Positions 1 to 64,000 of a DNA stretch of 64,000 bases are shown piece after piece. Positions within the stretch are counted from its first letter, which is position 1. Every line of letters begins with the position of its first letter. The notes beneath the pieces were generated by a model. That model ran no database searches, was not told the DNA's origin, and saw only the letters and a program-made list of their open reading frames with translations. The DNA is from a virus. Both the position numbers and the translations under genes were made by a program. Location of the stretch: positions 18,954-82,953 of IMG/VR virus record IMGVR_UViG_3300018080_000154; one strand, given 5' to 3'.

Positions 1-86
1 TCTTGAGTTTCTCGATCTGGTAGTTCAACGGGTAGGTTGTTTTTTAGATCTTTCAGTTCCTTGGCAGTGTTTTCTTTCTTTGTCAT
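1..86 (-). CDS. partial gene after tail tube (possible tail assembly chaperone), runs off window
   Basis: ATG at 86 with GGGAG SD upstream, open frame MTKKENTAKELKDLKNNLPVELPDRETQ; function inferred from position only. Confidence 0.45.
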   Translation of the reverse strand, partial: MTKKENTAKELKDLKNNLPVELPDRETQ

Positions 87-131
87 CTCTAATCTCCCAA
101 ATACAACGTTTGTTGAGATTTTATGTTATGT

Positions 132-175
132 GGGTGACCGAACCGATTTCAATCCTGCTGCCGGTTCAGCCACCC
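132..175 (-). promoter_or_regulatory. 14-bp RNA hairpin in intergenic region after tail tube gene
   Basis: Minus strand GGGTGGCTGAACCG pairs with CGGTTCGGTCACCC continuously, including two G-U pairs. Confidence 0.6.
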
Positions 176-232
176 TATTCCCGATAAGCCATATCTAAAG
201 TAATTCTATCAAATTACTTCGACACAGTTAAC

Positions 233-670
233 CTACAAAACAACTTTCGCGGAGAAAGTCCAGACTACAAAACCGGGTTTTCCTTCGTCGCTCATGTCAA
301 CGTCAGGGTACTTACGTTTCTTGACCCATAGTTCTGTAAGCGGGATCATCTTTGCAACCGCACCAGAAATTGTTCGATAGATCATGGTACCGTTTTTCTT
401 GTAACCAAGAGCAACGTTACCTTTCCCTAGATTGTACCACGTTTCCAATGCTGCAAGCTCGGTGGTATGGTGAAGAGGCATCTCGGCTGTGAATTCCACA
501 GGAAGAGTATTCCCTCCACTTGCCATTGTCTTGTCGGGCATTTCAACGCCTTCGATTTCTTCTTCAATTCCATCTACTTTCGTAAACGTGATTTGAGGAA
601 GCTCAAGCACTATCAATTCAAACGCATTGACGGGTGCATGATCTGGTTTTAATACACCTTTGATTCCCAT
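233..670 (-). CDS. tail tube protein (T4 gp19-like)
   Basis: 145 aa directly after sheath; FTKVDGIEEE...LETWY...KKNGTM pattern typical of tube proteins. Confidence 0.8.
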   Translation of the reverse strand: MGIKGVLKPDHAPVNAFELIVLELPQITFTKVDGIEEEIEGVEMPDKTMASGGNTLPVEFTAEMPLHHTTELAALETWYNLGKGNVALGYKKNGTMIYRTISGAVAKMIPLTELWVKKRKYPDVDMSDEGKPGFVVWTFSAKVVL

Positions 671-700
671 ATTGATCGTCTCCTATCGTTTAATGTTTTG

Positions 701-3298
701 TTACTCAGTTGATTCAAAAATACCAAGTTGTCCAACGGTAACAACAAGTCTTTCAACGGTGTCCACAACACGGAATCGTAGTGCGGCGTTGAGGTCTCCG
801 GCTGCACGTGTGACCAATGTATTGTTTTCATCGTCGACTTTGAGAACGAATGCCTTCTGGAAACTGTCACCTTCAAGAGCACCTTTATTGTACTCTAAAA
901 GGTAATGCGCATTGAAAGCCGTGATGAGTTGTTGTTGCGTACTCGCCCGTTTCGAGTTGATTGCAAAAACAATCCAATCAAAGTTTTCACGAATGATGTT
1001 TTCCTGATGTGAAACATACTCACGTTTATGAGCAAATTTCCAAGCAGGATCAATCGCCGTGCTTCTATCACCCCAGATAACAAAATTCCCTTTGACTTTC
1101 TTGATAACCTGAATTCCTTGAGGATTCAAGAATTCTTCATTGAGTGTTCTGTTTCCAGTTGTGAGTTTCACGATGGCTGGTAATGTTGCATTGACGTCCG
1201 TGCCTGCCTTATGATAACCATCATAATTTTTGGCAATCAAAGCTTCTCGGCCTAAGATCATTCCAACTGTTGGAACAAGTTTTAGACCTTCACCATTTGG
1301 ATCATTTACCCATGCCCAGGAATTCATGGTGAATTTTCCAAAATCATTTCTACCAACCGAGTCGTTAAGCCATTGTTCGGCTGCAGACTCTGTTGTGATG
1401 TTAGATGGGCATTCGTATCTCCATTGGTAGTTTCTTGACTCGGCATAAAATGCACCAGCTTTTTGAACAGCGGTTGAAGCCACACCAGCTGCACAGAGTT
1501 TAACAAGACCAACGTTCTTTCCAAACATGTCGTTGAAAGGAGAATCGGACGGGTCAAGATGTTTGGTGTAATCGACGTCACCAATTCCTACAACGCCGTC
1601 GTATCCACCACCAAGTTCTTGTTTGTATTCAAGAACAAAGTTTTTAGTGGTGTCGGTAAGCGTTGTAAGATCTACTCCACTTTTCACGTCAATTTGATAT
1701 GCGTTGTTTCCAACAATCTCATGACGAATTCTTCTGGCGGTTGCGTCTGGAACAAGAACTTCACCAACAAGAGCATTTGGCTCAAATGGTTGAACAACAA
1801 CATCAACCGTATCACCAACGTCGAATTCTTTTGATACCATTCTTGAAGTTTCAAGAAGTTTAAGACCCATTGTGTACTCGTTTGGTTTTACAAATGCAAC
1901 ACCAGCCGTTAAGGTACCAACTGCACCAAGTTGATCATGGACAACATCCCATGTTTGAGCAACTCCACCAGAGGTTACAGTGCCGCCCCATGTTGGTTTG
2001 TTTGAACCACCAGCCGAAGTCGTTGAAATTCCATTTCCTTCAACACCGGCAGTGTTTACAAAAATGTCCAACGCAGACGATCCAGATTTCTCAGGATATG
2101 TTGAAACAGCTTTCAAATATAGAAACGTCACAGTGTTGTCAACACATTCTTCAACGGTTCCACCAATTTGAATTTCGGTTTCTGAATCTGACACGGTTGT
2201 TTTGAAAGTGTAAGTTACACCGTCAATCTCAATTGTGTCTCCATCGTCTGGTATTGCACCGAACGTAAGACCGGAAGTCGCATGTGAACCTTTTACCGCA
2301 CAAGTCAATGAAAGTTTACCCGGAACAATTTCACTTCCATAGTCTGCTTCAACCGCTACGGCGGATCCACCATTTGCGGAATTCACAATGGCGTGATGAA
2401 TTCTTGCCGTAAGTTTTGTTGCAGTGACTTGTTCAATCACTCCAAAGAAGTTTGAAGGTCTTGCGCTTGCAACATAAGCACCAACATGAACGTCTTCAAC
2501 TTCAACGTAGTAGTTTGATGTGTCGTCGTTTATAACCGACTCAAAATAATTTGGGTCGTCGGGGTCGATGCTCAAGTTTTCCCAGTTCTTGACCAAGACG
2601 CCATTGTCATAAACTTCCATTCCGAATTCTGTGTCTGGTTTTTGAAGACCATCTTTAATGAGAAATCCAATTCCTTTCTCATTTACAAGTTCTACCTTGT
2701 ATTTTTTATCGGAAACAAGACCTACGTCATCAACCAATAACGTATCGGCTGCAAAAGTAAGAACACCAGACTCATCGTTTGAAACAACCTTATAGCTTTT
2801 TCCGGGGACGCCATTTAAGGTTACGATCGCGTCTTTAAGTTCATCTTCTAGCATCGTACGGCCAGTAGACAATGTTATCTGTGTGATTGCAGAGTATTCT
2901 CCAACCAACGTCTGTTTTCTACCAGCCCAACGACCGGCGTTTCTTCCTTTGACCTTCATGACTTCGGTTCGAGGATCTTTTCTTGAGTAAACCGTTGCCT
3001 CTGCAATTTTTTCGGTTCCATCAGTGACTCGAACTAAATACTGTCGGCCAGCCCCTTTACTGAGAGTCCAAAAATCAAACATCGCATCAGGAAGATATGA
3101 CTCTTTAATGTATGAGCCACAAATTGCCTTGAAGTCTGTTTTGCTCAGGACCTCAATAAGTTCTCCAATTGGACCACGTTCGAGGACTCCAATTCCTCCG
3201 ATAACACCTAACGCAGCCTGTTCAATGGTTTTACCACCATCTTCTTCGATGACGGCAACACCTGCCCCTTGCGTAGGGCCAAATCGTCTTTGCACCAT
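701..3298 (-). CDS. contractile tail sheath protein
   Basis: N-terminal GVAVIEE...RGPIG; C-terminal LNPQGIQVIKK..GNFVIWGDRS..WKF sheath motifs. Confidence 0.92.
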   Translation of the reverse strand: MVQRRFGPTQGAGVAVIEEDGGKTIEQAALGVIGGIGVLERGPIGELIEVLSKTDFKAICGSYIKESYLPDAMFDFWTLSKGAGRQYLVRVTDGTEKIAEATVYSRKDPRTEVMKVKGRNAGRWAGRKQTLVGEYSAITQITLSTGRTMLEDELKDAIVTLNGVPGKSYKVVSNDESGVLTFAADTLLVDDVGLVSDKKYKVELVNEKGIGFLIKDGLQKPDTEFGMEVYDNGVLVKNWENLSIDPDDPNYFESVINDDTSNYYVEVEDVHVGAYVASARPSNFFGVIEQVTATKLTARIHHAIVNSANGGSAVAVEADYGSEIVPGKLSLTCAVKGSHATSGLTFGAIPDDGDTIEIDGVTYTFKTTVSDSETEIQIGGTVEECVDNTVTFLYLKAVSTYPEKSGSSALDIFVNTAGVEGNGISTTSAGGSNKPTWGGTVTSGGVAQTWDVVHDQLGAVGTLTAGVAFVKPNEYTMGLKLLETSRMVSKEFDVGDTVDVVVQPFEPNALVGEVLVPDATARRIRHEIVGNNAYQIDVKSGVDLTTLTDTTKNFVLEYKQELGGGYDGVVGIGDVDYTKHLDPSDSPFNDMFGKNVGLVKLCAAGVASTAVQKAGAFYAESRNYQWRYECPSNITTESAAEQWLNDSVGRNDFGKFTMNSWAWVNDPNGEGLKLVPTVGMILGREALIAKNYDGYHKAGTDVNATLPAIVKLTTGNRTLNEEFLNPQGIQVIKKVKGNFVIWGDRSTAIDPAWKFAHKREYVSHQENIIRENFDWIVFAINSKRASTQQQLITAFNAHYLLEYNKGALEGDSFQKAFVLKVDDENNTLVTRAAGDLNAALRFRVVDTVERLVVTVGQLGIFESTE

Positions 3299-3328
3299 GC
3301 TTTAACTCCTTTAAGAGAATTGTTAGCA

Positions 3329-4600
3329 TTACTCAGTTGTAGTCTCGCTGTTCAAACGTAGAACAAGTGGTACGTCTTCCGATTCCTTAAGATAAAAAAC
3401 AACGTTACTAACCTCAAAAACACCAATCGAACTATTGGTATCATCAAGATCTGGTTTCTGGTCAAAAAATAATCTTGCCATCGGTTGCACGAAATACTTT
3501 TCACCAGTTCCCCATGAAGTAAAGTGAAGTTTTGTTTTAAGGTATCTTTCAACTTCCTCCGCTAGGTTTTGAAGGTCCACCTGTCTTGTCGTTAGACAAA
3601 CGTACTCAAATCTGACACTATATTGGGCTGGCGATTCCAATAGAACCGCAGTTCCCGCTGTTTTATTTTTCACCGAGTCTTGTTCTTGACCGGATCGTTC
3701 AATTATTCTGTTGTATTCTATTCTTTCAATAACTACTACAGGAAATTTTGCAACCTCGTGGTAGTCTTGACTTGTATTCACTGCAACTTCTGGTTCACAT
3801 TTCATTTTTATATCAACGTCGTGACCGGAAGGCACCTCGGTGGTAAGTGTTATCGTCCCGTTGTCGTAAGTACCGTCACGTCTTTGTGGTCCACGACTAT
3901 ATGATTGAAGTAAATTGACCTGTCTCAATGGATCTACAGTGATGTCGTAAACACTTTCACATGTGTCCATGTTGTAACCATCATTTTCTGGTTTGAATTC
4001 ATTTAAAAGATCTATCTCGGTGGTAGGTTGATCGGTTACAATTCCAAGTTTAAGAACGTATCGTAAATTTTCTCTGAAATCTTGAACGATGGTATCAAAA
4101 ATAAGATCATCTTTCCAATTGATGTCGTATCGACCAAGAAGTTTTATCTGTTGTACGGTTGGTGTGGTGGTCTCGTTTGATGTTTTGAGTTTTATCTGTA
4201 GTTTTATTTTAAAAGTATTGTCACATAATTCAAACTCTTCTAGATGTTGGTTGATTTCATCCTCAGTGTTCCAATCATTTACACCAGCAATGGCCCAATT
4301 TGATCCATTATGAAAATATTTCTCAACGCCATTGTCAAGACGTAAAAACCAGTCTGTATTTTCTGGTTTTGTTCCAACAACTTCTACGGCCAACCATTTT
4401 CTTACTGCGTGCGGTTCTACTTCATAGGTTGATGCATAAATATCGTCGTCGGTTGGATACTTACCACCAGTTGCTTTAAGCATCAATGCTGGATGTTCTG
4501 TGTCCTCGGTGTTTAGTCTTATTTTGTCAGTGTTGGAAAGAAAAATGTCGTCTCGTCTTTCATTTTCAAAAACAAAATTGTAGATAAGTCGATTTATCAC
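3329..4600 (-). CDS. putative tail terminator / neck protein
   Basis: 423 aa between tail completion gene and sheath; position-based. Confidence 0.5.
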   Translation of the reverse strand: MINRLIYNFVFENERRDDIFLSNTDKIRLNTEDTEHPALMLKATGGKYPTDDDIYASTYEVEPHAVRKWLAVEVVGTKPENTDWFLRLDNGVEKYFHNGSNWAIAGVNDWNTEDEINQHLEEFELCDNTFKIKLQIKLKTSNETTTPTVQQIKLLGRYDINWKDDLIFDTIVQDFRENLRYVLKLGIVTDQPTTEIDLLNEFKPENDGYNMDTCESVYDITVDPLRQVNLLQSYSRGPQRRDGTYDNGTITLTTEVPSGHDVDIKMKCEPEVAVNTSQDYHEVAKFPVVVIERIEYNRIIERSGQEQDSVKNKTAGTAVLLESPAQYSVRFEYVCLTTRQVDLQNLAEEVERYLKTKLHFTSWGTGEKYFVQPMARLFFDQKPDLDDTNSSIGVFEVSNVVFYLKESEDVPLVLRLNSETTTE

Positions 4601-5175
4601 TTAGATGATTTCCTTATGGCACCGTTCACGGCCATCTCCCAGTTCTTGTTCATTAAAGCCTGAACCGCCGGGTCGTGAAACACAATATTCATGAATGGCC
4701 TAGGAGGGATTCTAATCAATCCACTCGAACTTTTGAACTTTATTTTTGTTCTTTTTCCACCACCACGTTCTTTTGCCTTTGCAAAAAGAAATCTTCTCAT
4801 TCTTGGCGTCATGGTTATCGTGCCACCATCGTGAAGAAGACGAGCAACATTTATCATAGGTCCACCGTGACTGGTTTCACTGTCTGTTAGAAAACCAACA
4901 CGTGCAGTAAATGGTGTTTTCTGGTTTATCTCGATTGCGTTTATCATTTCTTTCGTATCTACCAGAGGCATGTTCTTGCCTTTAAGTAGAATTGTAAGAT
5001 CTGAGTTTTTGATGAATTTTCTGCTGGCAATTCCTTGTCGAACCAAGGTTTGAAGAGTAAGAGCATTTTTAAGAGTGGCTTTCCCAATCTCTTTTTGCAG
5101 TTGTGGAGAAAAGGTTTTCAAAAATCTAGAAAACCTTATATGACCAGTTCCCACCAATTTAATTTCACCCGGCAT
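4597..5175 (-). CDS. tail completion / virion morphogenesis protein (HK97 gp10-like)
   Basis: PLVDT...ARLLHDGG...IRIPPRPF motifs. Confidence 0.75.
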   Translation of the reverse strand: MPGEIKLVGTGHIRFSRFLKTFSPQLQKEIGKATLKNALTLQTLVRQGIASRKFIKNSDLTILLKGKNMPLVDTKEMINAIEINQKTPFTARVGFLTDSETSHGGPMINVARLLHDGGTITMTPRMRRFLFAKAKERGGGKRTKIKFKSSSGLIRIPPRPFMNIVFHDPAVQALMNKNWEMAVNGAIRKSSK

Positions 5176-5565
5176 CTATGGTGTCCTATCACTAAAATAG
5201 TAACGTACTAGACCAAACGAGGATCCGCTGGAGCTTTCCGCTCCAAACATGTAACGTGTTACATATAGGTCTACCTCTTGGTCGCCCAGTTTCGTTATTT
5301 TATCGCCACGTTTTATATTTACACCAAGTGTGTTCATGTCTTTTGTTCTGACGATTACGTAACCAACAGAGTCTTCGTCTATTCCTTCACGTTTAAGCTC
5401 AAAATCTTTCTCGGACAACCACTTTACTTGTGCCTGAATCGTGATTGTAGATTTTCTTCTTATCCGACCGGAACTTTCTCGTCTAGTGTCTGAATATCTA
5501 GTCGAGTCCTTATCGATAGGCTCTATCTCGATCGGTACGGCAAAAAGTAAGTTTGGTGTAGTCAT
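5176..5565 (-). CDS. head closure / head-tail adaptor
   Basis: 129 aa beta-rich protein with IKRGDKI, neck position. Confidence 0.6.
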   Translation of the reverse strand: MTTPNLLFAVPIEIEPIDKDSTRYSDTRRESSGRIRRKSTITIQAQVKWLSEKDFELKREGIDEDSVGYVIVRTKDMNTLGVNIKRGDKITKLGDQEVDLYVTRYMFGAESSSGSSFGLVRYYFSDRTP

Positions 5566-5567
5566 GT

Positions 5568-6308
5568 TTAGTATCCTGTCAATGCGTTACGAGGAGAATC
5601 CATAATCGATCCTCTAATCACCGTCGGTGCTCTATACAATTTTACGACATCGTCTACTATTTTTATCCCAATGTCACCAGGTGATTTTGTGATAGAACTA
5701 GATCCAGTGTTTGGATCAAAATACTCTATCTCATGCATGTCGGTTTTCTCACGACGTTTAACAAGAGGCGCACCACCTGTGCCGGATGATATTTGCTCGT
5801 CGATTGGATTTTTGATATCATTCACAACCAAAGCAATCACAGCCTTTTGTATCAAAGACGGTGTCGATCCATCTTCTTCGATAAATCCAAACTTACCTTT
5901 AATGGTTGTCATGTAACCACGAAGAAAAGTCCCTCGGCTTACTCCGGTGTAAATACTTCTATCATTGCCAAACAATTTAATTCGAGGATTTCTTCTATCG
6001 TCTGGATATGTTCGGTTATTGAAAACCTGATAGTAGCTAACCGGTAGGTCGTCGTCCTCTCCATTTATTTTCATATACTCGATCTCGATGATCGGTATTC
6101 CAAGATGAAGAAGACTGGAGTTATTACCTTCTACGTTCATGGTGATTTCGCGTTCGTTAAAGAAATTTCTTGTTCTCATGTCAATGTACGACATGTTTTC
6201 TTTAATTATTTTTTCAATCGCTGCGTCAGAAAGTGTACCAACATCGGTTGAGTCTTTAATGTCTTGAACCGTTACGTATGGTCCTGTATTGTTAGCCATG
6301 TTTCTCAC
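5568..6308 (-). CDS. head-tail connector protein
   Basis: YVTVQDIK...YIDMRT...GKFGF...TPSLIQKAV pattern of connector proteins. Confidence 0.7.
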   Translation of the reverse strand: MRNMANNTGPYVTVQDIKDSTDVGTLSDAAIEKIIKENMSYIDMRTRNFFNEREITMNVEGNNSSLLHLGIPIIEIEYMKINGEDDDLPVSYYQVFNNRTYPDDRRNPRIKLFGNDRSIYTGVSRGTFLRGYMTTIKGKFGFIEEDGSTPSLIQKAVIALVVNDIKNPIDEQISSGTGGAPLVKRREKTDMHEIEYFDPNTGSSSITKSPGDIGIKIVDDVVKLYRAPTVIRGSIMDSPRNALTGY

Positions 6309-6930
6309 CTCGAATATCTATGATTGTTTCAAATACATTGTCGGCTTTTGCAATATCGTCTGGAGTTATTGTCATAATTCCAAAACGCTCACGTAAATTT
6401 AAAAGACCAGGTGAAGCCGACTCAAGACACCAGTAATACATCTCGGAGCAATAAACAGCCTTACGTGCTTTCTTATCTTTAAGAGGAGTTGGATTTTTGC
6501 TACGTGCAACAAAACTCCAATCGTACGGTGTTTTTCTATCTACAAATCCATAAGCTTCGCTTACCATTTCTTTAATTACATCTGGACTCACTTTAGGTCG
6601 ACGAACCATAACTCTACTCGATCCAACCATAAGTTCCAAAATGTCTCTATCTTCTACACCTTCTCCTGTTGCATCAATAATAAATTTATCGGCAACCTTC
6701 ATTGCAGCATGAGTGAATTTTGATCCTTGTAGATATGTAGTAGACTCAAGAAATGCCCGTATCAAAATACAGTCACCTTCTTTAGTGTCTTCAATTACTT
6801 TTCGAAAATCTGCGCCATGTACAAGATATTTTTTTATTCCGATTTTATCTATGAAAAAAAGAATAAAACGAAGACGACCATCTTCTTTTAGCCAATTGAC
6901 AAATCTAATAAAAGCACCTTTAAACATCAA
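6292..6930 (-). CDS. permuted papain-like NlpC/P60 amidase (YiiX/YebB-like)
   Basis: GDCIL, FTHAAM (His), IIDATGEGV, PYDW, VYCSEM (Cys) in permuted order. Confidence 0.85.
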   Translation of the reverse strand: MMFKGAFIRFVNWLKEDGRLRFILFFIDKIGIKKYLVHGADFRKVIEDTKEGDCILIRAFLESTTYLQGSKFTHAAMKVADKFIIDATGEGVEDRDILELMVGSSRVMVRRPKVSPDVIKEMVSEAYGFVDRKTPYDWSFVARSKNPTPLKDKKARKAVYCSEMYYWCLESASPGLLNLRERFGIMTITPDDIAKADNVFETIIDIRGEKHG

Positions 6931-7859
6931 ACGTTTCCTTTACAGAAAGTAGTCATTTCAATTCCAATCCACGGATCTTCGCTACCGGCTGTTAGTTCAA
7001 ATCTTATTTTCCAACAATTGTACAACAATTTTCCTACAACATCAGTAGATTGAAAAATAGCCTGTTGACCATCTTGTTTTCTACCATGTAAACAATTACC
7101 AAACGAGTGTAAGTCTATATCTATTGTGTACAGATTATAACCGCCTTGTTGATCAATGTTTGGCTGAATTACATTCGAAAATTTATCGTAATCAAAAAAT
7201 CCAGTATTGCCTGCTGCTGGTACTGGCACGCACATTAATACGTCACCGTTGTTGTTAACAGTTGCGTCAAGATCTAAATCGTGTGTACCTGCACCTTCTC
7301 CTACATAAATAATAAGAACGCCACCTGCTATTATGTATTCTCCACCTTCACGTGGTATCAACCCTTGTGTAGCAGGTGCATAAAGATACGAAGAAACTTT
7401 ATCTAATCTACTGCAGCCTTCAAATATTGCAGTTGCCCCACATGCAAACCAATGACGAAGAAGTTGAAAATCTACAACGTTTTTTTGTTTTGTCAATTCT
7501 ATTACATCACCGTCACCAAAAGTTCCTGCATCGATGTTGTCACTACGACCAACAATGTAAAGACTATAACCTGATAGAATTCTGTTGACTGCAAAAATAT
7601 CTAAACCGTCGCTAGTTTTTTCAGGTTCCCACGGAAGACCCACAAGAGCATTCATTTGTTTTAAAGGCTCTGTTGTAAGATCTGTTACACCATCTACACT
7701 CACCTTCGTTACGCCATCTAAAATGTCTTTCAATAGATTTACATCATTCTTAAAAGAATTACGAAGATGATCTTCTATATGAAAAAAAGCATCTGGTGAA
7801 ATAGGCCTACCAAAATATGTTTTTGTTTCTTCACTAGTGTTGTGTATCCATAGACTCAT
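6927..7859 (-). CDS. hypothetical virion-associated protein
   Basis: 310-aa ORF tightly packed in structural operon. Confidence 0.6.
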   Translation of the reverse strand: MSLWIHNTSEETKTYFGRPISPDAFFHIEDHLRNSFKNDVNLLKDILDGVTKVSVDGVTDLTTEPLKQMNALVGLPWEPEKTSDGLDIFAVNRILSGYSLYIVGRSDNIDAGTFGDGDVIELTKQKNVVDFQLLRHWFACGATAIFEGCSRLDKVSSYLYAPATQGLIPREGGEYIIAGGVLIIYVGEGAGTHDLDLDATVNNNGDVLMCVPVPAAGNTGFFDYDKFSNVIQPNIDQQGGYNLYTIDIDLHSFGNCLHGRKQDGQQAIFQSTDVVGKLLYNCWKIRFELTAGSEDPWIGIEMTTFCKGNV

Positions 7860-7868
7860 AATTCAATC

Positions 7869-8390
7869 CTATACATAGTCGTCGTTTACAAAATACAAAA
7901 TTAGAGAAGCGTCTGAAGCATTTCTTCCAATATCTCTATAAATACATCTAATCTCATCTTGGGCTTCAAACAAATCATTTCTGGCTATGACAGCATTTTT
8001 TGTATTGTCTCCTGGTGACCACGTATAGATAAGAGTGCCAGAAGTGTAATTTGATGCCTTTGTGTATCTATAAAAGTCAATTTCCCAATCGGCGTTTGAT
8101 CTTGAGTTGTCGAAAACTGCTTCCTTCAATCGACTTCTCTTAGGAACAATTATTTGTGCATTAGGAAGAAGTTCTGAGTATGTAATTCTCTGACCGTTAG
8201 ATAAAGTTCCATTATTAAGAAGGGTGAGAGTAAAACGAGCAAGTTTACCCGGTGCATTGTTGAAAACAAACTCTATAGCAGATTGAGTCTCGTCCCTATC
8301 AATCGTACCGACCTGACCATTTGTATCTGGATTTCTATTTGGTTCAAATGGTGTCGATTCTGCAACATTTGTAATGAAAGGATTGGTCAC
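7869..8390 (-). CDS. hypothetical structural protein
   Basis: 173-aa ORF in structural operon. Confidence 0.6.
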   Translation of the reverse strand: MTNPFITNVAESTPFEPNRNPDTNGQVGTIDRDETQSAIEFVFNNAPGKLARFTLTLLNNGTLSNGQRITYSELLPNAQIIVPKRSRLKEAVFDNSRSNADWEIDFYRYTKASNYTSGTLIYTWSPGDNTKNAVIARNDLFEAQDEIRCIYRDIGRNASDASLILYFVNDDYV

Positions 8391-8759
8391 CTAACTAACC
8401 TCCCCTACTGCAATACTTCCAGTACCCGTCGTGACTTTTGCCCATATCTTTGTATCTGGTCCAAACGGCAATATTGCTGTTTGTATTTTTCTTAATTGAA
8501 ATGATTGAGAAGTTTGAGTAAAACCAAACACTACATTATTTGAAAGAGCCTGTATCATAATAAATTTACGAAGAGCTTTTGATGATGTTCCAACTCTAAG
8601 TTCTTTGGCCGTTGCAGTAAGTGGTATAACTGTATCAATACCACCATTGTCAAGAATGTCGGAAGACCGTATTTCTTTATTTTCAGAAACTTTAACGAGG
8701 TTTCCATTTTCATCTGCTATGAAAACTGTTCCTTGTACAATGGTAAACGGTAATCCCAT
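8391..8759 (-). CDS. hypothetical structural protein (beta-sandwich-like)
   Basis: 122 aa, abuts neighbours. Confidence 0.6.
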   Translation of the reverse strand: MGLPFTIVQGTVFIADENGNLVKVSENKEIRSSDILDNGGIDTVIPLTATAKELRVGTSSKALRKFIMIQALSNNVVFGFTQTSQSFQLRKIQTAILPFGPDTKIWAKVTTGTGSIAVGEVS

Positions 8760-9127
8760 TACGTCCTCGAGGTTACGACGTTAACGTCTTTAATTGTTTT
8801 ATTTGTATTGTATGTAACGACGGCAGTAATTGTTGCTACAACGTTTGTGCCATCTTTATTGTAAATAGTTTTCACTATCTGTTCAATGAAAGGTAAAGGC
8901 GAATACGTAAAATCTACAACCGATCTTACATAATTTTTTAACGCCGAATCGTATGTAGTTATGTTGTCAATGAATGGCGTAGATCCAACATAACTTGTCT
9001 CGGAAAAACCTTTACCAGTATCTTCTTCTGCAAGGTCGTTTATTATTCTTTCAAGTTGATCGTCACGAAAAACATTTTGTTCAGCATCTACGTCGTGACT
9101 TATTCGATTTGTGTTTTTTTGTGCCAT
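8759..9127 (-). CDS. hypothetical protein
   Basis: 122 aa, stop/start overlap with next gene. Confidence 0.6.
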   Translation of the reverse strand: MAQKNTNRISHDVDAEQNVFRDDQLERIINDLAEEDTGKGFSETSYVGSTPFIDNITTYDSALKNYVRSVVDFTYSPLPFIEQIVKTIYNKDGTNVVATITAVVTYNTNKTIKDVNVVTSRT

Positions 9128-9137
9128 TCGTTGGTAA

Positions 9138-9153
9138 GGGGCCCGAAGGCCCC
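9138..9153 (-). terminator. GC hairpin with UUCG tetraloop (weak terminator or stabiliser)
   Basis: GGGGCC-TTCG-GGCCCC in intergenic gap; only a short U tract. Confidence 0.55.
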
Positions 9154-9162
9154 ACCCTTTGT

Positions 9163-10503
9163 TTACCTGTTAACATTTTCCATTGGTCGGCGATATGCTA
9201 GTTCGATTTCTTCGTCCTGTTCCAGAGGTTCATTCATTCGGTTGCGTTCGTCTGGTCTGATATGGAATGAAATCCATTTGTAACCAGTGTTTGCATTGAC
9301 CAAAGAAGTACCATCGTTCACGTAACGAACCTGCTCGATTTCAGCATAGTCACCAGTACCATCATCAAGACCACCAGCAAGACTAGTTGGTCCAAATGGC
9401 GTTACAACACCTGAACCGTCTCCACCAAACTTCATCTGAACAATTCTCTTAGCAACTGAATCGGCATTGATAGCATCACAAATTTCTTTTGCTGTTGCCG
9501 AACCGCTGTTGCTATTGACCTGTACGAGATATTGGGTTTGTGCAGAAATGATTTCAGTTGAATTGGCTTTAAAGGTTTTTGTAACAGACACAGCCAATCC
9601 AGCTGCGTCTACAACTTCGATTTCAACTTCATTTCCCAAAAGACCCATCAACATTGAGTCACAAATAAGTTGTGAGTCGCCAGATCCTTGAGAAAGAGTT
9701 GCTCGAGTTCCTGCGGTTCCAAGTTTCTTCTTTGTTCCATCGATGTAGACCTTAGAAGAATATTGTCTGAACAAAAACTCTGTTTCGAAAGCTGTCAATG
9801 TACCTTCCGACTCACCGTTGATAACGTTCCCGTCTTCGTTTTCAACTGGTCGATCAAGTTCATCGATTCTTTCTTGGTTTCTTACAATTGCTTTGTCAAC
9901 AGTCAAAGCAGTGTTAAGAATAAAAGGATTGGTTGATGCAAGCGCATCAATGACTTCGTCCACCACAATGGTAGCACGATTGTTTGAGTCGTCGGCGTTT
10001 GGTGAAACCGATACAATTGTAGAATCATCATCTACGATACCTTCGTCTGCCAAGACATCAACGGTGTCACCGGCTCTCCAAAGACTTGCATCTTCAACTT
10101 CAAAGGTAGTTTGACCAGCAGATGGTTTGTTGAGCTGTTGAGCCAAAATATTTTGTCTCAAAGTCATTTCCAGTTTACCAGACAAACGACGACGATAAAG
10201 TCTATCGATTGCATCTTGCCCGTCATCAATTTCTTGACAACGAATTTTTGGAGTCCCAGTTGCTGCGGTTGTGTCAACAGCGGCAGACAAAGTGAGAGAA
10301 GTTTCTGGATCTATTGCCAGTACACTTAAATTGTTGGCGAGGACACCAATCACGTTTCCTTCAGAGTCTACATCAATAACATCTACCTTGTCATTGATTT
10401 CGAAGTATCCGGTGAAGTCGACGTCTTGAATGTCATCGTTCTTCGGGTTGAGTACAGTTACACGTGGGATGAACTGTAAACGTTTAATGTTTCCTTGTCC
10501 CAT
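9163..10503 (-). CDS. structural protein with a sheath-like subdomain (possible collar/decoration)
   Basis: 446 aa; GLLGNEVEIEV...TAKEICDAIN...TSLAGGLDDG resembles repeated subdomains of sheath proteins. Confidence 0.55.
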   Translation of the reverse strand: MGQGNIKRLQFIPRVTVLNPKNDDIQDVDFTGYFEINDKVDVIDVDSEGNVIGVLANNLSVLAIDPETSLTLSAAVDTTAATGTPKIRCQEIDDGQDAIDRLYRRRLSGKLEMTLRQNILAQQLNKPSAGQTTFEVEDASLWRAGDTVDVLADEGIVDDDSTIVSVSPNADDSNNRATIVVDEVIDALASTNPFILNTALTVDKAIVRNQERIDELDRPVENEDGNVINGESEGTLTAFETEFLFRQYSSKVYIDGTKKKLGTAGTRATLSQGSGDSQLICDSMLMGLLGNEVEIEVVDAAGLAVSVTKTFKANSTEIISAQTQYLVQVNSNSGSATAKEICDAINADSVAKRIVQMKFGGDGSGVVTPFGPTSLAGGLDDGTGDYAEIEQVRYVNDGTSLVNANTGYKWISFHIRPDERNRMNEPLEQDEEIELAYRRPMENVNR

Positions 10504-10514
10504 TCATACCCTCC

Positions 10515-10856
10515 TCAGTATGGACTATCGAGTAGATAGTTGATTGAAAGTGGTTCGTCCTGAAAAGGTGGTGCGTTAAGTCTGTGAGGTTGTTCGGGAT
10601 CAAGCCTCAAAAGAAACCCGCGTTGGTCAGGTCGTTCGGTAAAGTCTCTATCGGGATTGTTAGCCCCACCTATTAATTTTAACCCACTTAGGTGAACTTC
10701 CAAACTGCCTGGGACAAATTTTTCGTCGTCTGGTAGTAAGTATTCTAAATTTACACTATTTTTATCACCAATAGGCTTAACATCTCTTCGAAGCAAGTGT
10801 TCTAAAAGATAGTAAGTGTCTTGAGTCAATCTTGAATTGGCGCTTTCTCCACTCAT
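10515..10856 (-). CDS. hypothetical structural protein
   Basis: 113 aa; FVPGSLEVHLSG motif seen in virion proteins. Confidence 0.6.
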   Translation of the reverse strand: MSGESANSRLTQDTYYLLEHLLRRDVKPIGDKNSVNLEYLLPDDEKFVPGSLEVHLSGLKLIGGANNPDRDFTERPDQRGFLLRLDPEQPHRLNAPPFQDEPLSINYLLDSPY

Positions 10857-10859
10857 TTA

Positions 10860-11144
10860 CTAGATCCCGACCCATGCCCAAACTCTAACTTGAGTCGATC
10901 TTTTTTCTGGTATGCGAATGTAAACCTCGTCTTGATTTTCTAAGTCAAGCGATATCGATTTGTCTCGAGGATACAATTTACCGTCTAGATCATGACCGTT
11001 AAAGCTGAATTCTACAGTATTTTCTCTACTGTCGTTTACAATAATGATATGCCGAGCGTTGAAACCAAACTTAAAATTGGGTACGTTAACCCACTTATCA
11101 GAATCGATTGTTTTTTCATCGAAAAAATGGTTACGATCAGACAT
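10860..11144 (-). CDS. small beta protein, paralog of next ORF (possible capsid decoration)
   Basis: FGF..H...VEFSFNG....GKL...VY...VRVWAW. Confidence 0.65.
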   Translation of the reverse strand: MSDRNHFFDEKTIDSDKWVNVPNFKFGFNARHIIIVNDSRENTVEFSFNGHDLDGKLYPRDKSISLDLENQDEVYIRIPEKRSTQVRVWAWVGI

Positions 11145-11147
11145 ATC

Positions 11148-11399
11148 TTATTCCCATGCAAAAACTCTTACGACTGCGCCGGTTCCTTTGAGATACACTT
11201 TGTCAACGTTCGCACCGTGAAAATCTACAAGACCATCTGTGGTGAGAAGTTTACCATGAGTGTCAATACCGTTATAACTGAATTCAACATCAGCAGTTTT
11301 GGTACACATTTTCAAATGATTTGCAGCAAATCCAAAATCTACAACAGTGTCTTTGTAGTTTGCAGTTGCCGTTTTTTCATCAAATATTTTGTTCTGCAT
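11148..11399 (-). CDS. small beta protein, paralog of previous ORF
   Basis: FGF..H...VEFSYNG....GKL...VY...VRVFAW. Confidence 0.65.
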   Translation of the reverse strand: MQNKIFDEKTATANYKDTVVDFGFAANHLKMCTKTADVEFSYNGIDTHGKLLTTDGLVDFHGANVDKVYLKGTGAVVRVFAWE

Positions 11400-11811
11400 T
11401 TTTCTTTCCTTTCACCAATGAGCTATGTCGTAAACGACCAATCTTAATGACGTCCACTCTACTCATTCGTGGGCGTTTACCAAAATACACTAAAACTGAA
11501 ATCTGAACATCGTCGACTTGGCAAATAATTCTCTCACCAACGTACTCGTCATTTTTTCTGTGTTTGATTATTTCTGCAAAGTAAACACGGCGGGAAAATT
11601 TTTTGGGAGAGGGAAGGGTGTACAGCTGAGAATTATAAATAATCCCCATTCCAGTTATCTGTTGTTGAAAACTGTAGTCCGTACACAACGCATCCCACTT
11701 CCCCTTCTGAACCGAGTCGGTCAGATCGAAAGTTAACGTATCACCATTTTTTACGTTAACCTTTATCATGATAGAAAAACCTTTTGTGCATAAATAACAT
11801 GTATTCGCCAA
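11380..11811 (-). CDS. hypothetical protein (start probably near 11769)
   Basis: ORF in operon; downstream Met MIKVNVK is the more plausible start. Confidence 0.55.
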   Translation of the reverse strand: MANTCYLCTKGFSIMIKVNVKNGDTLTFDLTDSVQKGKWDALCTDYSFQQQITGMGIIYNSQLYTLPSPKKFSRRVYFAEIIKHRKNDEYVGERIICQVDDVQISVLVYFGKRPRMSRVDVIKIGRLRHSSLVKGKKNAEQNI

Positions 11812-11839
11812 ATAAGAATTTTCAAAAAATTAAAGAAGA

Positions 11840-12175
11840 CTACTTCTTGTTGTTACCCGACTTGAAAGAAGATCCCATTTTTTTAGAAACGGGTTTCTTT
11901 TCATCTGTCTTTGGCTTTTCCTCGGTCTCGGTTTTCACTTCAACCTTGGGTTTTTTTACTTCCTTAACAACGGCTTTTCTTTCGTCGATAAGTCTGATCA
12001 TTTTTGCCAATTCAGGTTTCGTTTCTTTAATGTGAAGATACTCGTCTCTTGAGACAATTTTCATTACCTTCGGCACCAAGTGAACTGAACCTTTGACAGA
12101 ACGGTTACAACCTTCGGGGAAGTCTTCTAAATACTCAGGCATCTTACCTAAATATTGTATCTTGACTTTATCCAT
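11840..12175 (-). CDS. hypothetical Lys-rich protein
   Basis: GGGAG SD, 111 aa. Confidence 0.6.
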   Translation of the reverse strand: MDKVKIQYLGKMPEYLEDFPEGCNRSVKGSVHLVPKVMKIVSRDEYLHIKETKPELAKMIRLIDERKAVVKEVKKPKVEVKTETEEKPKTDEKKPVSKKMGSSFKSGNNKK

Positions 12176-12199
12176 TTTAGACTCCCGTCATAAAAGGTT

Positions 12200-12493
12200 T
12201 CACTTCTTCTTCTTCGCTGCTTTCACCACCGCTTTCTTGGTCGCCGACTTAGCCACGGATTTCTCCGAAGCCTTCGGGGCAGGCTTCTCTTCAGAAGTAT
12301 CCTCTTTATCAACAGGTTTTGAAGTAGTTTTCTTAGGTGCTTCAACTTCTACTTTCGTATACGTTAAATCACCTGAAGAGTATTTTGCAACTTCTTCTTC
12401 TGTTAGCAATTGAGGTTTACCCTTTTCGAACCTACGATCACGAAGGTGAACGAACTGTGCATCTCTTGGTTGCACTTTAAACATTGTCGGCAT
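12200..12493 (-). CDS. small basic protein downstream of capsid
   Basis: AGGAG SD; K/A-rich tail. Confidence 0.65.
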   Translation of the reverse strand: MPTMFKVQPRDAQFVHLRDRRFEKGKPQLLTEEEVAKYSSGDLTYTKVEVEAPKKTTSKPVDKEDTSEEKPAPKASEKSVAKSATKKAVVKAAKKKK

Positions 12494-12524
12494 ACACTTA
12501 TCTCCTATTTTTAGTTAGACGGTG

Positions 12525-13733
12525 TTACACCAAACCAATGTTCTTACCAAGAACGCATGCGTCTGTTTCTTCGATTTGAACAGCAACACGAGCGGTCATG
12601 GCAAATTGGTTTACAGACTTGAAGATGTCGCGATCTCTTTCAATCCGGATGTCTCGACCGATACCGTAAATCAAGTTGCGGTATTCAGTCAGGATGATTT
12701 GAGACTCAGTTTGATACGTTACCTTAACGGTAGCGCCATCACTGATTCCTCCACCACCTGTACGAGCCAATGTTCCGTTGACAAGATCGACTACGTAGTC
12801 TGTTGTGTCAACATAAGGAGCAGTTGGTGTACCAGCCAAATTTGAAGGAAGAACAAAAACGTTACTGAGTTTCTTGTGTTTGAGTTGAACTGCTGTCGTT
12901 CCACTTAATGTAACATGCTCAACTACTGTTGGCTGTTGATCAAGAAGAGGAACTGGAACAAGTTCGATTCCAAACGGTGTGAGGTTTCGTGTCGTCATAA
13001 GAGCAAGGTCGCCTTCGGCGGTTGCACGTGACGCAACGTTGTTACGATAGTTTTGTTCCGACTCTGGTGAGCAAAGGAATTTCAACATACCGCGATTTCT
13101 TTTGAATTTCTTTGGCATGGCATTGATCATCTTGTTGAAGATCGTTGGTCCCATGTTTGCTCCAGCAAAATCCACGACGTGAGATGCACCGGCGAGTGTC
13201 AACCAACCGTCCTGAAGTGCAAGAAAACCGTCTTTGATATGATTGGTAGCGTGGCCGCCTTCAATGATATCTGCTTCAACAACCGATTGACCAAGCGTGT
13301 TGCCCGAAATGCAAAGCTCTTCCAAGTCATTTACAAATTGGGTCGCCATCATCTTAACGATGTGGTCTTCAATTGTCATTTCTTCCAGGTTTTCGATTTC
13401 GAATTCATCACTGATTTCGAAAGGTACCATTACCTCTTTGGGGTTCATGGAAATTTTCGATGTTGTTACACCGCGTCGAATTCCTGGATCCGTTGCTTCC
13501 ACTTTAGGAACTGCAACCCTTTTGCCAACCTGAATCTTATCGATATCAGTTTGACCGCCTTTTAGTCTTGCGACCCTGACTTTTCCTTTCAAGCTTGAAA
13601 GATCGACAACGTAATCGATAAATTTGTCAGCCTGCTCTGGATTTAATTTTCCATTTGTGGCGATGGCAGAAGTATCGATGATGCCCTTCTCAACGAGTTC
13701 TTTCATTTTAGCCAGAAGTTCTGTGTTGTTCAT
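12525..13733 (-). CDS. major capsid protein (HK97 fold)
   Basis: GKLNPEQADKFI, DLEELCISG, QDGWL, NLIYGIGRDIRIE motifs; AAGGAGG SD; follows scaffold. Confidence 0.92.
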   Translation of the reverse strand: MNNTELLAKMKELVEKGIIDTSAIATNGKLNPEQADKFIDYVVDLSSLKGKVRVARLKGGQTDIDKIQVGKRVAVPKVEATDPGIRRGVTTSKISMNPKEVMVPFEISDEFEIENLEEMTIEDHIVKMMATQFVNDLEELCISGNTLGQSVVEADIIEGGHATNHIKDGFLALQDGWLTLAGASHVVDFAGANMGPTIFNKMINAMPKKFKRNRGMLKFLCSPESEQNYRNNVASRATAEGDLALMTTRNLTPFGIELVPVPLLDQQPTVVEHVTLSGTTAVQLKHKKLSNVFVLPSNLAGTPTAPYVDTTDYVVDLVNGTLARTGGGGISDGATVKVTYQTESQIILTEYRNLIYGIGRDIRIERDRDIFKSVNQFAMTARVAVQIEETDACVLGKNIGLV

Positions 13734-13795
13734 GTTTTTCCTCCTTAAGACATTTGAACTTCACACCAAAAACATTCACATGCAACTGGGCATTT

Positions 13796-14764
13796 TTAGT
13801 AGCCGTGGATTACACTGTGAAACAATGACTTTGGTTTTTCTTTTTTCACTTCTGTTTCAACAGTATCTTCAACGTCGCCGTCGGATTTACTTGTTGGAGC
13901 AGAGGCAGATTTTTCGAGATTTTCAACACGGCCAACGACCGCATCAATTTTCTCATCGAGACCTTTGAGAAGTTTTACGACTTCGCTGTCTTCGTCTTTC
14001 TTCTCTTCGGTTTTTGCTTCGGTAGCAGTAGTTTCTTTAGAGGGTGTTTCCTCTGTTTTTACTACTTCTTCACCTTCAACCGGCTTAACTTCTTCAGGAG
14101 TTTGTTCGGTTTTGGGATCAGTTACTTCAGCGTCAGCACTTTTGTTTGTAGTTTTGTCGCTCACGTTGCTTCCTCCCTTTTCTGAGCTAGTATCTTGAGG
14201 ACTAGCACCTTGAACAAGTTCCGACAAAATACTGATGACGTCTTCTAATTTTTTGAGTCTTTCTTTTGAAAGTTTTCTACCAGCCTTTTCAACCGGTGCT
14301 TCTTTCGAGATTGGCTCTCCAAATTGTGCAATAACTTTGACAAGACTTTTTGCAACGTCTTTGATCTGAGTTATCACATCACCAGGAAGTCTTTGCTTGT
14401 CAACATTCTCTTCCTCACTGTCGTTGTCGACTGAAACCACTTCCAACGCGTCAATAGATTTTGCAATCGACATTAGCGTTTCGGTAGTTTCTCTCACGGC
14501 CTTAAGAACACTTTCTTTAACGTCGTGAGATACCTGTTTGATGACATCGTCGTCAGCAGGCGCATCGACTACATCACTAGATTCTGTGCTCTTATTGATG
14601 TCTTCGACAACATCATCGAAAAGTTCTGCTTCCTTTCGATTCATTTGCCCACCTTCCTTGCCTTTAAAGAAAATAAAATCTTCTTCATTGGCAGCCTCAT
14701 CCACAATAGAAACCTCTCGTGGACGAATGTTTGTTAAACGACGCTTTGCTTTTTTACCTGCCAA
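13796..14764 (-). CDS. capsid scaffolding protein
   Basis: TTG start after AGGAGG; N-terminal RLTNIRPREVSIVDEAAN; acidic coiled coil; lies before MCP. Confidence 0.75.
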   Translation of the reverse strand: MAGKKAKRRLTNIRPREVSIVDEAANEEDFIFFKGKEGGQMNRKEAELFDDVVEDINKSTESSDVVDAPADDDVIKQVSHDVKESVLKAVRETTETLMSIAKSIDALEVVSVDNDSEEENVDKQRLPGDVITQIKDVAKSLVKVIAQFGEPISKEAPVEKAGRKLSKERLKKLEDVISILSELVQGASPQDTSSEKGGSNVSDKTTNKSADAEVTDPKTEQTPEEVKPVEGEEVVKTEETPSKETTATEAKTEEKKDEDSEVVKLLKGLDEKIDAVVGRVENLEKSASAPTSKSDGDVEDTVETEVKKEKPKSLFHSVIHGY

Positions 14765-14777
14765 AATAATCCTCCTT

Positions 14778-17700
14778 TCATGCAGCAAGTTTTAATAATT
14801 TCTTAAGTTCCCTCACGGTCGCAAGTGCGCCAATAGAAAATCCCGTAAGTTTTTTAAGTTTAACATTTTCCCAAATGGCATCATCAAGAATGCGAACCTT
14901 GAATAACCACGTTCCTTTCTTTATTTTTCTTTTTTGACCTTTCATGTCGACGATTGTCATGTTGGCCGGTGCGGTGTAAGATTGAAGAATTTTCACACGC
15001 TTGTTCACAATGAGTTTGTGCATAAGACCAGTGTTTGCAAAATGCTCCATGAAGAAATCTGCAGCTTTAACCACTGTGTCCTCGTCGTAAGTATCACCAT
15101 GCGCGTCGGTGTCGTTAGGCTTAAGAACAATACCATAGGCAATACGTTCTTCTTTTTTCTCGACACCATTTTCATCTAGGACCTTGACGAATTCAATATC
15201 CTTTTCTTCAAATTCTTCCTCCGTGTTCTCTGACCTTCGACTTTTGAACAACATGTTTTGTTGTTGTATTTGCTCGATGGCATCAACAATGGAAGTGTCT
15301 TGAATATTTTTTAGGATAAACAATTCTTTGAAATCAGATCCTGTGAAACCGTCAGTCAATGCTGCGTATTCGGCTAAAAGATCTTTCTCAAGATAGTCGA
15401 AATAAAGCTTAAGAAATTTTTCTCTCGAGTTGGTTGAAGGTAAACCAATCTCATATTTTTTATCAAATCGACTGGTTCGTTTTAAAAGAGCCTTGTCAAG
15501 ACGCTCGGGATAGTTTGTTGTGGCAATTACCAACGAATTGTCTAGTTGACTCATACCGTCCAAGAAATTTAGAAAACTACTACGTCGACCAATGCTCGAT
15601 GCCACAGTGTCGACGTCTTCGAATACTAGAACTTTTGCTTTGTCTCTAAGTTGCTTATCCAAGAAATCAAACATGTATCCATCTGGTGAATAACTTGAAC
15701 AATCAATGAGAATCGAGTAACGATCCGACTTCATCTTGCTGATGTAGTCTTTAATGAATGTAGTTTTTCCATTTCCGGGAGGTCCATACAATAGTATCCC
15801 ACGTTTATGTGGAATTCCTTGTGATTTGTACCAGCTTCGTTTTGTGAAAAATGTTTCCGTGTCGATGTTAAGTTTTTTGACGATATCCTCGTCAAATATT
15901 GGCTCTACTACGTTACGGTTTTCAATCGGTACCAAAACATACCCGTTACGTGTCATTTCAATAGCGTAGTTTCCTGGCGCATAGTTCAGGTACGGATTAT
16001 TCTGTACTTCCTCACCGTATCCAAGTATCTTTTCAATCTCTTCTTTATCATCAAAGAAAATTATTAATTTACCATCAAGGATAAACGCGTCAATTTTCTC
16101 ACCCTTGACAACAAGATTTACATAACCATGGTATTCAACATCGTCCAAACCAGTGTACGACGCAGATTCTACCTTGTAATTTTCCTCAAGGTATCTGATA
16201 AATCTCTTTTCTGGGTATTCAACGGTTACAAATTTTCTTTCAACGTTGTTTAGTTTTGCAACCTCCATCAAAAGAGATTGTGTTGTTCCCATTATTGCTT
16301 CTTCGGTTCCCCAGTAAACAAGATCCTTATCAAGACGTTTCATATTTCTAATCTGTTCTTGTGACTCGGAACGAAGCTTTTGATCTTTAGGTCTTACGAA
16401 AACAAATGATTTCTCAATCGGTGCATCAGGTGATGCGGTGAGACTGGAGACTTGAGTACCAGATAAAATAAATCGACCAACGAGGAGCCCTTTTTTGCCT
16501 TTAAAGATAAACTCTTTAAAGTTCTTCGCCTGTACGCCGGCTAACCACGTGCCCTGTTCTATCGTCGATATTTTAGCAGACTTAAATCTAGTCGCACCGA
16601 CACCACCCGATGGTACTTCCACTGTACTTTTTTGTGCAACGCTTAACCAATTTTTTGATTGCTTTGACTTAAAAGTACATGGTAGTTCTTTGTTAGAACC
16701 TATCTCGGCTCTAAGTGCATTCACCGTCCCAATGTCTGAACTTCCAGAGATGAGTAAACCGGCCAGATAGTCTAGTGAATTCGGTTTTTGTACACTCATT
16801 CTAAGATCATAATGTTGCCCCTTACCAACACTATGACTATGAAGAACAAACTTCCCCGTCGAACCTTCTTTAATGTTTTCATCAAAAATCATTTCACCAA
16901 AAGATGGTCCTTGAGGTGAAGTTGATTTATCTACCGACTTGTTTATCTCTGGACACAATGTGTCAAAAATTCTTGTGTCGATATTTTCATCATCAATGAA
17001 TTTGCGGAAAGTATTTCTATCCCAGTTGTCCATCACGCTAAACATGTCTACAACTGATTTCTTTACTTCGGACGGTAAAGATATTTTTTCAATTTCATCT
17101 GTTGTGAACGGTAGAGTTTTCTCAAGTTTTTCAATAACGTCGGCCGATACAATACTCAGACCAACTTTGTCTGATGTTTTATTTACAAGAAGTTCTTGTA
17201 TTTCGATACTGGCGATGTCGCCCTTTTCTAATCTGACGTCAGTCGGAGAAGTGCTACCAAGAATTACAAAATTAAAACCTTGGTCGGAAGAAATCTTAGA
17301 ATATTTTTTCACATCCTTTTCATTCACCATCACTCCAACTGAGTACGTGAATTTTTTATTGCCAGCAAATGTTTTATCAATAACCTTTACGTTTGCTTTA
17401 CGAACTTTTTTGAATTTTCTTGCCGGTAGGTTTTTGACAAGTAACTCATCGGTAAGAACTTTATCGATTACGTTGTCACCAAAATGAAGAACGTATCCTG
17501 TAAGATCATGGAAGTCTGTAAAGCTTGTGTCTTCAAACATCTTGTTGACTTCAACAATAATCGGTTTGATTTTTTTGTAATCATTTTCCAACACACCGTC
17601 AGGGTCTATTTCTTCAAATTCTGGAAGCGTTATCTTGTTCATCTCGGTTGTAAGAGCTTCCATACCGATTGTAAATCGATCAAGATAACTCAATTTGTTT

Positions 17701-18215
17701 TCATCTTTCACAAGATTGGCAGACAGGTCAATGAATTCATTAAGAACAGGTATGAAAGTATTGAGTCTTGCTTTTAGTTCGGCAAGTTGTTTTTGATATT
17801 TTTCTTTGAGTTTTGAAAGACGGTCAACCTGGTTGTCTGAAAGATGAGGACTTTCGGTTTCAATCTTATCTTGTATTCTGTCAAAAGAACTTGATGTTGT
17901 TGTTACTCCGGTTTCTTCATCAACCTTTACGTCGTCGAATTCCTTAAAGGTACCAACGATTGCCTTGACGCCAACTGTTATCTGGTGTTCCTTAAGACTT
18001 TCTTCAACGAATCGTTCTCGGCTTATTTGTTCGTAGGTGTAATATTTCCCAATATCATCGAATTTGCCAACGTCGTATCCATTTTTATCTGCCCATTCTG
18101 CTGCCTTTTCTGGAACTGTAAAAGTGTCCTTGTCGAACATTAATGAATGAGTGTGAAGATCAAATCTTTTCTGAGCGATCACGTCCTTGTTTTTCTTGAC
18201 AAGTTTCAATCCCAT
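14778..18215 (-). CDS. multidomain prohead protease (C-terminal XkdF-like serine protease) with LigD phosphoesterase-like and AAA+ ATPase domains
   Basis: C-term YGIVLKPNDTDAHGD..GLMH..GTW..TGFSIG; RGILLYGPPGNGKTT/VFEDVD/TTNYPERLD..RFD; FVLHSH..HYDLRM..IEQGTW..GRFIL. Confidence 0.85.
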   Translation of the reverse strand: MGLKLVKKNKDVIAQKRFDLHTHSLMFDKDTFTVPEKAAEWADKNGYDVGKFDDIGKYYTYEQISRERFVEESLKEHQITVGVKAIVGTFKEFDDVKVDEETGVTTTSSSFDRIQDKIETESPHLSDNQVDRLSKLKEKYQKQLAELKARLNTFIPVLNEFIDLSANLVKDENKLSYLDRFTIGMEALTTEMNKITLPEFEEIDPDGVLENDYKKIKPIIVEVNKMFEDTSFTDFHDLTGYVLHFGDNVIDKVLTDELLVKNLPARKFKKVRKANVKVIDKTFAGNKKFTYSVGVMVNEKDVKKYSKISSDQGFNFVILGSTSPTDVRLEKGDIASIEIQELLVNKTSDKVGLSIVSADVIEKLEKTLPFTTDEIEKISLPSEVKKSVVDMFSVMDNWDRNTFRKFIDDENIDTRIFDTLCPEINKSVDKSTSPQGPSFGEMIFDENIKEGSTGKFVLHSHSVGKGQHYDLRMSVQKPNSLDYLAGLLISGSSDIGTVNALRAEIGSNKELPCTFKSKQSKNWLSVAQKSTVEVPSGGVGATRFKSAKISTIEQGTWLAGVQAKNFKEFIFKGKKGLLVGRFILSGTQVSSLTASPDAPIEKSFVFVRPKDQKLRSESQEQIRNMKRLDKDLVYWGTEEAIMGTTQSLLMEVAKLNNVERKFVTVEYPEKRFIRYLEENYKVESASYTGLDDVEYHGYVNLVVKGEKIDAFILDGKLIIFFDDKEEIEKILGYGEEVQNNPYLNYAPGNYAIEMTRNGYVLVPIENRNVVEPIFDEDIVKKLNIDTETFFTKRSWYKSQGIPHKRGILLYGPPGNGKTTFIKDYISKMKSDRYSILIDCSSYSPDGYMFDFLDKQLRDKAKVLVFEDVDTVASSIGRRSSFLNFLDGMSQLDNSLVIATTNYPERLDKALLKRTSRFDKKYEIGLPSTNSREKFLKLYFDYLEKDLLAEYAALTDGFTGSDFKELFILKNIQDTSIVDAIEQIQQQNMLFKSRRSENTEEEFEEKDIEFVKVLDENGVEKKEERIAYGIVLKPNDTDAHGDTYDEDTVVKAADFFMEHFANTGLMHKLIVNKRVKILQSYTAPANMTIVDMKGQKRKIKKGTWLFKVRILDDAIWENVKLKKLTGFSIGALATVRELKKLLKLAA

Positions 18216-18216
18216 A

Positions 18217-18525
18217 CTATTTCACCTCTTCTGCAATAAAGCCAAGTTTTGGACCATCGGCAATTATTGTCTTAAAAAAATTCTTGTCGTCTGGTTGTAG
18301 TTCAACCTGCTCGGTGTATCTTACAATGCCTTCTTTTGTTTTTTCTGAACCGCCAGACTGTGTGACGTACGGCTGAGAAAACAAACAATAAAAGAAGTCT
18401 GCATTGTATTCTTCATCTTCTTCGTTAGACTGTTCGGCCTCTAAAAATATTTTACCATTATTTTGTTCAACTTTGGCCAAAAGAGTACCATCAAAATTTT
18501 TCAACGCGTATTTCAATCCAACCAC
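18217..18525 (-). CDS. hypothetical protein (candidate partner/immunity of MuF toxin)
   Basis: 102 aa overlapping the end of the MuF gene. Confidence 0.55.
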   Translation of the reverse strand: MVGLKYALKNFDGTLLAKVEQNNGKIFLEAEQSNEEDEEYNADFFYCLFSQPYVTQSGGSEKTKEGIVRYTEQVELQPDDKNFFKTIIADGPKLGFIAEEVK

Positions 18526-20630
18526 ACTCCAAATAAACGTTCAAGTTCTGCAAGTTTTTCTGGTGCAACCCGCATTAGTCTTTCTTTATTCTTCCAATAG
18601 AACTTCATAACCTCTGCAAAATCTTCGCATGGATCGGTCTCGGCATACCAGGTAATGTATCCGAATCGTCTATTACCCCAGACGTGTGCCATTTTTCTAT
18701 CGACCATGTACCATGGTCCTTGAAGACTCATGATAGTGAAACGACCGGTTACCTTGGGACCACCGTTTCGTATGTAATGATCAAAGGCATGACCAAGCTC
18801 ATGGACCAACGTGTCCCAACCTGTACTTCTAAGATTTCTAACAGATAAAAGTCTATCGTGTGTAAAGTTTTGAGAATAAAAACCTAACACATTTTTATTT
18901 CTTCTATAATATTTTTCAGCGTATTTGAACTTACCACCAAGATCTAAAAGATTTACGGAATCTGACATCATGATTTTTGAAAGACGTTTGTCTAATGCTA
19001 CCTGCATCATCCAATCTTTAGCACGGCGTATGTTATCACCACTTGAATCGTCCAGATAAAGACGTACGTTGTATCTTTTGTTTACGAGTTTTTTGAAATC
19101 ACTGGCCGACGTGGCTTCATTTATCATCTTTGCAAATGCTTCGGCTTCTTTTTGTGATGTAAATGGAACGCCACGTGGTAAATCATCATATCTTGTCGGT
19201 ATTGTTTCATCTGGTTTCGTAGTTGCTCGAGGTTTTCTAGGTTTCTTTACAGGTTTTGGTCTAGGTACATCGACCGGTTGTACCGGTATTGTTGTGCCGC
19301 CTGGTGGTTTTGGAATTGGTGGCGCAACAATTGGTGGTTCAGGTTCAACAACAGATCCAAGACGATTTGCTTTTTTCTTAAATATGTGAACCTGAGTGGT
19401 TTTAAATTTACCTTCAGATGTAGTGTAACCTACGACGTCGATATTTCCTTTTGAAGGAACAACGAAACGTTTCGTTACTGTAACTTCTTGATTTTTGAAA
19501 AGATATTTTTCACCAATTACAATATCGTCGGCGCTGTCTAGGGCTGCATTCATACCTTTCGGTAGAGTTTCATCTGGAATTACTTCAACACCACCAGGAC
19601 TTGAAGCAACAACCTCCACCGTCGTCTTACATCTAAAATGATATGGTGGTAAAGCAAGACCAGCGTCGGCCAAAGTCTTGCTTGTTTTGCTGTTCATTTT
19701 TTGTCCAGCACCTTTGATACCAAAACTAGAAAGATCTCGTTGCCAAGGTGCAACTTTCTTCAAAGCGTCTACATCTTTGGCGCCAAGAACAGCCTTCATT
19801 TGAGAAACGCCTTGGTCTATTCTAAAAACACGACCATTCATTTGAATGCACGTGTCGTTTACTGGAAGTGGGTTGAAAATTCTGTACTCAGTAAATCCAG
19901 CATCAACCATTGCCGTCAACGACGAGAAAGTTCTTGCTCTATTCATTGAAGTACTAGCAAGACCTTTAAAATAACTTGCACTGCTTCCCGTGTAACCAGA
20001 AGGAACTATTTTCTGATCAATTACTTTCTTTGAAAGACCAAGACGACCAGACAATCTATCTCTAAGCGCCTTGCCAGCATTTGTCATATTCTTGCCTTCT
20101 TTATATGTATTGGCAAGAATTTGTGACACCTCTTTCGAAAGATTTCCTTTGTAGAAAGCATTCGCTGCAATCTTGTTCTGGTCTTTTAATATCTTGATTG
20201 TTTTTTTATCAGCATCTGTAAATGCTGGAATGATTTCTACGTTAGATTTTTTCTTTGCTTTTTCTATGGGTCGTACCATTTGACGGTTGACAAAATCTGC
20301 TTTATTAAGACGATACATCAAAGAAATATCTCGCTCAATATCTTTGTCAAGCGGCTCGGCAAAGTCAATAAAAAGACTATCGCACAACCTCGCCACAGAG
20401 TCGTAGTCATTTTTGGTGGGTTGTTTATCACCCGTGAAGGTTTTAGCGATCTGTGCGTCAAGTCTAGCGAGGTTCTTCTTCCATTCAACGGCCAACGTAC
20501 GAGTCAGTGAATTCTCACGTTTCTCGGCGACACGTTCAATGTTTCCCGTAGCCTTGTAGATGGCAAATTCTAGACCATGTACAAGGTCGGTAAGTTTACT
20601 AATCGACTTCGTCATCCTTGTCTTCACCAA
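18513..20630 (-). CDS. MuF (SPP1 gp7-like) head morphogenesis protein with C-terminal zincin metallopeptidase
   Basis: C..MNG and PPYHFRCKT MuF motifs; Pro/Lys linker; VHELGHAFD and YAETDPCEDFAE. Confidence 0.88.
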   Translation of the reverse strand: MVKTRMTKSISKLTDLVHGLEFAIYKATGNIERVAEKRENSLTRTLAVEWKKNLARLDAQIAKTFTGDKQPTKNDYDSVARLCDSLFIDFAEPLDKDIERDISLMYRLNKADFVNRQMVRPIEKAKKKSNVEIIPAFTDADKKTIKILKDQNKIAANAFYKGNLSKEVSQILANTYKEGKNMTNAGKALRDRLSGRLGLSKKVIDQKIVPSGYTGSSASYFKGLASTSMNRARTFSSLTAMVDAGFTEYRIFNPLPVNDTCIQMNGRVFRIDQGVSQMKAVLGAKDVDALKKVAPWQRDLSSFGIKGAGQKMNSKTSKTLADAGLALPPYHFRCKTTVEVVASSPGGVEVIPDETLPKGMNAALDSADDIVIGEKYLFKNQEVTVTKRFVVPSKGNIDVVGYTTSEGKFKTTQVHIFKKKANRLGSVVEPEPPIVAPPIPKPPGGTTIPVQPVDVPRPKPVKKPRKPRATTKPDETIPTRYDDLPRGVPFTSQKEAEAFAKMINEATSASDFKKLVNKRYNVRLYLDDSSGDNIRRAKDWMMQVALDKRLSKIMMSDSVNLLDLGGKFKYAEKYYRRNKNVLGFYSQNFTHDRLLSVRNLRSTGWDTLVHELGHAFDHYIRNGGPKVTGRFTIMSLQGPWYMVDRKMAHVWGNRRFGYITWYAETDPCEDFAEVMKFYWKNKERLMRVAPEKLAELERLFGVWLD

Positions 20631-22269
20631 AAATATTTACGTCTAGATATTTTTCAATTACATCGCTAAAGTTTTCGATTCTTTGAATTCGTTTTTCCAC
20701 CTTATCGGGATTGGGAATTTGTCCTTGATTGGGTGCCTCTCCAGAAGTGTTCTTAACACGGTCGGCCATTGCAAGACTAAACGGTTCGTCTGGATTGAAT
20801 GTGATTTTCTTAGGATCGTAGGCCGGTATGTCGATATTTAAAATATCTCCAATGATCATTCTTGCAACGTTAGGTGTCATGCCGCCAGATTTTTCTGTTC
20901 CACCTAGAACTTTCACCAGATCTTCATCATCTGTTACATTTGGAGAGTTTGATTTGAATTTCCAATATTTGATACCAAGATCTAGTATCAGTCTATTCAT
21001 TTGGAAGTCAAACATTGCTCTTTCAGGTGAGAAAACCTGTTCATCAGCAAGACGACGTGAAGACTCTGCCGTTGCTCTAGTATAGTCATCGGCACGACCA
21101 ACAAAAATTGGAGGAAGACGAAAACATCTTCTAATTTTATCGGCATTGTTCTTGTCGTATTCTTGAAAAAGCTGGTCATTGTTCTGTGCCTTGGTAAGAT
21201 CTTCCAACTCAATTTTCATTGGACCATTTGAGTCGTTGTCTTCCGTGAACGGTTCGGCCTCCAAAATAAGAAACGAACTTCTATTTTTGCTTCTCTTGAT
21301 ATGAGACTCTACAAACTCTTCGATGCGTTCAATTGTCCCATCAGTTAACTGGCCATTGTTAACGATAACCGCCATGGCCGGAATATTGTTGTTTTGAAAG
21401 GTGACAAAATTTATTTCTTCCGCCACACGACTTCCAAGAACCGAAAAAAGATTTCCAATGTATCGAGGCACACCATAAGAACTCGAACTGCTAAAAAGAC
21501 GAAACCTTAAAACCTCCGACGCACGAAATTTTGGATCCAGATTTTCATCTGCAATTTTACCAGTTCTAAGATCCATTATTCTTGGATCCCCGTACTCTTT
21601 GAACCAGACTTTTTTATTTGCACGAACCTGAACGAAACGAGTATATCGTTTCTTAAAGATCTTATTTTTTATTTGATAGTCTTTCGTGACGTATGGTATT
21701 TCGACGTCGGTTGTTTGTTTGTCCAAATTCGTGAGACGAACCGAATGACTTTCCATGTGATACATCGAATGAATGTCTTCGTTAGAGTCACGAAGAATTT
21801 CAATGTATCCGTTTCCTGTTGTTTCGATGTCTCGACGGACACGTTTTCTAAGTTCCGTAAGATCATAATCAGGATTAACGTTATTGAAAACAAGGTCAAG
21901 TTTTTCAAATTCTCGTTCAAGTTCGTCCTGTAACTTTTCTCTGTCTTCTTTTGGTACCCGTGGAACAAATCGTCCACCAAAACCTTCTATGTTTGTAACC
22001 ATTGCATCAACGCATTGACCAAGTTCCGTTGAGTTTTCAGGCATCTTGGTAAGCATTAAAAGATCGAACGGTGGACATTTAAGATCCTCAACGTTGCGAA
22101 ACATGTTTTCTTGTTCTACCTGATTTGACTCGGTAGATTTTTGTATGTATTTTTCAACTTGGCCCACAGTGATCGCACGTAGCGCTCGACGTTGACCGTC
22201 TCTATCATTTATGTTCACGACCTGCTGTGAGTTCGCGGTAGCTTTCCTACGAGGTTTGTTATCACTCAA
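20599..22269 (-). CDS. portal protein (PBSX family)
   Basis: TTGNGYIEI, YGVPRY, FRLPPIFVG..DYTRATA, MTPNVAR; follows terminase. Confidence 0.9.
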   Translation of the reverse strand: MSDNKPRRKATANSQQVVNINDRDGQRRALRAITVGQVEKYIQKSTESNQVEQENMFRNVEDLKCPPFDLLMLTKMPENSTELGQCVDAMVTNIEGFGGRFVPRVPKEDREKLQDELEREFEKLDLVFNNVNPDYDLTELRKRVRRDIETTGNGYIEILRDSNEDIHSMYHMESHSVRLTNLDKQTTDVEIPYVTKDYQIKNKIFKKRYTRFVQVRANKKVWFKEYGDPRIMDLRTGKIADENLDPKFRASEVLRFRLFSSSSSYGVPRYIGNLFSVLGSRVAEEINFVTFQNNNIPAMAVIVNNGQLTDGTIERIEEFVESHIKRSKNRSSFLILEAEPFTEDNDSNGPMKIELEDLTKAQNNDQLFQEYDKNNADKIRRCFRLPPIFVGRADDYTRATAESSRRLADEQVFSPERAMFDFQMNRLILDLGIKYWKFKSNSPNVTDDEDLVKVLGGTEKSGGMTPNVARMIIGDILNIDIPAYDPKKITFNPDEPFSLAMADRVKNTSGEAPNQGQIPNPDKVEKRIQRIENFSDVIEKYLDVNIFGEDKDDEVD

Positions 22270-22339
22270 ATTTCACAACCTTTCGAAGCTGTATTAATGA
22301 TTAGACTGAATTTAATACATTTTTCTGTAATGTTAAACA

Positions 22340-23884
22340 TCAAATTAAACCTGGCTCTCGGCGACGGCGACGTCGACGTTTCGAGCGGCTGACTTTGTAA
22401 GCAAGATTTATTGAGTCGAAAACGTCTAGACTCTCCTTAGACGGAAAAGTTGCAAGTAAATCTCTAACCCATTCGGTTGTGGTAAGAACATGCCAGCGAC
22501 CGTCTTCAAAAGATGGTTGAAGTTTCATGGCCTCTGTGATTTTGTCCTTATCGGTATAGAGAAGTTTAACCCTTACGTCCTCGTCGAGTTCCTTTACTTC
22601 CTGTTCTTTAATTGCCTGAAATGCGTTACCTTCGATAGCCACTTTTATCGGATCCCAATCGTTATGCTGATTGACGATAATCTCCGTCTGTCGTTTTGCG
22701 GTCGGTTTACTTCTTATTGCATCTACAATATAGAAATGCTTTGGTTTAGTCTGAGTTTCTACTATCGTGGAATGCGCAAAGAAGGCTGACGATTCTGATT
22801 TACTTACCTGAAGGTCAACCCCTTGCCAAATACGAATATTTTTTCTTGGGTAATCGGTCTCGATACTTATCCAATTGGGGTTAAAGTATTCACCGATTTC
22901 ACGATCGATTTCCATTTGCATCTGAGTGTACCAATGGATTCCAAGCTCTCGTTTCTTTGCCAAAAGTTCCTTGGTTGGGTAATGACTTGGCCAGTAGGAA
23001 AGAGCACCTTCTGGATTGTCTTCCGTTACCAGTTCTTCATGATACGTTAACGCTGGAACTCGAAGAATGTGTTCTTTGTATTCATGTTTTTTAGACAAAC
23101 GCCGGTAAATATCGTCCCAATGATAGTATGTACCGATAAACCAAATGATCACGTCTTTCTCAACGGCGTTATACAATGTTTTATGTACCCAGGTGTCGGC
23201 AAGGTCACGTTGATGTTGTGTTCTAGAATTTTCTTCATCAACAAGGTCGTCCACAATTATTTTTGTAAAGTGTTTAGACGTAAGACCACCACCGCAACCA
23301 ATACATGTCACAGTCGACTCGTTAGCTTTGCAGGTTCTTGCCGCTACGTTTATCTCACGGGTGTCCCATTTGGCCCCTCTTTGTTGTCCAAATATTGCTA
23401 CCAAAAACGGGTCTTCAAGATGTGCCTTGATTACTCTAAGAAATGCTTCGGCCTGTAACTGTGTGTCGGATGTTATAAGAATTCTTTCGTTCGGGTCCTG
23501 TAAGATCCAACAAACTATTTGACTATAGTTTAGAATGTGAGTTTTTCCAGATCCCCTGGGCGCCAGAAGAATTCCACGACGTCGCGGTCCATCGGGATGT
23601 CCCGGTCGATTGAAAAACTTCCACATCCTGTCGTGATGGTCTGCAATCTCATAACCAAGAACGTAGTTGGCAAGAATGTCGACTCGGTTTTCTTCTAAAA
23701 CTTTACGACGTATCATTTCTTTAAGCGCCGAGAAGTTTTGTGCGTACAATTGCTCGATGTATTTACGGGGGATAAAACCACGACGACGTTGACCATTGTT
23801 CTTGACCATTCCTAATACGTCTTCTTCTTCAAGACGGTCGTCTTCATAATCCTTAGTCTGTTTTTTCACCTTTAGTTTTATCAT
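22340..23884 (-). CDS. terL: terminase large subunit
   Basis: Walker A LAPRGSGKT, Walker B IIVDD, nuclease GVD, IE.NAFQ, DVFDS. Confidence 0.93.
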   Translation of the reverse strand: MIKLKVKKQTKDYEDDRLEEEDVLGMVKNNGQRRRGFIPRKYIEQLYAQNFSALKEMIRRKVLEENRVDILANYVLGYEIADHHDRMWKFFNRPGHPDGPRRRGILLAPRGSGKTHILNYSQIVCWILQDPNERILITSDTQLQAEAFLRVIKAHLEDPFLVAIFGQQRGAKWDTREINVAARTCKANESTVTCIGCGGGLTSKHFTKIIVDDLVDEENSRTQHQRDLADTWVHKTLYNAVEKDVIIWFIGTYYHWDDIYRRLSKKHEYKEHILRVPALTYHEELVTEDNPEGALSYWPSHYPTKELLAKKRELGIHWYTQMQMEIDREIGEYFNPNWISIETDYPRKNIRIWQGVDLQVSKSESSAFFAHSTIVETQTKPKHFYIVDAIRSKPTAKRQTEIIVNQHNDWDPIKVAIEGNAFQAIKEQEVKELDEDVRVKLLYTDKDKITEAMKLQPSFEDGRWHVLTTTEWVRDLLATFPSKESLDVFDSINLAYKVSRSKRRRRRRREPGLI

Positions 23885-24099
23885 CAGTTAAGAAATTGTC
23901 CTTTCGGCGAGGAGGTGTTTTGTAGAAGTTCAATGTCGTGGTCGTTGTAAATCTTTGTCTCGTCCAAATAAAGTGCGTCATACTTTTCTACCAAGGCAAG
24001 TAAGGCGGTGATTGCTTCGTCTTCTTCTAGTGGAACAAAAATCAATGTCACTTCTTGAAGATCTGGACGACGACGATGTAGACAAAGATACTCTTTCAT
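23884..24099 (-). CDS. hypothetical protein
   Basis: 71 aa, coupled to both neighbours. Confidence 0.55.
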   Translation of the reverse strand: MKEYLCLHRRRPDLQEVTLIFVPLEEDEAITALLALVEKYDALYLDETKIYNDHDIELLQNTSSPKGQFLN

Positions 24100-24446
24100 T
24101 GTTTTTGATTGTCCTCTAATTGTGACGAGAGGTCGTCCGACGCAGTTCCAATTGTTGGAGACCCCTCGTCACGTGAGTCGTTTTTTGAAGAACGACCTTG
24201 GTACTTCTCGATGGCGTCGACCATTTCTTTCTCAATCTTTCGGACAAAAGCCGCATGACGCCGATATGTTTTATTTGCATGTGTCTCGGACAATATGATA
24301 AACACGCCAAGAATTGGATACATCACAAACAACCAACGTTGTCCTTGTGTCAATTCATAAATACCAATCAATATGAAAAACACCGTCAGTCCCCACGTCG
24401 ACCAACCAACGGTTTTAAGGTCTTGTAGTTCTGCTATTTTTCTCAC
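24096..24446 (-). CDS. small membrane protein (2 predicted TM segments)
   Basis: Two hydrophobic segments; AGGAG SD. Confidence 0.6.
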   Translation of the reverse strand: MRKIAELQDLKTVGWSTWGLTVFFILIGIYELTQGQRWLFVMYPILGVFIILSETHANKTYRRHAAFVRKIEKEMVDAIEKYQGRSSKNDSRDEGSPTIGTASDDLSSQLEDNQKQ

Positions 24447-24457
24447 TTGGTTTCTCC

Positions 24458-25240
24458 TTATTCGTTTGACACAACTCGTAGAGCTTTTTTGATTTTACCG
24501 ACCGAGGTAAGTTCTCCGGCGGCTACGCGATTTACAAGATCCTGTTGACGTTGAACCAAACTAAGCATTTGATCGTTACTGAGCTCGGCAAGATCTACTT
24601 CGCCAATAACTTTTAGTTCTTCTGGTTTTTTCTCCATGAAACCCATTTCCTGTGCCTTGGCGGCAATGTCGCGCAGGATTTCAAACTTAACTTTAAGGGC
24701 ATTGGCAAGGGCGTTGGAGTTTGTTCCGGATTTGAATTTCTCGATCAAGACGTCGAGGTCTTTTATCACCTCCATTTGATTATGTCTGTACTGGACAAAC
24801 TGTTCTTCGGCGGTGGATTTTCTAAGACTTTCTATTTCTTCCTTATATAGGGCTCGTTTGTAGTTGTGGAGTTCGTTTCCGGTAAGATCCAGCTCTAAAC
24901 AAATCTCCGAGTCCGTGTAGGTATACGCCAACATCTTTTTTATCACAATCTTTCTTGCTTTGTGAAGACTTAGCTTCGCCTTCTTGACCAAGGGGGCCTC
25001 TACGCGAAGACCACGAGTCAAATTGTCTAGAACATAAATATGCTCGTCGTCCAACCATCGACCTACACTTTCCGGCACAAAGACCGAGTCGGAAAACGTC
25101 TTCGCCATTTTCTGGTCTTTTATCTTTAGACGACGACCGTAAATTGATTTTCTAAGCTCTGCAGATCTATTTTTGTTGTCCGTCTTACTTTTACGAGCAT
25201 CGGTCTTAGGTTTGACCACCAGTCTTTTCTTCTCACCCAT
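24458..25240 (-). CDS. putative terminase small subunit
   Basis: HTH-like YTDSEICLELDL and helical C-terminus with DLAELSNDQM; upstream of terL. Confidence 0.55.
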   Translation of the reverse strand: MGEKKRLVVKPKTDARKSKTDNKNRSAELRKSIYGRRLKIKDQKMAKTFSDSVFVPESVGRWLDDEHIYVLDNLTRGLRVEAPLVKKAKLSLHKARKIVIKKMLAYTYTDSEICLELDLTGNELHNYKRALYKEEIESLRKSTAEEQFVQYRHNQMEVIKDLDVLIEKFKSGTNSNALANALKVKFEILRDIAAKAQEMGFMEKKPEELKVIGEVDLAELSNDQMLSLVQRQQDLVNRVAAGELTSVGKIKKALRVVSNE

Positions 25241-25243
25241 GAT

Positions 25244-26131
25244 TTACTTCCTACCAATATGACTAAAAGTTGTTCTTGTTACTGGACGGTGTATGTATCT
25301 ATCCAAACGGTCACGTCTTAACAACGTGGTGCATTTACCTACGTCTTGTGTGTATTGACTTCTACAGGTTGACGGCATGATTAAGCTTACGGACGACGTG
25401 TTTAAGTTTCCCCGTCTTTGGTTCGACTTCTTACGACGTCGACTTGTTAACAACGAGATCTTCGACTTTTCAGAAAAACGTCTAGACAAAAGTGGGCCTA
25501 GGAACGTACCCCCTAGAAAGAGACCGCACAGTTTTTTTGACACCCGGGGGCCCTTGACAAGATTTTTGCTCCCAACATAAGTCTTGTTGTGTCGTGACCT
25601 GTCAAGTGTGTCGATAGGCTTTACTAATGTTATCGGCCAAACGGATCCGTTCAAAAAACCCCCTTGTTTTCCTACCCTTGAAACGGTATAGTCTTCGGCC
25701 AAAAAGTATCGGTCAGTGTTGTTCAATAAACACTTGTTTTTTGAACGGTGTTTATCCTCTACTACCCCTTGCATATCCCCACTATTCTCACACAGGTTCT
25801 CCTTTTCTCGAGATTCTTTTCTCCAGATCTTGTCGACGGTCGTTTCGTATGGATCGACGCGTAGCGCCTCTACCCTGCTTATGACTTTAAAAGACGTCGT
25901 AAAAACTAGATCTAGTGTCGAAGCATGTCGGCGTACTTCGTGGCGTCGTAGGGTCTTAGTTTTGATTTGTGGTTGTTTGCCTATGCCAAATGGTGTGTGA
26001 TTGATGTGGGGACGTAGTCTGTCGTAGTATAGCGTATGCTTTAGCTGTGTGTGGTTGTATATGTATTCCTTAGTAGTTGTATCTGTTTTCCTATATGTTT
26101 TGGTATGGTTTTTCACTACTGTTTTTCTCAT
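25244..26131 (-). CDS. atypical R/K/T/S-rich ORF of uncertain coding status
   Basis: 295-aa open frame packed against next gene, but unusual composition and palindrome-dense DNA. Confidence 0.3.
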   Translation of the reverse strand: MRKTVVKNHTKTYRKTDTTTKEYIYNHTQLKHTLYYDRLRPHINHTPFGIGKQPQIKTKTLRRHEVRRHASTLDLVFTTSFKVISRVEALRVDPYETTVDKIWRKESREKENLCENSGDMQGVVEDKHRSKNKCLLNNTDRYFLAEDYTVSRVGKQGGFLNGSVWPITLVKPIDTLDRSRHNKTYVGSKNLVKGPRVSKKLCGLFLGGTFLGPLLSRRFSEKSKISLLTSRRRKKSNQRRGNLNTSSVSLIMPSTCRSQYTQDVGKCTTLLRRDRLDRYIHRPVTRTTFSHIGRK

Positions 26132-26510
26132 TTATGTTATGGTTTTTTCCTTTACACGGTAGATTTATCTTAACTTTATTTTCTTTTATTGTACACAGTC
26201 TCTTGGCGGTTCGGTTTACGGTGAGGGTTTGGCTCGCCGGTCTTAAGTCTTTTCTTTACGGCTCGGCTCGGTTTTAGTTTGTGGTTCGCTTAGTTGTAGT
26301 TGAAAATCGGATTTCAAAAATCTAAAACGTGTCTAGTGTCTAGATTTTGATTTTACGTTTTGTGTTTTATTGACTCCACTTGTATCCTGGTGTGGTTTTT
26401 TTATCTATAACTATCTTATTGGTCTCTCACGCCAGACGCGTCGTCCTTTACTTCCCCAACAATCACATTCTACCTCCGACTCCCAGCAACAATACTCTTG
26501 GTCTATTCTT

Positions 26511-26799
26511 TTACGAGGTTTTTGAATTACTTTTATCACAACGTGTTCTAGTAGATTCATTGTCGAGGTGTCTCCACATATGAGGTTGAAGTCTAAAATC
26601 AAAGGTCCCAGTTAAAGGACTCGACACAATAAGAAAAGCGTGACCGTTTGGTCCACGCCACCATTTGACGGATAGATTTTTAGACCATCTCCACCAAATA
26701 GCCCAACGCCAGGTTATTGATTTTGGATTATGCCACGAGACCAATACATAACCACTATTCTTGACGTTGGTTTTTTTTAAAAAACATTAGTCCATTCAT
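26511..26799 (-). pseudogene. Trp-rich small gene broken by a 1-nt frameshift in a T6A8 run
   Basis: ATG 26799 overlaps upstream TGA; removing one A joins MNGLMFFKK to TNVKNSGYVLVSWHNPKSITW. Confidence 0.5.
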
Positions 26800-27038
26800 C
26801 TTGGTATCTCTTTTTTTATTTTCTTTATCAGTCTTTCATAGGCTCGTGCAACTCGTGGGTTACCGTACCAATCCAAAGCCAGATCAAGTGCCAACGCTGC
26901 AACCTCACAACGGTTAAACGACTTCTCGGATCTACCGTACCAATAGATGATCTTTTTAGCATCTTCATCTCCTTCATCTGCTGACTTACCAATTTCTTTT
27001 CCGTATTTTTTAAGAAATGGTAGTTCAATGCTACTCAT
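26796..27038 (-). CDS. hypothetical protein
   Basis: AGGAG SD, ATGA overlap. Confidence 0.6.
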   Translation of the reverse strand: MSSIELPFLKKYGKEIGKSADEGDEDAKKIIYWYGRSEKSFNRCEVAALALDLALDWYGNPRVARAYERLIKKIKKEIPR

Positions 27039-27361
27039 CGAAGTCTCCTTCTATTACTTTTTTGAAGATGTTCATGTATTGCCTCTAATCCAATTTTAAT
27101 TGCAAGCTCTGGACCAAATCTAATAACGTTAGATTCTTTACCGTCCTTTTCTCGTATTACTAGACCGTTTCCCCGAAAAGCTTCACTAAGTCTGCGGTTT
27201 CTCCAATCTATAAGAACACGTTCGACTGCAATTCTTCCAACTTCAAGCAGTTCTTCATTTTTTGAAATTTCAATCAAATCCATTATTGCCCTCAACTCTT
27301 GTACAGAGAATGACTCATTATTCTTGAAACCGTGTAAACAGGTATCCAACAAAAATACCAT
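27035..27361 (-). CDS. hypothetical protein (true start probably MDLIEISK)
   Basis: ORF with internal GAGG-ATG. Confidence 0.5.
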   Translation of the reverse strand: MVFLLDTCLHGFKNNESFSVQELRAIMDLIEISKNEELLEVGRIAVERVLIDWRNRRLSEAFRGNGLVIREKDGKESNVIRFGPELAIKIGLEAIHEHLQKSNRRRLR

Positions 27362-27439
27362 TTCACTACTTTGCTGGTTTGAAAATACTCGGTAAGATGA
27401 TTTGTTTTCATTCTCTTTCTAATTAGATATTCTTGACTG

Positions 27440-28360
27440 CTAATAAGCATCAAAGTCTCCGTTTTTTCTCATTTTATCTGTGTTGTTAATTACTCGCCAT
27501 ATCTTTTTTTCAAGACGTTTCATGTGTTTTATTGTTTCCTTGGCAGGGTCTCCGGTTATTGTTTTGTAGTGCTTGATAAAAAAACTTAGACCATTAATAA
27601 CGTTGTCGACGTCACCATTGTCTAGATTTATCAAAAGATACGGAGTAGGGATTTCTCCACCACATGTTGTTGGCTCTTTATCCGACGACTTACAAACACC
27701 GCAACTGCATTTCTTTTTTGTCATAGGGTCTCCATTTCTGGTCTAAGAAAATTAATGACAGTTTTTAGCGGTATTTCCACGTCTACGTCAAACGGTTCCA
27801 CTTCTATCGACAATACATCGGGTTGGTAGGCTTTGTCGGTATACATTTCTTTTTTGTTGACAGATTTTCCAAGAACCGATAGCGTGACGCTATACACTTC
27901 ATCGTCAACTCCAATTGTTTTAATTATTTTTCTCATATTTTGCAAAGCTCCACGAATTGTTTCTTGGTTGTTCTTTCTCTTATTTTCTTTATCTGATTTA
28001 CACGGTGACGTAGACGCTCGGTAACGTAAACGTTAACTGCCAAGAGGTCGGTTGTGTTCCAATATTCGTTTACTTCATGTGTTGAGAAATAGATAAGTTC
28101 CTCGTCGATCATTAGTCTAAGATATTTTATCCGACCTACCGACTCTATTGCTTCTTCACGTCTTTGTTTCTCAGTTTTCACGAGTAACTCATCTCCATTA
28201 TGATGGCATCAATTGGTGTGTCTTGGTCGTCGTAGTATTCGCGCCAAGACTCTCTATCACTTGATATTGGGAAATCCATACCAGAGGCTTCGTCGTAAAG
28301 ATCTTGTAGCCATTTTTCAAAGGTAGGGTATCTATTTTCAAAACTATATTCTGTGCTCAT
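27440..28360 (-). CDS. run of four small coupled hypothetical ORFs (27440-27724, 27721-27945, 27933-28181, 28178-28360)
   Basis: Overlapping stop/start codons, consistent strand. Confidence 0.55.
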
Positions 28361-28433
28361 TATTTATCATCCCAGTAACTATGTATCAAATGAAACTTAA
28401 GAATTTTCATTAGCGTTTTATCAGTATCTTTTT

Positions 28434-28775
28434 TTAGTCGTTGTCAAGTTTCTCTCTCCACATCATTGCGTCTAATTCGCAAACAGGATTTGTTCTTCTA
28501 TAATTTCCAAGATGACCAACAAGAAGATGACAATTTATCCCGTATTTCTTATTTTCACACAACGATATTAGATTGTCAGGATTCAGTTCACGATCCGGTG
28601 CTAAATGAAAAGGAATTTTATGATGAACTTCTGGATTGTCAGATCCACAGATAAAACATTTTGGGTGTTTTTTAAGATGCTCTTTTCTCACCTTACGCCA
28701 TTGGCTTGATCTACGTGCACCTGGCGGTGCTTTATTCATAATCCTGTCTTTGATTATGTCGATAATGTTCATCAT
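28434..28775 (-). CDS. HNH endonuclease
   Basis: W..VR...CFICG..EVHHKIP...NLISLC...CH. Confidence 0.88.
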   Translation of the reverse strand: MMNIIDIIKDRIMNKAPPGARRSSQWRKVRKEHLKKHPKCFICGSDNPEVHHKIPFHLAPDRELNPDNLISLCENKKYGINCHLLVGHLGNYRRTNPVCELDAMMWREKLDND

Positions 28776-28793
28776 AGCGTCTAGCCTCTTTTC

Positions 28794-30398
28794 TCATGGA
28801 TCTGTGTTGTTTATTTGATAAGTAAGAACGTTAATAAAATGTTGTGCAACGTCGGCTGGTGAGCCATTTGAACAAGATTTAGAAATCACACCAATTCCCG
28901 TTCCACTTAAAATACAAAGAGCCATAGTCCATTTTGCAAAACCAAGTTCGTCGCCTTTTGTAGCAAAATATTTTTCCATTTCTTCTGCAACTTTAGATAT
29001 TTTATCAATGCAAGTGTTTATGTCTTTAGCGTCTTGTAATTGTTCGTGTGTACTATCGTCTGGTCGTGTGAATGGTAAAACTCTTCCCATTTGATCTGGA
29101 TTTGACTTTAGAAAATTATTCACAAAATCTTGAATGTCATCTTTCATAATCTACTCGCTTCCCAACCGGTAACCGATCTATCTATATCGTAATGTGTTCC
29201 AAAAAGTTTGTTTGCACAAAATCTAAAATGTGCAGGAAGACTTTTAGCTAAATAATGAGAAGGTGTGTATTTATTGTAAATACCGTGTTCTTTCATTTGT
29301 TCAACTATTTTTATCAAGTCCTCGTTTCCCATTGCGTCCCATTTGCTCATATTAAGATCAATATCCCACCAAAGTGGTAAATTGTTTTCGGCCCATTGTA
29401 GAATTCGTCTTGATCTTTCAAGTTTGGTTACCACCGTTGTTCTGTATCTATGTTTACCCATCTTACATGTCCGAAAGACGTTTTTTCAGTATCATCAACT
29501 TTTCTTTTGCATCTATAAGAGCTTTTTGTATTCCTTCTATTGCAGTTGCAACGTCTACGCGTATTTCAAGAGGTTCAACGTGTGTTCTTTTTATCTGTAT
29601 CGAAAAACTCTTTACCTCTTCCTTTCGAGACTCGGTTGTGTATTCCAATGCTCTTTCAAGTCGACTTACTTCTGATTCAGCCTCACCGATTTCTTGCCGT
29701 AGTTTGTTTGCACGTTCAAGTGTTTCAATATCCATGTTTTCTCCTACACCAAGATATTGTACATTTATTTTAACGCAGTATTTTTGATTTTGTCCATTGC
29801 GTCTTTGTTTGTTTTATTCAATTGATTTGTCAACATCTTTAACGACGATTGAATTTCATCATTGATTTCCAACGCCCCGTGTTCTTCCTGTTTGTACGTA
29901 AGTGTTTTAATACGTGACACAGGAATTGCAAGATTTTTTCCAACCAACAAAAAACCTGAAATCTGTCGATGTTCTAAAACTTTTTTGATGTTTACTTTGT
30001 TGACCTGAACATGTCTTGTTTTGTAGTCATACGCAGCGTATCCCCAGTCAACCATTTTTATTTTATCACCGTCCATTGTCTCAATCTCTGTGGTGATTTT
30101 TCCAACGTTGTATTTCTTACCGGTTGGAATTTCCGATTTCGTTTTTGATTTTTGTCTAAAAAATGGGATTTTCATTTTTGATTTCCTATTCATCGTCGTT
30201 TATTGTACCAAAATAGCAGTTTTTTGGTAACTGATACGGTTCCGTTATCTGAAGGTTTCTAACTCGTAGTTGTTGACCTTTATTCTCAACAATCGATGGA
30301 CCAGTAAATGATCCTGTTTTTTCTGAACCGTCTTCAAGAATAAAAGTAATGTGAACAGTTTGACAAGATTTGTTATCTATTTTATCTGTCATAAGCAA
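28794..30398 (-). CDS. run of five small hypothetical ORFs (28794-29147, 29144-29461, 29463-29735, 29765-30193, 30186-30398)
   Basis: Tightly packed, SD motifs, same strand. Confidence 0.55.
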
Positions 30399-30777
30399 TG
30401 TTTCTCTTTTGTTCTTCTAAAAGTTTTCTTTCCGACTCAAGGTCTCTTTCATTTGCCTCGGTCTCGGTAAATTTGTCTTTGTATCTAAGTTTTAATTTAT
30501 TGATGTTTGTCTCCATTATTTGCTCAAGAGACACGTCTAAAGATCTTGCCGCTAATGCCATATACCACATCACGTCACCAAGTTCTTCGATTAGATTTAC
30601 ACGATCAAGTTTTTGACCATAGAAAAAATTCTTTTTTAGACAATCGACAAACTCACCAGTCTCTGTTGCAAGACCAAAACCTGCGTGCATTAAATCTATG
30701 TCTACTCTTTTAGCAACAAGTTCTCTATCTATCTCTGCTGTTCTACTAGAATCAATTACGTATCGTGTGGCGTCCAT
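30382..30777 (-). CDS. MazG-like nucleotide pyrophosphohydrolase
   Basis: GLATETGEFVD..KK, EELGDVMWY, NINKLKLRY; GGAG SD before ATG 30777. Confidence 0.88.
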   Translation of the reverse strand: MDATRYVIDSSRTAEIDRELVAKRVDIDLMHAGFGLATETGEFVDCLKKNFFYGQKLDRVNLIEELGDVMWYMALAARSLDVSLEQIMETNINKLKLRYKDKFTETEANERDLESERKLLEEQKRNIAYDR

Positions 30778-31120
30778 GTTTGTAGTGTCTCCATGCATAA
30801 TGTTTTCTTGTGTACATGTAATTTTCATCGTATTGGTTGGCATAAGCCTCTCGTTCGAGTCTAATATTTAGATACGCCTTAACGTGACTCTTTTTACGTA
30901 TCAGACGATTTAATAGATAGTCGTATGCATATATGAGATAAAAACCGACGACAAGTGTCTCCGTATATTGTCGAATGTGTATTTTTTCATGATTTAAAAG
31001 AATTTGATCAAAATAATCTAGCTTTACAAAAATAAATGGCCAAATTGTAATTGCATCGATTGGCATTTTCTTACTAATCAATTTTGGTAACCAATGATTG
31101 TACTTTACAATACCGTCCAT
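30752..31120 (-). CDS. small HExxH zincin-like protein
   Basis: AITIWPFIF, NHEKIHIRQ, LEREAY. Confidence 0.7.
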   Translation of the reverse strand: MDGIVKYNHWLPKLISKKMPIDAITIWPFIFVKLDYFDQILLNHEKIHIRQYTETLVVGFYLIYAYDYLLNRLIRKKSHVKAYLNIRLEREAYANQYDENYMYTRKHYAWRHYKHGRHTIRN

Positions 31121-31897
31121 TTACTCACCACCCTTCTTACACGCACAACCACCAGAAAGTTTCTCAATCTTGTTCTTCAACTCTTCTATTTCTAATCCAA
31201 GTTCATGAATTTTGTTGTCCCGTATTGATACTCGTTCCCAAAGAATAAGTTTTACAGATGCAAGTTCCTCGTCAAGATATTCTTTGAAAACTTCTCGTAT
31301 TTTTGATTTGACTTTACGTATGATCTTCATGTCAACCTCATAAAGCACCCTGTCAAGATCAGGGTGCAAGTTTAAGCCAAAATTGGTAGGTTTGAAAAAC
31401 CATCTAACTTTTTTGATAGCAGGCAAGACGTTAGACTCTTGAACTGGGTCTGAACAAGAATTGTGAACACATATCTGATTTGCAATAAAATTGTGACAAT
31501 CTTTTATTTCCAAATCATACACATCAACACATTTATTTATTTCTAGTACACCAGTTATTGTTCTAAACTGTCTATGTAATATTTCACCACTTCCAAATGC
31601 AAGAACCCTTTGTCCATTGCTCAAATCCATTGCTTTTACATATTCACCACCTTCAACCCTTACCATGTGCTCTGGTGTCAAATCCACATAACCACCACTA
31701 TTTCCACCACCTGACCAATGCAACCTTAATACTTTTTTATTGCCTGTCCTACCTGACCACACAACTTTTTTAATATCTAATTCTCTGTTTTCATCATAAC
31801 AAAAAACATCATCACCAGCCTTTACATCCTCAATGGGAACTAAACCACGGACAACATCAATCATTGTTCCTTTTGCAAGACACATCCCAATCCACAC
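31121..31897 (-). CDS. Hint-domain-containing ORF with coiled-coil C-terminus
   Basis: Intein blocks followed by 112 residues of unknown function. Confidence 0.6.
   Translation of the reverse strand: MWIGMCLAKGTMIDVVRGLVPIEDVKAGDDVFCYDENRELDIKKVVWSGRTGNKKVLRLHWSGGGNSGGYVDLTPEHMVRVEGGEYVKAMDLSNGQRVLAFGSGEILHRQFRTITGVLEINKCVDVYDLEIKDCHNFIANQICVHNSCSDPVQESNVLPAIKKVRWFFKPTNFGLNLHPDLDRVLYEVDMKIIRKVKSKIREVFKEYLDEELASVKLILWERVSIRDNKIHELGLEIEELKNKIEKLSGGCACKKGGE
31460..31882 (-). mobile_element. mini-intein (141 aa, no endonuclease)
   Basis: Block A CLAKGTMI, block B LTPEH, block F VYDLEI..HNFIAN, terminal HN followed by Ser. Confidence 0.9.
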
Positions 31898-31898
31898 T

Positions 31899-33482
31899 TC
31901 ATTTCTTACTTGTTATCCAAATGTCATCGTTATCATCTTCATCGAATGATAAAACTCTTACCTTTCTTGTTTGTCCAGCAACCTTGACATCAACATTGTC
32001 AACTTTACATTCTGACGTGAAATTTTCTGTAAATGCTTCTATTCCTCGTTCCAAAATTTGTTCGGCTACCCATTCGCGTGCAGCATCTACAGATCCTTCA
32101 AAATCTTCCGAGCATGCAAAATCTTTTATTGATATCTCACATTTGACAACAACGTCAAGAGGTGTATGATCAATTAATCGAGTTGGTTTTCTGACTATTC
32201 CCATTACATGTCCTCCACAAATCATAATAATATTGTCTCGGTCTAGGTTTTCTTCCAGTCTCTGTATACATGTTGCGTACCGTTGCTATTGAACAACCAA
32301 CACGGCGTGAAACCTTTTCAAAACTCAAACCGCTATCATATAAGTTTACAACGTCGTCGATATCTACATGACGTGTTTTGAAACTTCTTCTTTTCATGAT
32401 CTTTTTATCTCAAAAACATGAAAAACTAAATCACCATGAGACAACTTAACCGTACCAAGATGTCGTAAAGTTCCATAGTCTTCTATTGGATGGCCCGTTC
32501 CAGCAATACGTATTTTGGTTTTTATTTTATCTTCTTTTCTATCTGCTACAACAGATGCCCAAAGACATATCTGGTCTCTTTGATTGTCGACGTGAAGTAT
32601 TTCTGCCGACTCTGGTAAATCAATTTCTTGATAGTCTGCAATCATTAAAGGGTATTTGAAAATTTTTCTCATTTATTTGACTCCCATTTCTTAAAAATAA
32701 GTTCTGCAACATGTATCACCATGTCAACAGCCTCTTCAACGGTTTTCCACGTATGTATGCTTAAAATACTGTACATATTTTTGAATGCTTCATCCCAAAC
32801 CATTGACGCTTTACCATCAAGTTTTTCTATTAGAAGATCGAATGCTTTGTCAGCATACTCTTCAGCCTCTTTGATGTCGACAATAGTTGAAGACGACAGA
32901 AATGCAACAATCAAATCTCCGTAATACGTTTCAATTAATTCGTCGACTTCAACATTTTCGTTCATTTCTTCCTGATCTTCATTTTCTTTTTTTGTTTCTT
33001 CTTTTGACATAAAGAATCTCCTTAAATGTGAAAATCATGAAAAGCATGGTTCAAATCTAGTTTCACGATGAATAATTTCAAAACTAGATGATAGTTGAGT
33101 ACCGCTTCTCATATATTCAATCTTATTTTTACAGTACGGACAAATTCGTTCGTACTTTGTTGTAAACATCTGACCTTCACATTTATCACCACCGGGTCCC
33201 AAACATTTTCTCCACTTTTTTTCTTCATGTGCAAACACAGATTTCGTCAGGTACTTACTCATAAGGTATCTCCTTTGAATGCCGTTTTTCGACCACGTCG
33301 TTTAGTATTGTACTGATTGGTCCACATTCTATTAGATATACACTTAGAGCATCACGTAAATCTTGTTCATCTACTTTCTTGATATTTGCAATATGTTCAA
33401 CTCTTTCACCAAAGAATTCGTACAGTATTTTATCTATTTTTTCTTTGTCTATTGTTTTTCCAGAGTTTTCATAAAGTTCCAT
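31899..33482 (-). CDS. run of small ORFs: 31899-32225, 32170-32397 (HTH), 32394-32672, 32669-33010, 33035-33262 (Zn finger), 33255-33482
   Basis: Coupled ORFs; GLSFEKVSRRVGCSIATV HTH; C..C..CPYC. Confidence 0.55.
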
Positions 33483-33485
33483 TTT

Positions 33486-33974
33486 TTAGTCTCCGTACAT
33501 GTATTCAATTACAAATCCAACGTACGGATGATCTTCCCATTTACCGCTGTATGGATGTTTTATTGCTTGGCCTATTCCTCTATTGTAGTAGTCTAACGCA
33601 AGTCTCCAGTCGTTTTTAGCCCATTCGATACATTGCGCAATGTATTTTGTCCCGTATTTAATATTTGTAGCAGGTTCTCTAAGTTTACTTAGGCTTCCTC
33701 TAAATCCAAGACCGTAAGCCGTTGAGTATTTCACCTGCATCAAACCATAACTCCATCCCTTCTTATTTGCATCTATTCCTGCAACGTCTGGTACACCACT
33801 AGATTCTTTTGCAATCATTGCCTCAACCAACAATGGATCGACATTGTATTGTGCTGAATATCTATCAATGAGTTTTGAATATCTTGATATGTTTTTTAGA
33901 TACTCAGATCTATCGATGTGGTTTGTTGCCAGCAAAAAGAAAGAAAAAAATATTATGATTGATTTTCTGTGCAT
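33486..33974 (-). CDS. lytic transglycosylase (SLT family) with N-terminal hydrophobic segment
   Basis: VDPLLVEAMIAKESSG, GLMQV, TNIKYGTKY, YYNRG. Confidence 0.9.
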   Translation of the reverse strand: MHRKSIIIFFSFFLLATNHIDRSEYLKNISRYSKLIDRYSAQYNVDPLLVEAMIAKESSGVPDVAGIDANKKGWSYGLMQVKYSTAYGLGFRGSLSKLREPATNIKYGTKYIAQCIEWAKNDWRLALDYYNRGIGQAIKHPYSGKWEDHPYVGFVIEYMYGD

Positions 33975-34240
33975 ACGGTTTCATCGTCCTTCTTATCTAT
34001 TATTTCTCTTTTATGTATTTTATTTATCACGGTAGCCTTCATGCTTTCAAATGATTTCTCGCTCATTATTTTCATCGACAGTGCCTTATCATTACCAGCG
34101 ATTGTACCATCTAAAGTCTTGCCCTTCTTTATTGTTTTAAGACCCAGATTTGACATAACAATGAAAACAGTATCACCCATTGGATAAAACGCTGCCATTG
34201 GTGATTTTCTTTTTGGTGGTCCCTTTTTATTTTCAGTCAA
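33953..34240 (-). CDS. hypothetical protein
   Basis: 95 aa, coupled. Confidence 0.5.
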   Translation of the reverse strand: MTENKKGPPKRKSPMAAFYPMGDTVFIVMSNLGLKTIKKGKTLDGTIAGNDKALSMKIMSEKSFESMKATVINKIHKREIIDKKDDETVCTENQS

Positions 34241-34399
34241 AACGTAACTCCCATTCCAATGATTACCGAGTAACTTTTATCTTTATTGCTTTTGCATATC
34301 TTTATTTTGATTTCTCTATCACCGCAGTGATTTTTCTTCTTTTTTGTATCCTCTTTTGTAAGAAAATACTTACCTATCCTAAATATTACATCGTACTCA

Positions 34400-34864
34400 C
34401 TACCCATGATTCGAGCTCCAACTAAATTGTTCAAACTCTGTATTAGATTGTTCGATTTGTTTTCGAATAAAATCAAACTCTTTACCAAGTTGATACGGTT
34501 CAGAGTAATAGACTTTCTTAATTCCACTGTTCAAAATAACTTTAGTACAATCTACGCAAGGTTGAGTCGTACAAAATAAAATAGAGCCTTCACATGAAAT
34601 TCCAAGACGTGCACATTGAATAATGCAATTCATCTCGGCATGAATACAATCAGCCAACTCAAGACGTTGACCGCTTTTAATTTTGAATTGTTCTCTTACA
34701 CATTTTTTTGGATGTGGTATCCCAGCAGGTACTCCATTGAAACCTGTCGCGATTATTCTTTTGTCCTTAACAAGAACCGCACCAACAGATCTTGAGCAAC
34801 ATGTACTCATTCTTGCACATTCTTGTGCAACGTTCATAAAAAATTCTAAATATCTTCTATTCAC
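34400..34864 (-). CDS. dCMP deaminase
   Basis: STC..VGAVLV..TGFNG, HAEMN, PCVDC; GAGG SD before GTG 34864. Confidence 0.92.
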   Translation of the reverse strand: MNRRYLEFFMNVAQECARMSTCCSRSVGAVLVKDKRIIATGFNGVPAGIPHPKKCVREQFKIKSGQRLELADCIHAEMNCIIQCARLGISCEGSILFCTTQPCVDCTKVILNSGIKKVYYSEPYQLGKEFDFIRKQIEQSNTEFEQFSWSSNHG

Positions 34865-34882
34865 TTCAACCTCTGTATTGTT

Positions 34883-34959
34883 TGACCGGGCGTGGAGTCG
34901 AACCACTTCACTGTGCCTCTCATTTCATCAAGGTCAGCCCCATCCAAGAGTCCCGGTCA
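34883..34959 (-). ncRNA. tRNA-like RNA / degenerate tRNA
   Basis: TGACCGGG/CCCGGTCA acceptor-like stem and GTGG-TTCGACT-CCAC T-arm; D and anticodon arms irregular. Confidence 0.6.
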
Positions 34960-34966
34960 TAATATT

Positions 34967-35857
34967 TCATCGCCTCATTCTTTGTTTTATGATTTCATTT
35001 TTCAACGAGTTGAAACCCAATCTTCTATATTGTCTCACCAGTTCGTCTTCATTGTACTCACCCAATACTTTTCTAACTGGTGTTCTTAGATTGTAGAAAT
35101 TTACAAGTTTATCATTAAGGATTATTCTTTCTTCGTTGTCCTTTATTGCTTGACCCCAACGAGTTCCCTTTGTCAAATCATTTGTGTCAACGTATGTTAT
35201 GACACCGTATATGTCATTGTACTCTCGTGCAAGTGATTGAATAAGTTTTGTAGGAAATCTTGGAATGCCTGGTACGTTATCAGATTTATCTCCTCTGAAG
35301 ATCTTAAAAAACACTATCTTACTTGGATGGGGTATTCCGTATTCTTTACATACGTCGTCGGATTTGAATATTTTTTCCTCTTTGCCTGGTCTCATTACGC
35401 AGACATTAGTATCGTCATCTACGAGTTGAAACCAATCACTATCACCTGTGACCAAAATGAGATGATCATTTTTTGAATAATCTTTCTTGTATCTTTCAGT
35501 AATGTAATATGCAACGTCATCGGCTTCATATCCCATTGCACTATATTGATCTACTCCAAGAAGTTTCAAACAATTTTTAAGAGTTTCTACTTCTTCTAGA
35601 AAATCAGGAAACCAATCCGGTTTATCCTCTCTATTTGCCTTGTAAGTTGGATCAAGCTTTTTTCTTTTTGTAGGCATTTTATCCCAACAAAAAATTACTT
35701 TGTAGTCAGGGTAATTTCTCATCATTCTTTTAACGCTACAAATTGTACCGTAGATTGCACCAGTACATTTGCCTTCTTTATTTTTAAGATCTTTCATAAC
35801 GAAACGATTACGATACGCAACATGCATACCATCAAATACAATTAGTCTCTTACCCAT
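34967..35857 (-). CDS. 5'-3' exonuclease / flap endonuclease
   Basis: FDG, YKANR, GYEADD, TGDSD..QL, GDKSDNVPGI. Confidence 0.92.
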   Translation of the reverse strand: MGKRLIVFDGMHVAYRNRFVMKDLKNKEGKCTGAIYGTICSVKRMMRNYPDYKVIFCWDKMPTKRKKLDPTYKANREDKPDWFPDFLEEVETLKNCLKLLGVDQYSAMGYEADDVAYYITERYKKDYSKNDHLILVTGDSDWFQLVDDDTNVCVMRPGKEEKIFKSDDVCKEYGIPHPSKIVFFKIFRGDKSDNVPGIPRFPTKLIQSLAREYNDIYGVITYVDTNDLTKGTRWGQAIKDNEERIILNDKLVNFYNLRTPVRKVLGEYNEDELVRQYRRLGFNSLKNEIIKQRMRR

Positions 35858-36084
35858 CGTTCTACACCTTCAAGCATATTTTCAAGGGCATCGACCTGTT
35901 TTTGTGATGCCCTTCTATTTTCATTTATCCATGTTGAAATACTTTCTGCTCGTTCTCTTACTGACTCAATGAATTCTATTCCTTCATCTGGTATTTCTGG
36001 TCCAAAAACAGTTGAGTTGCAACAATCAATAACTTGCTTTACTAAATCTCTAGCCTGACAAAGTAATTGAAGACGATTTCCCAT
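35842..36084 (-). CDS. hypothetical protein
   Basis: 80 aa, coupled. Confidence 0.6.
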   Translation of the reverse strand: MGNRLQLLCQARDLVKQVIDCCNSTVFGPEIPDEGIEFIESVRERAESISTWINENRRASQKQVDALENMLEGVERWVRD

Positions 36085-36667
36085 TCAATATCTCCTCTAC
36101 GTCGTTCCAAAGTACTCGACCTATTCCAATAGCATCTGCAATGTCGTTGTCTTTGTATTCCAAATTAAGGTTATACAATTCATTCACAACCTTAACGGTC
36201 ATGTACTTTATGTCTTTCTTTACTTTCTTGCCATTCACTATCTCATATTCGTAGACTCTCTTTTTTTCTTTTCTAATCTTACCAGTTCTCTTGTTTTTGA
36301 CCTCACCATCTTTGTACGAATATTTTGGTGCCTTAATACCTAATCGACTTCTCCACGTTGCGTTATGATACATCTCAACTTCATTTCCAGTCATGTCGTA
36401 AACCAACTCATGAAGTATTCCGTGCATTCTCAAAAGTGCAATGCTTGTTTTAAAGTTACTAGAAAAATTCAGTTCTTCCATTGCAACATGTTGTACACTA
36501 TACATCTCAATTGTTTGAACTACAGCCTTTCTAGCACGATGTAGAAATTCACCAATGCCTTCTCCCTTTTTTGAAGTAATTTTTACCTTTGACAGTAACG
36601 TACCATTTTTCAAAACAGCAAGACCAGTGCTATGATATGAAACGTCTACACCCATTACGATAGGCAT
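36050..36667 (-). CDS. ruvC: RuvC-like Holliday junction resolvase
   Basis: GVDVS..STG, AMEE, DIADAIGIG. Confidence 0.85.
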   Translation of the reverse strand: MPIVMGVDVSYHSTGLAVLKNGTLLSKVKITSKKGEGIGEFLHRARKAVVQTIEMYSVQHVAMEELNFSSNFKTSIALLRMHGILHELVYDMTGNEVEMYHNATWRSRLGIKAPKYSYKDGEVKNKRTGKIRKEKKRVYEYEIVNGKKVKKDIKYMTVKVVNELYNLNLEYKDNDIADAIGIGRVLWNDVEEILNGKSSSITLSG

Positions 36668-38922
36668 CTTATTTTGCTTCCTTCCGATGTTTTTATTATC
36701 GATATCTGTTGGTCGATCATTTTTTTAAGTCTATAATCTTGACTTATGAGAAATATTTTTTTGAAACCAAAATCCATGTGCAATTCATGTAACAAATCTA
36801 CAAGAGTTTCTCTACCTTCATCATCCAATGCACTGCAAACCTCATCTAAGAAAAGCGTCTCCAATTGATGACCACTTCTTTGAAGTAGAAAAACAGCATA
36901 ACCAATATGTATTGCAAAATCAGCACGATTCTTTTCACCACCACTGTAAAGAGCATACTTGTAAGTTTTGTTATCAAGCGTCAACATCAAATCCATTGCA
37001 TCACTTTTAACGTACTCACCATCTGCGTCTTTGTGTTTGAGTGTTTTTTCTGTTTGAAATTCGATAGACATTCTACCGTTTGACAATTTATCTAGAAAAG
37101 AATTCGTGTTGTCTTGTATTTCTGGTATTGCATTTTCAATTAAAACATGAGGAATATCTTTTGAAAGAAGATCGATAGAAAAATCTATTACGTTCTTGTC
37201 TTCCTCCAAGGAGATTACCTCTTTTTTAAGATCCGAAACCTTAGAAAACTGGTCAGATAGGTGGTCCCTAGAGACGTCCAAACCTCGTTTCTGGGCGGCC
37301 GAGTCCCCCAATTTGCGTGTTATATCCCCACAGTGCTCCTCTTCCTCCCTGAGGACGTCTGAGGCGGCCCCATACCTGTCCATTAGGCCGTTAGCGGCAG
37401 TAATATGATCGGCCATGTCGGAACGTTTCTGACGACGTTTTTGGATGTCCTTTTCGTACGCCGTTATTGATTTCAGGTATGAGTCTATTTGGGTTTTAAA
37501 TTTCTCTATTTGTATTTCACATCTTTGAAGACCATCTTTGTATTCATCTCTTTTTTTGATTACCTTTTCAATTGTTTTCTCAACATCTTCTTTTTGTTCT
37601 AAATCTTCTTCGCATTCTTCAATTGATTTTTCGATTACTTTTTTCTTCTTTTCTATTGCGTTATTCTTGGCAACGTATTTTTTTATCTCATCGTCAATTT
37701 CTTTTATCCGTTGCTTCTTTCTTTCTTCTGTGCCAAATGGGCAATCATCGTGATCACATTTCACTACGGCAACGTTTTCACGATCCTCTCTTAGTCTACT
37801 TAGCTGAGCAGTATTTTTAGATATTTGTCCAACTAACTCCATTTTTTCTTTGTCAAGTTTTCTCATTTTTGAAACATCAACTTCAGGTATCGTAGCCTTA
37901 AGTTCTTTGATGTTGCGTACACAATAGTCGTAGTCAATTTTCCTGGTTGTTTTCTTTTCATTTTCTTTTTTGTATTGTCTACGTGCAAAGTCGAGTTTAC
38001 CATTTTCATTTTCAATAACAGTCTCGAGGTCTTCTATTTCTTTATCTATTGCTTCTATTTTTTCCTCAATGTCAGCATATTTACCAAGTTCGACTTCTAA
38101 CTCGTTTACTTCCTTTTGTGTCTTCTTTATTTTAGCCTTTGATTTTTTCAGTTTCGTTTTCAATGATCGGATGGTCATTGTAAGATTTGCAATCTCTTTT
38201 TTGGTTGATTTTAATTGTTCCTCAATTTCAGATATTTCACCAACGTCGTCAAGGACTGCAAACTTGTTTGAAATTTTTTCTTTGACAATCTTTAATCGAT
38301 CTTTGCACGATTGGGCGTAGTCGTGCCATTTTTGTAAGAAAAGAGCAATTTTGAAAAGATCTTCTCTTTCTGTTTTTGACGATCTTGCAAAAGTATTCGT
38401 ATTGCCTTGTTCACATAAGACACTATTGTGAAACAAATCACAATTGCAATTAATAGTATCATCAATCCTATGCTGGGTTCGGTTGATTGCAGTTTCACGT
38501 TTACCGGTCCTTTTGTTTACTCCGGCTGAAAGCGATAAGTCCTTCCACTTTTTTCCAGATTTAATAAATATTTGTAGAGAAGTATTCCCACCAAGCTTCC
38601 TGCTTCGTGTCACTCTATACTCATTATTATTCATTTCAAATTGGACCATCACCTTACAACGTTCCGCTCTTTTTTCTCCTTCAATAATGTGGATGACGTC
38701 ATCCTTGACTAACTCTTTGTCGAACACGTTTCTTGTTCTTCCAAAAAGACTCCACATCAGTGCATCAAAGATGCTGCTCTTCCCTGCTCCATTCGACTCC
38801 TTTTCACTTCCAGACTCGTCGTTGATACCTGTAATTAAAATTACACCAGACATGTCGGTGAAGTCGAAAGTTTCTTGACGATAGCCAAGAAAATTTGTAA
38901 TTTCAATTTTCGTTACATTCAT
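36655..38922 (-). CDS. sbcC: SbcC/Rad50/gp46-like SMC ATPase
   Basis: NFLGY, NGAGKSS, Q-loop EQG, long coiled coil, YSGGE, LFLDE. Confidence 0.93.
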   Translation of the reverse strand: MNVTKIEITNFLGYRQETFDFTDMSGVILITGINDESGSEKESNGAGKSSIFDALMWSLFGRTRNVFDKELVKDDVIHIIEGEKRAERCKVMVQFEMNNNEYRVTRSRKLGGNTSLQIFIKSGKKWKDLSLSAGVNKRTGKRETAINRTQHRIDDTINCNCDLFHNSVLCEQGNTNTFARSSKTEREDLFKIALFLQKWHDYAQSCKDRLKIVKEKISNKFAVLDDVGEISEIEEQLKSTKKEIANLTMTIRSLKTKLKKSKAKIKKTQKEVNELEVELGKYADIEEKIEAIDKEIEDLETVIENENGKLDFARRQYKKENEKKTTRKIDYDYCVRNIKELKATIPEVDVSKMRKLDKEKMELVGQISKNTAQLSRLREDRENVAVVKCDHDDCPFGTEERKKQRIKEIDDEIKKYVAKNNAIEKKKKVIEKSIEECEEDLEQKEDVEKTIEKVIKKRDEYKDGLQRCEIQIEKFKTQIDSYLKSITAYEKDIQKRRQKRSDMADHITAANGLMDRYGAASDVLREEEEHCGDITRKLGDSAAQKRGLDVSRDHLSDQFSKVSDLKKEVISLEEDKNVIDFSIDLLSKDIPHVLIENAIPEIQDNTNSFLDKLSNGRMSIEFQTEKTLKHKDADGEYVKSDAMDLMLTLDNKTYKYALYSGGEKNRADFAIHIGYAVFLLQRSGHQLETLFLDEVCSALDDEGRETLVDLLHELHMDFGFKKIFLISQDYRLKKMIDQQISIIKTSEGSKIRCLS

Positions 38923-40066
38923 TTATAACCTGTTCGCACATTTCATAGACCCTGTTTTTGAATTCATCATCATGTTTTGACATGCTATCAAGACGAGCAG
39001 CAACAATTTGGGTATCTGTAAGTCTATGAGGATTTTTTATTTTTTGAGTTTTCGTTTTTCGTACCTTATCCCAAATGATTGGAACAAAATGAAACACGCC
39101 CTCTGATCTTAGAAAATCATATATCGGTTTTGGTCCGAATCGATTGTTTACACGTATTTTCAGTTTAACAATCTTGTCCTTAACATGACCTTTCAAATTT
39201 TCAAATATGTATTCGTAAAAGTCTTCTGCATCACAGTCTAGTGCATTGACCTCACAATCCATGAATTCTCTGACTGGAAGTTTCATTTTTTCATACGATA
39301 CGTCTTTATCTATTTTCACTACGTTACAAAATTTATCGTAGTTTTCTCCAAAGTCTTTCTTGTAAATGCTACCAGAGTATCCACCACAAATGCCCTCGGA
39401 CTCAAACATCTCATATTTATGAATGTGACCAAGTGCAACGTAATCAAATCTTCTTAGAGGTTTCATTTTAAGTTTGACTTCGTCTACGTATAAACCTTCA
39501 AACGTTTTCTCTGTGCTGTAGTGTGAAACCAAAATATTGAAATACCCATCTACGAGTTTCATCTCATCAATGGATTCATTTACGTATTTACTTATGTCGT
39601 CGTTCGTGTCGTACCGTGCACCGGTTTTTGTGTTGTACTTCATAAAATACGGTACACAATGAAATGCAATCTTTTGTTTTTCAAATTTGAAAGTTTCTAT
39701 TTCAAAATCTGCAATATGAACACGAGGTATTTGTAATTTTTTAAGATACGTAACAGAAGTACTCGTACCAATAGATGAGTCAATGTCATGATTACCTGGT
39801 ATTATTATGACATCAATTCCTGCATCTACCAATTTTATTATTTGTTCACAGAATTTCTCTATCAATATGCTATCGGGATTTCTTTCTTCATTTATGTCTC
39901 CTGCAATTATGACAAATCTAACCTTACGTTTTATTGCTTTATTCACAATAAACATCAACGTGCGATACACGTCCTCAAATCTTCTATTCAAACCAGTCTT
40001 TGGATTTATCCCACCATACGGGTGGTATTTAAGACCAAGATCTGCGGTGTGAATAATCTCAATCAT
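38903..40066 (-). CDS. sbcD: SbcD/Mre11/gp47-like nuclease
   Basis: HTAD, AGD, PGNHD, YVALGHIH, YSGS. Confidence 0.92.
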   Translation of the reverse strand: MIEIIHTADLGLKYHPYGGINPKTGLNRRFEDVYRTLMFIVNKAIKRKVRFVIIAGDINEERNPDSILIEKFCEQIIKLVDAGIDVIIIPGNHDIDSSIGTSTSVTYLKKLQIPRVHIADFEIETFKFEKQKIAFHCVPYFMKYNTKTGARYDTNDDISKYVNESIDEMKLVDGYFNILVSHYSTEKTFEGLYVDEVKLKMKPLRRFDYVALGHIHKYEMFESEGICGGYSGSIYKKDFGENYDKFCNVVKIDKDVSYEKMKLPVREFMDCEVNALDCDAEDFYEYIFENLKGHVKDKIVKLKIRVNNRFGPKPIYDFLRSEGVFHFVPIIWDKVRKTKTQKIKNPHRLTDTQIVAARLDSMSKHDDEFKNRVYEMCEQVINECNEN

Positions 40067-40335
40067 GCTTTCTCATTCAATCGTTGTTTGATGTTGTCAA
40101 GTTTTGTTTTGTACATATCTGGATTGTCTGCAATCAATGAAATCTCACTAACGTATCCACCAAGTATCGTAACAAAACTTTCAAGTTTTTGCTCGGTAAG
40201 TTCACCAGTACGTCTTTCGTTAAATATTATTGTGTTTTCCAAAATTGTCTTAACACAACTACGTTGATGCCGATCATAGATTTCCAATCGATCACATACA
40301 TTGTTTATCATTTTTTCGAAGGCTTCATCTGGCAT
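40063..40335 (-). CDS. hypothetical protein
   Basis: 90 aa, coupled. Confidence 0.55.
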   Translation of the reverse strand: MPDEAFEKMINNVCDRLEIYDRHQRSCVKTILENTIIFNERRTGELTEQKLESFVTILGGYVSEISLIADNPDMYKTKLDNIKQRLNEKA

Positions 40336-41417
40336 TAGCTTAATACCTCTCCATAAACTTCAGCAATTTTTTCACAATTCTCTTCATACATTTTCCTGAA
40401 ACCTTTGTATCCTGCAAATTTCGGAAAACCCTCAATTTCTTTCCACGCAGACTTAGGTACTCGTTTTATTAATTTTGCATCATTAAGTTTGTTGTAAATA
40501 GGCCAGCATCTATCTATGCCTATGCCAAAAATAATCAAACCCTTTGCAATCTTAAAAGGTGGTGCTACTTTATTTTTCACAACTTTAGCCTTGAATTCTT
40601 TACCAACTATTTCGTCATTTTCTTTGTAAGCAGTAGATGGTCGTATTTCAATTCGTGTCGATGCATAAAATTTAAGAGCCGAACCACCTGTGGTGTATTC
40701 TGGATTACCATACACTACACCAATCTTTGTTCTAATCTGATTTATGAAAATCACCACACATTTTGTTTTCATTGTTGACATAACAGATACAAGACGTTTT
40801 AGACCCTCACTCATTAGTCGTGCATGTGCACCGAGGCCAGCACCAGTTCCTGATTCTAATTCACCGGTCAACATGGCCTTCGGTGTCATTGCAGCAACAC
40901 TATCAACTATGACGGCAATGGGTTTAGATGGTTTTTTGTATTCCACCTCATACTCGTATGCAGATTTTATAATCTTTTCGGTGATATCAAAAACCTGTTC
41001 ACCATTGTCCGGTTGACTAAGAATAAGTTTCTCAATATCGACACCAATATTTTGAGCATAATCTGGATCAAGTGCATGTTCAACATCTTCAAACACAACC
41101 TGACCACCAAGCTTTTGAATTTCGGCAGCGACATGTAAAGCAAGTGTAGTTTTTCCTGAAGCCTCTGGCCCATAAATTTCAATTATTCTACCTGCCGGTA
41201 AACCACCAATACCAAGTGCTTCATCTAGTGGTTCATAACCTGTAGAACAAAGAGCCGGTACCCTATTACCTTCACCTTTCTTCATGGTCATAATACTTTC
41301 ACGACCATAATCTTTTCTAACAACAGATACCAAAAAATCTGTGATGTTCTTTGGCTCTTTTTTATCGTCTGCTTTTTTCTTTACACTTACTTTTTTTGTA
41401 GTCTTACGCTTAGCCAT
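40335..41417 (-). CDS. recA: RecA recombinase
   Basis: GGLPAGRIIEIYGPEASGKTT, DSVAA, FINQIR..GNPE.TTGG.ALKFYAS.R, VKNKVAPPF. Confidence 0.97.
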   Translation of the reverse strand: MAKRKTTKKVSVKKKADDKKEPKNITDFLVSVVRKDYGRESIMTMKKGEGNRVPALCSTGYEPLDEALGIGGLPAGRIIEIYGPEASGKTTLALHVAAEIQKLGGQVVFEDVEHALDPDYAQNIGVDIEKLILSQPDNGEQVFDITEKIIKSAYEYEVEYKKPSKPIAVIVDSVAAMTPKAMLTGELESGTGAGLGAHARLMSEGLKRLVSVMSTMKTKCVVIFINQIRTKIGVVYGNPEYTTGGSALKFYASTRIEIRPSTAYKENDEIVGKEFKAKVVKNKVAPPFKIAKGLIIFGIGIDRCWPIYNKLNDAKLIKRVPKSAWKEIEGFPKFAGYKGFRKMYEENCEKIAEVYGEVLS

Positions 41418-41424
41418 TTTTCAC

Positions 41425-42531
41425 CTATACGTCTTCGTCTTCGTCTTCTGCCTCAAACTCTGTTCCACAATGCTCACAGCTTAAGCTATCTATGGAAATC
41501 ATCTCTCCACATTCTGGGCATTCTGCAGTTTCATCTTCATCTGTTTCCTCTTCTTCCTCTGGCTCAGGTTCGGGTTCGGTTTCTTTCTTCTTTTTTGTTT
41601 TGACTTTGGTTTTTGTTTTAACCTTAGTTTTTGTCCTAGGTTTTGTTTCAACTTCTTCTTCCTCTTCTACTTCATCTTCTTCAACCTCAGGCTCTGGCTC
41701 TTTTTTCTTCTTTGACTTCTTCACCGATACAGAGAATTTTTTCTTAGGTGCATCTTCTTCATCATCATCTGATTTTCTACTACGTTTTGGTTTTACGTCA
41801 TCAGATTTTTTCTTCTTATCACCCTTAACACCAACGTTGAGCCATTGATCAAGTATTTTTGGGTCAGTGGGTTTTGTAAGTTCGTCAAGGTCATAAAGTT
41901 CCATTGTCTTTTCTTCTTTTGTGAGCTTAACTTCCTTATCCTTATAGCCTCTGTATTCAGTGTCTGTGCCTCTACCAGATTTCTTGATACGAATATCGTA
42001 CGATTCTTCTTCGTAGTCACCATGTTCGTCAACGACGTCAATAATCTCGTCAAAAATACCACCACGACCAGATGAAATACCACCTTGAGAAGTAGATTTT
42101 GAAAGTATTTTTGTATGTTCATTTTCTTTACACCAGTTATCGTCACGATCGATAACATTCATGTATGCAAATTCTCTTGCTTGCCAACTTGCAGGATACT
42201 TTTGAGTAGGTGCCGAACGATCACCAACTGCAATTTCAGCCATCTCGATTTCTTCTTTTGTGTATTCACCGTCTGAATTCAAAAGCGCGGCAGCCTCAAT
42301 ATGTCGTTTACATACTTTACACTCACCGTTACCTTCTTCATCCTTTACACAAATTGAATGAACCGGTGTTCCATCTGCAGCGATAAACCAGTGTTCCCAA
42401 ACAAATTTCATATCACCAACAATACGAAATCTGTTATTACCTGGTTGCAACACTTTTTTCTTAAACTCAGGCATCACACTCTGAGCATCATGTTGCTTCT
42501 TCTTCTTCATAATCTTGTCAATATTACCCAT
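41425..42531 (-). CDS. single-stranded DNA-binding protein (gp32-like) with acidic linker and C-terminal Zn ribbon
   Basis: PGNNRFRI..EHW..C..C..C, YMNVIDR, DIRIKKSG.GTDTEY; CPECG..CEHCG. Confidence 0.75.
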   Translation of the reverse strand: MGNIDKIMKKKKQHDAQSVMPEFKKKVLQPGNNRFRIVGDMKFVWEHWFIAADGTPVHSICVKDEEGNGECKVCKRHIEAAALLNSDGEYTKEEIEMAEIAVGDRSAPTQKYPASWQAREFAYMNVIDRDDNWCKENEHTKILSKSTSQGGISSGRGGIFDEIIDVVDEHGDYEEESYDIRIKKSGRGTDTEYRGYKDKEVKLTKEEKTMELYDLDELTKPTDPKILDQWLNVGVKGDKKKKSDDVKPKRSRKSDDDEEDAPKKKFSVSVKKSKKKKEPEPEVEEDEVEEEEEVETKPRTKTKVKTKTKVKTKKKKETEPEPEPEEEEETDEDETAECPECGEMISIDSLSCEHCGTEFEAEDEDEDV

Positions 42532-42544
42532 AGTGAACTTCTCC

Positions 42545-42754
42545 TTATTCGAGTTCGTTATTTATCTCTTCTATTTTTTCAACAATGAAATCTTCAACAT
42601 ACTTGACACAACGCTTTCTTGCTTTATCAAGTGTTTCGTCTTCTTCAACATCGGTAGAGTAACTAAAATGCACATCGATTGAACCAAAATCACCATCTGA
42701 TATTTTTCTACTCATACCGTAATTTATTCTATCTGGTGTTTGTGGCATAATCAT
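42545..42754 (-). CDS. hypothetical protein
   Basis: 69 aa in recombination operon. Confidence 0.6.
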   Translation of the reverse strand: MIMPQTPDRINYGMSRKISDGDFGSIDVHFSYSTDVEEDETLDKARKRCVKYVEDFIVEKIEEINNELE

Positions 42755-43320
42755 GCTCCATGTTTGTGACGAATTTTAGAAAGCTCAAGGTCCAATGCAA
42801 TATGTTTTGAAAGTGATTGTGCAGTATGAACACCAGCCTTCCAAACTTCAAGCATACCTAGAGCAACTTTACTTTTTGCCTCAAGATCTCGTATCTCTTT
42901 TTTGAAACCATCTATTTCTTCTTTGTACTCCTTATAGATTGCAGCATCGATTGCTTTTTGTGTTGCTTTCTCTTCCATTGCGTTTGACATTTCATCAAAC
43001 CATTCTTTCATTTTAAAATCAAATTTCTCTTTCTCTTCATTGTATCTAGCATCTATCAAACGATATTCCACTATTGCCCAACTGTACAACGAAGGGTAAT
43101 CGGCAAGAAGTCTTTTCACTTCATGAGGATCAACATGCCCAGTGTCTTCTTTAATTACCTTTGCAACACTAACGAGACGTTTGTGCATCCCAATTGCAAA
43201 TGTCTCTAAATCAAGATCATCTAAATTTTTAGAAAAATCTTCAGCATCATATTTCTTTACATTAAATGATCTTCCTGAACTTGCAGTTTTGCCTGCTTTC
43301 TTTTTAGGCTTTAATGCCAT
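42751..43320 (-). CDS. putative recombination mediator (UvsY-like helical protein)
   Basis: Helical, KATQKAIDAAI motif, located next to SSB/RecA. Confidence 0.5.
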   Translation of the reverse strand: MALKPKKKAGKTASSGRSFNVKKYDAEDFSKNLDDLDLETFAIGMHKRLVSVAKVIKEDTGHVDPHEVKRLLADYPSLYSWAIVEYRLIDARYNEEKEKFDFKMKEWFDEMSNAMEEKATQKAIDAAIYKEYKEEIDGFKKEIRDLEAKSKVALGMLEVWKAGVHTAQSLSKHIALDLELSKIRHKHGA

Positions 43321-43331
43321 ATCTTTCTCCT

Positions 43332-43970
43332 CTATTTTATTTTGCTCAATACTTTATTAAGCTCTATTTCATCAAGAATTTTTTCATAATAGTAAGTGGC
43401 CTGCATATCTGCATTATGGGTGTACAGAACACGTGGATCATATTTTATTGCATTCGTCCACGCACGCCGACCTGCATCTGTACCGCACGACTCATCCCAC
43501 ATTCCCTCTGCCCATCTTATTGCTGCACACTCAGTTCGAGACAGATCAGGAACATATTTTCTTGTCAACGCCAATGAAACTTCAGCGTGAGTTAGAATGT
43601 CGTCACGATATTGACCTTCATAAAATTTCATTTGACACCATACGTTGTCAATTTTTCTATTTCTAAATCCAATTTTGTAAGTGCCGACTTTATTAAGATC
43701 ATGACCTATTGCAACAATCAACGTGTCGAATGTGTCTGTAGTGAATTGATCTTTAATTTTGCTAGATCTTATTTGATCTTCAAGTATTTCATTCACGTTT
43801 AACATGTGATCGACAAGACCACCAGGGTAATTGTTATGATATCGTTGAGATGCTGGATCTGTGTAGAAAGAAGTCGTCTCCAACCACCCAATCAAATCAT
43901 CGTACGACCTATTATTCTTTTTTGCATTGAGCTTTAAAAGACCTAGCAACTTCCCTTTTTGACTAGACAT
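43332..43970 (-). CDS. HD-domain phosphohydrolase
   Basis: PAS.RYH..YPGGLVDH, HDLNK, HNAD. Confidence 0.85.
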   Translation of the reverse strand: MSSQKGKLLGLLKLNAKKNNRSYDDLIGWLETTSFYTDPASQRYHNNYPGGLVDHMLNVNEILEDQIRSSKIKDQFTTDTFDTLIVAIGHDLNKVGTYKIGFRNRKIDNVWCQMKFYEGQYRDDILTHAEVSLALTRKYVPDLSRTECAAIRWAEGMWDESCGTDAGRRAWTNAIKYDPRVLYTHNADMQATYYYEKILDEIELNKVLSKIK

Positions 43971-46900
43971 TTTTTCTTCCCCTTCTTTTTAGTAGTTATA
44001 CAAATGCGTTTCTTAACTTTAAGAGCATCTGGTGATTGTTTCACTTTAAATGGACTTCTTTTGCCCAACAGAACATCCCTATTTTTCTTTGAAAGAAACC
44101 TGTCGTTATTTATTCTTTCTTCTACATATTCTCTTTTCTTTTTAGGGTCGTTTAACCACTTACGATACATTGTCATTTTCTTTTTTCTTTTTGCTATTGT
44201 TTCAAAAAGATACTGATCCCAATCATATTTAGGAAAAACGCATGCAAGTAGTCTAAGAAGAAGACCATAGATTTTCATATCCCAATAGTATTCTTTACTG
44301 TATGTACCATCAAAATCGTCTACGTGAATACCTTGAAGTCTAGGATTTTTTTCAGTCACAATATACGGGATGTGCATACCAACATAGAATTCTTTTTTTG
44401 ACTTTATCATATCTTCTGCAACTCTAATGTGCACAGCCTTTTGCTTATAGTTTTCTGGCCGACGAGATATTCTTGTCATGATGGTAATGTCTTTTAGATC
44501 AAACTTGCCGGTTTCAAAGATATTCATTTCTTTTCGTATGAAGTCTATGTAGTGCTTCAAATTATAATCTTCATACAGAATCTGTCTTATCAACTCTATT
44601 TGAAGACGTCGACCGTACTCAATGGCATCCCTTTTAATATAGTCAAGACCTTTACCGTAAACCTTATCAACCTTTTCTCCATCGATTTCAATTAGTCTAC
44701 CTGCGTATTGCTTTTTATGAAGTAACAAAATCTTTGAATAAGTTTTTTCATGTTCCAAAACAATATGTGAAATATCTATATTAAAATCTTTTTTGAGATG
44801 TTCTGCATAACCTTCATGAATTTTTTCAAGAACTTTTGACACATCAGGATTGTCATCCATTTTCACAAAGACAGAGTCAGTGTTGTGAAGTATTGTACCA
44901 CCACACGCATCAATAAACGTATGATCTTCTTCAACCTCTAAGTCATATACGTAACCATCTGTTTTTCTAGTGTGTTCTGATTTATATAAAACTCTTTTTT
45001 CTTTCCATCGTTTTATTGCAGCTAGTGATTTCGTATTTGCAGTGTCTTTATTTCTAAATTCAACCCAGACCACATTCTTTTCTTTTTTGTGTCTAAATCG
45101 ATAATAATAATCTTTGTCAAAATAAAAATTGAGTAGAAAAAAAGCCTGACTAACCATTTTCCTACTTTTGCCACCAATGCTTCCAGTATTTAAATCTTTA
45201 TCAAAAAGATCCTTTATGCCATCACCGTATTGATAACCTAAAAATATACCTTCAACAAAATCTCTATTCGACATGCACGAAAAATCTGGAAATTGTTTTT
45301 TGCTACTACCATATCCACATAACTCTTCAAGTAGTCTTGCATACAAAAATGTTTTCAATTTTATTCTTGCGCCATTATGGTACTCAAAATATTCAACAGC
45401 ATCTGAACCAAATACTTTACGTGCAAGACTAAAAAAATATTTTACCTCTTTTTTATTTTTACTACAGTACAGAATAGGTGAAGTAAATTTCAATCTATTG
45501 TGTTTGGATACTGAACCTTCTGCCATGTACCCACCAAGGACGATACCGAAATCTTTATCTAATTTAATAAAACGTTTTGCTTTAAATAATTTATCGGAAA
45601 AGCCTTTTGTCTTTGCCTTTATTCCTACTGTCAATGTTTTATCTCTATTTTTTTCACAAGAGTAATCCATTCTTGTAATAGTGTCTTTAATGTAACCATC
45701 AAAAAGAGATTTAATATCTATACGTTTCACAGTATTCGTAAATTTTAATTTTCTTTTATCTACAGTATCTATTTTTATATCACTAGAATAGATCATTTTA
45801 TCTTCATAATTATTGACAGTAGATAAAGATCCGTTCGAGTAAAAAGAATGATCAGTTGTTACACTAAAATCACTATCTGGACATGTGATATTGTAGAGTT
45901 TTTTACGAGTTTTGTGTCTTATTATTCTACGAACTTTTTGCCATTTACCCTTTCCAGACATTGTACGAATATTGTTATCATTTAGATAAATTATTTCTTT
46001 ACCTCTATCTCGTACAATACGATTTGGGAATGCTGCAAAAATATCACCTATCTTCTCTACTACGACATTATTAGAGTATTTCATCGGTATATAAGTATCA
46101 TACGGAACACTGTCACCGTACAGGGTCTCATAACCAAAATACTCTTTCATCAATTGTTTTGTAAGTTTTATCAGGTAATGGCCAGCCTTTGTAATGCTTT
46201 CAGCAACGTCACGGTCGTAGTATCTATTTCCTCTTTGTGCCATTGTTCCGTACAATGAGTTGGCCATTTCTTTAACGATGACCTGTGTGGCAAATGCTGC
46301 ATCATAATCCTTTGAACCGTGTGGACAACTTAACTGTATTTCTTTGTATTTCTTTCTTTCATCAAGTAGTTTCCTAATGATTGTTGGTAGCATTCCCTTT
46401 TTGTTTTTCTTTGTCCAAAACTCATTGACAGTATTTATCTCAGTGGTTTTCGGTTTTTTCTTCATGAACGTTTCAAGACTAATGTTCCACGTCATGATTA
46501 TTGTTGGATATAGACTTTTAAAGTCAAATACGTACACGTTGTCATGAATTCCTGCCACAGGGTCTAGTACGTAACCACCTACTACGTGTTCCTCTTCTTC
46601 TTTCTTGTCACCAAATGACGTCGACTTAAAGTGAACATCATTCTTATTCGAGTATCGTAAAATGTAGTTGTCAAGAAGTTCGCTTAAATAAAATTTACTC
46701 GGAAACGTACCGCACCACTGACATTCAAGAAGAATAAGTTCAAAGACTTTTAATTTCTGCTCAAGTTGTAGAAGAAGCACGCAGTCTTTGATGTTGTATT
46801 TTTTAAGTTTAGTAGGATTGTCTTGCCAGAGATTGTAAATACCTTCGTTGACTTCGATCTTAACATCACCTATGAAGTAATTACTTATAAAATTGAGACT

Positions 46901-47737
46901 CCAACTCCTGATGTTTTGATCATAATAGAACAATTTCTGAAAACGTTTCATGAAATCTATGTGTGCAACATCTTTCATTGTTGGAAAGTAACCACGATAT
47001 CGTTTCCATCTTTCACGTAGATACGGAACGTCAAAGTTTCCAGAGTTCCAACCAATGATTATGTCATATTTGTAGATGTATTCCCAAATGTCGTTGAGAA
47101 GTTCTTCTTCTGCTTTGTCAGTGTCTTCCTTTAAAAGAAAGAATTTTTTCTTACCATCTTGATCTACTGCTGCAAATGAAAGTATCCTGTCTCTACCTAC
47201 AACGATACCATCTTTTCTATCATCTGTTTCAATATCAAAAAAGATGTATCTAAAATCATTTGATACTTTGATTTCATGATCGATGCAGAATCGTTTGTAA
47301 TTTTTAAGATCACCCTCTAAAAGACTCACACCATGTTTATTGAGAAAATTTTTCAAACGAATACGATCATCTTCATTTCTATCTTCTGGATCTTTTTCGT
47401 TTTCCCATATCTCATTTATAGACTCATTGTCTACATATAGTTTTAGATACTGTCCACATATCTGAATTTTCTCGGTGTATTTCTTTAAAGACCCCCTGGG
47501 CAGTTTTTTCATATCACTCTTGCTGATAAAACAATACCATTTGAAGTCTGTTATCTTGACCTTTAATTTTTTCTTACAATACACACAACGATAGGTAAGA
47601 ACAATATCCCTACCATCGTCGTATGCATTAATAAATGAATCATTTGCCTCCCAGTATTTTTGCAGTTCCACACCAGGAGGTAAATGACCCATAGCCTCAG
47701 TCGGTATATAACCGATGATTTCATAGAGTTGTTTCAT
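43943..47737 (-). CDS. polB: family B DNA polymerase with intein
   Basis: Exonuclease FDIET, GWNS.NFD, YNIKD; DFKSLYPTII; K..ANSLYG; YGD[intein]TDS; KKQY. Confidence 0.96.
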   Translation of the reverse strand: MKQLYEIIGYIPTEAMGHLPPGVELQKYWEANDSFINAYDDGRDIVLTYRCVYCKKKLKVKITDFKWYCFISKSDMKKLPRGSLKKYTEKIQICGQYLKLYVDNESINEIWENEKDPEDRNEDDRIRLKNFLNKHGVSLLEGDLKNYKRFCIDHEIKVSNDFRYIFFDIETDDRKDGIVVGRDRILSFAAVDQDGKKKFFLLKEDTDKAEEELLNDIWEYIYKYDIIIGWNSGNFDVPYLRERWKRYRGYFPTMKDVAHIDFMKRFQKLFYYDQNIRSWSLNFISNYFIGDVKIEVNEGIYNLWQDNPTKLKKYNIKDCVLLLQLEQKLKVFELILLECQWCGTFPSKFYLSELLDNYILRYSNKNDVHFKSTSFGDKKEEEEHVVGGYVLDPVAGIHDNVYVFDFKSLYPTIIMTWNISLETFMKKKPKTTEINTVNEFWTKKNKKGMLPTIIRKLLDERKKYKEIQLSCPHGSKDYDAAFATQVIVKEMANSLYGTMAQRGNRYYDRDVAESITKAGHYLIKLTKQLMKEYFGYETLYGDSVPYDTYIPMKYSNNVVVEKIGDIFAAFPNRIVRDRGKEIIYLNDNNIRTMSGKGKWQKVRRIIRHKTRKKLYNITCPDSDFSVTTDHSFYSNGSLSTVNNYEDKMIYSSDIKIDTVDKRKLKFTNTVKRIDIKSLFDGYIKDTITRMDYSCEKNRDKTLTVGIKAKTKGFSDKLFKAKRFIKLDKDFGIVLGGYMAEGSVSKHNRLKFTSPILYCSKNKKEVKYFFSLARKVFGSDAVEYFEYHNGARIKLKTFLYARLLEELCGYGSSKKQFPDFSCMSNRDFVEGIFLGYQYGDGIKDLFDKDLNTGSIGGKSRKMVSQAFFLLNFYFDKDYYYRFRHKKEKNVVWVEFRNKDTANTKSLAAIKRWKEKRVLYKSEHTRKTDGYVYDLEVEEDHTFIDACGGTILHNTDSVFVKMDDNPDVSKVLEKIHEGYAEHLKKDFNIDISHIVLEHEKTYSKILLLHKKQYAGRLIEIDGEKVDKVYGKGLDYIKRDAIEYGRRLQIELIRQILYEDYNLKHYIDFIRKEMNIFETGKFDLKDITIMTRISRRPENYKQKAVHIRVAEDMIKSKKEFYVGMHIPYIVTEKNPRLQGIHVDDFDGTYSKEYYWDMKIYGLLLRLLACVFPKYDWDQYLFETIAKRKKKMTMYRKWLNDPKKKREYVEERINNDRFLSKKNRDVLLGKRSPFKVKQSPDALKVKKRICITTKKKGKKKCLVKKGSC
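44882..46111 (-). mobile_element. 410-aa intein with LAGLIDADG homing endonuclease in the PolB YGD/TDS motif
   Basis: SVPYDT start, VTTDHS, GGYMAEG and GYQYGDG, VYDLEV..HN|T. Confidence 0.95.
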
Positions 47738-48723
47738 TATTCTTCTTCAAAGAATTTTTTATCAATTGCATCGAGTTTTTCATACTCGTCATAAATCTTC
47801 CATTCATCAGGATCTGGTAATTTTACTCCACTTTCTTTATGAAGTTGAGCGTAATCACTACACGACCAGTTAAACGTTGCGTATGGTTGATCATCTGGCC
47901 ATCTACCACATCCTTTGAAAAGACAACCGAATGCCTCTGATAAAGTATAGTCTTGATGATAAACACATTTTTTAGCAAGATCACATCTTGGTCTAAGACA
48001 ACTTGCCAAAAGAGGTGAATACGTTTCAACCTGGTCACGAATAAGAATTGCAGTTTGAACCGTGTCAAACATCTCACAAGCCATGAGTCGTTGCATACAA
48101 TACGATCTCAGAGCCATGAAATTGCAACCATAGCGATAGTTATGTGTAACATTCATTGGCATTATGCAACGAGCAGTCTGAAACGAACCAGCACCGCGTT
48201 TCAAAATATCTTGATAAAGATCTTTGAATTGTTTCACAAACTCTTCGATGCGTGGTCTAAGTTCTGTATCATTTGCCAACTCGTTGGGTATTCTAAATCC
48301 GGCATCGAGTCGACTGTTATCTCGTACACCTTGACTTTGAAAAAATGCACCAACTCTTTGTCTAGCATGTTGATCAAATGCTGCACGTGTTGCACCACGA
48401 ACGGTGAAACTAAAACTTAGCGCCTCCAATGATTGAGGAAGAGTTTGACCGGTCAAAACTGCATTTACAATTGCAAATCTATGTTGAGGTTTGAGTTTTG
48501 GCCATTTGTTCTCAAATTTCTCATCACCCCAAGTAGAAGTCACATGTTCTACAATTGTCTTTGCATAGTTACCAGGATGATCAAACATCTCAACTGACAT
48601 ACCTTCGGCACCGACATAAAAATTTGTCTCCTTGTTTTCCATGTTCATTTCAGGCAAAGTGCCCATCTCTTTTCTGATTTCATTCTTTTCTTCAGCCCCA
48701 AGACCTTTGAACAAGTCTTTCAT
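47737..48723 (-). CDS. ThyX-family flavoprotein (atypical active site)
   Basis: LE..SFSF.V.GATRA..DQ.ARQR, QTARCIMP, NF.AL...R.C; signature deviates from RHR..S.R. Confidence 0.8.
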   Translation of the reverse strand: MKDLFKGLGAEEKNEIRKEMGTLPEMNMENKETNFYVGAEGMSVEMFDHPGNYAKTIVEHVTSTWGDEKFENKWPKLKPQHRFAIVNAVLTGQTLPQSLEALSFSFTVRGATRAAFDQHARQRVGAFFQSQGVRDNSRLDAGFRIPNELANDTELRPRIEEFVKQFKDLYQDILKRGAGSFQTARCIMPMNVTHNYRYGCNFMALRSYCMQRLMACEMFDTVQTAILIRDQVETYSPLLASCLRPRCDLAKKCVYHQDYTLSEAFGCLFKGCGRWPDDQPYATFNWSCSDYAQLHKESGVKLPDPDEWKIYDEYEKLDAIDKKFFEEE

Positions 48724-49268
48724 TTAGATTCCTCCATAATTATTCTCATTCTATCGAACACTTTCTTAACCTGCATTCTGTAGTTATTCATTTTACTCAT
48801 ACCGTAAATTTTCACATACGATGGATGCCAGATCTTGAAAACTTCATAACCATGATAACCTCTCAAAAAATTCCAAACGACATTGCCAAGAGATACAATT
48901 ATTTTTGGGTCAACTAAAATTACCTCGTTGTACAAAATTCTTCTATCACATTCAAGCATCATTTGAAGAGACAAAGAATTGTCAAACGTACTACACTTAA
49001 CAAGATTTGTGAAAAACAATGGCACGTTGTCGTAATTCATTTCATTTAGCATTTCAAGAAAAAATGAGTATCTTTCATTGTCCCATATCTTGTTACCTGG
49101 GTATCTACATTTACTGGGATTCATACCAACAAAAAGAACACCTCCAGGTTCTCCCCAACCTTCAAGTTTGTTCATACCTTTAGAGTCTTTTTTATTAGAA
49201 CAGATCAAACCTTCTGGACATCTTGCACATTTATGCATTTCATGATAGAGCGCATCAAGTTTTTTCAA
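48720..49268 (-). CDS. uracil-DNA glycosylase superfamily protein (family-4-like Fe-S cysteines)
   Basis: CARC, LFVGMNPS, FTNLVKC, EC..E..VDPKIIVSLG, HPSY. Confidence 0.82.
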   Translation of the reverse strand: MKKLDALYHEMHKCARCPEGLICSNKKDSKGMNKLEGWGEPGGVLFVGMNPSKCRYPGNKIWDNERYSFFLEMLNEMNYDNVPLFFTNLVKCSTFDNSLSLQMMLECDRRILYNEVILVDPKIIVSLGNVVWNFLRGYHGYEVFKIWHPSYVKIYGMSKMNNYRMQVKKVFDRMRIIMEESK

Positions 49269-50194
49269 AACAATTTTTCTCTTATCAAGATTTCATGTAG
49301 ATTTCTGACAACAATTACTCTTGGATCAACACCATCGACGACAGTGTACGGTGATATTAGATAAACACGATAACCTTGTTTTGAAACACTGTTTGCATAT
49401 CGTACATTGTCCTCAACCATAAACTTAAGTTTGGGAATATCTTTTACGATCTTCATATTTTTTCTTTCGTCAAACATGATTGCATCGTAAGCAATATTAT
49501 TGTCCTTAAGCCATTTTATAGTGTCAGGAAATAATCTGTTGTATTTCTTGTACGGCCTACTTGTGAGTACAACAATATTGTGACCAGAGTTTCTTAAATT
49601 GTGTGTGAATTCTGATGCACCTTCTTTTGGTTTTATTTTTAGTTTTTCACCACTTTGTCTGTATTCACTTTTAAGTTGATCGTACTTTAAAAGATCAACA
49701 TCAAGTTTCATCTGACTAAGAGAACAATATTCTGTACCAAGTTTTTTATTGACGTATTGTATCCACGGTTCAGGGTATTCACAAAGAACACCATCTAAAT
49801 CCAAGGCAACAACCTTTTGAGAAAACTCTGACTTTATCTTATGTTCTTGGAAATATCGTTGATTTACAACCTCGGTTTTTCTCCAGTACTCTTCTATGAA
49901 TTGTTCATACGATACACCAAGAAGTTGAAATGCACCCCATAGATACTTTTGACAATCAACAAGCTCTTCAATAGTGTTGGATACTATTTCTTCTTTGTCT
50001 TCAACCCGATGCATTTTAAATTTTCGAGTATTGAGAGCCTCGGTCGACTCTCTAATAAAACTCAAAATGAATTCCTTAAGATGGTCTGTAATTTGTGAAT
50101 GACTTAGATTGTCAAAATCTAACTCTTTGTCTTGAAAGAAATCTCTGTTGAATTTTAATTGATCCTCGTATGCTTCTTTACATTTGTCTTTCAT
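49265..50194 (-). CDS. dimeric dNTP pyrophosphatase (dUTPase/dCTPase-like) fused to HAD nucleotidase
   Basis: E..E...K.H, EELVD, K..VN.QR; DLDGVL, LTSRP, T..WL, VEDN. Confidence 0.82.
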   Translation of the reverse strand: MKDKCKEAYEDQLKFNRDFFQDKELDFDNLSHSQITDHLKEFILSFIRESTEALNTRKFKMHRVEDKEEIVSNTIEELVDCQKYLWGAFQLLGVSYEQFIEEYWRKTEVVNQRYFQEHKIKSEFSQKVVALDLDGVLCEYPEPWIQYVNKKLGTEYCSLSQMKLDVDLLKYDQLKSEYRQSGEKLKIKPKEGASEFTHNLRNSGHNIVVLTSRPYKKYNRLFPDTIKWLKDNNIAYDAIMFDERKNMKIVKDIPKLKFMVEDNVRYANSVSKQGYRVYLISPYTVVDGVDPRVIVVRNLHEILIREKLF

Positions 50195-51071
50195 GTTTGA
50201 CTATATCCTCAGTACGAATTGAATGGTTCCACCTTGAATACCTGCCAACGAATTCTACACCGTCAATCTCAGGTAGTACATCAATTGATTTTTTAATTTG
50301 ACTTCTTGGCAATTGTTGAGAAAACATTACAAACATATCTCTATCTACACAATGTTGTAACGCCTCTTCTTCACGCAGTCCTGTGAATTCCACAATATGC
50401 TGACCGTTCTCATACTGTGTAATTCTAGTAAAAGGTTGATTGATGAAATAGATATATGATTTTGTATTGTCGTAAAGAAAACAATTCCTCACAAGAACAA
50501 ATGTTTTATCAAGAGCACTAAAATCATATTCAAGATTTAGACCAGCAAGCTTATTGAAAACCGGTAACGGTAGCGTACTAACAAGATTTTCATAAACATA
50601 CTCATCATTTCTGGTGTACACAATTTTATTTTCAACATCTATTCTTTGCACGGTGTCTTCTATAATCCTTTCGTCTTCTGCAATTTCACGAGTTAGTCTT
50701 GAAATCACTGTATTCAAACCCACGTCGTAATACTCAAAAACATTTTTTGCATTACTCATTACACCAGATGTCATATTTTCAGACGATTCATGCCTAGATT
50801 TTTCAAAATACTTTTCTCTAAATTCGTCTGACGCCTTTGATGCAAAACGAAGACCATCTGAGTAACCAATGACTGCAAGTTTTTTATTCGTTATCATACT
50901 AAGATCGTTGACGAGAAAATCTGACATTTCTTTTGTTGCATGTAACATACGAGGACCCAACGGAAATGTACTTTTCATTTGACCGCCAACCTTATCTGTA
51001 ATGAGGTCGTATCCTTTACGATGATACGCTACAACAAGTCCTGCAATTCCACCCCCTAAAACAATATTCAT
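50178..51071 (-). CDS. FAD-dependent enzyme, UDP-galactopyranose mutase-like
   Basis: VLGGGIAGL, GG..GP..H, YENLVSTLPL, PFTRI, VGRYSRW. Confidence 0.7.
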   Translation of the reverse strand: MNIVLGGGIAGLVVAYHRKGYDLITDKVGGQMKSTFPLGPRMLHATKEMSDFLVNDLSMITNKKLAVIGYSDGLRFASKASDEFREKYFEKSRHESSENMTSGVMSNAKNVFEYYDVGLNTVISRLTREIAEDERIIEDTVQRIDVENKIVYTRNDEYVYENLVSTLPLPVFNKLAGLNLEYDFSALDKTFVLVRNCFLYDNTKSYIYFINQPFTRITQYENGQHIVEFTGLREEEALQHCVDRDMFVMFSQQLPRSQIKKSIDVLPEIDGVEFVGRYSRWNHSIRTEDIVKHERQM

Positions 51072-51080
51072 TTTTTTGTC

Positions 51081-51545
51081 CTATTCGTTCATTTCACTAA
51101 CACGTGAAATTATTTTTATTACATGTTCATGTACCTCGGCATCATCATCAAGTATCAAGAAATTTGGATGGTTTCTTAAAAAAGAGATGTACCCATTGTA
51201 CTCCTCATAAATTTCCTTTAGTTCTTCAAATTTGATGTGCCAATCACCTCTTGACTTGAACCTTCTTTCAATTACTTCCAAACTCGGTTGACGTATTACA
51301 AAAAGAGGATCATATCTTGAAATGAAATCATTCATATCGTCCAGTATTTTGTCATGCAAATCATCATGACGTTCTCGTACAGAATTATAGACAAGACTAC
51401 TTAAAAACATTCTATCGACAACAAGTTGTCTAAAATTTGTAGCCTTGTCGTATTCATGTCTAAGAGTTGTCTTACCGGCACAGTCACAACCCTCAAAAAC
51501 AATAATCCTATAATCCCTCTTTTTTATCCACGTTGGTGTATTCAT
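51081..51545 (-). CDS. dNMP (thymidylate-type) kinase
   Basis: FEGCDCAGKTT, VDR..LS..VY, RF..RGD. Confidence 0.85.
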   Translation of the reverse strand: MNTPTWIKKRDYRIIVFEGCDCAGKTTLRHEYDKATNFRQLVVDRMFLSSLVYNSVRERHDDLHDKILDDMNDFISRYDPLFVIRQPSLEVIERRFKSRGDWHIKFEELKEIYEEYNGYISFLRNHPNFLILDDDAEVHEHVIKIISRVSEMNE

Positions 51546-52044
51546 GAAGCGATCCTATTTGAATGAACATTTTCTTTGTACTGCTCTTAATTTTGAAATG
51601 ATTTTCTGTCAACTGATAAATCAAATGATTTATGATACCGAGGTCACATGACAATCTTGTGATGTCACTACTTCTAATGTTAACAACAGCCTGATGAGAG
51701 TAGTCTTCATCGAAAAGTAGAAGAATACTTTCCATGCACGGTACCATGTTTTCATTTTGATTGTAGTGATACTCTCTTGGAAATTGTATCAACAATCTTC
51801 TAGAAAATTTATCGCGTTCAAACTCTTTGCACAACGAAGGCACCTGCGGCAAAAACATATTGAAGTACGGTGTCAATTCTTCTTTATCAAAATCTTTGAA
51901 TTCTGATATATCTTGAGACTCCATCCAAAATGTTGCACCAACTTTCTCAACTATCTCCATGCCTCGGCGTACAACTTTTGTTGCGTTAATACTTGGATGT
52001 AAACATTGTCTACGTATTGATTGAATTGTATCTTTACTACTCAC
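51508..52044 (-). CDS. short thymidylate synthase homolog, dCMP-modifying type
   Basis: SRR, PC, RSSD...LSCD (Asp at the base-specificity position), GSLHEY as in T4 gp42-type enzymes. Confidence 0.75.
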   Translation of the reverse strand: MSSKDTIQSIRRQCLHPSINATKVVRRGMEIVEKVGATFWMESQDISEFKDFDKEELTPYFNMFLPQVPSLCKEFERDKFSRRLLIQFPREYHYNQNENMVPCMESILLLFDEDYSHQAVVNIRSSDITRLSCDLGIINHLIYQLTENHFKIKSSTKKMFIQIGSLHEYTNVDKKEGL

Positions 52045-53095
52045 AGGGTTTTCTCCTATTTGCTTTGTCTGAGATGTACCAGTACGGTTTGAAATCTATG
52101 TTCTTCATTATTGTCTTTGCAGTCATTTCAATACCCTGCTCAAATGTGTATTCCGGCTTCCATCCAGTCGACAGCAGTTTTGAATTGTCACCTAAATGGT
52201 TTTTGTGGTAATCAAGACGTTGAAGATATTTAATGTTATATCTACCGGGAAATTTATTCATCACGTAGTCAACATAATCTTGAAAACGTCTACCACTACC
52301 ATGTGCGATATTGAAATCCTCTCCCCAATAGTTATTGTCAACCAAATGCACAACCGCACTGGCAACGTCCTCGACTCTTATATAGTCTTTGAAATACTTA
52401 GGATGTAATCTTACTGGTAGTACTACATCTTTATCGTATTCCTTATTGTACAATCCGTTGTGCAAAATTCTAATTATTGCACTTGATGTATCATTTGGAA
52501 AATTACCAAAAGCAAATATCGGTCTAACGATAATAGTATTGGCCATTTCAAAAAGTTTTCTAACCTGTATCTCAGCATCAAGTTTATTGATACCATACAA
52601 TGTCTCTGGATCTATTTGTGCATTTTCATCAAATGAACTTTCATGGTATTTCTGAATGTCACCAGTAGAAAAACCAGATCCACCAAATATCGAAGTCGTA
52701 CCAAAAAATACAAGCCGTATGTCAAATTCTTTGCACACTTCAATTACGTTGAACGTTCCAAGAACATTGCTCAAAATAGAGTCCTTAGCCTTGACGTCAC
52801 AAATATCACTGCCGACATACGCTGCGTTGTGAACAATAAGGTCTGGTTTAAGCACCTCAACTGCCTTCTTAAATGACTCAAGATTTTCTATGTTGATTTC
52901 AGGTGTACGATGTTGAAATGATCTGTACAATTTTTTGTTTTCAAGAGAATACTCATTTTCAGTAATAAATTTTTCTCTTTCATGATATCCTGGCTTGTTC
53001 ACCACAACGTACGCACCATTTTCAAACATGTCGTGCATGCTTTCAGCAATGTAACCGCTTTCACCTGTTATGAATACTCTTCGTATCATTTTCAA
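52037..53095 (-). CDS. NAD-dependent NDP-sugar epimerase/dehydratase (extended SDR)
   Basis: ITGESGYIA, HNAA, NVLGT, YGINK, DYIRVEDVA, FNI. Confidence 0.9.
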   Translation of the reverse strand: MKMIRRVFITGESGYIAESMHDMFENGAYVVVNKPGYHEREKFITENEYSLENKKLYRSFQHRTPEINIENLESFKKAVEVLKPDLIVHNAAYVGSDICDVKAKDSILSNVLGTFNVIEVCKEFDIRLVFFGTTSIFGGSGFSTGDIQKYHESSFDENAQIDPETLYGINKLDAEIQVRKLFEMANTIIVRPIFAFGNFPNDTSSAIIRILHNGLYNKEYDKDVVLPVRLHPKYFKDYIRVEDVASAVVHLVDNNYWGEDFNIAHGSGRRFQDYVDYVMNKFPGRYNIKYLQRLDYHKNHLGDNSKLLSTGWKPEYTFEQGIEMTAKTIMKNIDFKPYWYISDKANRRKPCE

Positions 53096-53123
53096 TACCT
53101 CTTATTCTATTTTTTTTTGTAAT

Positions 53124-53948
53124 TTACCAAACGATGTTTTTTCTGACCGTAGCATAATCTGTAGGATCTTTAGTTACCAAACGATGAAAATGATATTTTT
53201 CTTTGTAAACGCCTTCCTTGAGGTTTGGATGTTCTTTAAATTTCTTAACGTTGAAAAACTCAACCTTAAGAGAATTGCCACCCTTTAAAGCAGTCATAAT
53301 TTTCTTGCTATCTTTGAAAACTGCAATGTAGGCTGCACGTTCACGTATCTCATGACCACCATTTGCAAATTCTTTTCTAATGTCATCAATGAAACCACCA
53401 ACGTCAACAACTTGGCCAACTGTTTTTGTAGCAGCAGCTTTTTTAGCACCGGCTTTTTTTGCAGCTTTCTTTGTCTCGGTTGTTTTTTCTTTTGATTTTT
53501 TTGCAGACTCAATAGATGTGACATTGTCTACTTCATCTTTAGGCGTGGATTCTACTACTTCATCTTTTGCAGATTTCTTAGTAGATTTTGCTTTGGTTTT
53601 TGATGAGGATTTTTTCGTAGCACCAGATTTTGATGCTGTTTTAGATTTTGCTTTTGAGGATTTTGCTTTTGAGGATTTTGCTTTTGAGGATTTTGCTTTT
53701 GAAGCAGTTTTCTTTTCTTCTGCTTCTTCTGTGGGTTCGTCTGTCTTTTCTTCCACTTCTTTAGGTTCATCTTCCTTTTGTTCTTCAATTTCTTCTGCAA
53801 CATTCTTTTCAGCAGTGTTTTCTTCTTCCTCTTCCTCTACTAAAAATTCTACTGCGCAGTATGGGCATTGCCCACTTTGTACATTTTCCATTGTAAGTTC
53901 GGCTGAACACTCCGGACACAGGATCTTTTCTTCGTCTTTCTTAGTCAT
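53124..53948 (-). CDS. Zn-ribbon protein with acidic and histone-H1-like basic tracts
   Basis: CPEC..CPYC, E-rich tract, (AKSSK)n, globular C-terminus. Confidence 0.7.
   Translation of the reverse strand: MTKKDEEKILCPECSAELTMENVQSGQCPYCAVEFLVEEEEEENTAEKNVAEEIEEQKEDEPKEVEEKTDEPTEEAEEKKTASKAKSSKAKSSKAKSSKAKSKTASKSGATKKSSSKTKAKSTKKSAKDEVVESTPKDEVDNVTSIESAKKSKEKTTETKKAAKKAGAKKAAATKTVGQVVDVGGFIDDIRKEFANGGHEIRERAAYIAVFKDSKKIMTALKGGNSLKVEFFNVKKFKEHPNLKEGVYKEKYHFHRLVTKDPTDYATVRKNIVW
53644..53702 (+). repeat. about 4 tandem copies of a 15-bp unit GATTTTGCTTTTGAG
   Basis: Direct reading; encodes SKAKS repeats on the minus strand. Confidence 0.9.
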
Positions 53949-54021
53949 TTCTATACTCCAAAATTCTAGTGACAAAAAGTTTAGACACAATTGTCTTACA
54001 AAAGATAGATATACATTTTTG

Positions 54022-54636
54022 TCAAGAAGTATAGACTAGATCTGACTGATTTCTAACTAATTGGGTAAGCTTATTTTTAAGACTAGAAAATTCGTCGTCC
54101 GAAAGTGACAACATTCTTTTTATTGTCCATTCGTTCCTGTTCTTTATCGACAAATCTAAAACGTGAAGAGACATGATACCGTCTAAAATATTTTTTTGAA
54201 GCGTTTTTCTTACTCCAGACACAACACAATCCAGATCTTCGGAATTGATGTATGTTTGTGATTGTATTTCTGGTAGGTTCTCAGTGGGTGGGGTTTTAAC
54301 TCTCCTGCGTTCTTTTCTTACTGATAGGTTGGTATTCTTTCTGGTATACATGAACGCAAAGGAACCGAAGTCTGTTTGATGCTTATCGTACATCATTTCA
54401 AAGCGTATTACCTTATTACCTCTAATCACTGCTTTGAAGGTTGGGACGAGGCGGTATTTTTCAACCGCCTCCCATATCCCGATTTTTGCTATCTGTTCAA
54501 AATCGTCTTGATCTTCAACTTGACTGAAATATTTCTTTCCAGTATGTTTGATCATCTTGGAGTATTTTTTGAACAAATCATTTAGAGCAGATTGATCACC
54601 CTGTTTTGCGAGTCGTATCAATTCTCGTTCCACCAT
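54022..54636 (-). CDS. sigma-70 family RNA polymerase sigma factor-like protein
   Basis: LIRLAKQGDQSALNDLFKKY, DDFEQ.A.IGIWEAVEKY, FGSFA (regions 1.2/2); region 4 degenerate. Confidence 0.75.
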   Translation of the reverse strand: MVERELIRLAKQGDQSALNDLFKKYSKMIKHTGKKYFSQVEDQDDFEQIAKIGIWEAVEKYRLVPTFKAVIRGNKVIRFEMMYDKHQTDFGSFAFMYTRKNTNLSVRKERRRVKTPPTENLPEIQSQTYINSEDLDCVVSGVRKTLQKNILDGIMSLHVLDLSIKNRNEWTIKRMLSLSDDEFSSLKNKLTQLVRNQSDLVYTS

Positions 54637-54910
54637 CTAGAGTCTCCTTCAACATCAATTTCAAGTCAGGATTATAAATGGAACATTCTACTTTCTTTCT
54701 ATTTTTCTTCAACCACAAAAATACTGAAAGATTTAGAATCTGGCCTATGTCGAATTCCTTTTCGTTGAAGCAAAACTCTTTAAGAATCTGGTGAAATTCG
54801 TCTTTCATGTGAAATGTGAAAGGTGTTTTACCATCTCTTTTGGATTGTTTCTTTTCCACGTCGCCATCCAATTCCGTATTACTGTATTTACGTATTTGTG
54901 TATCTATCAT
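54596..54910 (-). CDS. possible ribbon-helix-helix regulator
   Basis: FTFHMKDEFHQILKEFC pattern. Confidence 0.45.
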   Translation of the reverse strand: MIDTQIRKYSNTELDGDVEKKQSKRDGKTPFTFHMKDEFHQILKEFCFNEKEFDIGQILNLSVFLWLKKNRKKVECSIYNPDLKLMLKETLDGGTRIDTTRKTG

Positions 54911-54961
54911 CGTGGTATCTCCTTGTAAATAAGAAAATGCGTCGATTGTAATTTTTGCTGT

Positions 54962-55293
54962 CTATTTTTTAGACAGCATTACTGCATCATTTTCCGTAAG
55001 TTTTTCAACATCTTTAAGAACATTATCGAAATCCCTTTCGTAGTTTTTCCACACCCTGCTCAGCCATTTTGCTTTTGTCTCTTTGGGAAAAACATTAGTC
55101 CTAAGACCAATGTGTTTGAAAACAAGTTCAGGAGTCATAACACTGTTGCCATCCTTATCCATAAGGAATGAACCAAAAAGTCTCTCGTATATTTGTAGAC
55201 GTATTGCAAACTCCTTCCAATTTTCTTTTGTTATCTCTCCCATACCTATCGTCATCGTCAAAAGTATGAGACTCTCTGTTCGTTGTTTAAGAT
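54962..55293 (-). pseudogene. 3' part of a gene interrupted by the 55294-56750 insertion
   Basis: Joins in frame with 56751-56829 to give a 136-aa protein. Confidence 0.8.
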
Positions 55294-55560
55294 AGCATGA
55301 GTACAATACACATGACAATCACGTAAGTCTTTATGAGAAAAAATTATAGCATTCATTTCTGCATGAGCTGTCATATAATATTTATAAGGTCTTTCATGTG
55401 TCATCTTGTGTTCATCACAACCTGCGATAAATCCATTATATCCGAATGATACAGGACGATTATCATCTGTTGTAATAACACACCCTACTTTAGATGATGG
55501 ATCCTTAGATTTTAAAGAAACATCATATGCTATCTTCATGAAATAATCTTTCCAATTCAT
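55258..55560 (-). pseudogene. truncated second dCMP deaminase
   Basis: SKDPS.KVGC..GYNG..HAEMNA..VYCTHA, then cut just before the PCxxC zinc motif. Confidence 0.85.
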
Positions 55561-55568
55561 AATAACCC

Positions 55569-55763
55569 TTATGATATTCTATTCCAAGATTTTTTACTCT
55601 TTTGTATATTATTAACACGTTTATTATTAATTAATCTATAACCATGTAGTAAAGCTATAGCTACTGCAATTCTATAATCTATATTTATTAAAATTGCATA
55701 ACCTATCGTGAATAAAATTAACTCTAAAAATATTAATATGATTAATTTGATTTTAATATTCAT
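55569..55763 (-). CDS. small membrane protein
   Basis: Two hydrophobic segments; inside insertion. Confidence 0.55.
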   Translation of the reverse strand: MNIKIKLIILIFLELILFTIGYAILINIDYRIAVAIALLHGYRLINNKRVNNIQKSKKSWNRIS

Positions 55764-56623
55764 TTAAACTTCCTATTCCTTTCCATCCTACGTAGTGTAT
55801 CTTGAGGCCTCTCACCTTCTTCCATTTCATAACTACAACCTAAAACTCCACCTTTCCATGATCCTGATCTTTCTCCTACCTCATCACTAAATGCTATTTC
55901 AATAGATTGTTTATTCTTTACCATAAACCATGGCCATGAACACCATTCAAACCATTTTCTACGCCATTGCATTCTCTCCACAAATATCCAAGCCTTTACA
56001 TGTTGTACTATACCTGAATTTAATTTATATGAATAACTATAAACATCATTCCACCGACCATCAGGTGGTAAGTCGTTTTGAACTCCATTATTCCATCTAG
56101 CATGCCACTTGGTTGTGAATTGATTGCTGGTATCTATCCATATAGGACTCCATGATCCATCAGGCATCATTACCATTTCTTTATCATTCTGAAACTCCCA
56201 ATTAAAGAATGGTAGGAAGAATGACCAATCAAGTATATGAGATGACCCGTCGCTATTCCACTCATGGGCCTTCTTCCAGATTTTGATATTGATCATCCAA
56301 TCATGTATTGAAATTCCATTCAACCTAGCCTGATAATCTTTAGGTTTCAATACCCCATGTATAGAAAACCAAATAGAGATAAAAATTAACCCAATATGAA
56401 GTTGAATATCATCATAATTATCACCATCATATAGATTCAATTCCAATGCAATATTCTTATTATAAAAACATACTTCCCAACTAAACCTATTTAATTTACC
56501 TCGGAAGTGAGTCCACCACAAAGACCAATGTTTATTATTTGCCTTAGCTAAATTCTGAGTCCAAAAATACATATTATCCTCTGCTTTCTTCTGATGCTTA
56601 CTTAAGTTTATTTTAACCTTCAT
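55760..56623 (-). CDS. Trp-rich hypothetical phage protein
   Basis: 287 aa, GAGGAG SD, C-terminal FSDEVGERSGSWKGG. Confidence 0.75.
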   Translation of the reverse strand: MKVKINLSKHQKKAEDNMYFWTQNLAKANNKHWSLWWTHFRGKLNRFSWEVCFYNKNIALELNLYDGDNYDDIQLHIGLIFISIWFSIHGVLKPKDYQARLNGISIHDWMINIKIWKKAHEWNSDGSSHILDWSFFLPFFNWEFQNDKEMVMMPDGSWSPIWIDTSNQFTTKWHARWNNGVQNDLPPDGRWNDVYSYSYKLNSGIVQHVKAWIFVERMQWRRKWFEWCSWPWFMVKNKQSIEIAFSDEVGERSGSWKGGVLGCSYEMEEGERPQDTLRRMERNRKFK

Positions 56624-56665
56624 TATCTATTCTCTCCTCAATTCTATCATTACTAACCTCATAAG

Positions 56666-56750
56666 TGGGAGAGGAGGGATTTGAACCCCCACACTCTGTA
56701 CGAATACCGGATTTTAAGTCCGATGCGTCTACCAATTCCGCCACTCTCCC
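56666..56750 (-). tRNA. tRNA-Leu (UAA), CCA not encoded
   Basis: GGGAGAG/CTCTCCC acceptor, GCGGAATTGGTAGACGC D arm, TCGGA-CTTAAAA-TCCGG, long variable arm, GGGGG-TTCAAAT-CCCTC. Confidence 0.96.
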
Positions 56751-56829
56751 ATTGTTTACCATCGTCACGTGTTTCAAAACATACTTCATCTTTATTTTCG
56801 ATTCTTGTTAAATCCCAATTCAATGACAT
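56751..56829 (-). pseudogene. 5' part (26 codons) of the interrupted gene
   Basis: AAGGAGA SD, MSLNWDLTRIENKDEVCFETRDDGKQ ending at tRNA +1. Confidence 0.8.
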
Positions 56830-56840
56830 AATATTTCTCC

Positions 56841-57488
56841 TTAATATATTCTTGCAGTTTGTTCTTCGTTGAGACCCTTTTTTTCAGCTATCAGCATTCT
56901 TCTCTTCCAATATGCATCACGAACTTTCGTATGATGGATGTGCCATTTATAATTTTCATCAGAGTACATCTTGCCGACTAATTCTGGATAAGAATTTTCA
57001 AGTTCTTCAATCAATTTAGTTTGTTCTTCAATTTGTTGGTCAAGTGTTTTCATTCGTTACCTCATCATGTGAAAAAATCATCGATACATTTGTTTGCAAC
57101 GACATTAATGAATTCCTTTTCTTTACCATCGCCGCATAGTATCATCTCGGTAAACGTCTCAATGATTTCAGGTTGTGAGTTTAGTTCATCGATGTCGAAA
57201 TACTCTGCAGGTACTTGATACTTATACGTCGTCATCATTTACCTCCTTTACAACACCAAGTTTTAACAATGCCTCTGCTACAACATTTCCTATGTCAATG
57301 GAGTAATATTTACCACCATCAACTTTGAACATTATAGATTGACAACCACCAGATATTGCTACATGTATTTTCTTATCACACCACATAATCTCTGTTTCTT
57401 GTTCATGATACCCCATCATTGGTAAAATAAGTTTATCCTTTTCAATATGATGAGTGACTTCGATGTCTAGTTTTAGTTCTTTTTTCAT
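56841..57488 (-). CDS. small hypothetical ORFs (56841-57053, 57222-57488, plus a ~56-aa ORF between)
   Basis: SD motifs, packing. Confidence 0.55.
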
Positions 57489-57491
57489 TAC

Positions 57492-58412
57492 TTACTCCAT
57501 CAATTTCTTTTTGAGTTTTGTTTTCATTTTCGCAAGAGACTTCTTAAGATCTTCTGCAGTTCCACTCAATACTGTTTCATACATCTCAACCTTGGTTTTG
57601 AGCTCATCAAATTTCTTGAGTTTGTTTTCAACAACATACTCTTTAAGTTCACCAGCCTCATCAATTTCCTTATTGTAAACTTCAATGTCATATTTAATTT
57701 CAGCGACAAGTGACTTCCACATCCCTTTCTTTGCTTCCTTTGTATCAATGAGAGGTATCGGTGTTATGTCGACACCGTGAACAGAAAGTTCTTCAAACAG
57801 TTTCAACACATTTTCATAGACCTCTGAAGAAGAGTAAGGAAGAAAATAGATACCACCAGCACTTCTTACGTTGATCGACCTTCCATACATCCTGATGTAT
57901 TTAAGGACTGATGACCTTAACTGTGTTCCAGTGTAACAATCGCGATACGTATTGTAGCGATTCAGAATTTCCTTTCGGTATTTATCGGCATTGTCACCCT
58001 CGATACGTAGTTCATGCGTCTTCTTGTTGAAGATTACCCTGGTTTCTTTACGGAAATCGATATCGGTTTCAATATCGTTAACGTCTGCGTCTACAATCAT
58101 CCACGATGCCTCGTCCTCATCTGAACCGTCTTTTATTTTCTTGTAGAACAAATCGGCTCTTCTTTTCTTACGACCACCATTTGAGTTAAGTTTCTCAACC
58201 ATATCAGCAAGAGTATCTCTCATTGACCGTATCGCAGCCTCTTTTGAACTTACAACCTTTGCAATGTTATCTGGTATTCCAATGTTTTTAAGTATTTCTG
58301 AAAACGTTGTGTACGACATTTGAAAATCTGGAATGGCCCAATGAATGATCCAACCAATTAAGGGATAGCCTTCAATCTTCGGTAACAGTTTATCAATGTT
58401 TTTCTTTGACAT
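57492..58412 (-). CDS. conserved phage protein associated with the vWA/MoxR pair
   Basis: 306 aa; LIGWIIHW, VRSAGGIYFLP; strong SD. Confidence 0.7.
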   Translation of the reverse strand: MSKKNIDKLLPKIEGYPLIGWIIHWAIPDFQMSYTTFSEILKNIGIPDNIAKVVSSKEAAIRSMRDTLADMVEKLNSNGGRKKRRADLFYKKIKDGSDEDEASWMIVDADVNDIETDIDFRKETRVIFNKKTHELRIEGDNADKYRKEILNRYNTYRDCYTGTQLRSSVLKYIRMYGRSINVRSAGGIYFLPYSSSEVYENVLKLFEELSVHGVDITPIPLIDTKEAKKGMWKSLVAEIKYDIEVYNKEIDEAGELKEYVVENKLKKFDELKTKVEMYETVLSGTAEDLKKSLAKMKTKLKKKLME

Positions 58413-58460
58413 AATGTGTCTCCTTGTTTTAATGCCACAGTGTGAAGTTATTCAAATTAA

Positions 58461-59573
58461 TTATTCGTCGTCAAGACCTAGATGCTTTTTGCAAACCATA
58501 ACCAATGTCTGCTGAGTTGTTTTTATTGCATCATCAAGTTTATGATTTTTCTTTCTATCGCCAAGACCTTCCAATGTTTTCTTTGCGTTCTTTATTTTCT
58601 TGTGACCTTCAACAGGATGAATTTCACCCTTATCCAATAGGTCTGCAATTTCTTGAACTGCGTCTGTCAACTCAATGATTTGTTCACCAAGTGGGTTTGC
58701 AAATTTGTTTACCAGTTTTCTTACGGGTTTTATTTGATCCGGCACAGACCAAAGAACATTGCAAAGAATATCGAGGTCGTCTTCCGTTACCTCCGAGTTG
58801 TCATTCAAATATGCATAGGCTTTCAAAACCCTAATACATTGTACCCATCTTCTATCAGATGTGAAAATTCCTTCCTTCTCAACCGATCGTCTAAGTTCAA
58901 CAAGAATGTCAAGTATTTTATCTGGTATTACCATTTCGTCTACTTCTTTTTGATAAGACTTCAGTTCTTCAAGTGTTATCGTTGGTATTTTCACCCGTGA
59001 TTTTGCATTTGCAATTTCATCAAACAATTCTCTTGCCATTGCATCGGACTGAATTCTTGGTACATCATAACGAAGAGCAAATCTATCATAAAGGGCTGCA
59101 AGTTCTTCTGCCTGGGGTATCTCATTTGATGCTGAGAATAAAACCTGAAGAGGTATCTTCGTTGGTGAACTACCGTTGTAGAAAATCCTTTCATTAATGA
59201 TTGGAAGAAGTGTGTTAAGAATAGCACTCGATCCTTTGAAAATTTCATCAAGAAATGCTATGTTTGCTTCTGGTAGTTTACCTTCAACAACTCTTTCGTA
59301 TTTGTCATGTTCCAGTGCTTTTAATGATAACGGTCCGAATACTTCTTCTGGTGTGGTAAATTTACTCATCAACCATGAAAAGTATTTACCACCTACCGCA
59401 CCACAAAGAGCATCACAGATTGCAGATTTTGCAGTACCAGGTGTTCCCAACATGAACAACATTTCTCTTGCCAATAATGCTGTCAACATGCCACGAATTA
59501 AATCTTGGCGTTCTTTGAATTTCTTACCCAATGCTTCTGCAATTGCTTTGATTTTGTTTTCTTTCTTAGACAT
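58461..59573 (-). CDS. MoxR/RavA-family AAA+ ATPase
   Basis: GTPGTAKS, FTTPEEVFGP, FLDEIFK, ASNE, ALYDRF, SDRRW. Confidence 0.92.
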   Translation of the reverse strand: MSKKENKIKAIAEALGKKFKERQDLIRGMLTALLAREMLFMLGTPGTAKSAICDALCGAVGGKYFSWLMSKFTTPEEVFGPLSLKALEHDKYERVVEGKLPEANIAFLDEIFKGSSAILNTLLPIINERIFYNGSSPTKIPLQVLFSASNEIPQAEELAALYDRFALRYDVPRIQSDAMARELFDEIANAKSRVKIPTITLEELKSYQKEVDEMVIPDKILDILVELRRSVEKEGIFTSDRRWVQCIRVLKAYAYLNDNSEVTEDDLDILCNVLWSVPDQIKPVRKLVNKFANPLGEQIIELTDAVQEIADLLDKGEIHPVEGHKKIKNAKKTLEGLGDRKKNHKLDDAIKTTQQTLVMVCKKHLGLDDE

Positions 59574-59586
59574 AATGTGTCTCCTT

Positions 59587-60951
59587 TTATTTTGTGTGAA
59601 GGCTTGAGTTTGCTTTAATAATGTCTTGAACGTAGTTAACTTCTCCGTTTGAGTTTATTGTTGCAGATGTATCTGCAATTTGTCCAAGTTGTTCCATGTT
59701 AACTGGTTCGGTCTCATCAATCATCTCAATGAGATGAAGTCGTACTTCTGTTTCTTTCTTCTCATTTTTAAGATGTTGAAGTTGATCATCCGTTAAATGA
59801 CAATGACCATCTGTGATGAATACAATATCTGCAGGTTTCAACGTCGGTTGCTCTTTTCTGATTTCAAATGCATCAACCAACGGTTCGTAGTATTCTGTCC
59901 CTCCTCCTGAAAAGAAAGTTATCATATCCATTTTATCCTGAATGGTCATTGTCTCGTCTTTTGTCCACGCCCGCTTCCATTTCACCTGTGTGTCAAAATA
60001 GATAACAGCAAACCCACGTTTCTGTTTTTCAGCCAAAATTGACAGTGCCAAAACAACTGACTTAGACCATTCTTCATTGGTTGGTGATCCACCGTACCGC
60101 ATCGATCCACTTACATCAACACAACAAATAATTGGACCATGACCTGCTCTTTCCTCTCCTTTCAAATTGTAGTTAAGAAGATTGTTTTCGTGCATATCTT
60201 TCATGAACAATAACGGTTGACGTTTGAATTTCAGTAACTCATTAGGTAGTGCACGAGAAATGTCGTTACCAATTGTGATGTCAACAATTTCATCATAACC
60301 ATGAGTAGGATTCTGATCCACTGCAGTTTGAACAATGTTTTTGAATCTACCAACAAGATCTGCAATCCGTTTGAAGATTTTATTATTCAAAAGAGTTTGA
60401 GCAAGTTTGAATTTCTCTTCATGTGGTAGACGTTCCAATTCACCTGACGATGCACCTGCAAAAATACCTAGAGCATCTTGTGCCTCTTCTGCCTTTTCTT
60501 GTGCCTTCTTCATTTTGTTTCTTGCAGCAATTCTAAAACGTTGGCGATTTTTTGATCTTTCATCCTCATTATCGCCATCCTCAGATTTTTCACGACGTAG
60601 TAACTCATTCAAAAATTGTGGTCCAATTTCTGCCGTTGCAATTGCTGAAGATACTGTGTCAACCAAAGTATGTGATCTAAGATCTTTGTACTCGTGTAGA
60701 CTCATCATCTCTTCAATCAATTCCCTTTGAGTACTTGGACCAGACTCGTTTACGTTTGGCTCCATTTTATAAAATGAATTGAAAATGTCGTTCGTAAAAT
60801 CAAGAGACATGTTTTCGTCATAGTCATCATCTTCTGTTTGTGTAAGTTCTCGTACCTTACTCGAGCTTGAAACTATTTCCTTGAAAGTAAGTTTATCGTA
60901 CGAGTCCTGATCGATGACATTATTTGGTGGTTTAGAAATTTTGAGTTTCAT
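59587..60951 (-). CDS. vWA-domain protein (ViaA/YehP-like)
   Basis: GNDISRALPNEL, MIDAS DVSGSM, GGGT, ADIVFITDG. Confidence 0.9.
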   Translation of the reverse strand: MKLKISKPPNNVIDQDSYDKLTFKEIVSSSSKVRELTQTEDDDYDENMSLDFTNDIFNSFYKMEPNVNESGPSTQRELIEEMMSLHEYKDLRSHTLVDTVSSAIATAEIGPQFLNELLRREKSEDGDNEDERSKNRQRFRIAARNKMKKAQEKAEEAQDALGIFAGASSGELERLPHEEKFKLAQTLLNNKIFKRIADLVGRFKNIVQTAVDQNPTHGYDEIVDITIGNDISRALPNELLKFKRQPLLFMKDMHENNLLNYNLKGEERAGHGPIICCVDVSGSMRYGGSPTNEEWSKSVVLALSILAEKQKRGFAVIYFDTQVKWKRAWTKDETMTIQDKMDMITFFSGGGTEYYEPLVDAFEIRKEQPTLKPADIVFITDGHCHLTDDQLQHLKNEKKETEVRLHLIEMIDETEPVNMEQLGQIADTSATINSNGEVNYVQDIIKANSSLHTK

Positions 60952-60962
60952 TTTTTTTCTCC

Positions 60963-62850
60963 TTATCGGTGAGATTCTAAGCCGTAACCACCTGCTGGAT
61001 CCATTTGACATTCTTGTTCTTGTTCTATCATTTGTACCCACGTTTTACAGAGTAAAGCGTTTCGTAAATCTCTGAAAAATTCTCCTTCAACTCTTGACCA
61101 AGTCCCATCATCAGAATCCAGATAACCTGAAGAAGCCTCAGTAACACCATTCGGTAAACACAATTTACATTCTATTTCTATACCCCACGTGCAATCATAG
61201 AAACTTACTTCAAGTAGATTCGGTTCGTACTCTTCATAACCAGTTTCTTCACATTGACCTATGATACTATCACCAGCATAAAAAGAACATTTGCCTCTTT
61301 CATAATGAGTTGGATCAGCCTTGTTGTACGTACCGCTTGATGTTGTACCATTCTCTCTTATTCTACGTATCAATAGTCTAATAAGATCTTTTTGTAGTAA
61401 TTCAAGTTTCATTTTATTCTCCTTACCATCCGTTTGGTGAATTTTCTTCGCTTGTATCTGCACTACAATCGTTGTAACCTTCTTCCGTTTCATATTTCTC
61501 TGCACACTCATCTGAACAGCATCTGCCCATGTATCCATTTGCTACAAATATTTGTTTTTCACAAATGATACATCTCTTTTTAGGCTGACCAAAATCAAAT
61601 CTGTCAATTCCATATCTTGAAACCTTACCAACATCATTTTTTATTCTAACAATACCTTTCATGGGAATGTTTTCAACCTCGTATGATTTTCCTACTGTGA
61701 TATTTGTTGCACCGTCGTTACACATACACACAATACCGTACATCACACCTTTACAATCAACACAAACGTGACCATCTCGAAAACAGTATCTACCTTCTCC
61801 GTTTTCAAATTTTTTGTTACATGCTAAACATTTCATTTTTAGTCCTCCTCACTGTCATCGATGTAATCCATAGATACACAAATTAAATTATCGTAATCAC
61901 CGCTCATTGCCTTCTTCTTGTATTCGTCTATTACAGCCTTAGAATTACCAGCACGTTGTAATCCTCTTATCACCGCACCCATAATTGCAAATGCATTGCC
62001 ATCGATACCAACCAAAGACATCTTTGCTTTTTTAAGTTCTTTCATTTTTTCTCCTTTGTTTTCTATATTCACGTAAACCTTCAACATCGTCTACAAATAA
62101 TAATTCATCTTCAGTCCACGTCTCTTCTCCACCGTATGGTCCCGGTCCTTCCAACGTGACGACTGAATAAAAAATATTCATATACACCTCGTTCTATTAT
62201 TCGTCTTTGTTTTCAAACCTAACAGCCTGGGAACGATTTTTTGTGTAGCCTATGGTATGGTCAAGACAATCATCGCAAATAGTTTCGTATTTATCGTCCT
62301 TAATCCTTGAGAATCTTATAACGTGTTCGCTACCACACTTCCTACAGGGTCTACTATCCTCGCCAGTTATTCCGTATTTTTTGTGTAGTTTGTCCAAAAG
62401 ATTTTTCATGTTAACTCCTAATTAAATATAGCGATCTTCATAATGGTTAGTAGAACCAAGTCTTTCAACTTTACGAAAAATTAAAGCCTTTTTCTTACCT
62501 CTCCTTTTTGTTCTAAATGTTATTTTTTGTTTTTCCCCAAACTCTTTATTCCTGACGACGTCGCCTACTTCAAATTTGAATTTCATTAGTATCTCCTTAA
62601 TAAAGTGGTGCGTGCCAATATTTTCCACATCTTTGCTTTTTTAAGTTCGCCCATTGTTTTCCTTTCATTTATGAATTGTAATTAAACCTATACGTTCATC
62701 GTTTACGTCAAATAACTCTTGTTGAGTTATTGAACCATCGTCATGAATTTGAATTGCAATCTCTTCAAGTATTCTTGCAATCTCAAATACTTCTTTCTCG
62801 TCCTTGCACGACTCCTTATCATGCGTGTCCAAAATAATTGAAACAATCAT
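60963..62850 (-). CDS. run of small early hypothetical ORFs (60963-61412, 61423-61836, 61839-62087, 62197-62409, 62422-62628, 62665-62850)
   Basis: SD motifs; several Zn-finger CxxC; LVGIDGNAFAIMG..MSGDYDNL conserved small phage protein. Confidence 0.6.
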
Positions 62851-62882
62851 TTTAACATCTCCTTAAATTGTTTTCTCTAAAA

Positions 62883-62910
62883 TTAAAGCGGGCCATCCTT
62901 GGCCCTTTAA
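62883..62910 (-). terminator. probable intrinsic terminator
   Basis: AAAGGGCCA-AGGA-TGGCCC-GCTTT followed by AATTTT. Confidence 0.55.
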
Positions 62911-62946
62911 CTTCACACAGGAGACTGCATCATGCAGTTTTCCATT

Positions 62947-63973
62947 TTAAACACCACATGCAATATCGTCTGCTAATCTACCAATGGGATCTCGTATTCC
63001 CATCTCGTTCATCATGAATTCTTTTATCTCGGGATTGAAAGATAAAATACTGTCTGCAATTTCATAAGCCATCGAACCTTCGTCTATTTCTTCACCACCA
63101 CTTGCAGCCATATCCTGTCGACACTCGATAAAACCCTGATGTTGATCTTTTGCAAATTCATAGTACTCTTTTCTTGTTGTTACTTTGTATTCCATGTTTC
63201 ACCTCATTATTTTGTTTTGTTGAAAAAACCAATTGACAATGTTGGATGATCTTGATGCTTCACATCATTATGTACTGTCACCGAATGTGTTTTGAATGCC
63301 CACATCTTATGAACCGTTGCATTAAGCATTGATGTAATCTCACCAGACTCGTTTACAATTTTCTCTGCAATTTGATGTAGTCTCTCTGTTTGCTTTGTAA
63401 ACATATCCTTTGAAAGCTTAACACCAGCCTTGCACGCTTTAAATCTTAATGTGATTCTATTGTCTTTGTTTTCAAAAACAACCAAACCAAAACCTTCAGC
63501 CATTTTTATCATTTTATTTTTGCTTAACATACCTTCTCCTATCGATAACATAGTTTCATTAATTGAATGACGGATGCAATCTTATCCTCGTCACGTATTG
63601 TTATCTTACCGTCATTGTCTACCCATACGTTAACCCTATTTTCTTCCCGTACTCTTAACATGCTATTTGCAGGTACACGTATGAATATCTTAAAACCAGG
63701 TGAACATGGACACGTTGTACAACCACAATGTTTTGACCAAGAAAACTCAACTTCAAGATCATATTGTTCTGAAAATATTTTCCTTACGTTGTCTCTCATT
63801 TCCTCACCGTATGGATTTAATTTAGGTGTGACGTTTCGTCTGTTAACAATCACCTGATCAGAAAGTGCAGGTTTGCCTATTGTTTTATTTGCCTCGTCTG
63901 CAAAATGATCCGAACTTGAATAAAGTCCACCAATTCTTATTCGTGACATTTTCTTTGCGTTATTGTTTTTCAT
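62947..63973 (-). CDS. three early hypothetical ORFs (62947-63195, 63207-63551, 63539-63973)
   Basis: SD motifs; WS.HCGCTTCPCSPGF motif in the last. Confidence 0.6.
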
Positions 63974-64000
63974 AATGTATCTCCTTGTGTGTGTGTGAAA

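Follow-up and report, generated by a model that had tools for sequence, protein, structure and literature searches.

In the proven 5-hydroxycytosine (5hoC) pathways of phages RB69 and DLP3 and of Rhizobium phage RL38JI, a thymidylate synthase (TS) homologue adjoins a Tmk-like kinase and a dCTPase (PMC13326640). An Asp at the N177 position is the dCMP-type signature of TS homologues, and the 5hodCMP synthases are also marked by D169N (PMC13326640). RL38JI encodes a UDP-galactopyranose mutase (UGM) that supplies UDP-galactofuranose for cytosine glycosylation, and proven phage DNA glycosylations all use GT-fold enzymes that act on DNA (PMC13326640). The DNA of F8 and 14-1, two phages related to Pseudomonas phage PB1, contains sugar-like thymidine derivatives. 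In PB1-like phages the modification occurs only at TG sites and affects about one quarter of thymidines, a pattern indicative of modification after replication. The hmU/dU phages SPO1, PhiW-14 and PBS2 exclude thymine by means of a dTTPase or dUTPase and a dTMP nucleotidase.

The locus described here lies in a window of 64,000 nt (positions 18,954 to 82,953) of IMG/VR record IMGVR_UViG_3300018080_000154, which is 82,953 bp long and approximately 74% complete. The source phage is uncultured and of marine or sediment origin. Seven contiguous ORFs on the minus strand (47737-53095) are tightly packed directly upstream of a family B DNA polymerase (PolB) gene, and the ORFs and family assignments proposed in an earlier sequence-only reading of the window are confirmed. 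Neighbouring ORFs overlap by 1-38 nt or are spaced by 9 nt, and the stop codon of the ThyX-like gene and the start codon of PolB share 1 nt. The cassette, the polymerase gene and a related deaminase gene are arranged as follows.

52037..53095, minus strand: extended SDR of the NDP-sugar epimerase/reductase type, 352 aa (Pfam Epimerase, 1.3e-23)
51508..52044, minus strand: miniature TS-fold protein (mini-TS), 178 aa (family profile, ESM Atlas)
51081..51545, minus strand: short thymidylate-kinase-like dNMP kinase, 154 aa (TIGR00041, 2.3e-7)
50178..51071, minus strand: FAD flavoprotein, distant relative of UGM, 297 aa (profile and structure)
49265..50194, minus strand: pyrophosphatase-HAD fusion (phrog_173, phrog_12184, NT5C)
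48720..49268, minus strand: UDG-superfamily protein, 182 aa (Pfam UDG, PF03167, 5.9e-10)
47737..48723, minus strand: long ThyX paralogue, 328 aa (Pfam Thy1, 5e-12)
43943..47737, minus strand: PolB with intein (Pfam DNA_pol_B, PF00136, 1.7e-49)
34400..34906, minus strand: dCMP deaminase, 168 aa (Pfam dCMP_cyt_deam_1, 3.2e-24)

PolB has an RNase_H_2 exonuclease domain and an Intein_splicing match on residues 562-952 (both Pfam). The dCMP deaminase gene is located outside the cassette, elsewhere in the replication module, and its product likely contributes to the same pyrimidine metabolism. We see about an even chance that this locus is a variant of a widespread phage cassette for editing the pool of pyrimidine deoxynucleotides, with a pyrimidine dNTP modified at C5 produced ahead of replication. 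A pre-replicative modification pathway for a pyrimidine, probably cytosine, is plausible because the gene set recurs in other viruses, the mini-TS retains its catalytic Cys and a dCMP-type Asp, and the ThyX-like protein is altered. From the identities of the genes, their conserved catalytic residues, their synteny and their fusions, we infer all of the chemical steps, the identity of the substituent and the modification of virion DNA itself. The phage DNA assembles normally from short-read metagenomes, which has no bearing either way on base modification.

The cassette genes recur together in the flavoprotein neighbourhoods of 37 non-redundant loci on diverse viral contigs. The flavoprotein is accompanied by a long ThyX-like gene in 30 of these loci, by a Tmk-like kinase in 24 and by a mini-TS in 23, and the pyrophosphatase (25/37) adjoins it in the majority of loci with both genes. 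Most related loci have a polymerase gene after the cassette, and nine of the 37 have dCMP or dCTP deaminase genes within it. Because the gene set recurs syntenically in dozens of unrelated viral contigs, this clustering is far beyond chance. Fusions further link the cassette enzymes: flavoprotein and pyrophosphatase are joined in eight non-redundant loci, pyrophosphatase and HAD domains in 16 of the 37, and kinase and mini-TS form a single protein in locus L019, which fits action of the mini-TS on a dNMP. Together with the tight operon that leads into PolB, the recurrence and the fusions favour pre-replicative editing of the pool. The SDR and UGM homologues are thereby placed in a conserved nucleotide-metabolism cassette coupled to a polymerase, and not among surface glycosyltransferases, an outcome that favours the sequence-only reading. 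However, the sequence-only reading had also treated the SDR and the UGM-like protein as a sugar-supply pair, and this pairing is not fixed. SDR homologues occur in only 13 of the 37 loci, and the constant partners of the flavoprotein are the dUTPase-like pyrophosphatase and the long ThyX-like protein.

The mini-TS alone has no Pfam match, and some of its relatives pass the Pfam PF00303 cut-off. With a 14-member profile of its family (15 representatives), T4 dCMP hydroxymethylase (1b49, 3e-6) ranks first among PDB entries and many thymidylate synthases are also matched, and in the ESM Atlas the protein has a TS fold (TM 0.77). In a survey of 38 members, the catalytic Cys146, Arg166 and an Asp at the N177-equivalent position are each present in all 38, and this Asp supports the proposal that the mini-TS acts on a cytosine-type substrate. 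Also retained are residues characteristic of TS enzymes that bind mononucleotides, namely an Arg pair and the phosphate-binding Arg166/Ser167. Approximately 40 residues that match positions 67-107 of T4 dCMP hydroxymethylase are absent, as is the C-terminal tail. With much of the folate-site architecture missing, the protein might serve in binding or regulation and not as an enzyme. The adjacent kinase matches dTMP kinase (TIGR00041) and phrog_761 (1.8e-9), has weak matches to Pfam Thymidylate_kin and dNK, and carries the P-loop EGxDxxGKTT. NCBIfam matches of the cassette proteins all fall far below equivalog thresholds, which we count against a pool-editing function.

The cassette resembles the systems of T4 (gp42, gp1 and gp56), RB69, DLP3 and RL38JI in the Asp at the N177 position, the adjacent Tmk-like kinase and the dCTPase/dUTPase-type pyrophosphatase, and also in having phage-encoded NDP-sugar enzymes (UGM in RL38JI) and a site near replication genes (PMC13326640). 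It differs in that its TS homologue has only 178 aa, without the folate/flavin-site loop and C-terminal tail, and in that this homologue keeps Asp at the position of D169N in the 5hodCMP synthases (PMC13326640). It also has a ThyX paralogue and a flavoprotein that is fused to the pyrophosphatase in relatives. Its proposed likeness to arabinosyl-cytosine phages extends to the TS homologue, the Tmk-like kinase and the dCTPase-type enzyme, but not to D169N, the arabinose-supply genes of an arabinose-5-phosphate pathway or the GT-B DNA glycosyltransferases, none of which was found here. As in the hmU/dU phages, the combined action of a pyrophosphatase and a 5'-nucleotidase would fully clear a canonical pyrimidine dNTP, although in this cassette both activities are predicted to be fused and there is no classical dUMP hydroxymethylase.

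The cassette could operate in the following way. The dUTPase/dCTPase-type pyrophosphatase would hydrolyse canonical pyrimidine dNTPs or dNDPs to the monophosphate, which the fused HAD domain could then remove entirely. The conserved Cys of the mini-TS would attack C6 of dCMP and a group would be installed at C5. If this product is phosphorylated by the Tmk-like kinase and brought to the triphosphate by a host kinase, then PolB from the same operon would incorporate it into DNA. The constant core of the cassette consists of the UGM-related flavoprotein and the ThyX paralogue with four Cys and no signature His, and these two proteins probably provide the C5 substituent or transfer it via flavin chemistry. 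The SDR would belong to a set of exchangeable enzymes for tailoring or donor supply. A sugar side chain on the nucleotide is possible.

The N-terminal domain of the fusion protein (approximately 49835-50194) is an all-alpha NTP pyrophosphatase of the dUTPase/dCTPase type (phrog_173 and phrog_12184 pyrophosphohydrolase, residues 2-113). Its profile matches dimeric dUTPases (L. major 2cje at 3.6e-6), and residues E49, E76, E77 and D80 are invariant. The HAD domain (approximately 49265-49834) is like 5'(3')-deoxyribonucleotidases (Pfam NT5C, 3.8e-8, residues 127-247) and on inspection carries a DxDGV motif. The UDG protein matches family-4 UDG models of NCBIfam under the cut-off. It is probably a replisome accessory, because the same domain is fused to polymerase-sized proteins (1116-1407 aa) in five related loci. 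A role as a self/non-self tool seems unlikely.

The flavoprotein family is confined to phages, and this member matches no Pfam family, GLF included. The top 14 PDB matches of an 18-member family profile are all UGMs (A. fumigatus UGM at 4e-8), and an hhalign comparison with a GLF-domain protein reaches 97% probability and reveals a GR..W motif common to both. An AF2 model (pLDDT 92.6) has a reduced helical domain and is most similar in structure to T. cruzi UGM (Z 23.8), with protoporphyrinogen oxidases at Z 21 (VIA-align). The family-invariant Tyr208 and Arg216 align with Tyr317 and Arg327 of A. fumigatus UGM. The protein is thus a genuine distant relative of UGM, as had been suggested, and its homology to NDP-sugar mutases with this Arg and Tyr kept counts in favour of the proposed pathway. 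It shares with the GLF family the FAD Rossmann motif, a YxYF..PFxR motif and the C-terminal GR..W motif, but it has 297 aa where UGMs have 365-510 aa, and it is far more divergent (Z 24) than RL38JI gp84 (Z ~50). UGM genes occur among glycan-synthesis genes, whereas this phage-only protein occurs in a nucleotide-metabolism context and in dUTPase-like fusions.

The ThyX-like family profile matches T. maritima ThyX at 4.5e-14. The protein has the Thy1 fold and retains the nucleotide-binding arginines of canonical ThyX (equivalents of Arg78, Arg80, Arg90, Arg147 and Arg174), but it has the motif RQRVGAFFQSQGVRD in place of RHR..S....S.RY. The RHR His and the motif Ser and Tyr are thereby lost, and overall the equivalents of His53, His79, Ser88, Tyr91 and His178 are replaced. 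An extra C-terminal segment of approximately 90 aa, lacking in canonical ThyX, contains Cys247, Cys253, Cys272 and Cys288, which are conserved in 14-18 of 22 members. The record contains no other Thy1- or ThyA-type match, so this protein could simply make dTMP here. The cassette would then serve ordinary nucleotide supply and sanitation: the dCMP deaminase and dUTPase-like enzyme would provide dUMP for a ThyX that is divergent yet functional and makes dTMP, the kinase would produce dTDP, the UDG would remove uracil, the flavoprotein would be a redox helper of ThyX, and the mini-TS and SDR would be unrelated passengers. The retained dUMP-binding arginines, the dimeric dUTPase type of the pyrophosphatase and the Tmk-like kinase are compatible with such a role, which we nevertheless consider unlikely. 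Canonical short ThyX accompanies the long paralogue in at least four non-redundant loci (L014, L016, L021 and L025), so the long form is not simply the thymidylate synthase of those phages. The replaced residues and the gained four-Cys extension also argue against ordinary supply, as do the strict conservation of the cytosine-type Asp and catalytic Cys in the mini-TS and the variable tailoring enzymes of the cassette, which are unexpected for housekeeping dTMP synthesis. Moreover, the most constant member is the flavoprotein, pyrophosphatase-fused in some loci, and we know of no part for a UGM-related flavoprotein in dTMP synthesis.

Less probable is the pathway first suggested for this window, in which the SDR and UGM-like enzyme make an NDP-furanose whose sugar is joined to TS-activated dCMP at the monophosphate level, and the product is phosphorylated and polymerised without a glycosyltransferase. 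The SDR is of the NDP-sugar type (Pfam RmlD_sub_bind, 2.3e-18; phrog_540 nucleotide-sugar epimerase, 3e-36), and in the PDB it is closest to epimerases, reductases and dehydratases of NDP-sugars, with no E-value better than 1e-12. By eye, it has the TGxxGxxA and YxxxK motifs and no Asp-Glu pair following the catalytic Thr/Ser. SDR genes are enriched where a mini-TS is present (11 of 13 SDR-bearing loci have a mini-TS, as against 12 of 24 without SDR), and the UGM homology of the flavoprotein, with its Arg327 and Tyr317 equivalents, and the use of a phage UGM by RL38JI would also fit an NDP-furanose. The reported lack of a recognisable glycosyltransferase in the window is borne out and extends to the whole record at its approximately 74% completeness: a six-frame search found no match to Pfam GT1, GT2, GT1_4 or GLF, and the unknown ORFs that were scanned gave none either. 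However, GT2-family genes are present in four of five related genomes, in one case two to three genes past the polymerase, and this record is incomplete. The SDR is missing from two thirds of cassettes, the flavoprotein falls below Pfam GLF with its helical domain reduced, and the established DNA glycosylations rely on GT-fold enzymes. To our knowledge there is also no precedent for a sugar-accepting TS-fold enzyme.

PB1-like phages encode a core of flavoprotein, histidine-less ThyX and HAD/MazG proteins (PB1 gp68, gp61, gp59 and gp51). With the flavoprotein family model, PB1 gp68 is found at 1.2e-6, and with the long ThyX-like model gp61 is found at 2.2e-31. Both genes are beside the polymerase gene, although this polymerase is of another type. 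No mini-TS was found in PB1, and no SDR is annotated in its replication module. Since these remote homologues accompany a thymidine mark confined to TG sites, which is not readily explained by a pool-level pathway, they count against a pre-replicative function of our cassette. The sequence specificity (TG) of this mark agrees with a post-replicative scheme in which the TS-fold and UDG-fold proteins act on DNA pyrimidines by base flipping and attack of a Cys on C6, while the role of the nucleotide enzymes is limited to pool adjustment. HhH-GPD (DNA-glycosylase-type) domains fused to mini-TS in L016, L022, L024 and L028, the DNA-binding UDG fold that is polymerase-fused in relatives, and the established C5 chemistry of aGPT-Pplases, which proceeds through a C6 thiolate after replication, also agree with this scheme. 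We consider it quite improbable, given the mononucleotide-type phosphate-binding residues of the mini-TS, its fusion to a dNMP kinase in L019 and the lack of a DNA-binding domain (Pfam) on the mini-TS of this phage.

We prefer pre-replicative editing of the pyrimidine pool. Other cassettes carry alternative tailoring genes, which encode an aldo-keto reductase with a radical SAM enzyme, a class-III aminotransferase or a SAM methyltransferase. Such interchange of tailoring genes within the cassette, which also involves the SDR, is what a diversifying biosynthetic cluster would show.

The seven genes that lead into the PolB gene lie in a single 82,953-bp IMG/VR virus record, which is about 74% complete by estimate. 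Its virion genes include a large terminase, a portal, a sheath-like protein and a baseplate wedge, and its replication and recombination module comprises RecA, SbcCD-like proteins, RuvC, a 5'-3' exonuclease, an SSB-like protein and a dCMP deaminase. Sequencing runs with DNA of this phage come from sediment and seawater metagenomes of several studies, and no RNA dataset is listed among them. From first to last, the cassette encodes an SDR, a 178-aa thymidylate-synthase-fold protein (mini-TS), a Tmk-like kinase, a flavoprotein, a pyrophosphatase-HAD fusion, a UDG-fold protein and a ThyX-like protein. The last of these ORFs overlaps the start codon of PolB, an intein-bearing family B polymerase of 1264 aa:

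53095 to 47737, minus strand: seven cassette ORFs, with neighbours overlapping by 1-38 nt or 9 nt apart
43943-47737: PolB, with the intein at residues 562-952, between polymerase motifs (Pfam Intein_splicing 6.7e-8)

A 212-aa ORF directly past PolB (window 43332-43970) matches phrog_28876, 'metal-dependent phosphohydrolase', at 3.6e-24 and no Pfam family, and it may be a further nucleotide-pool enzyme of the same operon. On the other side of the cassette, three features share an arrangement (55258-56829) that looks like an insertion in the deaminase region:

within 55258-56829: truncated second dCMP deaminase, 100 aa (Pfam 1.3e-14)
55760-56623: homologue of the CBASS inhibitor Acb3 (Pfam 1e-39), adjoining the truncated deaminase
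56665-56750: tRNA-Leu-UAA, the sole tRNA gene, adjoining the truncated deaminase

A MoxR-type AAA ATPase (bpMoxR 7.8e-56) adjoins a VWA-domain protein (4.9e-11) at window 58461-61041, upstream of transcription and nucleotide genes.

Searching IMG/VR with a profile of the flavoprotein family yields 43 viral loci, of which 37 are non-redundant. Their ORFs were called, clustered and searched with the family models, which places the following partners near the flavoprotein:

long ThyX-like gene: 30 of 37 loci
dUTPase-like domain: 25 of 37, fused to the flavoprotein in 8 and to the HAD domain in 16
Tmk-like kinase: 24 of 37
mini-TS: 23 of 37
UDG domain: 18 of 37, joined to a polymerase-sized protein in 5
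SDR: 13 of 37, 11 of these 13 with the mini-TS too

All seven families occur together in three loci (L004, L011 and L035), the kinase is joined to the mini-TS in another (L019), and a DNA polymerase is usually the next gene after the cassette. The sequence-only reading had asked whether the SDR and the UGM homologue keep company with surface-glycan genes; in the related loci they accompany the kinase, the polymerase and the TS homologue, not surface-glycan genes. Some cassettes also hold dCTP or dCMP deaminases, and additional enzymes occur within the core gene set of individual loci:

L037:13203-14399: class-III aminotransferase (4.7e-67)
L007:12339-13376 and 13808-14941: aldo-keto reductase (2.6e-27) with a radical-SAM enzyme
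L011:12019-12804: SAM methyltransferase

Architecturally, the cassette combines a core that is conserved with tailoring steps that can be exchanged. No match came from blastn of the cluster against cultured phages, nor from tblastn with the flavoprotein, the mini-TS or two distant relatives of the flavoprotein, while the ThyX-like protein gave weak ThyX matches only; no cultured phage with the seven-gene form emerged from these searches. Single-sequence scans of viral contigs with the flavoprotein or the mini-TS were likewise empty, and the literature yielded no study that characterises the flavoprotein/ThyX-like module.

The best-supported reading of the cassette is a pre-replicative pyrimidine-modification pathway, to which we give about an even chance and in which we infer every chemical step. 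The pyrophosphatase-nucleotidase fusion would edit the pool, the mini-TS would perform C5 chemistry on dCMP, the Tmk-like kinase would phosphorylate the product and PolB would incorporate the modified nucleotide. The substituent could be supplied or transferred by the flavoprotein and the ThyX paralogue, and the SDR might act in tailoring or in donor supply. A TS homologue with a Tmk-like kinase and a dCTPase is the same layout as in the experimentally proven RB69, DLP3 and RL38JI clusters, and RL38JI also encodes a UGM.

The mini-TS belongs to a small set of 150-190-aa proteins, according to an exhaustive HMMER search. The window protein alone has no Pfam match, and with PF00303 (cut-off 24.3 bits) its relative in L011 reaches 27.8 and the one in L016 24.8. 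Its family profile reaches T4 dCMP hydroxymethylase (dCH) at 3e-6 and then dozens of thymidylate synthases, and the ESM Atlas gives the TS fold independently. A reciprocal locus search with a smaller mini-TS alignment returned only two contigs, both already in the set. The family alignment retains the catalytic Cys (E. coli Cys146) and Arg166 in 38 of 38 sequences, and Ser167, His207 and the first Arg of the phosphate-binding pair (Arg126'/127') in 37 of 38 each. At the N177 position all 38 have Asp, aligned with Asp179 of T4 dCH, and the Asp169 position varies (D in 24, N in 7, E in 6 and H in 1), with the window protein reading RSSD. Asp at 177 is a mark of dCMP-using TS homologues of the T4 gp42 type, and Asn at 169 (D169N) is a mark of flavin-dependent 5-hydroxy-dCMP synthases of the RB69 gp48 type (PMC13326640). 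Because the window protein has Asp at 177 and keeps Asp at 169, it is of the cytosine type but not of the 5hoC type, and the retained Asp169 leads us to reject a 5hodCMP synthase. The alignment with T4 dCH leaves out residues 67-107 of that enzyme and stops about 8 residues past the His-x-Tyr motif. In classical TS, the loop that matches T4 dCH 67-107 and the C-terminal tail line the folate site; the mini-TS, at 178 aa versus 246-264, is without these elements (the Trp80/Trp83/Tyr94 region and the tail).

The cassette kinase is a short thymidylate-kinase relative. The fusion protein has an NT5C-type HAD domain as its C-terminal half, and its N-terminal half, used as a profile, matches dimeric dUTPases at 3.6e-6. 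Four acidic metal ligands of the helical bundle (E49, E76, E77 and D80) are invariant in 11 sequences; together with the profile match, they therefore place this half in the dUTPase/dCTPase branch of the all-alpha pyrophosphatases. Pfam confirms two further calls made from the sequence alone, the UDG fold and the ThyX homologue, the latter at 46.4 bits (Thy1 cut-off 24.8) and with a profile that reaches T. maritima ThyX at 4.5e-14. Related loci have the UDG domain as part of polymerase-sized fusion proteins (1116-1407 aa):

L013:13507-17730
L014:11960-15310
L019:12043-15885
L035:13831-17565
L036:6252-10046

Because of these fusions, the free UDG of the window is probably a replisome component.

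The ThyX-like protein does not contain the ThyX motif RHRxxSxxxxSxRY, and its sequence there is RQRVGAFFQSQGVRD. The equivalents of His53, His79, Ser88, Tyr91 and His178 are replaced, and the nucleotide-binding arginines are retained. Structures of ThyX-folate complexes have His53 stacked on the folate pterin. Because the ThyX-like protein has no His53 and the mini-TS has neither the folate loop nor the tail, both proteins seem to have kept their nucleotide sites and remodelled their one-carbon-donor sites. A C-terminal extension of about 90 residues carries four conserved cysteines (C247, C253, C272 and C288, in the region of residues 240-290), which are conserved in 14-18 of 22 family members. 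Judged from its sequence, this extension suggests a zinc or iron-sulfur site, which canonical ThyX is without.

The cassette might simply supply dTMP. This would fit the absence of any other TS from the record, where a search for ThyA or a second Thy1 match found none. Plain dTMP supply is nonetheless unlikely, because it leaves unexplained the loss of signature residues, the presence of a UGM relative and of tailoring enzymes, and the coexistence of canonical ThyX genes: in L014, L016, L021 and L025, a short ThyX with a normal RHR..S..S.RY motif adjoins the long paralogue.

The flavoprotein (297 aa) matches no family in Pfam, PHROGs or NCBIfam, and its family membership in the ESM Atlas is phage-only. 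Pfam GLF (PF03275) has no match in the record at E up to 10 and none for the flavoprotein by hmmscan. Single-sequence PDB searches with the flavoprotein, the mini-TS and the ThyX-like protein were empty, and their PDB relatives appeared with family profiles. With an AlphaFold model of the flavoprotein, built from an 18-sequence alignment (pLDDT 92.6), Foldseek alone cannot tell UGM apart from amine oxidases, renalase and protoporphyrinogen oxidase. An all-against-all structural search gives T. cruzi UGM as the best match (Z 23.8, 292 of 297 residues), with protoporphyrinogen oxidases at Z 21. UGMs take all of the top 14 places with the family profile (A. fumigatus UGM 4e-8), and the family-invariant Tyr208 and Arg216 align with Tyr317 and Arg327 in the substrate site of the A. 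fumigatus enzyme. With a GLF-domain protein, hhalign gives 97% probability and a common C-terminal GR..W motif (GRYxxW aligned); the FAD-binding GxGxxG reads GGGIAG. Because the structural search, the profile hits, the Tyr/Arg pair and the GR..W motif agree, the flavoprotein is a UGM homologue and, as far as homology goes, the 'UGM-like' call of the sequence-only reading was right. The flavoprotein is, however, far smaller than any UGM and falls short of Pfam GLF, and its helical domain is reduced in the model to three short helices versus the five-helix domain of UGM.

The SDR clearly belongs to the extended SDRs that act on NDP-sugars, by type (Pfam Epimerase 1.3e-23, residues 7-264; phrog_540 3e-36), and its GDP_Man_Dehyd match (residues 8-325) includes the C-terminal substrate domain. 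It has a Rossmann motif of the TGxxGxxG type (TGESGYIA) and the YGINK of a Ser/Thr-Tyr-Lys triad. Its scores are far under every equivalog threshold (TIGR01181, 65 bits versus a cut-off of 365), and an NDP-sugar 4,6-dehydratase is rejected, as the sequence GTTSIFGG has no Asp-Glu pair past the catalytic Thr.

The sequence-only reading had joined these two enzymes in a scheme in which an NDP-furanose is added to dCMP before replication. This scheme is compatible with the SDR and the UGM homology, as well as with the failure to detect a glycosyltransferase, and neither this record, at about 74% completeness, nor its scanned ORFs of no assigned function include Pfam matches to GT1, GT2 or GT1_4. 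A 288-aa upstream ORF considered as a hidden glycosyltransferase has no family in Pfam, PHROGs or NCBIfam and is rejected. Divergent phage glycosyltransferases escape Pfam. We consider the scheme quite improbable, because the SDR is missing from two thirds of the cassettes, the window's record is incomplete and GT2 matches are present in four of five related genomes, including these:

G003:C1:26521-26673, genome of L009: GT2-family-like ORF
G004:C1:44673-44792, genome of L035: GT2-family-like ORF

One GT2-like ORF of the cassette-bearing relatives sits two to three genes downstream of the polymerase.

An HhH-GPD domain is joined to the mini-TS in four non-redundant loci (L016, L022, L024 and L028), for example:

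L016:12111-12968: HhH-GPD/mini-TS fusion, with the DNA-glycosylase-type HhH-GPD domain N-terminal (Pfam 2.4e-10; PF00303 1.5e-5)

These fusions hint that some mini-TS family members act on DNA and suggest a post-replicative mode, which we regard as very doubtful.

The cassette might also perform a glycosyltransferase-independent, flavin-mediated C-alkylation that gives C-linked sugar or polyol pyrimidine nucleotides, although we rate this chemistry as a long shot. The reduced flavin N5 of the flavoprotein would displace NDP from an NDP-sugar, as in UGM, to form a flavin-sugar iminium, and the fused or adjacent dUTPase/dUDPase-like domain would destroy the freed NDP. The iminium carbon could then be caught by a C5 carbanion, either that of dCMP in the mini-TS with its trimmed folate site or that of dUMP in the ThyX paralogue without the signature histidines, in parallel with the methylene-iminium capture of normal thymidylate synthesis. 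Reduction or ring closure would yield a C-linked polyol or C-glycosyl pyrimidine dNMP, whose side chain may be tailored by the SDR, aldo-keto reductase, radical-SAM, aminotransferase or methyltransferase modules.

Among cultured phages, PB1 has remote homologues of two cassette proteins. PB1 gp68 matches the flavoprotein model (1.2e-6) and PB1 gp61 matches the long ThyX-like model (2.2e-31); the mini-TS is not present in PB1. In the DNA of phages F8 and 14-1, TG sites carry derivatives of thymidine with masses of 362 and 390 Da. The restriction to TG argues for a post-replicative step, and a link between the cassette and the thymidine mark of PB1-like phages is therefore a lead only. Arithmetically, 362 and 390 equal the masses of deoxyuridine with a C-linked tetrahydroxypentyl and a C-linked hexosyl group, respectively, and with this putative linkage the masses in these Pbunavirus phages would fit flavin-sugar iminium capture. 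Phage SP-15 has two Thy1 proteins, and its base, dihydroxypentyl-uracil, would be a deoxygenated version of such a product.

If the cassette only supplies dTMP, then one would still have to explain why both TS types have lost signature residues and what a UGM-like flavoprotein does there. If it makes a modified pyrimidine dNTP, then it would represent an enzymatic path to hypermodified phage DNA that is both new and widespread, and the minimal TS fold, the repurposed ThyX and the UGM-like flavoprotein would all be unprecedented in such a role. Its exchangeable tailoring modules would point to a family of several distinct bases. The cassette would also suggest which genes might underlie two orphan modifications, the sugar-like thymidines of the PB1-like phages used in therapy and perhaps the base of SP-15, and it would bear on phage resistance to restriction and CRISPR and offer new enzymes for modified DNA.

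What the first reader, a model, noticed from the sequence alone, without database searches (positions are those of the whole stretch)
54962..56829. 1457-bp insertion starting at tRNA nucleotide +1 splits a gene that rejoins exactly in frame
Seen: SD + ATG at 56829 gives MSLNWDLTRIENKDEVCFETRDDGKQ + T, then GGGAGAG, the first base of tRNA-Leu. At the other end a dCMP deaminase is cut at ..YCTHA and the sequence resumes AT CTT AAA CAA CGA. Deleting 55294-56750 gives ..GKQ-Y-LKQRTESLILLTMTIGMGEIT.., a 136-aa ORF (79+332 nt). There is only a 1-nt (T) junction ambiguity, with no TSD, IR, integrase or transposase, and the insert is AT-rich and CpG-poor. Inference: a piece of another phage genome was captured. 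The boundary at the RNase P cleavage position raises the possibility that a processed transcript was captured (RNA-templated), or that the break was directed by tRNA structure.
Basis: partly seen in the sequence, partly recalled or inferred. Interest (0 to 1): 0.85.

Follow-up and report, generated by a model that had tools for sequence, protein, structure and literature searches.

The report
Foreign tRNA/anti-CBASS cassette splitting a phage gene
An uncultured marine or sediment phage has a small conserved gene cut in two by a 1.46-kb piece of another phage's DNA carrying a leucine tRNA, a likely anti-CBASS immunity gene and a dead half of a deaminase gene; this is an ordinary but very clean example of how phages pick up accessory genes.

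Summary
A single-copy gene of a large unnamed phage family is split. Codons 1-26 lie at 56829-56752 and the rest at 55291-54962.

Between the halves lies a 1457-bp block, 55294-56750:
- tRNA-Leu(UAA), 5' end at 56750
- a 64-aa hydrophobic ORF
- the first 89 codons of a dCMP deaminase, cut just before its PCxxC motif

The block is the strongest compositional outlier in the 83-kb contig, and its Leu codon usage matches its own tRNA. Both junctions recur in contigs from other assemblies.

The block is being eroded. A 399-bp internal deletion variant exists.

No donor, empty-site allele, intron, reverse transcriptase, inverted repeats or recurrent cassette was found.

Best reading: capture of donor-phage DNA by joining without homology. 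The tRNA +1 boundary rests on parsimony, because homologues resolve the junction only to about ±3 codons. A 7-nt direct repeat near both junctions (chance about 1%) was missed.

RNA-templated capture is unsupported but not excluded. The scan did not report this on other DNA.

The parts
56751..56829 (-). 5' remnant of the split gene: Shine-Dalgarno-led ATG, 26 codons, plus 1 nt (T at 56751). As it stands, the frame reads on into the tRNA to a stop at 56659 (56-aa ORF).
   Evidence: HMM nodes 1-26, 25.6 bits. Profile positions 1-21 at window 56761-56829. The 56-aa read-through ORF is seen on 3 contigs from Logan and ENA.
56665..56750 (-). tRNA-Leu, anticodon UAA, class II with a long variable arm. 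No CCA is encoded.
   Evidence: ARAGORN. Rfam RF00005, 61.8 bits. Cloverleaf fold -29.9 kcal/mol. It is the only tRNA in the 82,953-nt contig.
55760..56623 (-). 287-aa ORF of the Acb3 family (CBASS inhibitor), apparently intact.
   Evidence: Pfam PF25187, E 1e-39, 137 bits against a cut-off of 27, residues 44-287 on model positions 16-245 of 245. PHROG 7203. 193 homologues at E <= 1e-5; all 120 listed carry PF25187, and the best non-self hit is 49% identical over 53% of the query.
55569..55763 (-). 64-aa ORF, very AT-rich (GC 0.19). It is hydrophobic and probably a small membrane protein (judged by eye). Its start overlaps the Acb3-like stop.
   Evidence: No Pfam or PHROG match. GC.
55294..55560 (-). 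5' two-thirds of a dCMP deaminase gene (89 codons). It has the HAE motif but lacks PCxxC. The frame runs on into recipient sequence to TGA at 55258.
   Evidence: PF00383 positions 1-80 of 102 and PHROG 174. Alignment with full-length deaminases. 30% identity to the phage's own 168-aa deaminase. The 100-aa ORF that crosses the junction is on 4 contigs.
54962..55293 (-). 3' remnant of the split gene (109 codons plus stop). An ATG at 55255 lies 2 nt after the TGA of the deaminase-remnant frame, so a 97-aa product could be made by translational coupling (inference).
   Evidence: HMM nodes 27-126, 119.8 bits. Profile positions 24-123. Gene callers report 97- and 99-aa products.
55294..56750 (.). 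Minimal foreign block, 1457 bp.
   Evidence: Composition outlier. Codon usage. Both ends are bridged with 0 mismatches by a 4335-nt Logan contig in runs X2 and X3. The left end is also bridged in X4 and X5.
56752..56758 (-). Copy 1 of the 7-nt direct repeat, 1 nt outside the block.
55283..55289 (-). Copy 2 of the 7-nt direct repeat, 4 nt outside the block.
55344..55742 (.). 399-bp segment missing from the main contig of runs X2 and X3 (a derived deletion with 1 nt of shared sequence at the joint). It removes most of the 64-aa ORF and the start of the deaminase remnant.
   Evidence: table 5 (joint 55343 to 55743, depth 8.18 and 7.8) and table 8. A 151-nt contig covering 55482-55632 at depth 2.2 shows the undeleted form in the same runs.

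Best explanation
A phage of a CpG-neutral, CTT-preferring lineage acquired a 1.46-kb stretch of a different, AT-rich, CpG-poor, TTA-preferring phage. The acquisition was a DNA-level joining event that did not depend on homology: end-joining or illegitimate recombination at a break inside a small conserved gene.

The donor gene order was tRNA-Leu(UAA), then an Acb3-family gene, then a small ORF, then dCMP deaminase. One break fell at or 1 nt before the tRNA's first base. The other fell inside the deaminase, just before its zinc-binding PCxxC motif.

The block has no promoter of its own upstream of the tRNA. The tRNA must therefore be transcribed from the recipient's promoter through the 5' gene remnant and released by RNase P.

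The selected cargo is the Acb3-like anti-CBASS gene, probably together with the tRNA that reads the cassette's dominant Leu codon. The 64-aa ORF and the deaminase stump are hitch-hikers that are already being deleted in the population.

The tRNA +1 boundary is most simply the outcome of chance plus selection. Any surviving insert needs the whole tRNA, and nothing upstream of it is needed.

Shown: the split, the foreignness, the cargo identities, junction reproducibility and the deletion variant. Inferred: the joining mechanism, which cargo is selected, and expression.
For: One gene in two complementary halves. The family is otherwise uninterrupted in 20 of 20 IMG/VR loci. 141 of the 150 best representatives start at profile position 1, and ours is the only one whose own start aligns to position 31.

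Foreign composition. The Leu codon bias of the cassette matches its tRNA (17 of 28 against 302 of 1834, p = 2e-7).

The truncated deaminase is redundant with a complete resident gene that is 30% identical to it.

Junction signatures show little or no homology. There is 1 nt of ambiguity at the cassette junctions and 1 nt at the 399-bp deletion joint. There are no terminal inverted repeats, no intron model and no RT.

Both junctions are seen in contigs from JGI, ENA and Logan assemblies.

The cassette is not a recurrent unit. Among 80 Acb3-family loci examined (of 286 found), 0 have an upstream tRNA-Leu and 0 have a nearby deaminase.
Against: No donor sequence and no empty-site allele was found, so the event is reconstructed and not observed.

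A boundary within 1 nt of tRNA +1 is improbable for a random break, roughly 1% or less per event by my own estimate.

The 7-nt direct repeat flanking the block (chance about 1%) fits a staggered-cut or microhomology mechanism better than simple blunt joining.

The host and its repair enzymes are unknown.
Confidence: 0.7

Rival explanations
1. RNA-templated capture. A donor-phage polycistronic transcript, already cut by RNase P at tRNA +1, was reverse-transcribed to its 5' end and the cDNA was joined into a break. In a target-primed version with staggered nicks, this would also produce the 7-nt duplication.
For: The left end coincides with the mature tRNA 5' end to within 1 nt. All four cargo genes are co-oriented, as in a single transcript. 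A flanking 7-nt direct repeat lies 1 and 4 nt outside the block. No strong terminator lies inside the block.
Against: No reverse transcriptase is in the contig (74% complete). There is no defined RNA 3' end, A-tail or CCA at the other junction. Co-orientation is the rule in phage modules anyway. The left boundary is fixed only by parsimony. This is one case found in a very large scan. No paper among the listings (titles and abstract starts only) describes such capture in a phage.
Confidence: 0.06
2. Structure-directed DNA break. In single-stranded donor DNA the tRNA gene folds into a cloverleaf, and a flap or structure-specific nuclease, or a stalled polymerase that switches template, defines an end at the base of the acceptor stem.
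For: The boundary lies at the base of a stable fold (-29.9 kcal/mol as RNA).
Against: There is no comparable structure at the other junction, and no pairing between the two junction regions beyond shuffled controls (duplex -24.7 against a shuffle mean of -26.6). This is a single case and the enzyme is unknown.
Confidence: 0.08
3. A non-autonomous mobile element, mobilised in trans, that inserts with a 7-bp target duplication. The element would then be 56751-55290 and the original gene 132 codons long.
For: The 7-nt direct repeat. Removing the block plus one repeat copy is also in frame and still scores 150.3 bits on the family HMM.
Against: The repeats are not flush with recognisable element ends. 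There are no terminal inverted repeats and no transposase or integrase in the block. The right end lies inside a truncated gene. There is a single copy in the contig. The unit does not recur among the 80 Acb3-family loci examined. The 136-codon join scores 4 bits better.
Confidence: 0.07
4. An intron or other RNA-level rejoining restores the 136-aa protein.
For: The exact in-frame relation of the two halves.
Against: No group I or II intron or other RNA family apart from the tRNA matches at E <= 1 in 54000-58000. The content (a tRNA, three ORFs, one of them truncated) is unlike any intron. In-frame status has a one-in-three chance.
Confidence: 0.01
5. Assembly chimera.
For: The window comes from a metagenome assembly.
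Against: Both junctions are crossed by contigs from other runs with 0 mismatches. ORFs spanning each junction are on 3 and 4 contigs from three assembly sources. A chimera would not return to the same gene in frame.
Confidence: 0.01

Closest known systems
Morons and novel joints of mosaic tailed-phage genomes (lambdoid phages, mycobacteriophages; recalled from the work of Hendrix, Juhala, Pedulla and Hatfull, not read here; one search gave only listings)
   Same: Extra accessory DNA with a different nucleotide composition, absent from relatives, acquired without flanking homology, and carrying genes useful in particular hosts.
   Different: Classical morons sit between genes and bring their own promoter and terminator. 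This block sits inside a gene, starts at the first base of a tRNA with no promoter of its own, and ends inside a truncated gene.
Acb3, anti-CBASS protein 3 (Pfam PF25187)
   Same: The 287-aa ORF matches the family model nearly end to end. Acb3 is described as an inhibitor of CD-NTases of type I and III CBASS (passages of bioRxiv 10.1101/2025.07.23.666291; one passage of 10.1101/2025.06.06.658234).
   Different: The ORF is at most 49% identical to any other member found and has about 43 extra N-terminal residues. Its activity is untested. The original Acb3 paper (reference 45 of the first preprint) was not read.
tRNA-derived SINEs and processed retro-insertions of eukaryotes (recalled)
   Same: The insert begins at the 5' end of a tRNA-type RNA, and a short direct repeat flanks it.
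   Different: There is no A-rich 3' end, no known reverse transcriptase partner, and the cargo is 1.4 kb of protein-coding phage genes. The repeat is offset from the ends.
Earlier scan note e1-5376890: a 754-bp cassette carrying an intact tRNA-Leu(UAA) that splits the resident tRNA-Leu of a marine phage
   Same: Foreign phage DNA that brings a tRNA-Leu(UAA) and interrupts a resident gene in a marine phage.
   Different: There the target is a tRNA anticodon loop and the cut point recurs in several phages. Here the target is a protein gene and no recurrence was found. That note was not checked here.

Membership tests
tRNA-Leu(UAA) | Cloverleaf with a long variable arm and anticodon TAA; scores above the Rfam tRNA threshold | tested here: met
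   ARAGORN. Rfam 61.8 bits against 29, model positions 1-71 of 71. Fold.
Acb3 (PF25187) | Sequence match to the family model above the curated cut-off over most of its length | tested here: met
   137.2 bits against 27, model positions 16-245 of 245.
Acb3 (PF25187) | Inhibition of CBASS CD-NTases | not testable with these tools
dCMP deaminase (PF00383) | Both zinc-binding motifs, HAE and PCxxC | tested here: not met
   HAE is present. The frame leaves the family alignment exactly where PCxxC should begin. It is a fragment, not a functional member.
Classical phage moron | Extra DNA relative to relatives, with a distinct composition | tested here: met
Classical phage moron | Own promoter and terminator, located between genes | tested here: not met
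   The block starts at tRNA +1 inside a gene. Promoter-like and terminator-like hits are no more frequent than in shuffles (18 against 19.0 +/- 4.4; 2 against 1.6 +/- 1.3).
Self-splicing intron (group I or II) | Conserved catalytic RNA structure | tested here: not met
   No Rfam match apart from the tRNA and a sub-threshold sX4 hit overlapping the tRNA.
Insertion sequence / MITE | Terminal inverted repeats, a transposase or several copies | tested here: not met
   No terminal inverted repeats at the ends. No transposase domain in the block's ORFs. A single copy in the contig.
Insertion sequence / MITE | Target-site duplication flush with the element ends | tested here: inconclusive
   A 7-nt direct repeat lies 1 and 4 nt outside the minimal block; chance is about 1%. 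No empty site is available.
Retroposed (RNA-derived) insertion | 5' end at an RNA 5' end | tested here: inconclusive
   It coincides with tRNA +1 within 1 nt under the parsimonious join, but homologues allow about +/- 3 codons.
Retroposed (RNA-derived) insertion | Defined RNA 3' end or A-tail, and a reverse transcriptase source | tested here: not met
   The right end lies mid-gene without a tail. PF00078 is absent from the contig (the contig is 74% complete and the host is unknown).

The most novel reading that the evidence does not exclude
The block is a retro-insertion. A donor-phage tRNA-mRNA transcript, trimmed by RNase P to tRNA +1, was copied into DNA (by a host or co-infecting element's reverse transcriptase, or by a DNA polymerase with RT activity) and joined at a staggered break, leaving the 7-nt duplication. 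That would be RNA-mediated horizontal transfer of an anti-defence gene between phages.
Probability: 0.06. Interest if true: 0.85.

Novelty: new member of a known kind. Interest (0 to 1): 0.4.

Why it matters
This is a caught-in-the-act example of how anti-defence genes spread between unrelated phages. An Acb3-family anti-CBASS gene travels with a tRNA that reads its preferred Leu codon and is dropped into a conserved gene. A truncated neighbour gene preserves the donor's gene order, and population variants show the useless parts being trimmed away.

It gives concrete junction sequences, with 0-1 nt of homology and a possible 7-nt duplication, for a process that is usually only inferred.

The tRNA +1 boundary is a hypothesis generator. 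If a survey showed such boundaries to be enriched, it would point to tRNA structure or tRNA processing as a driver of phage mosaicism.

The interrupted gene also belongs to a very large phage family (more than 2000 clusters at 50% identity) that has no Pfam or PHROG entry.

Tried and rejected
Donor search. None of these found a near-identical donor, so whether homology stops at tRNA +1 could not be tested.
- Megablast of 54400-57400 against 50,697 phage records: no match.
- Distant blastn of the block: only the tRNA part matched, about 78% identity to cyanophage tRNA-Leu genes.
- tblastn of the Acb3-like ORF: 50 records, all below 60% identity.
- The search for related loci with the Acb3-like ORF in viral contigs and metagenome contigs: none.
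- Deaminase fragment in viral contigs: 8 loci at 36-47% identity.
- The 5.8-billion-protein search: the best non-self hit is 49% identical over 53% of the query.

Search for an empty-site or close relative. These also failed.
- C-terminal piece in viral contigs: one locus at 50% identity.
- Neighbouring DUF6744 gene and ATPase gene: none.
- Exact 34-nt pattern in metagenome contigs and viral contigs: 0 hits. The tools say records near the window's own may be left out.
- In the four runs laid there was no joint from 55293 to 56751. These are contigs, so rare alleles would be invisible.

Gene context around Acb3 homologues in Vibrio phage MAR10 and Thalassomonas phage BA3 showed no tRNA or deaminase neighbour.

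RNA evidence: no RNA holder was listed.

Function of the split family:
- No Pfam or PHROG match for five full-length members.
- No PDB relative; the best hit is E 0.35.

Junction fine-mapping with the family HMM did not resolve the boundary.

Literature: three searches. For some searches I saw only listings. For one search I read passages of two preprints. I found no paper on tRNA +1 insertion boundaries in those listings, which is not proof that none exists. No supplementary files were requested.

Earlier scan notes by sequence gave nothing relevant.
Full report
**What is there**

The window is bases 18954-82953 of an 82,953-bp IMG/VR virus contig, classed as linear and about 74% complete. 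All genes discussed lie on the minus strand.

A Shine-Dalgarno-led ATG at 56829 opens 26 codons. Then comes a T at 56751, and then the first base of tRNA-Leu(UAA). ARAGORN places the tRNA at 56750-56665. Rfam places it at 56750-56666 with 61.8 bits over the whole model.

Downstream of the tRNA follow three ORFs:
- A 287-aa ORF at 56623-55760.
- A 64-aa hydrophobic ORF at 55763-55569.
- An ORF starting at 55560 that matches dCMP deaminases for 89 codons (PF00383 positions 1-80 of 102, PHROG 174).

The 287-aa ORF is a clear member of Pfam PF25187, 'CBASS inhibitor Acb3' (E 1e-39, model positions 16-245 of 245). According to passages in two preprints, Acb3 inhibits CD-NTases of type I and III CBASS. 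I did not read the original paper.

**The gene is truly split**

Homologues of the downstream piece carry an N-terminus that matches the upstream 26 codons. They were found in the protein collection, in Brevundimonas phage BabaJaga and in an IMG/VR contig.

A profile search found 3418 representatives at E <= 1e-3 and 2034 at E <= 1e-10. Of the 150 best, 141 align from profile position 1. The window's product is the only one whose own start aligns to position 31.

An HMM built from 153 homologues puts the upstream piece on nodes 1-26 (25.6 bits) and the downstream piece on nodes 27-126 (119.8 bits). The script-made join scores 154.3 bits over nodes 1-126.

A six-frame search of the whole contig with a separate 70-row profile finds just these two pieces and no second copy. 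All 20 of 20 family loci fetched from IMG/VR hold an uninterrupted ORF. The family has no Pfam, PHROG or PDB relative.

**The block is foreign and is one piece**

- GC is 0.330 against 0.383 for the rest of the contig (2.4th percentile of 1457-nt windows).
- CpG observed/expected is 0.50 against 1.04, lower than every other window (minimum 0.63).
- Trinucleotide distance is 0.385 against a maximum of 0.297. Most of the CpG depletion lies in the Acb3-like gene (7 CG in 864 nt).
- The block's ORFs use TTA for 17 of 28 Leu codons. The rest of the contig uses TTA for 302 of 1834 and prefers CTT (Fisher p = 2e-7). The tRNA-Leu(UAA) therefore fits its neighbours, not the recipient.
- The phage already has a complete 168-aa dCMP deaminase at 34906-34400 that is only 30% identical to the fragment. 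The fragment is not an internal duplication.

**The boundaries**

The right boundary is sharp. The fragment ends where four aligned full-length deaminases and the resident one have Pro-Cys of PCxxC. The next codon cannot encode Pro.

The left boundary is less certain. The tRNA must be donor DNA, so the block reaches at least 56750. However, the junction lies in a length-variable part of the family.

A 7-nt direct repeat lies 1 nt outside the left end and 4 nt outside the right end. Only 807 of 81,466 positions in this contig show such a repeat by chance. It could be a target duplication, a trace of microhomology, or a native repeat. Removing the block plus one repeat copy is also in frame, at 150.3 bits.

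There are no terminal inverted repeats. The two junction regions do not pair beyond shuffled controls. Promoter-like and terminator-like hits show no excess over shuffles.

**The junctions are real, and the block is decaying**

- Nine public runs (sediment and seawater metagenomes, seven study codes) hold the stretch.
- In runs X2 and X3 a 4335-nt Logan contig matches 54000-55343 and 55743-58000 with no mismatch. It crosses both junctions but skips 55344-55742 (399 bp, 1 nt shared at the joint).
- A 151-nt contig at lower depth carries part of the skipped segment in the same runs.
- X4 and X5 contigs cross the left junction.
- X2/X3 and X4/X5 share contig lengths and may not be independent.
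- ORFs that span the left and right junctions occur on 3 and 4 contigs from JGI, ENA and Logan assemblies.
- A third form exists. P0280, from a 2011-nt JGI contig, joins an inverted piece of the deaminase fragment to the downstream gene piece. I could not fetch that contig, so it may be real or a chimera.

The 399-bp deletion must be derived, because it removes the start of a recognisable deaminase. It spares the tRNA and the Acb3-like gene.

**What was not found**

- No near-identical donor.
- No close relative of the recipient.
- No empty-site contig.
- No intron model.
- No reverse transcriptase in the contig.
- No recurrence of a tRNA-Leu/Acb3/deaminase unit. Among 80 Acb3-family loci examined (of 286 found), 3 had any tRNA, none had an upstream tRNA-Leu, and none had a deaminase.

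**Interpretation**

The best-supported reading is a recent capture of donor-phage DNA at a break in a dispensable or partly dispensable gene, without dependence on homology.

The event looks recent for two reasons. Both gene remnants still look like consensus family sequence, and the foreign composition has not drifted toward that of the recipient.

The Acb3-like gene, and probably the tRNA, are kept by selection. The rest is being lost.

The tRNA has no promoter of its own, so it depends on read-through transcription and RNase P. The downstream gene piece might still be translated from the ATG at 55255, 2 nt after the stop of the deaminase-remnant frame (inference).

The tRNA +1 boundary is intriguing, but it is a single, parsimony-dependent coincidence. 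RNA-templated capture, a structure-directed break and a non-autonomous element with a 7-bp duplication each remain possible at low probability. An empty-site allele, a donor sequence or a boundary survey would decide between them.

**Verdict**

The 'captured phage DNA' reading is supported, and the RNA or structure-directed ideas are unsupported but open. This is a new member of a known kind (accessory-gene capture in a mosaic phage genome). It is made more interesting by its anti-CBASS cargo, its clean junctions and the visible decay series.

Noticed in passing
window 54962-55293 and 56751-56829; relatives P0005-P0008, P0129-P0277, L012-L031: The interrupted gene belongs to a very large family of 106-190-aa phage proteins. 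The family has a conserved N-terminal motif and two conserved central motifs. It has 3418 representatives at E <= 1e-3 and 2034 at E <= 1e-10, yet no Pfam, PHROG or PDB match.
   Followed up: partly
window 55344-55742: Runs X2 and X3 carry a variant of the phage lacking these 399 bp inside the foreign block. The undeleted form is present at lower depth in the same runs.
   Followed up: partly
P0280 (JGI contig of 2011 nt; corresponds to window + strand 55394-55444 joined to the minus strand near 55248): A third structural form. An inverted piece of the deaminase fragment is fused to the downstream gene piece, whose remaining 94 residues are identical to the window's. It is either a real inversion/deletion or an assembly chimera.
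   Followed up: partly
window 34400-34906 (-): The phage encodes its own complete 168-aa dCMP deaminase with both zinc motifs. Earlier scan notes place a pyrimidine-nucleotide tailoring cassette at 47737-53095 of the same window.
   Followed up: partly
window 55742-55764 and 56602-56624: The first 23 nt around the start codons of the 64-aa ORF and the Acb3-like ORF are 83% identical (19 of 23). One edge of the 399-bp deletion abuts the first copy.
   Followed up: no
window 31148-32047 and 57248-57847: Other CpG-poor islands in a contig whose mean CpG observed/expected is 1.02. The first (minimum 0.00) coincides with the mini-intein noted earlier by the scan. The second (minimum 0.21) lies just upstream of the split gene, over an 88-aa ORF and the end of the DUF6744 gene.
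   Followed up: no
L060 3001-4027: In one IMG/VR contig an Acb3-family gene is followed within about 220 nt by an array of five tRNA genes (Arg and four Ser).
   Followed up: no
L013 2989-3799: In a 173-kb IMG/VR contig an uninterrupted member of the split-gene family is followed about 350 nt downstream by a tRNA-Tyr gene.
   Followed up: no
window 54022-54636, 57492-58412, 58461-59573 (-): Neighbouring genes are a sigma-factor-like protein (PHROG 351; Sigma70_r2 just below the Pfam cut-off), a DUF6744 protein, and a 370-aa ORF that I took by eye for an AAA-type ATPase (no family search was run on it). No close relative of the last two was found in IMG/VR.
   Followed up: no
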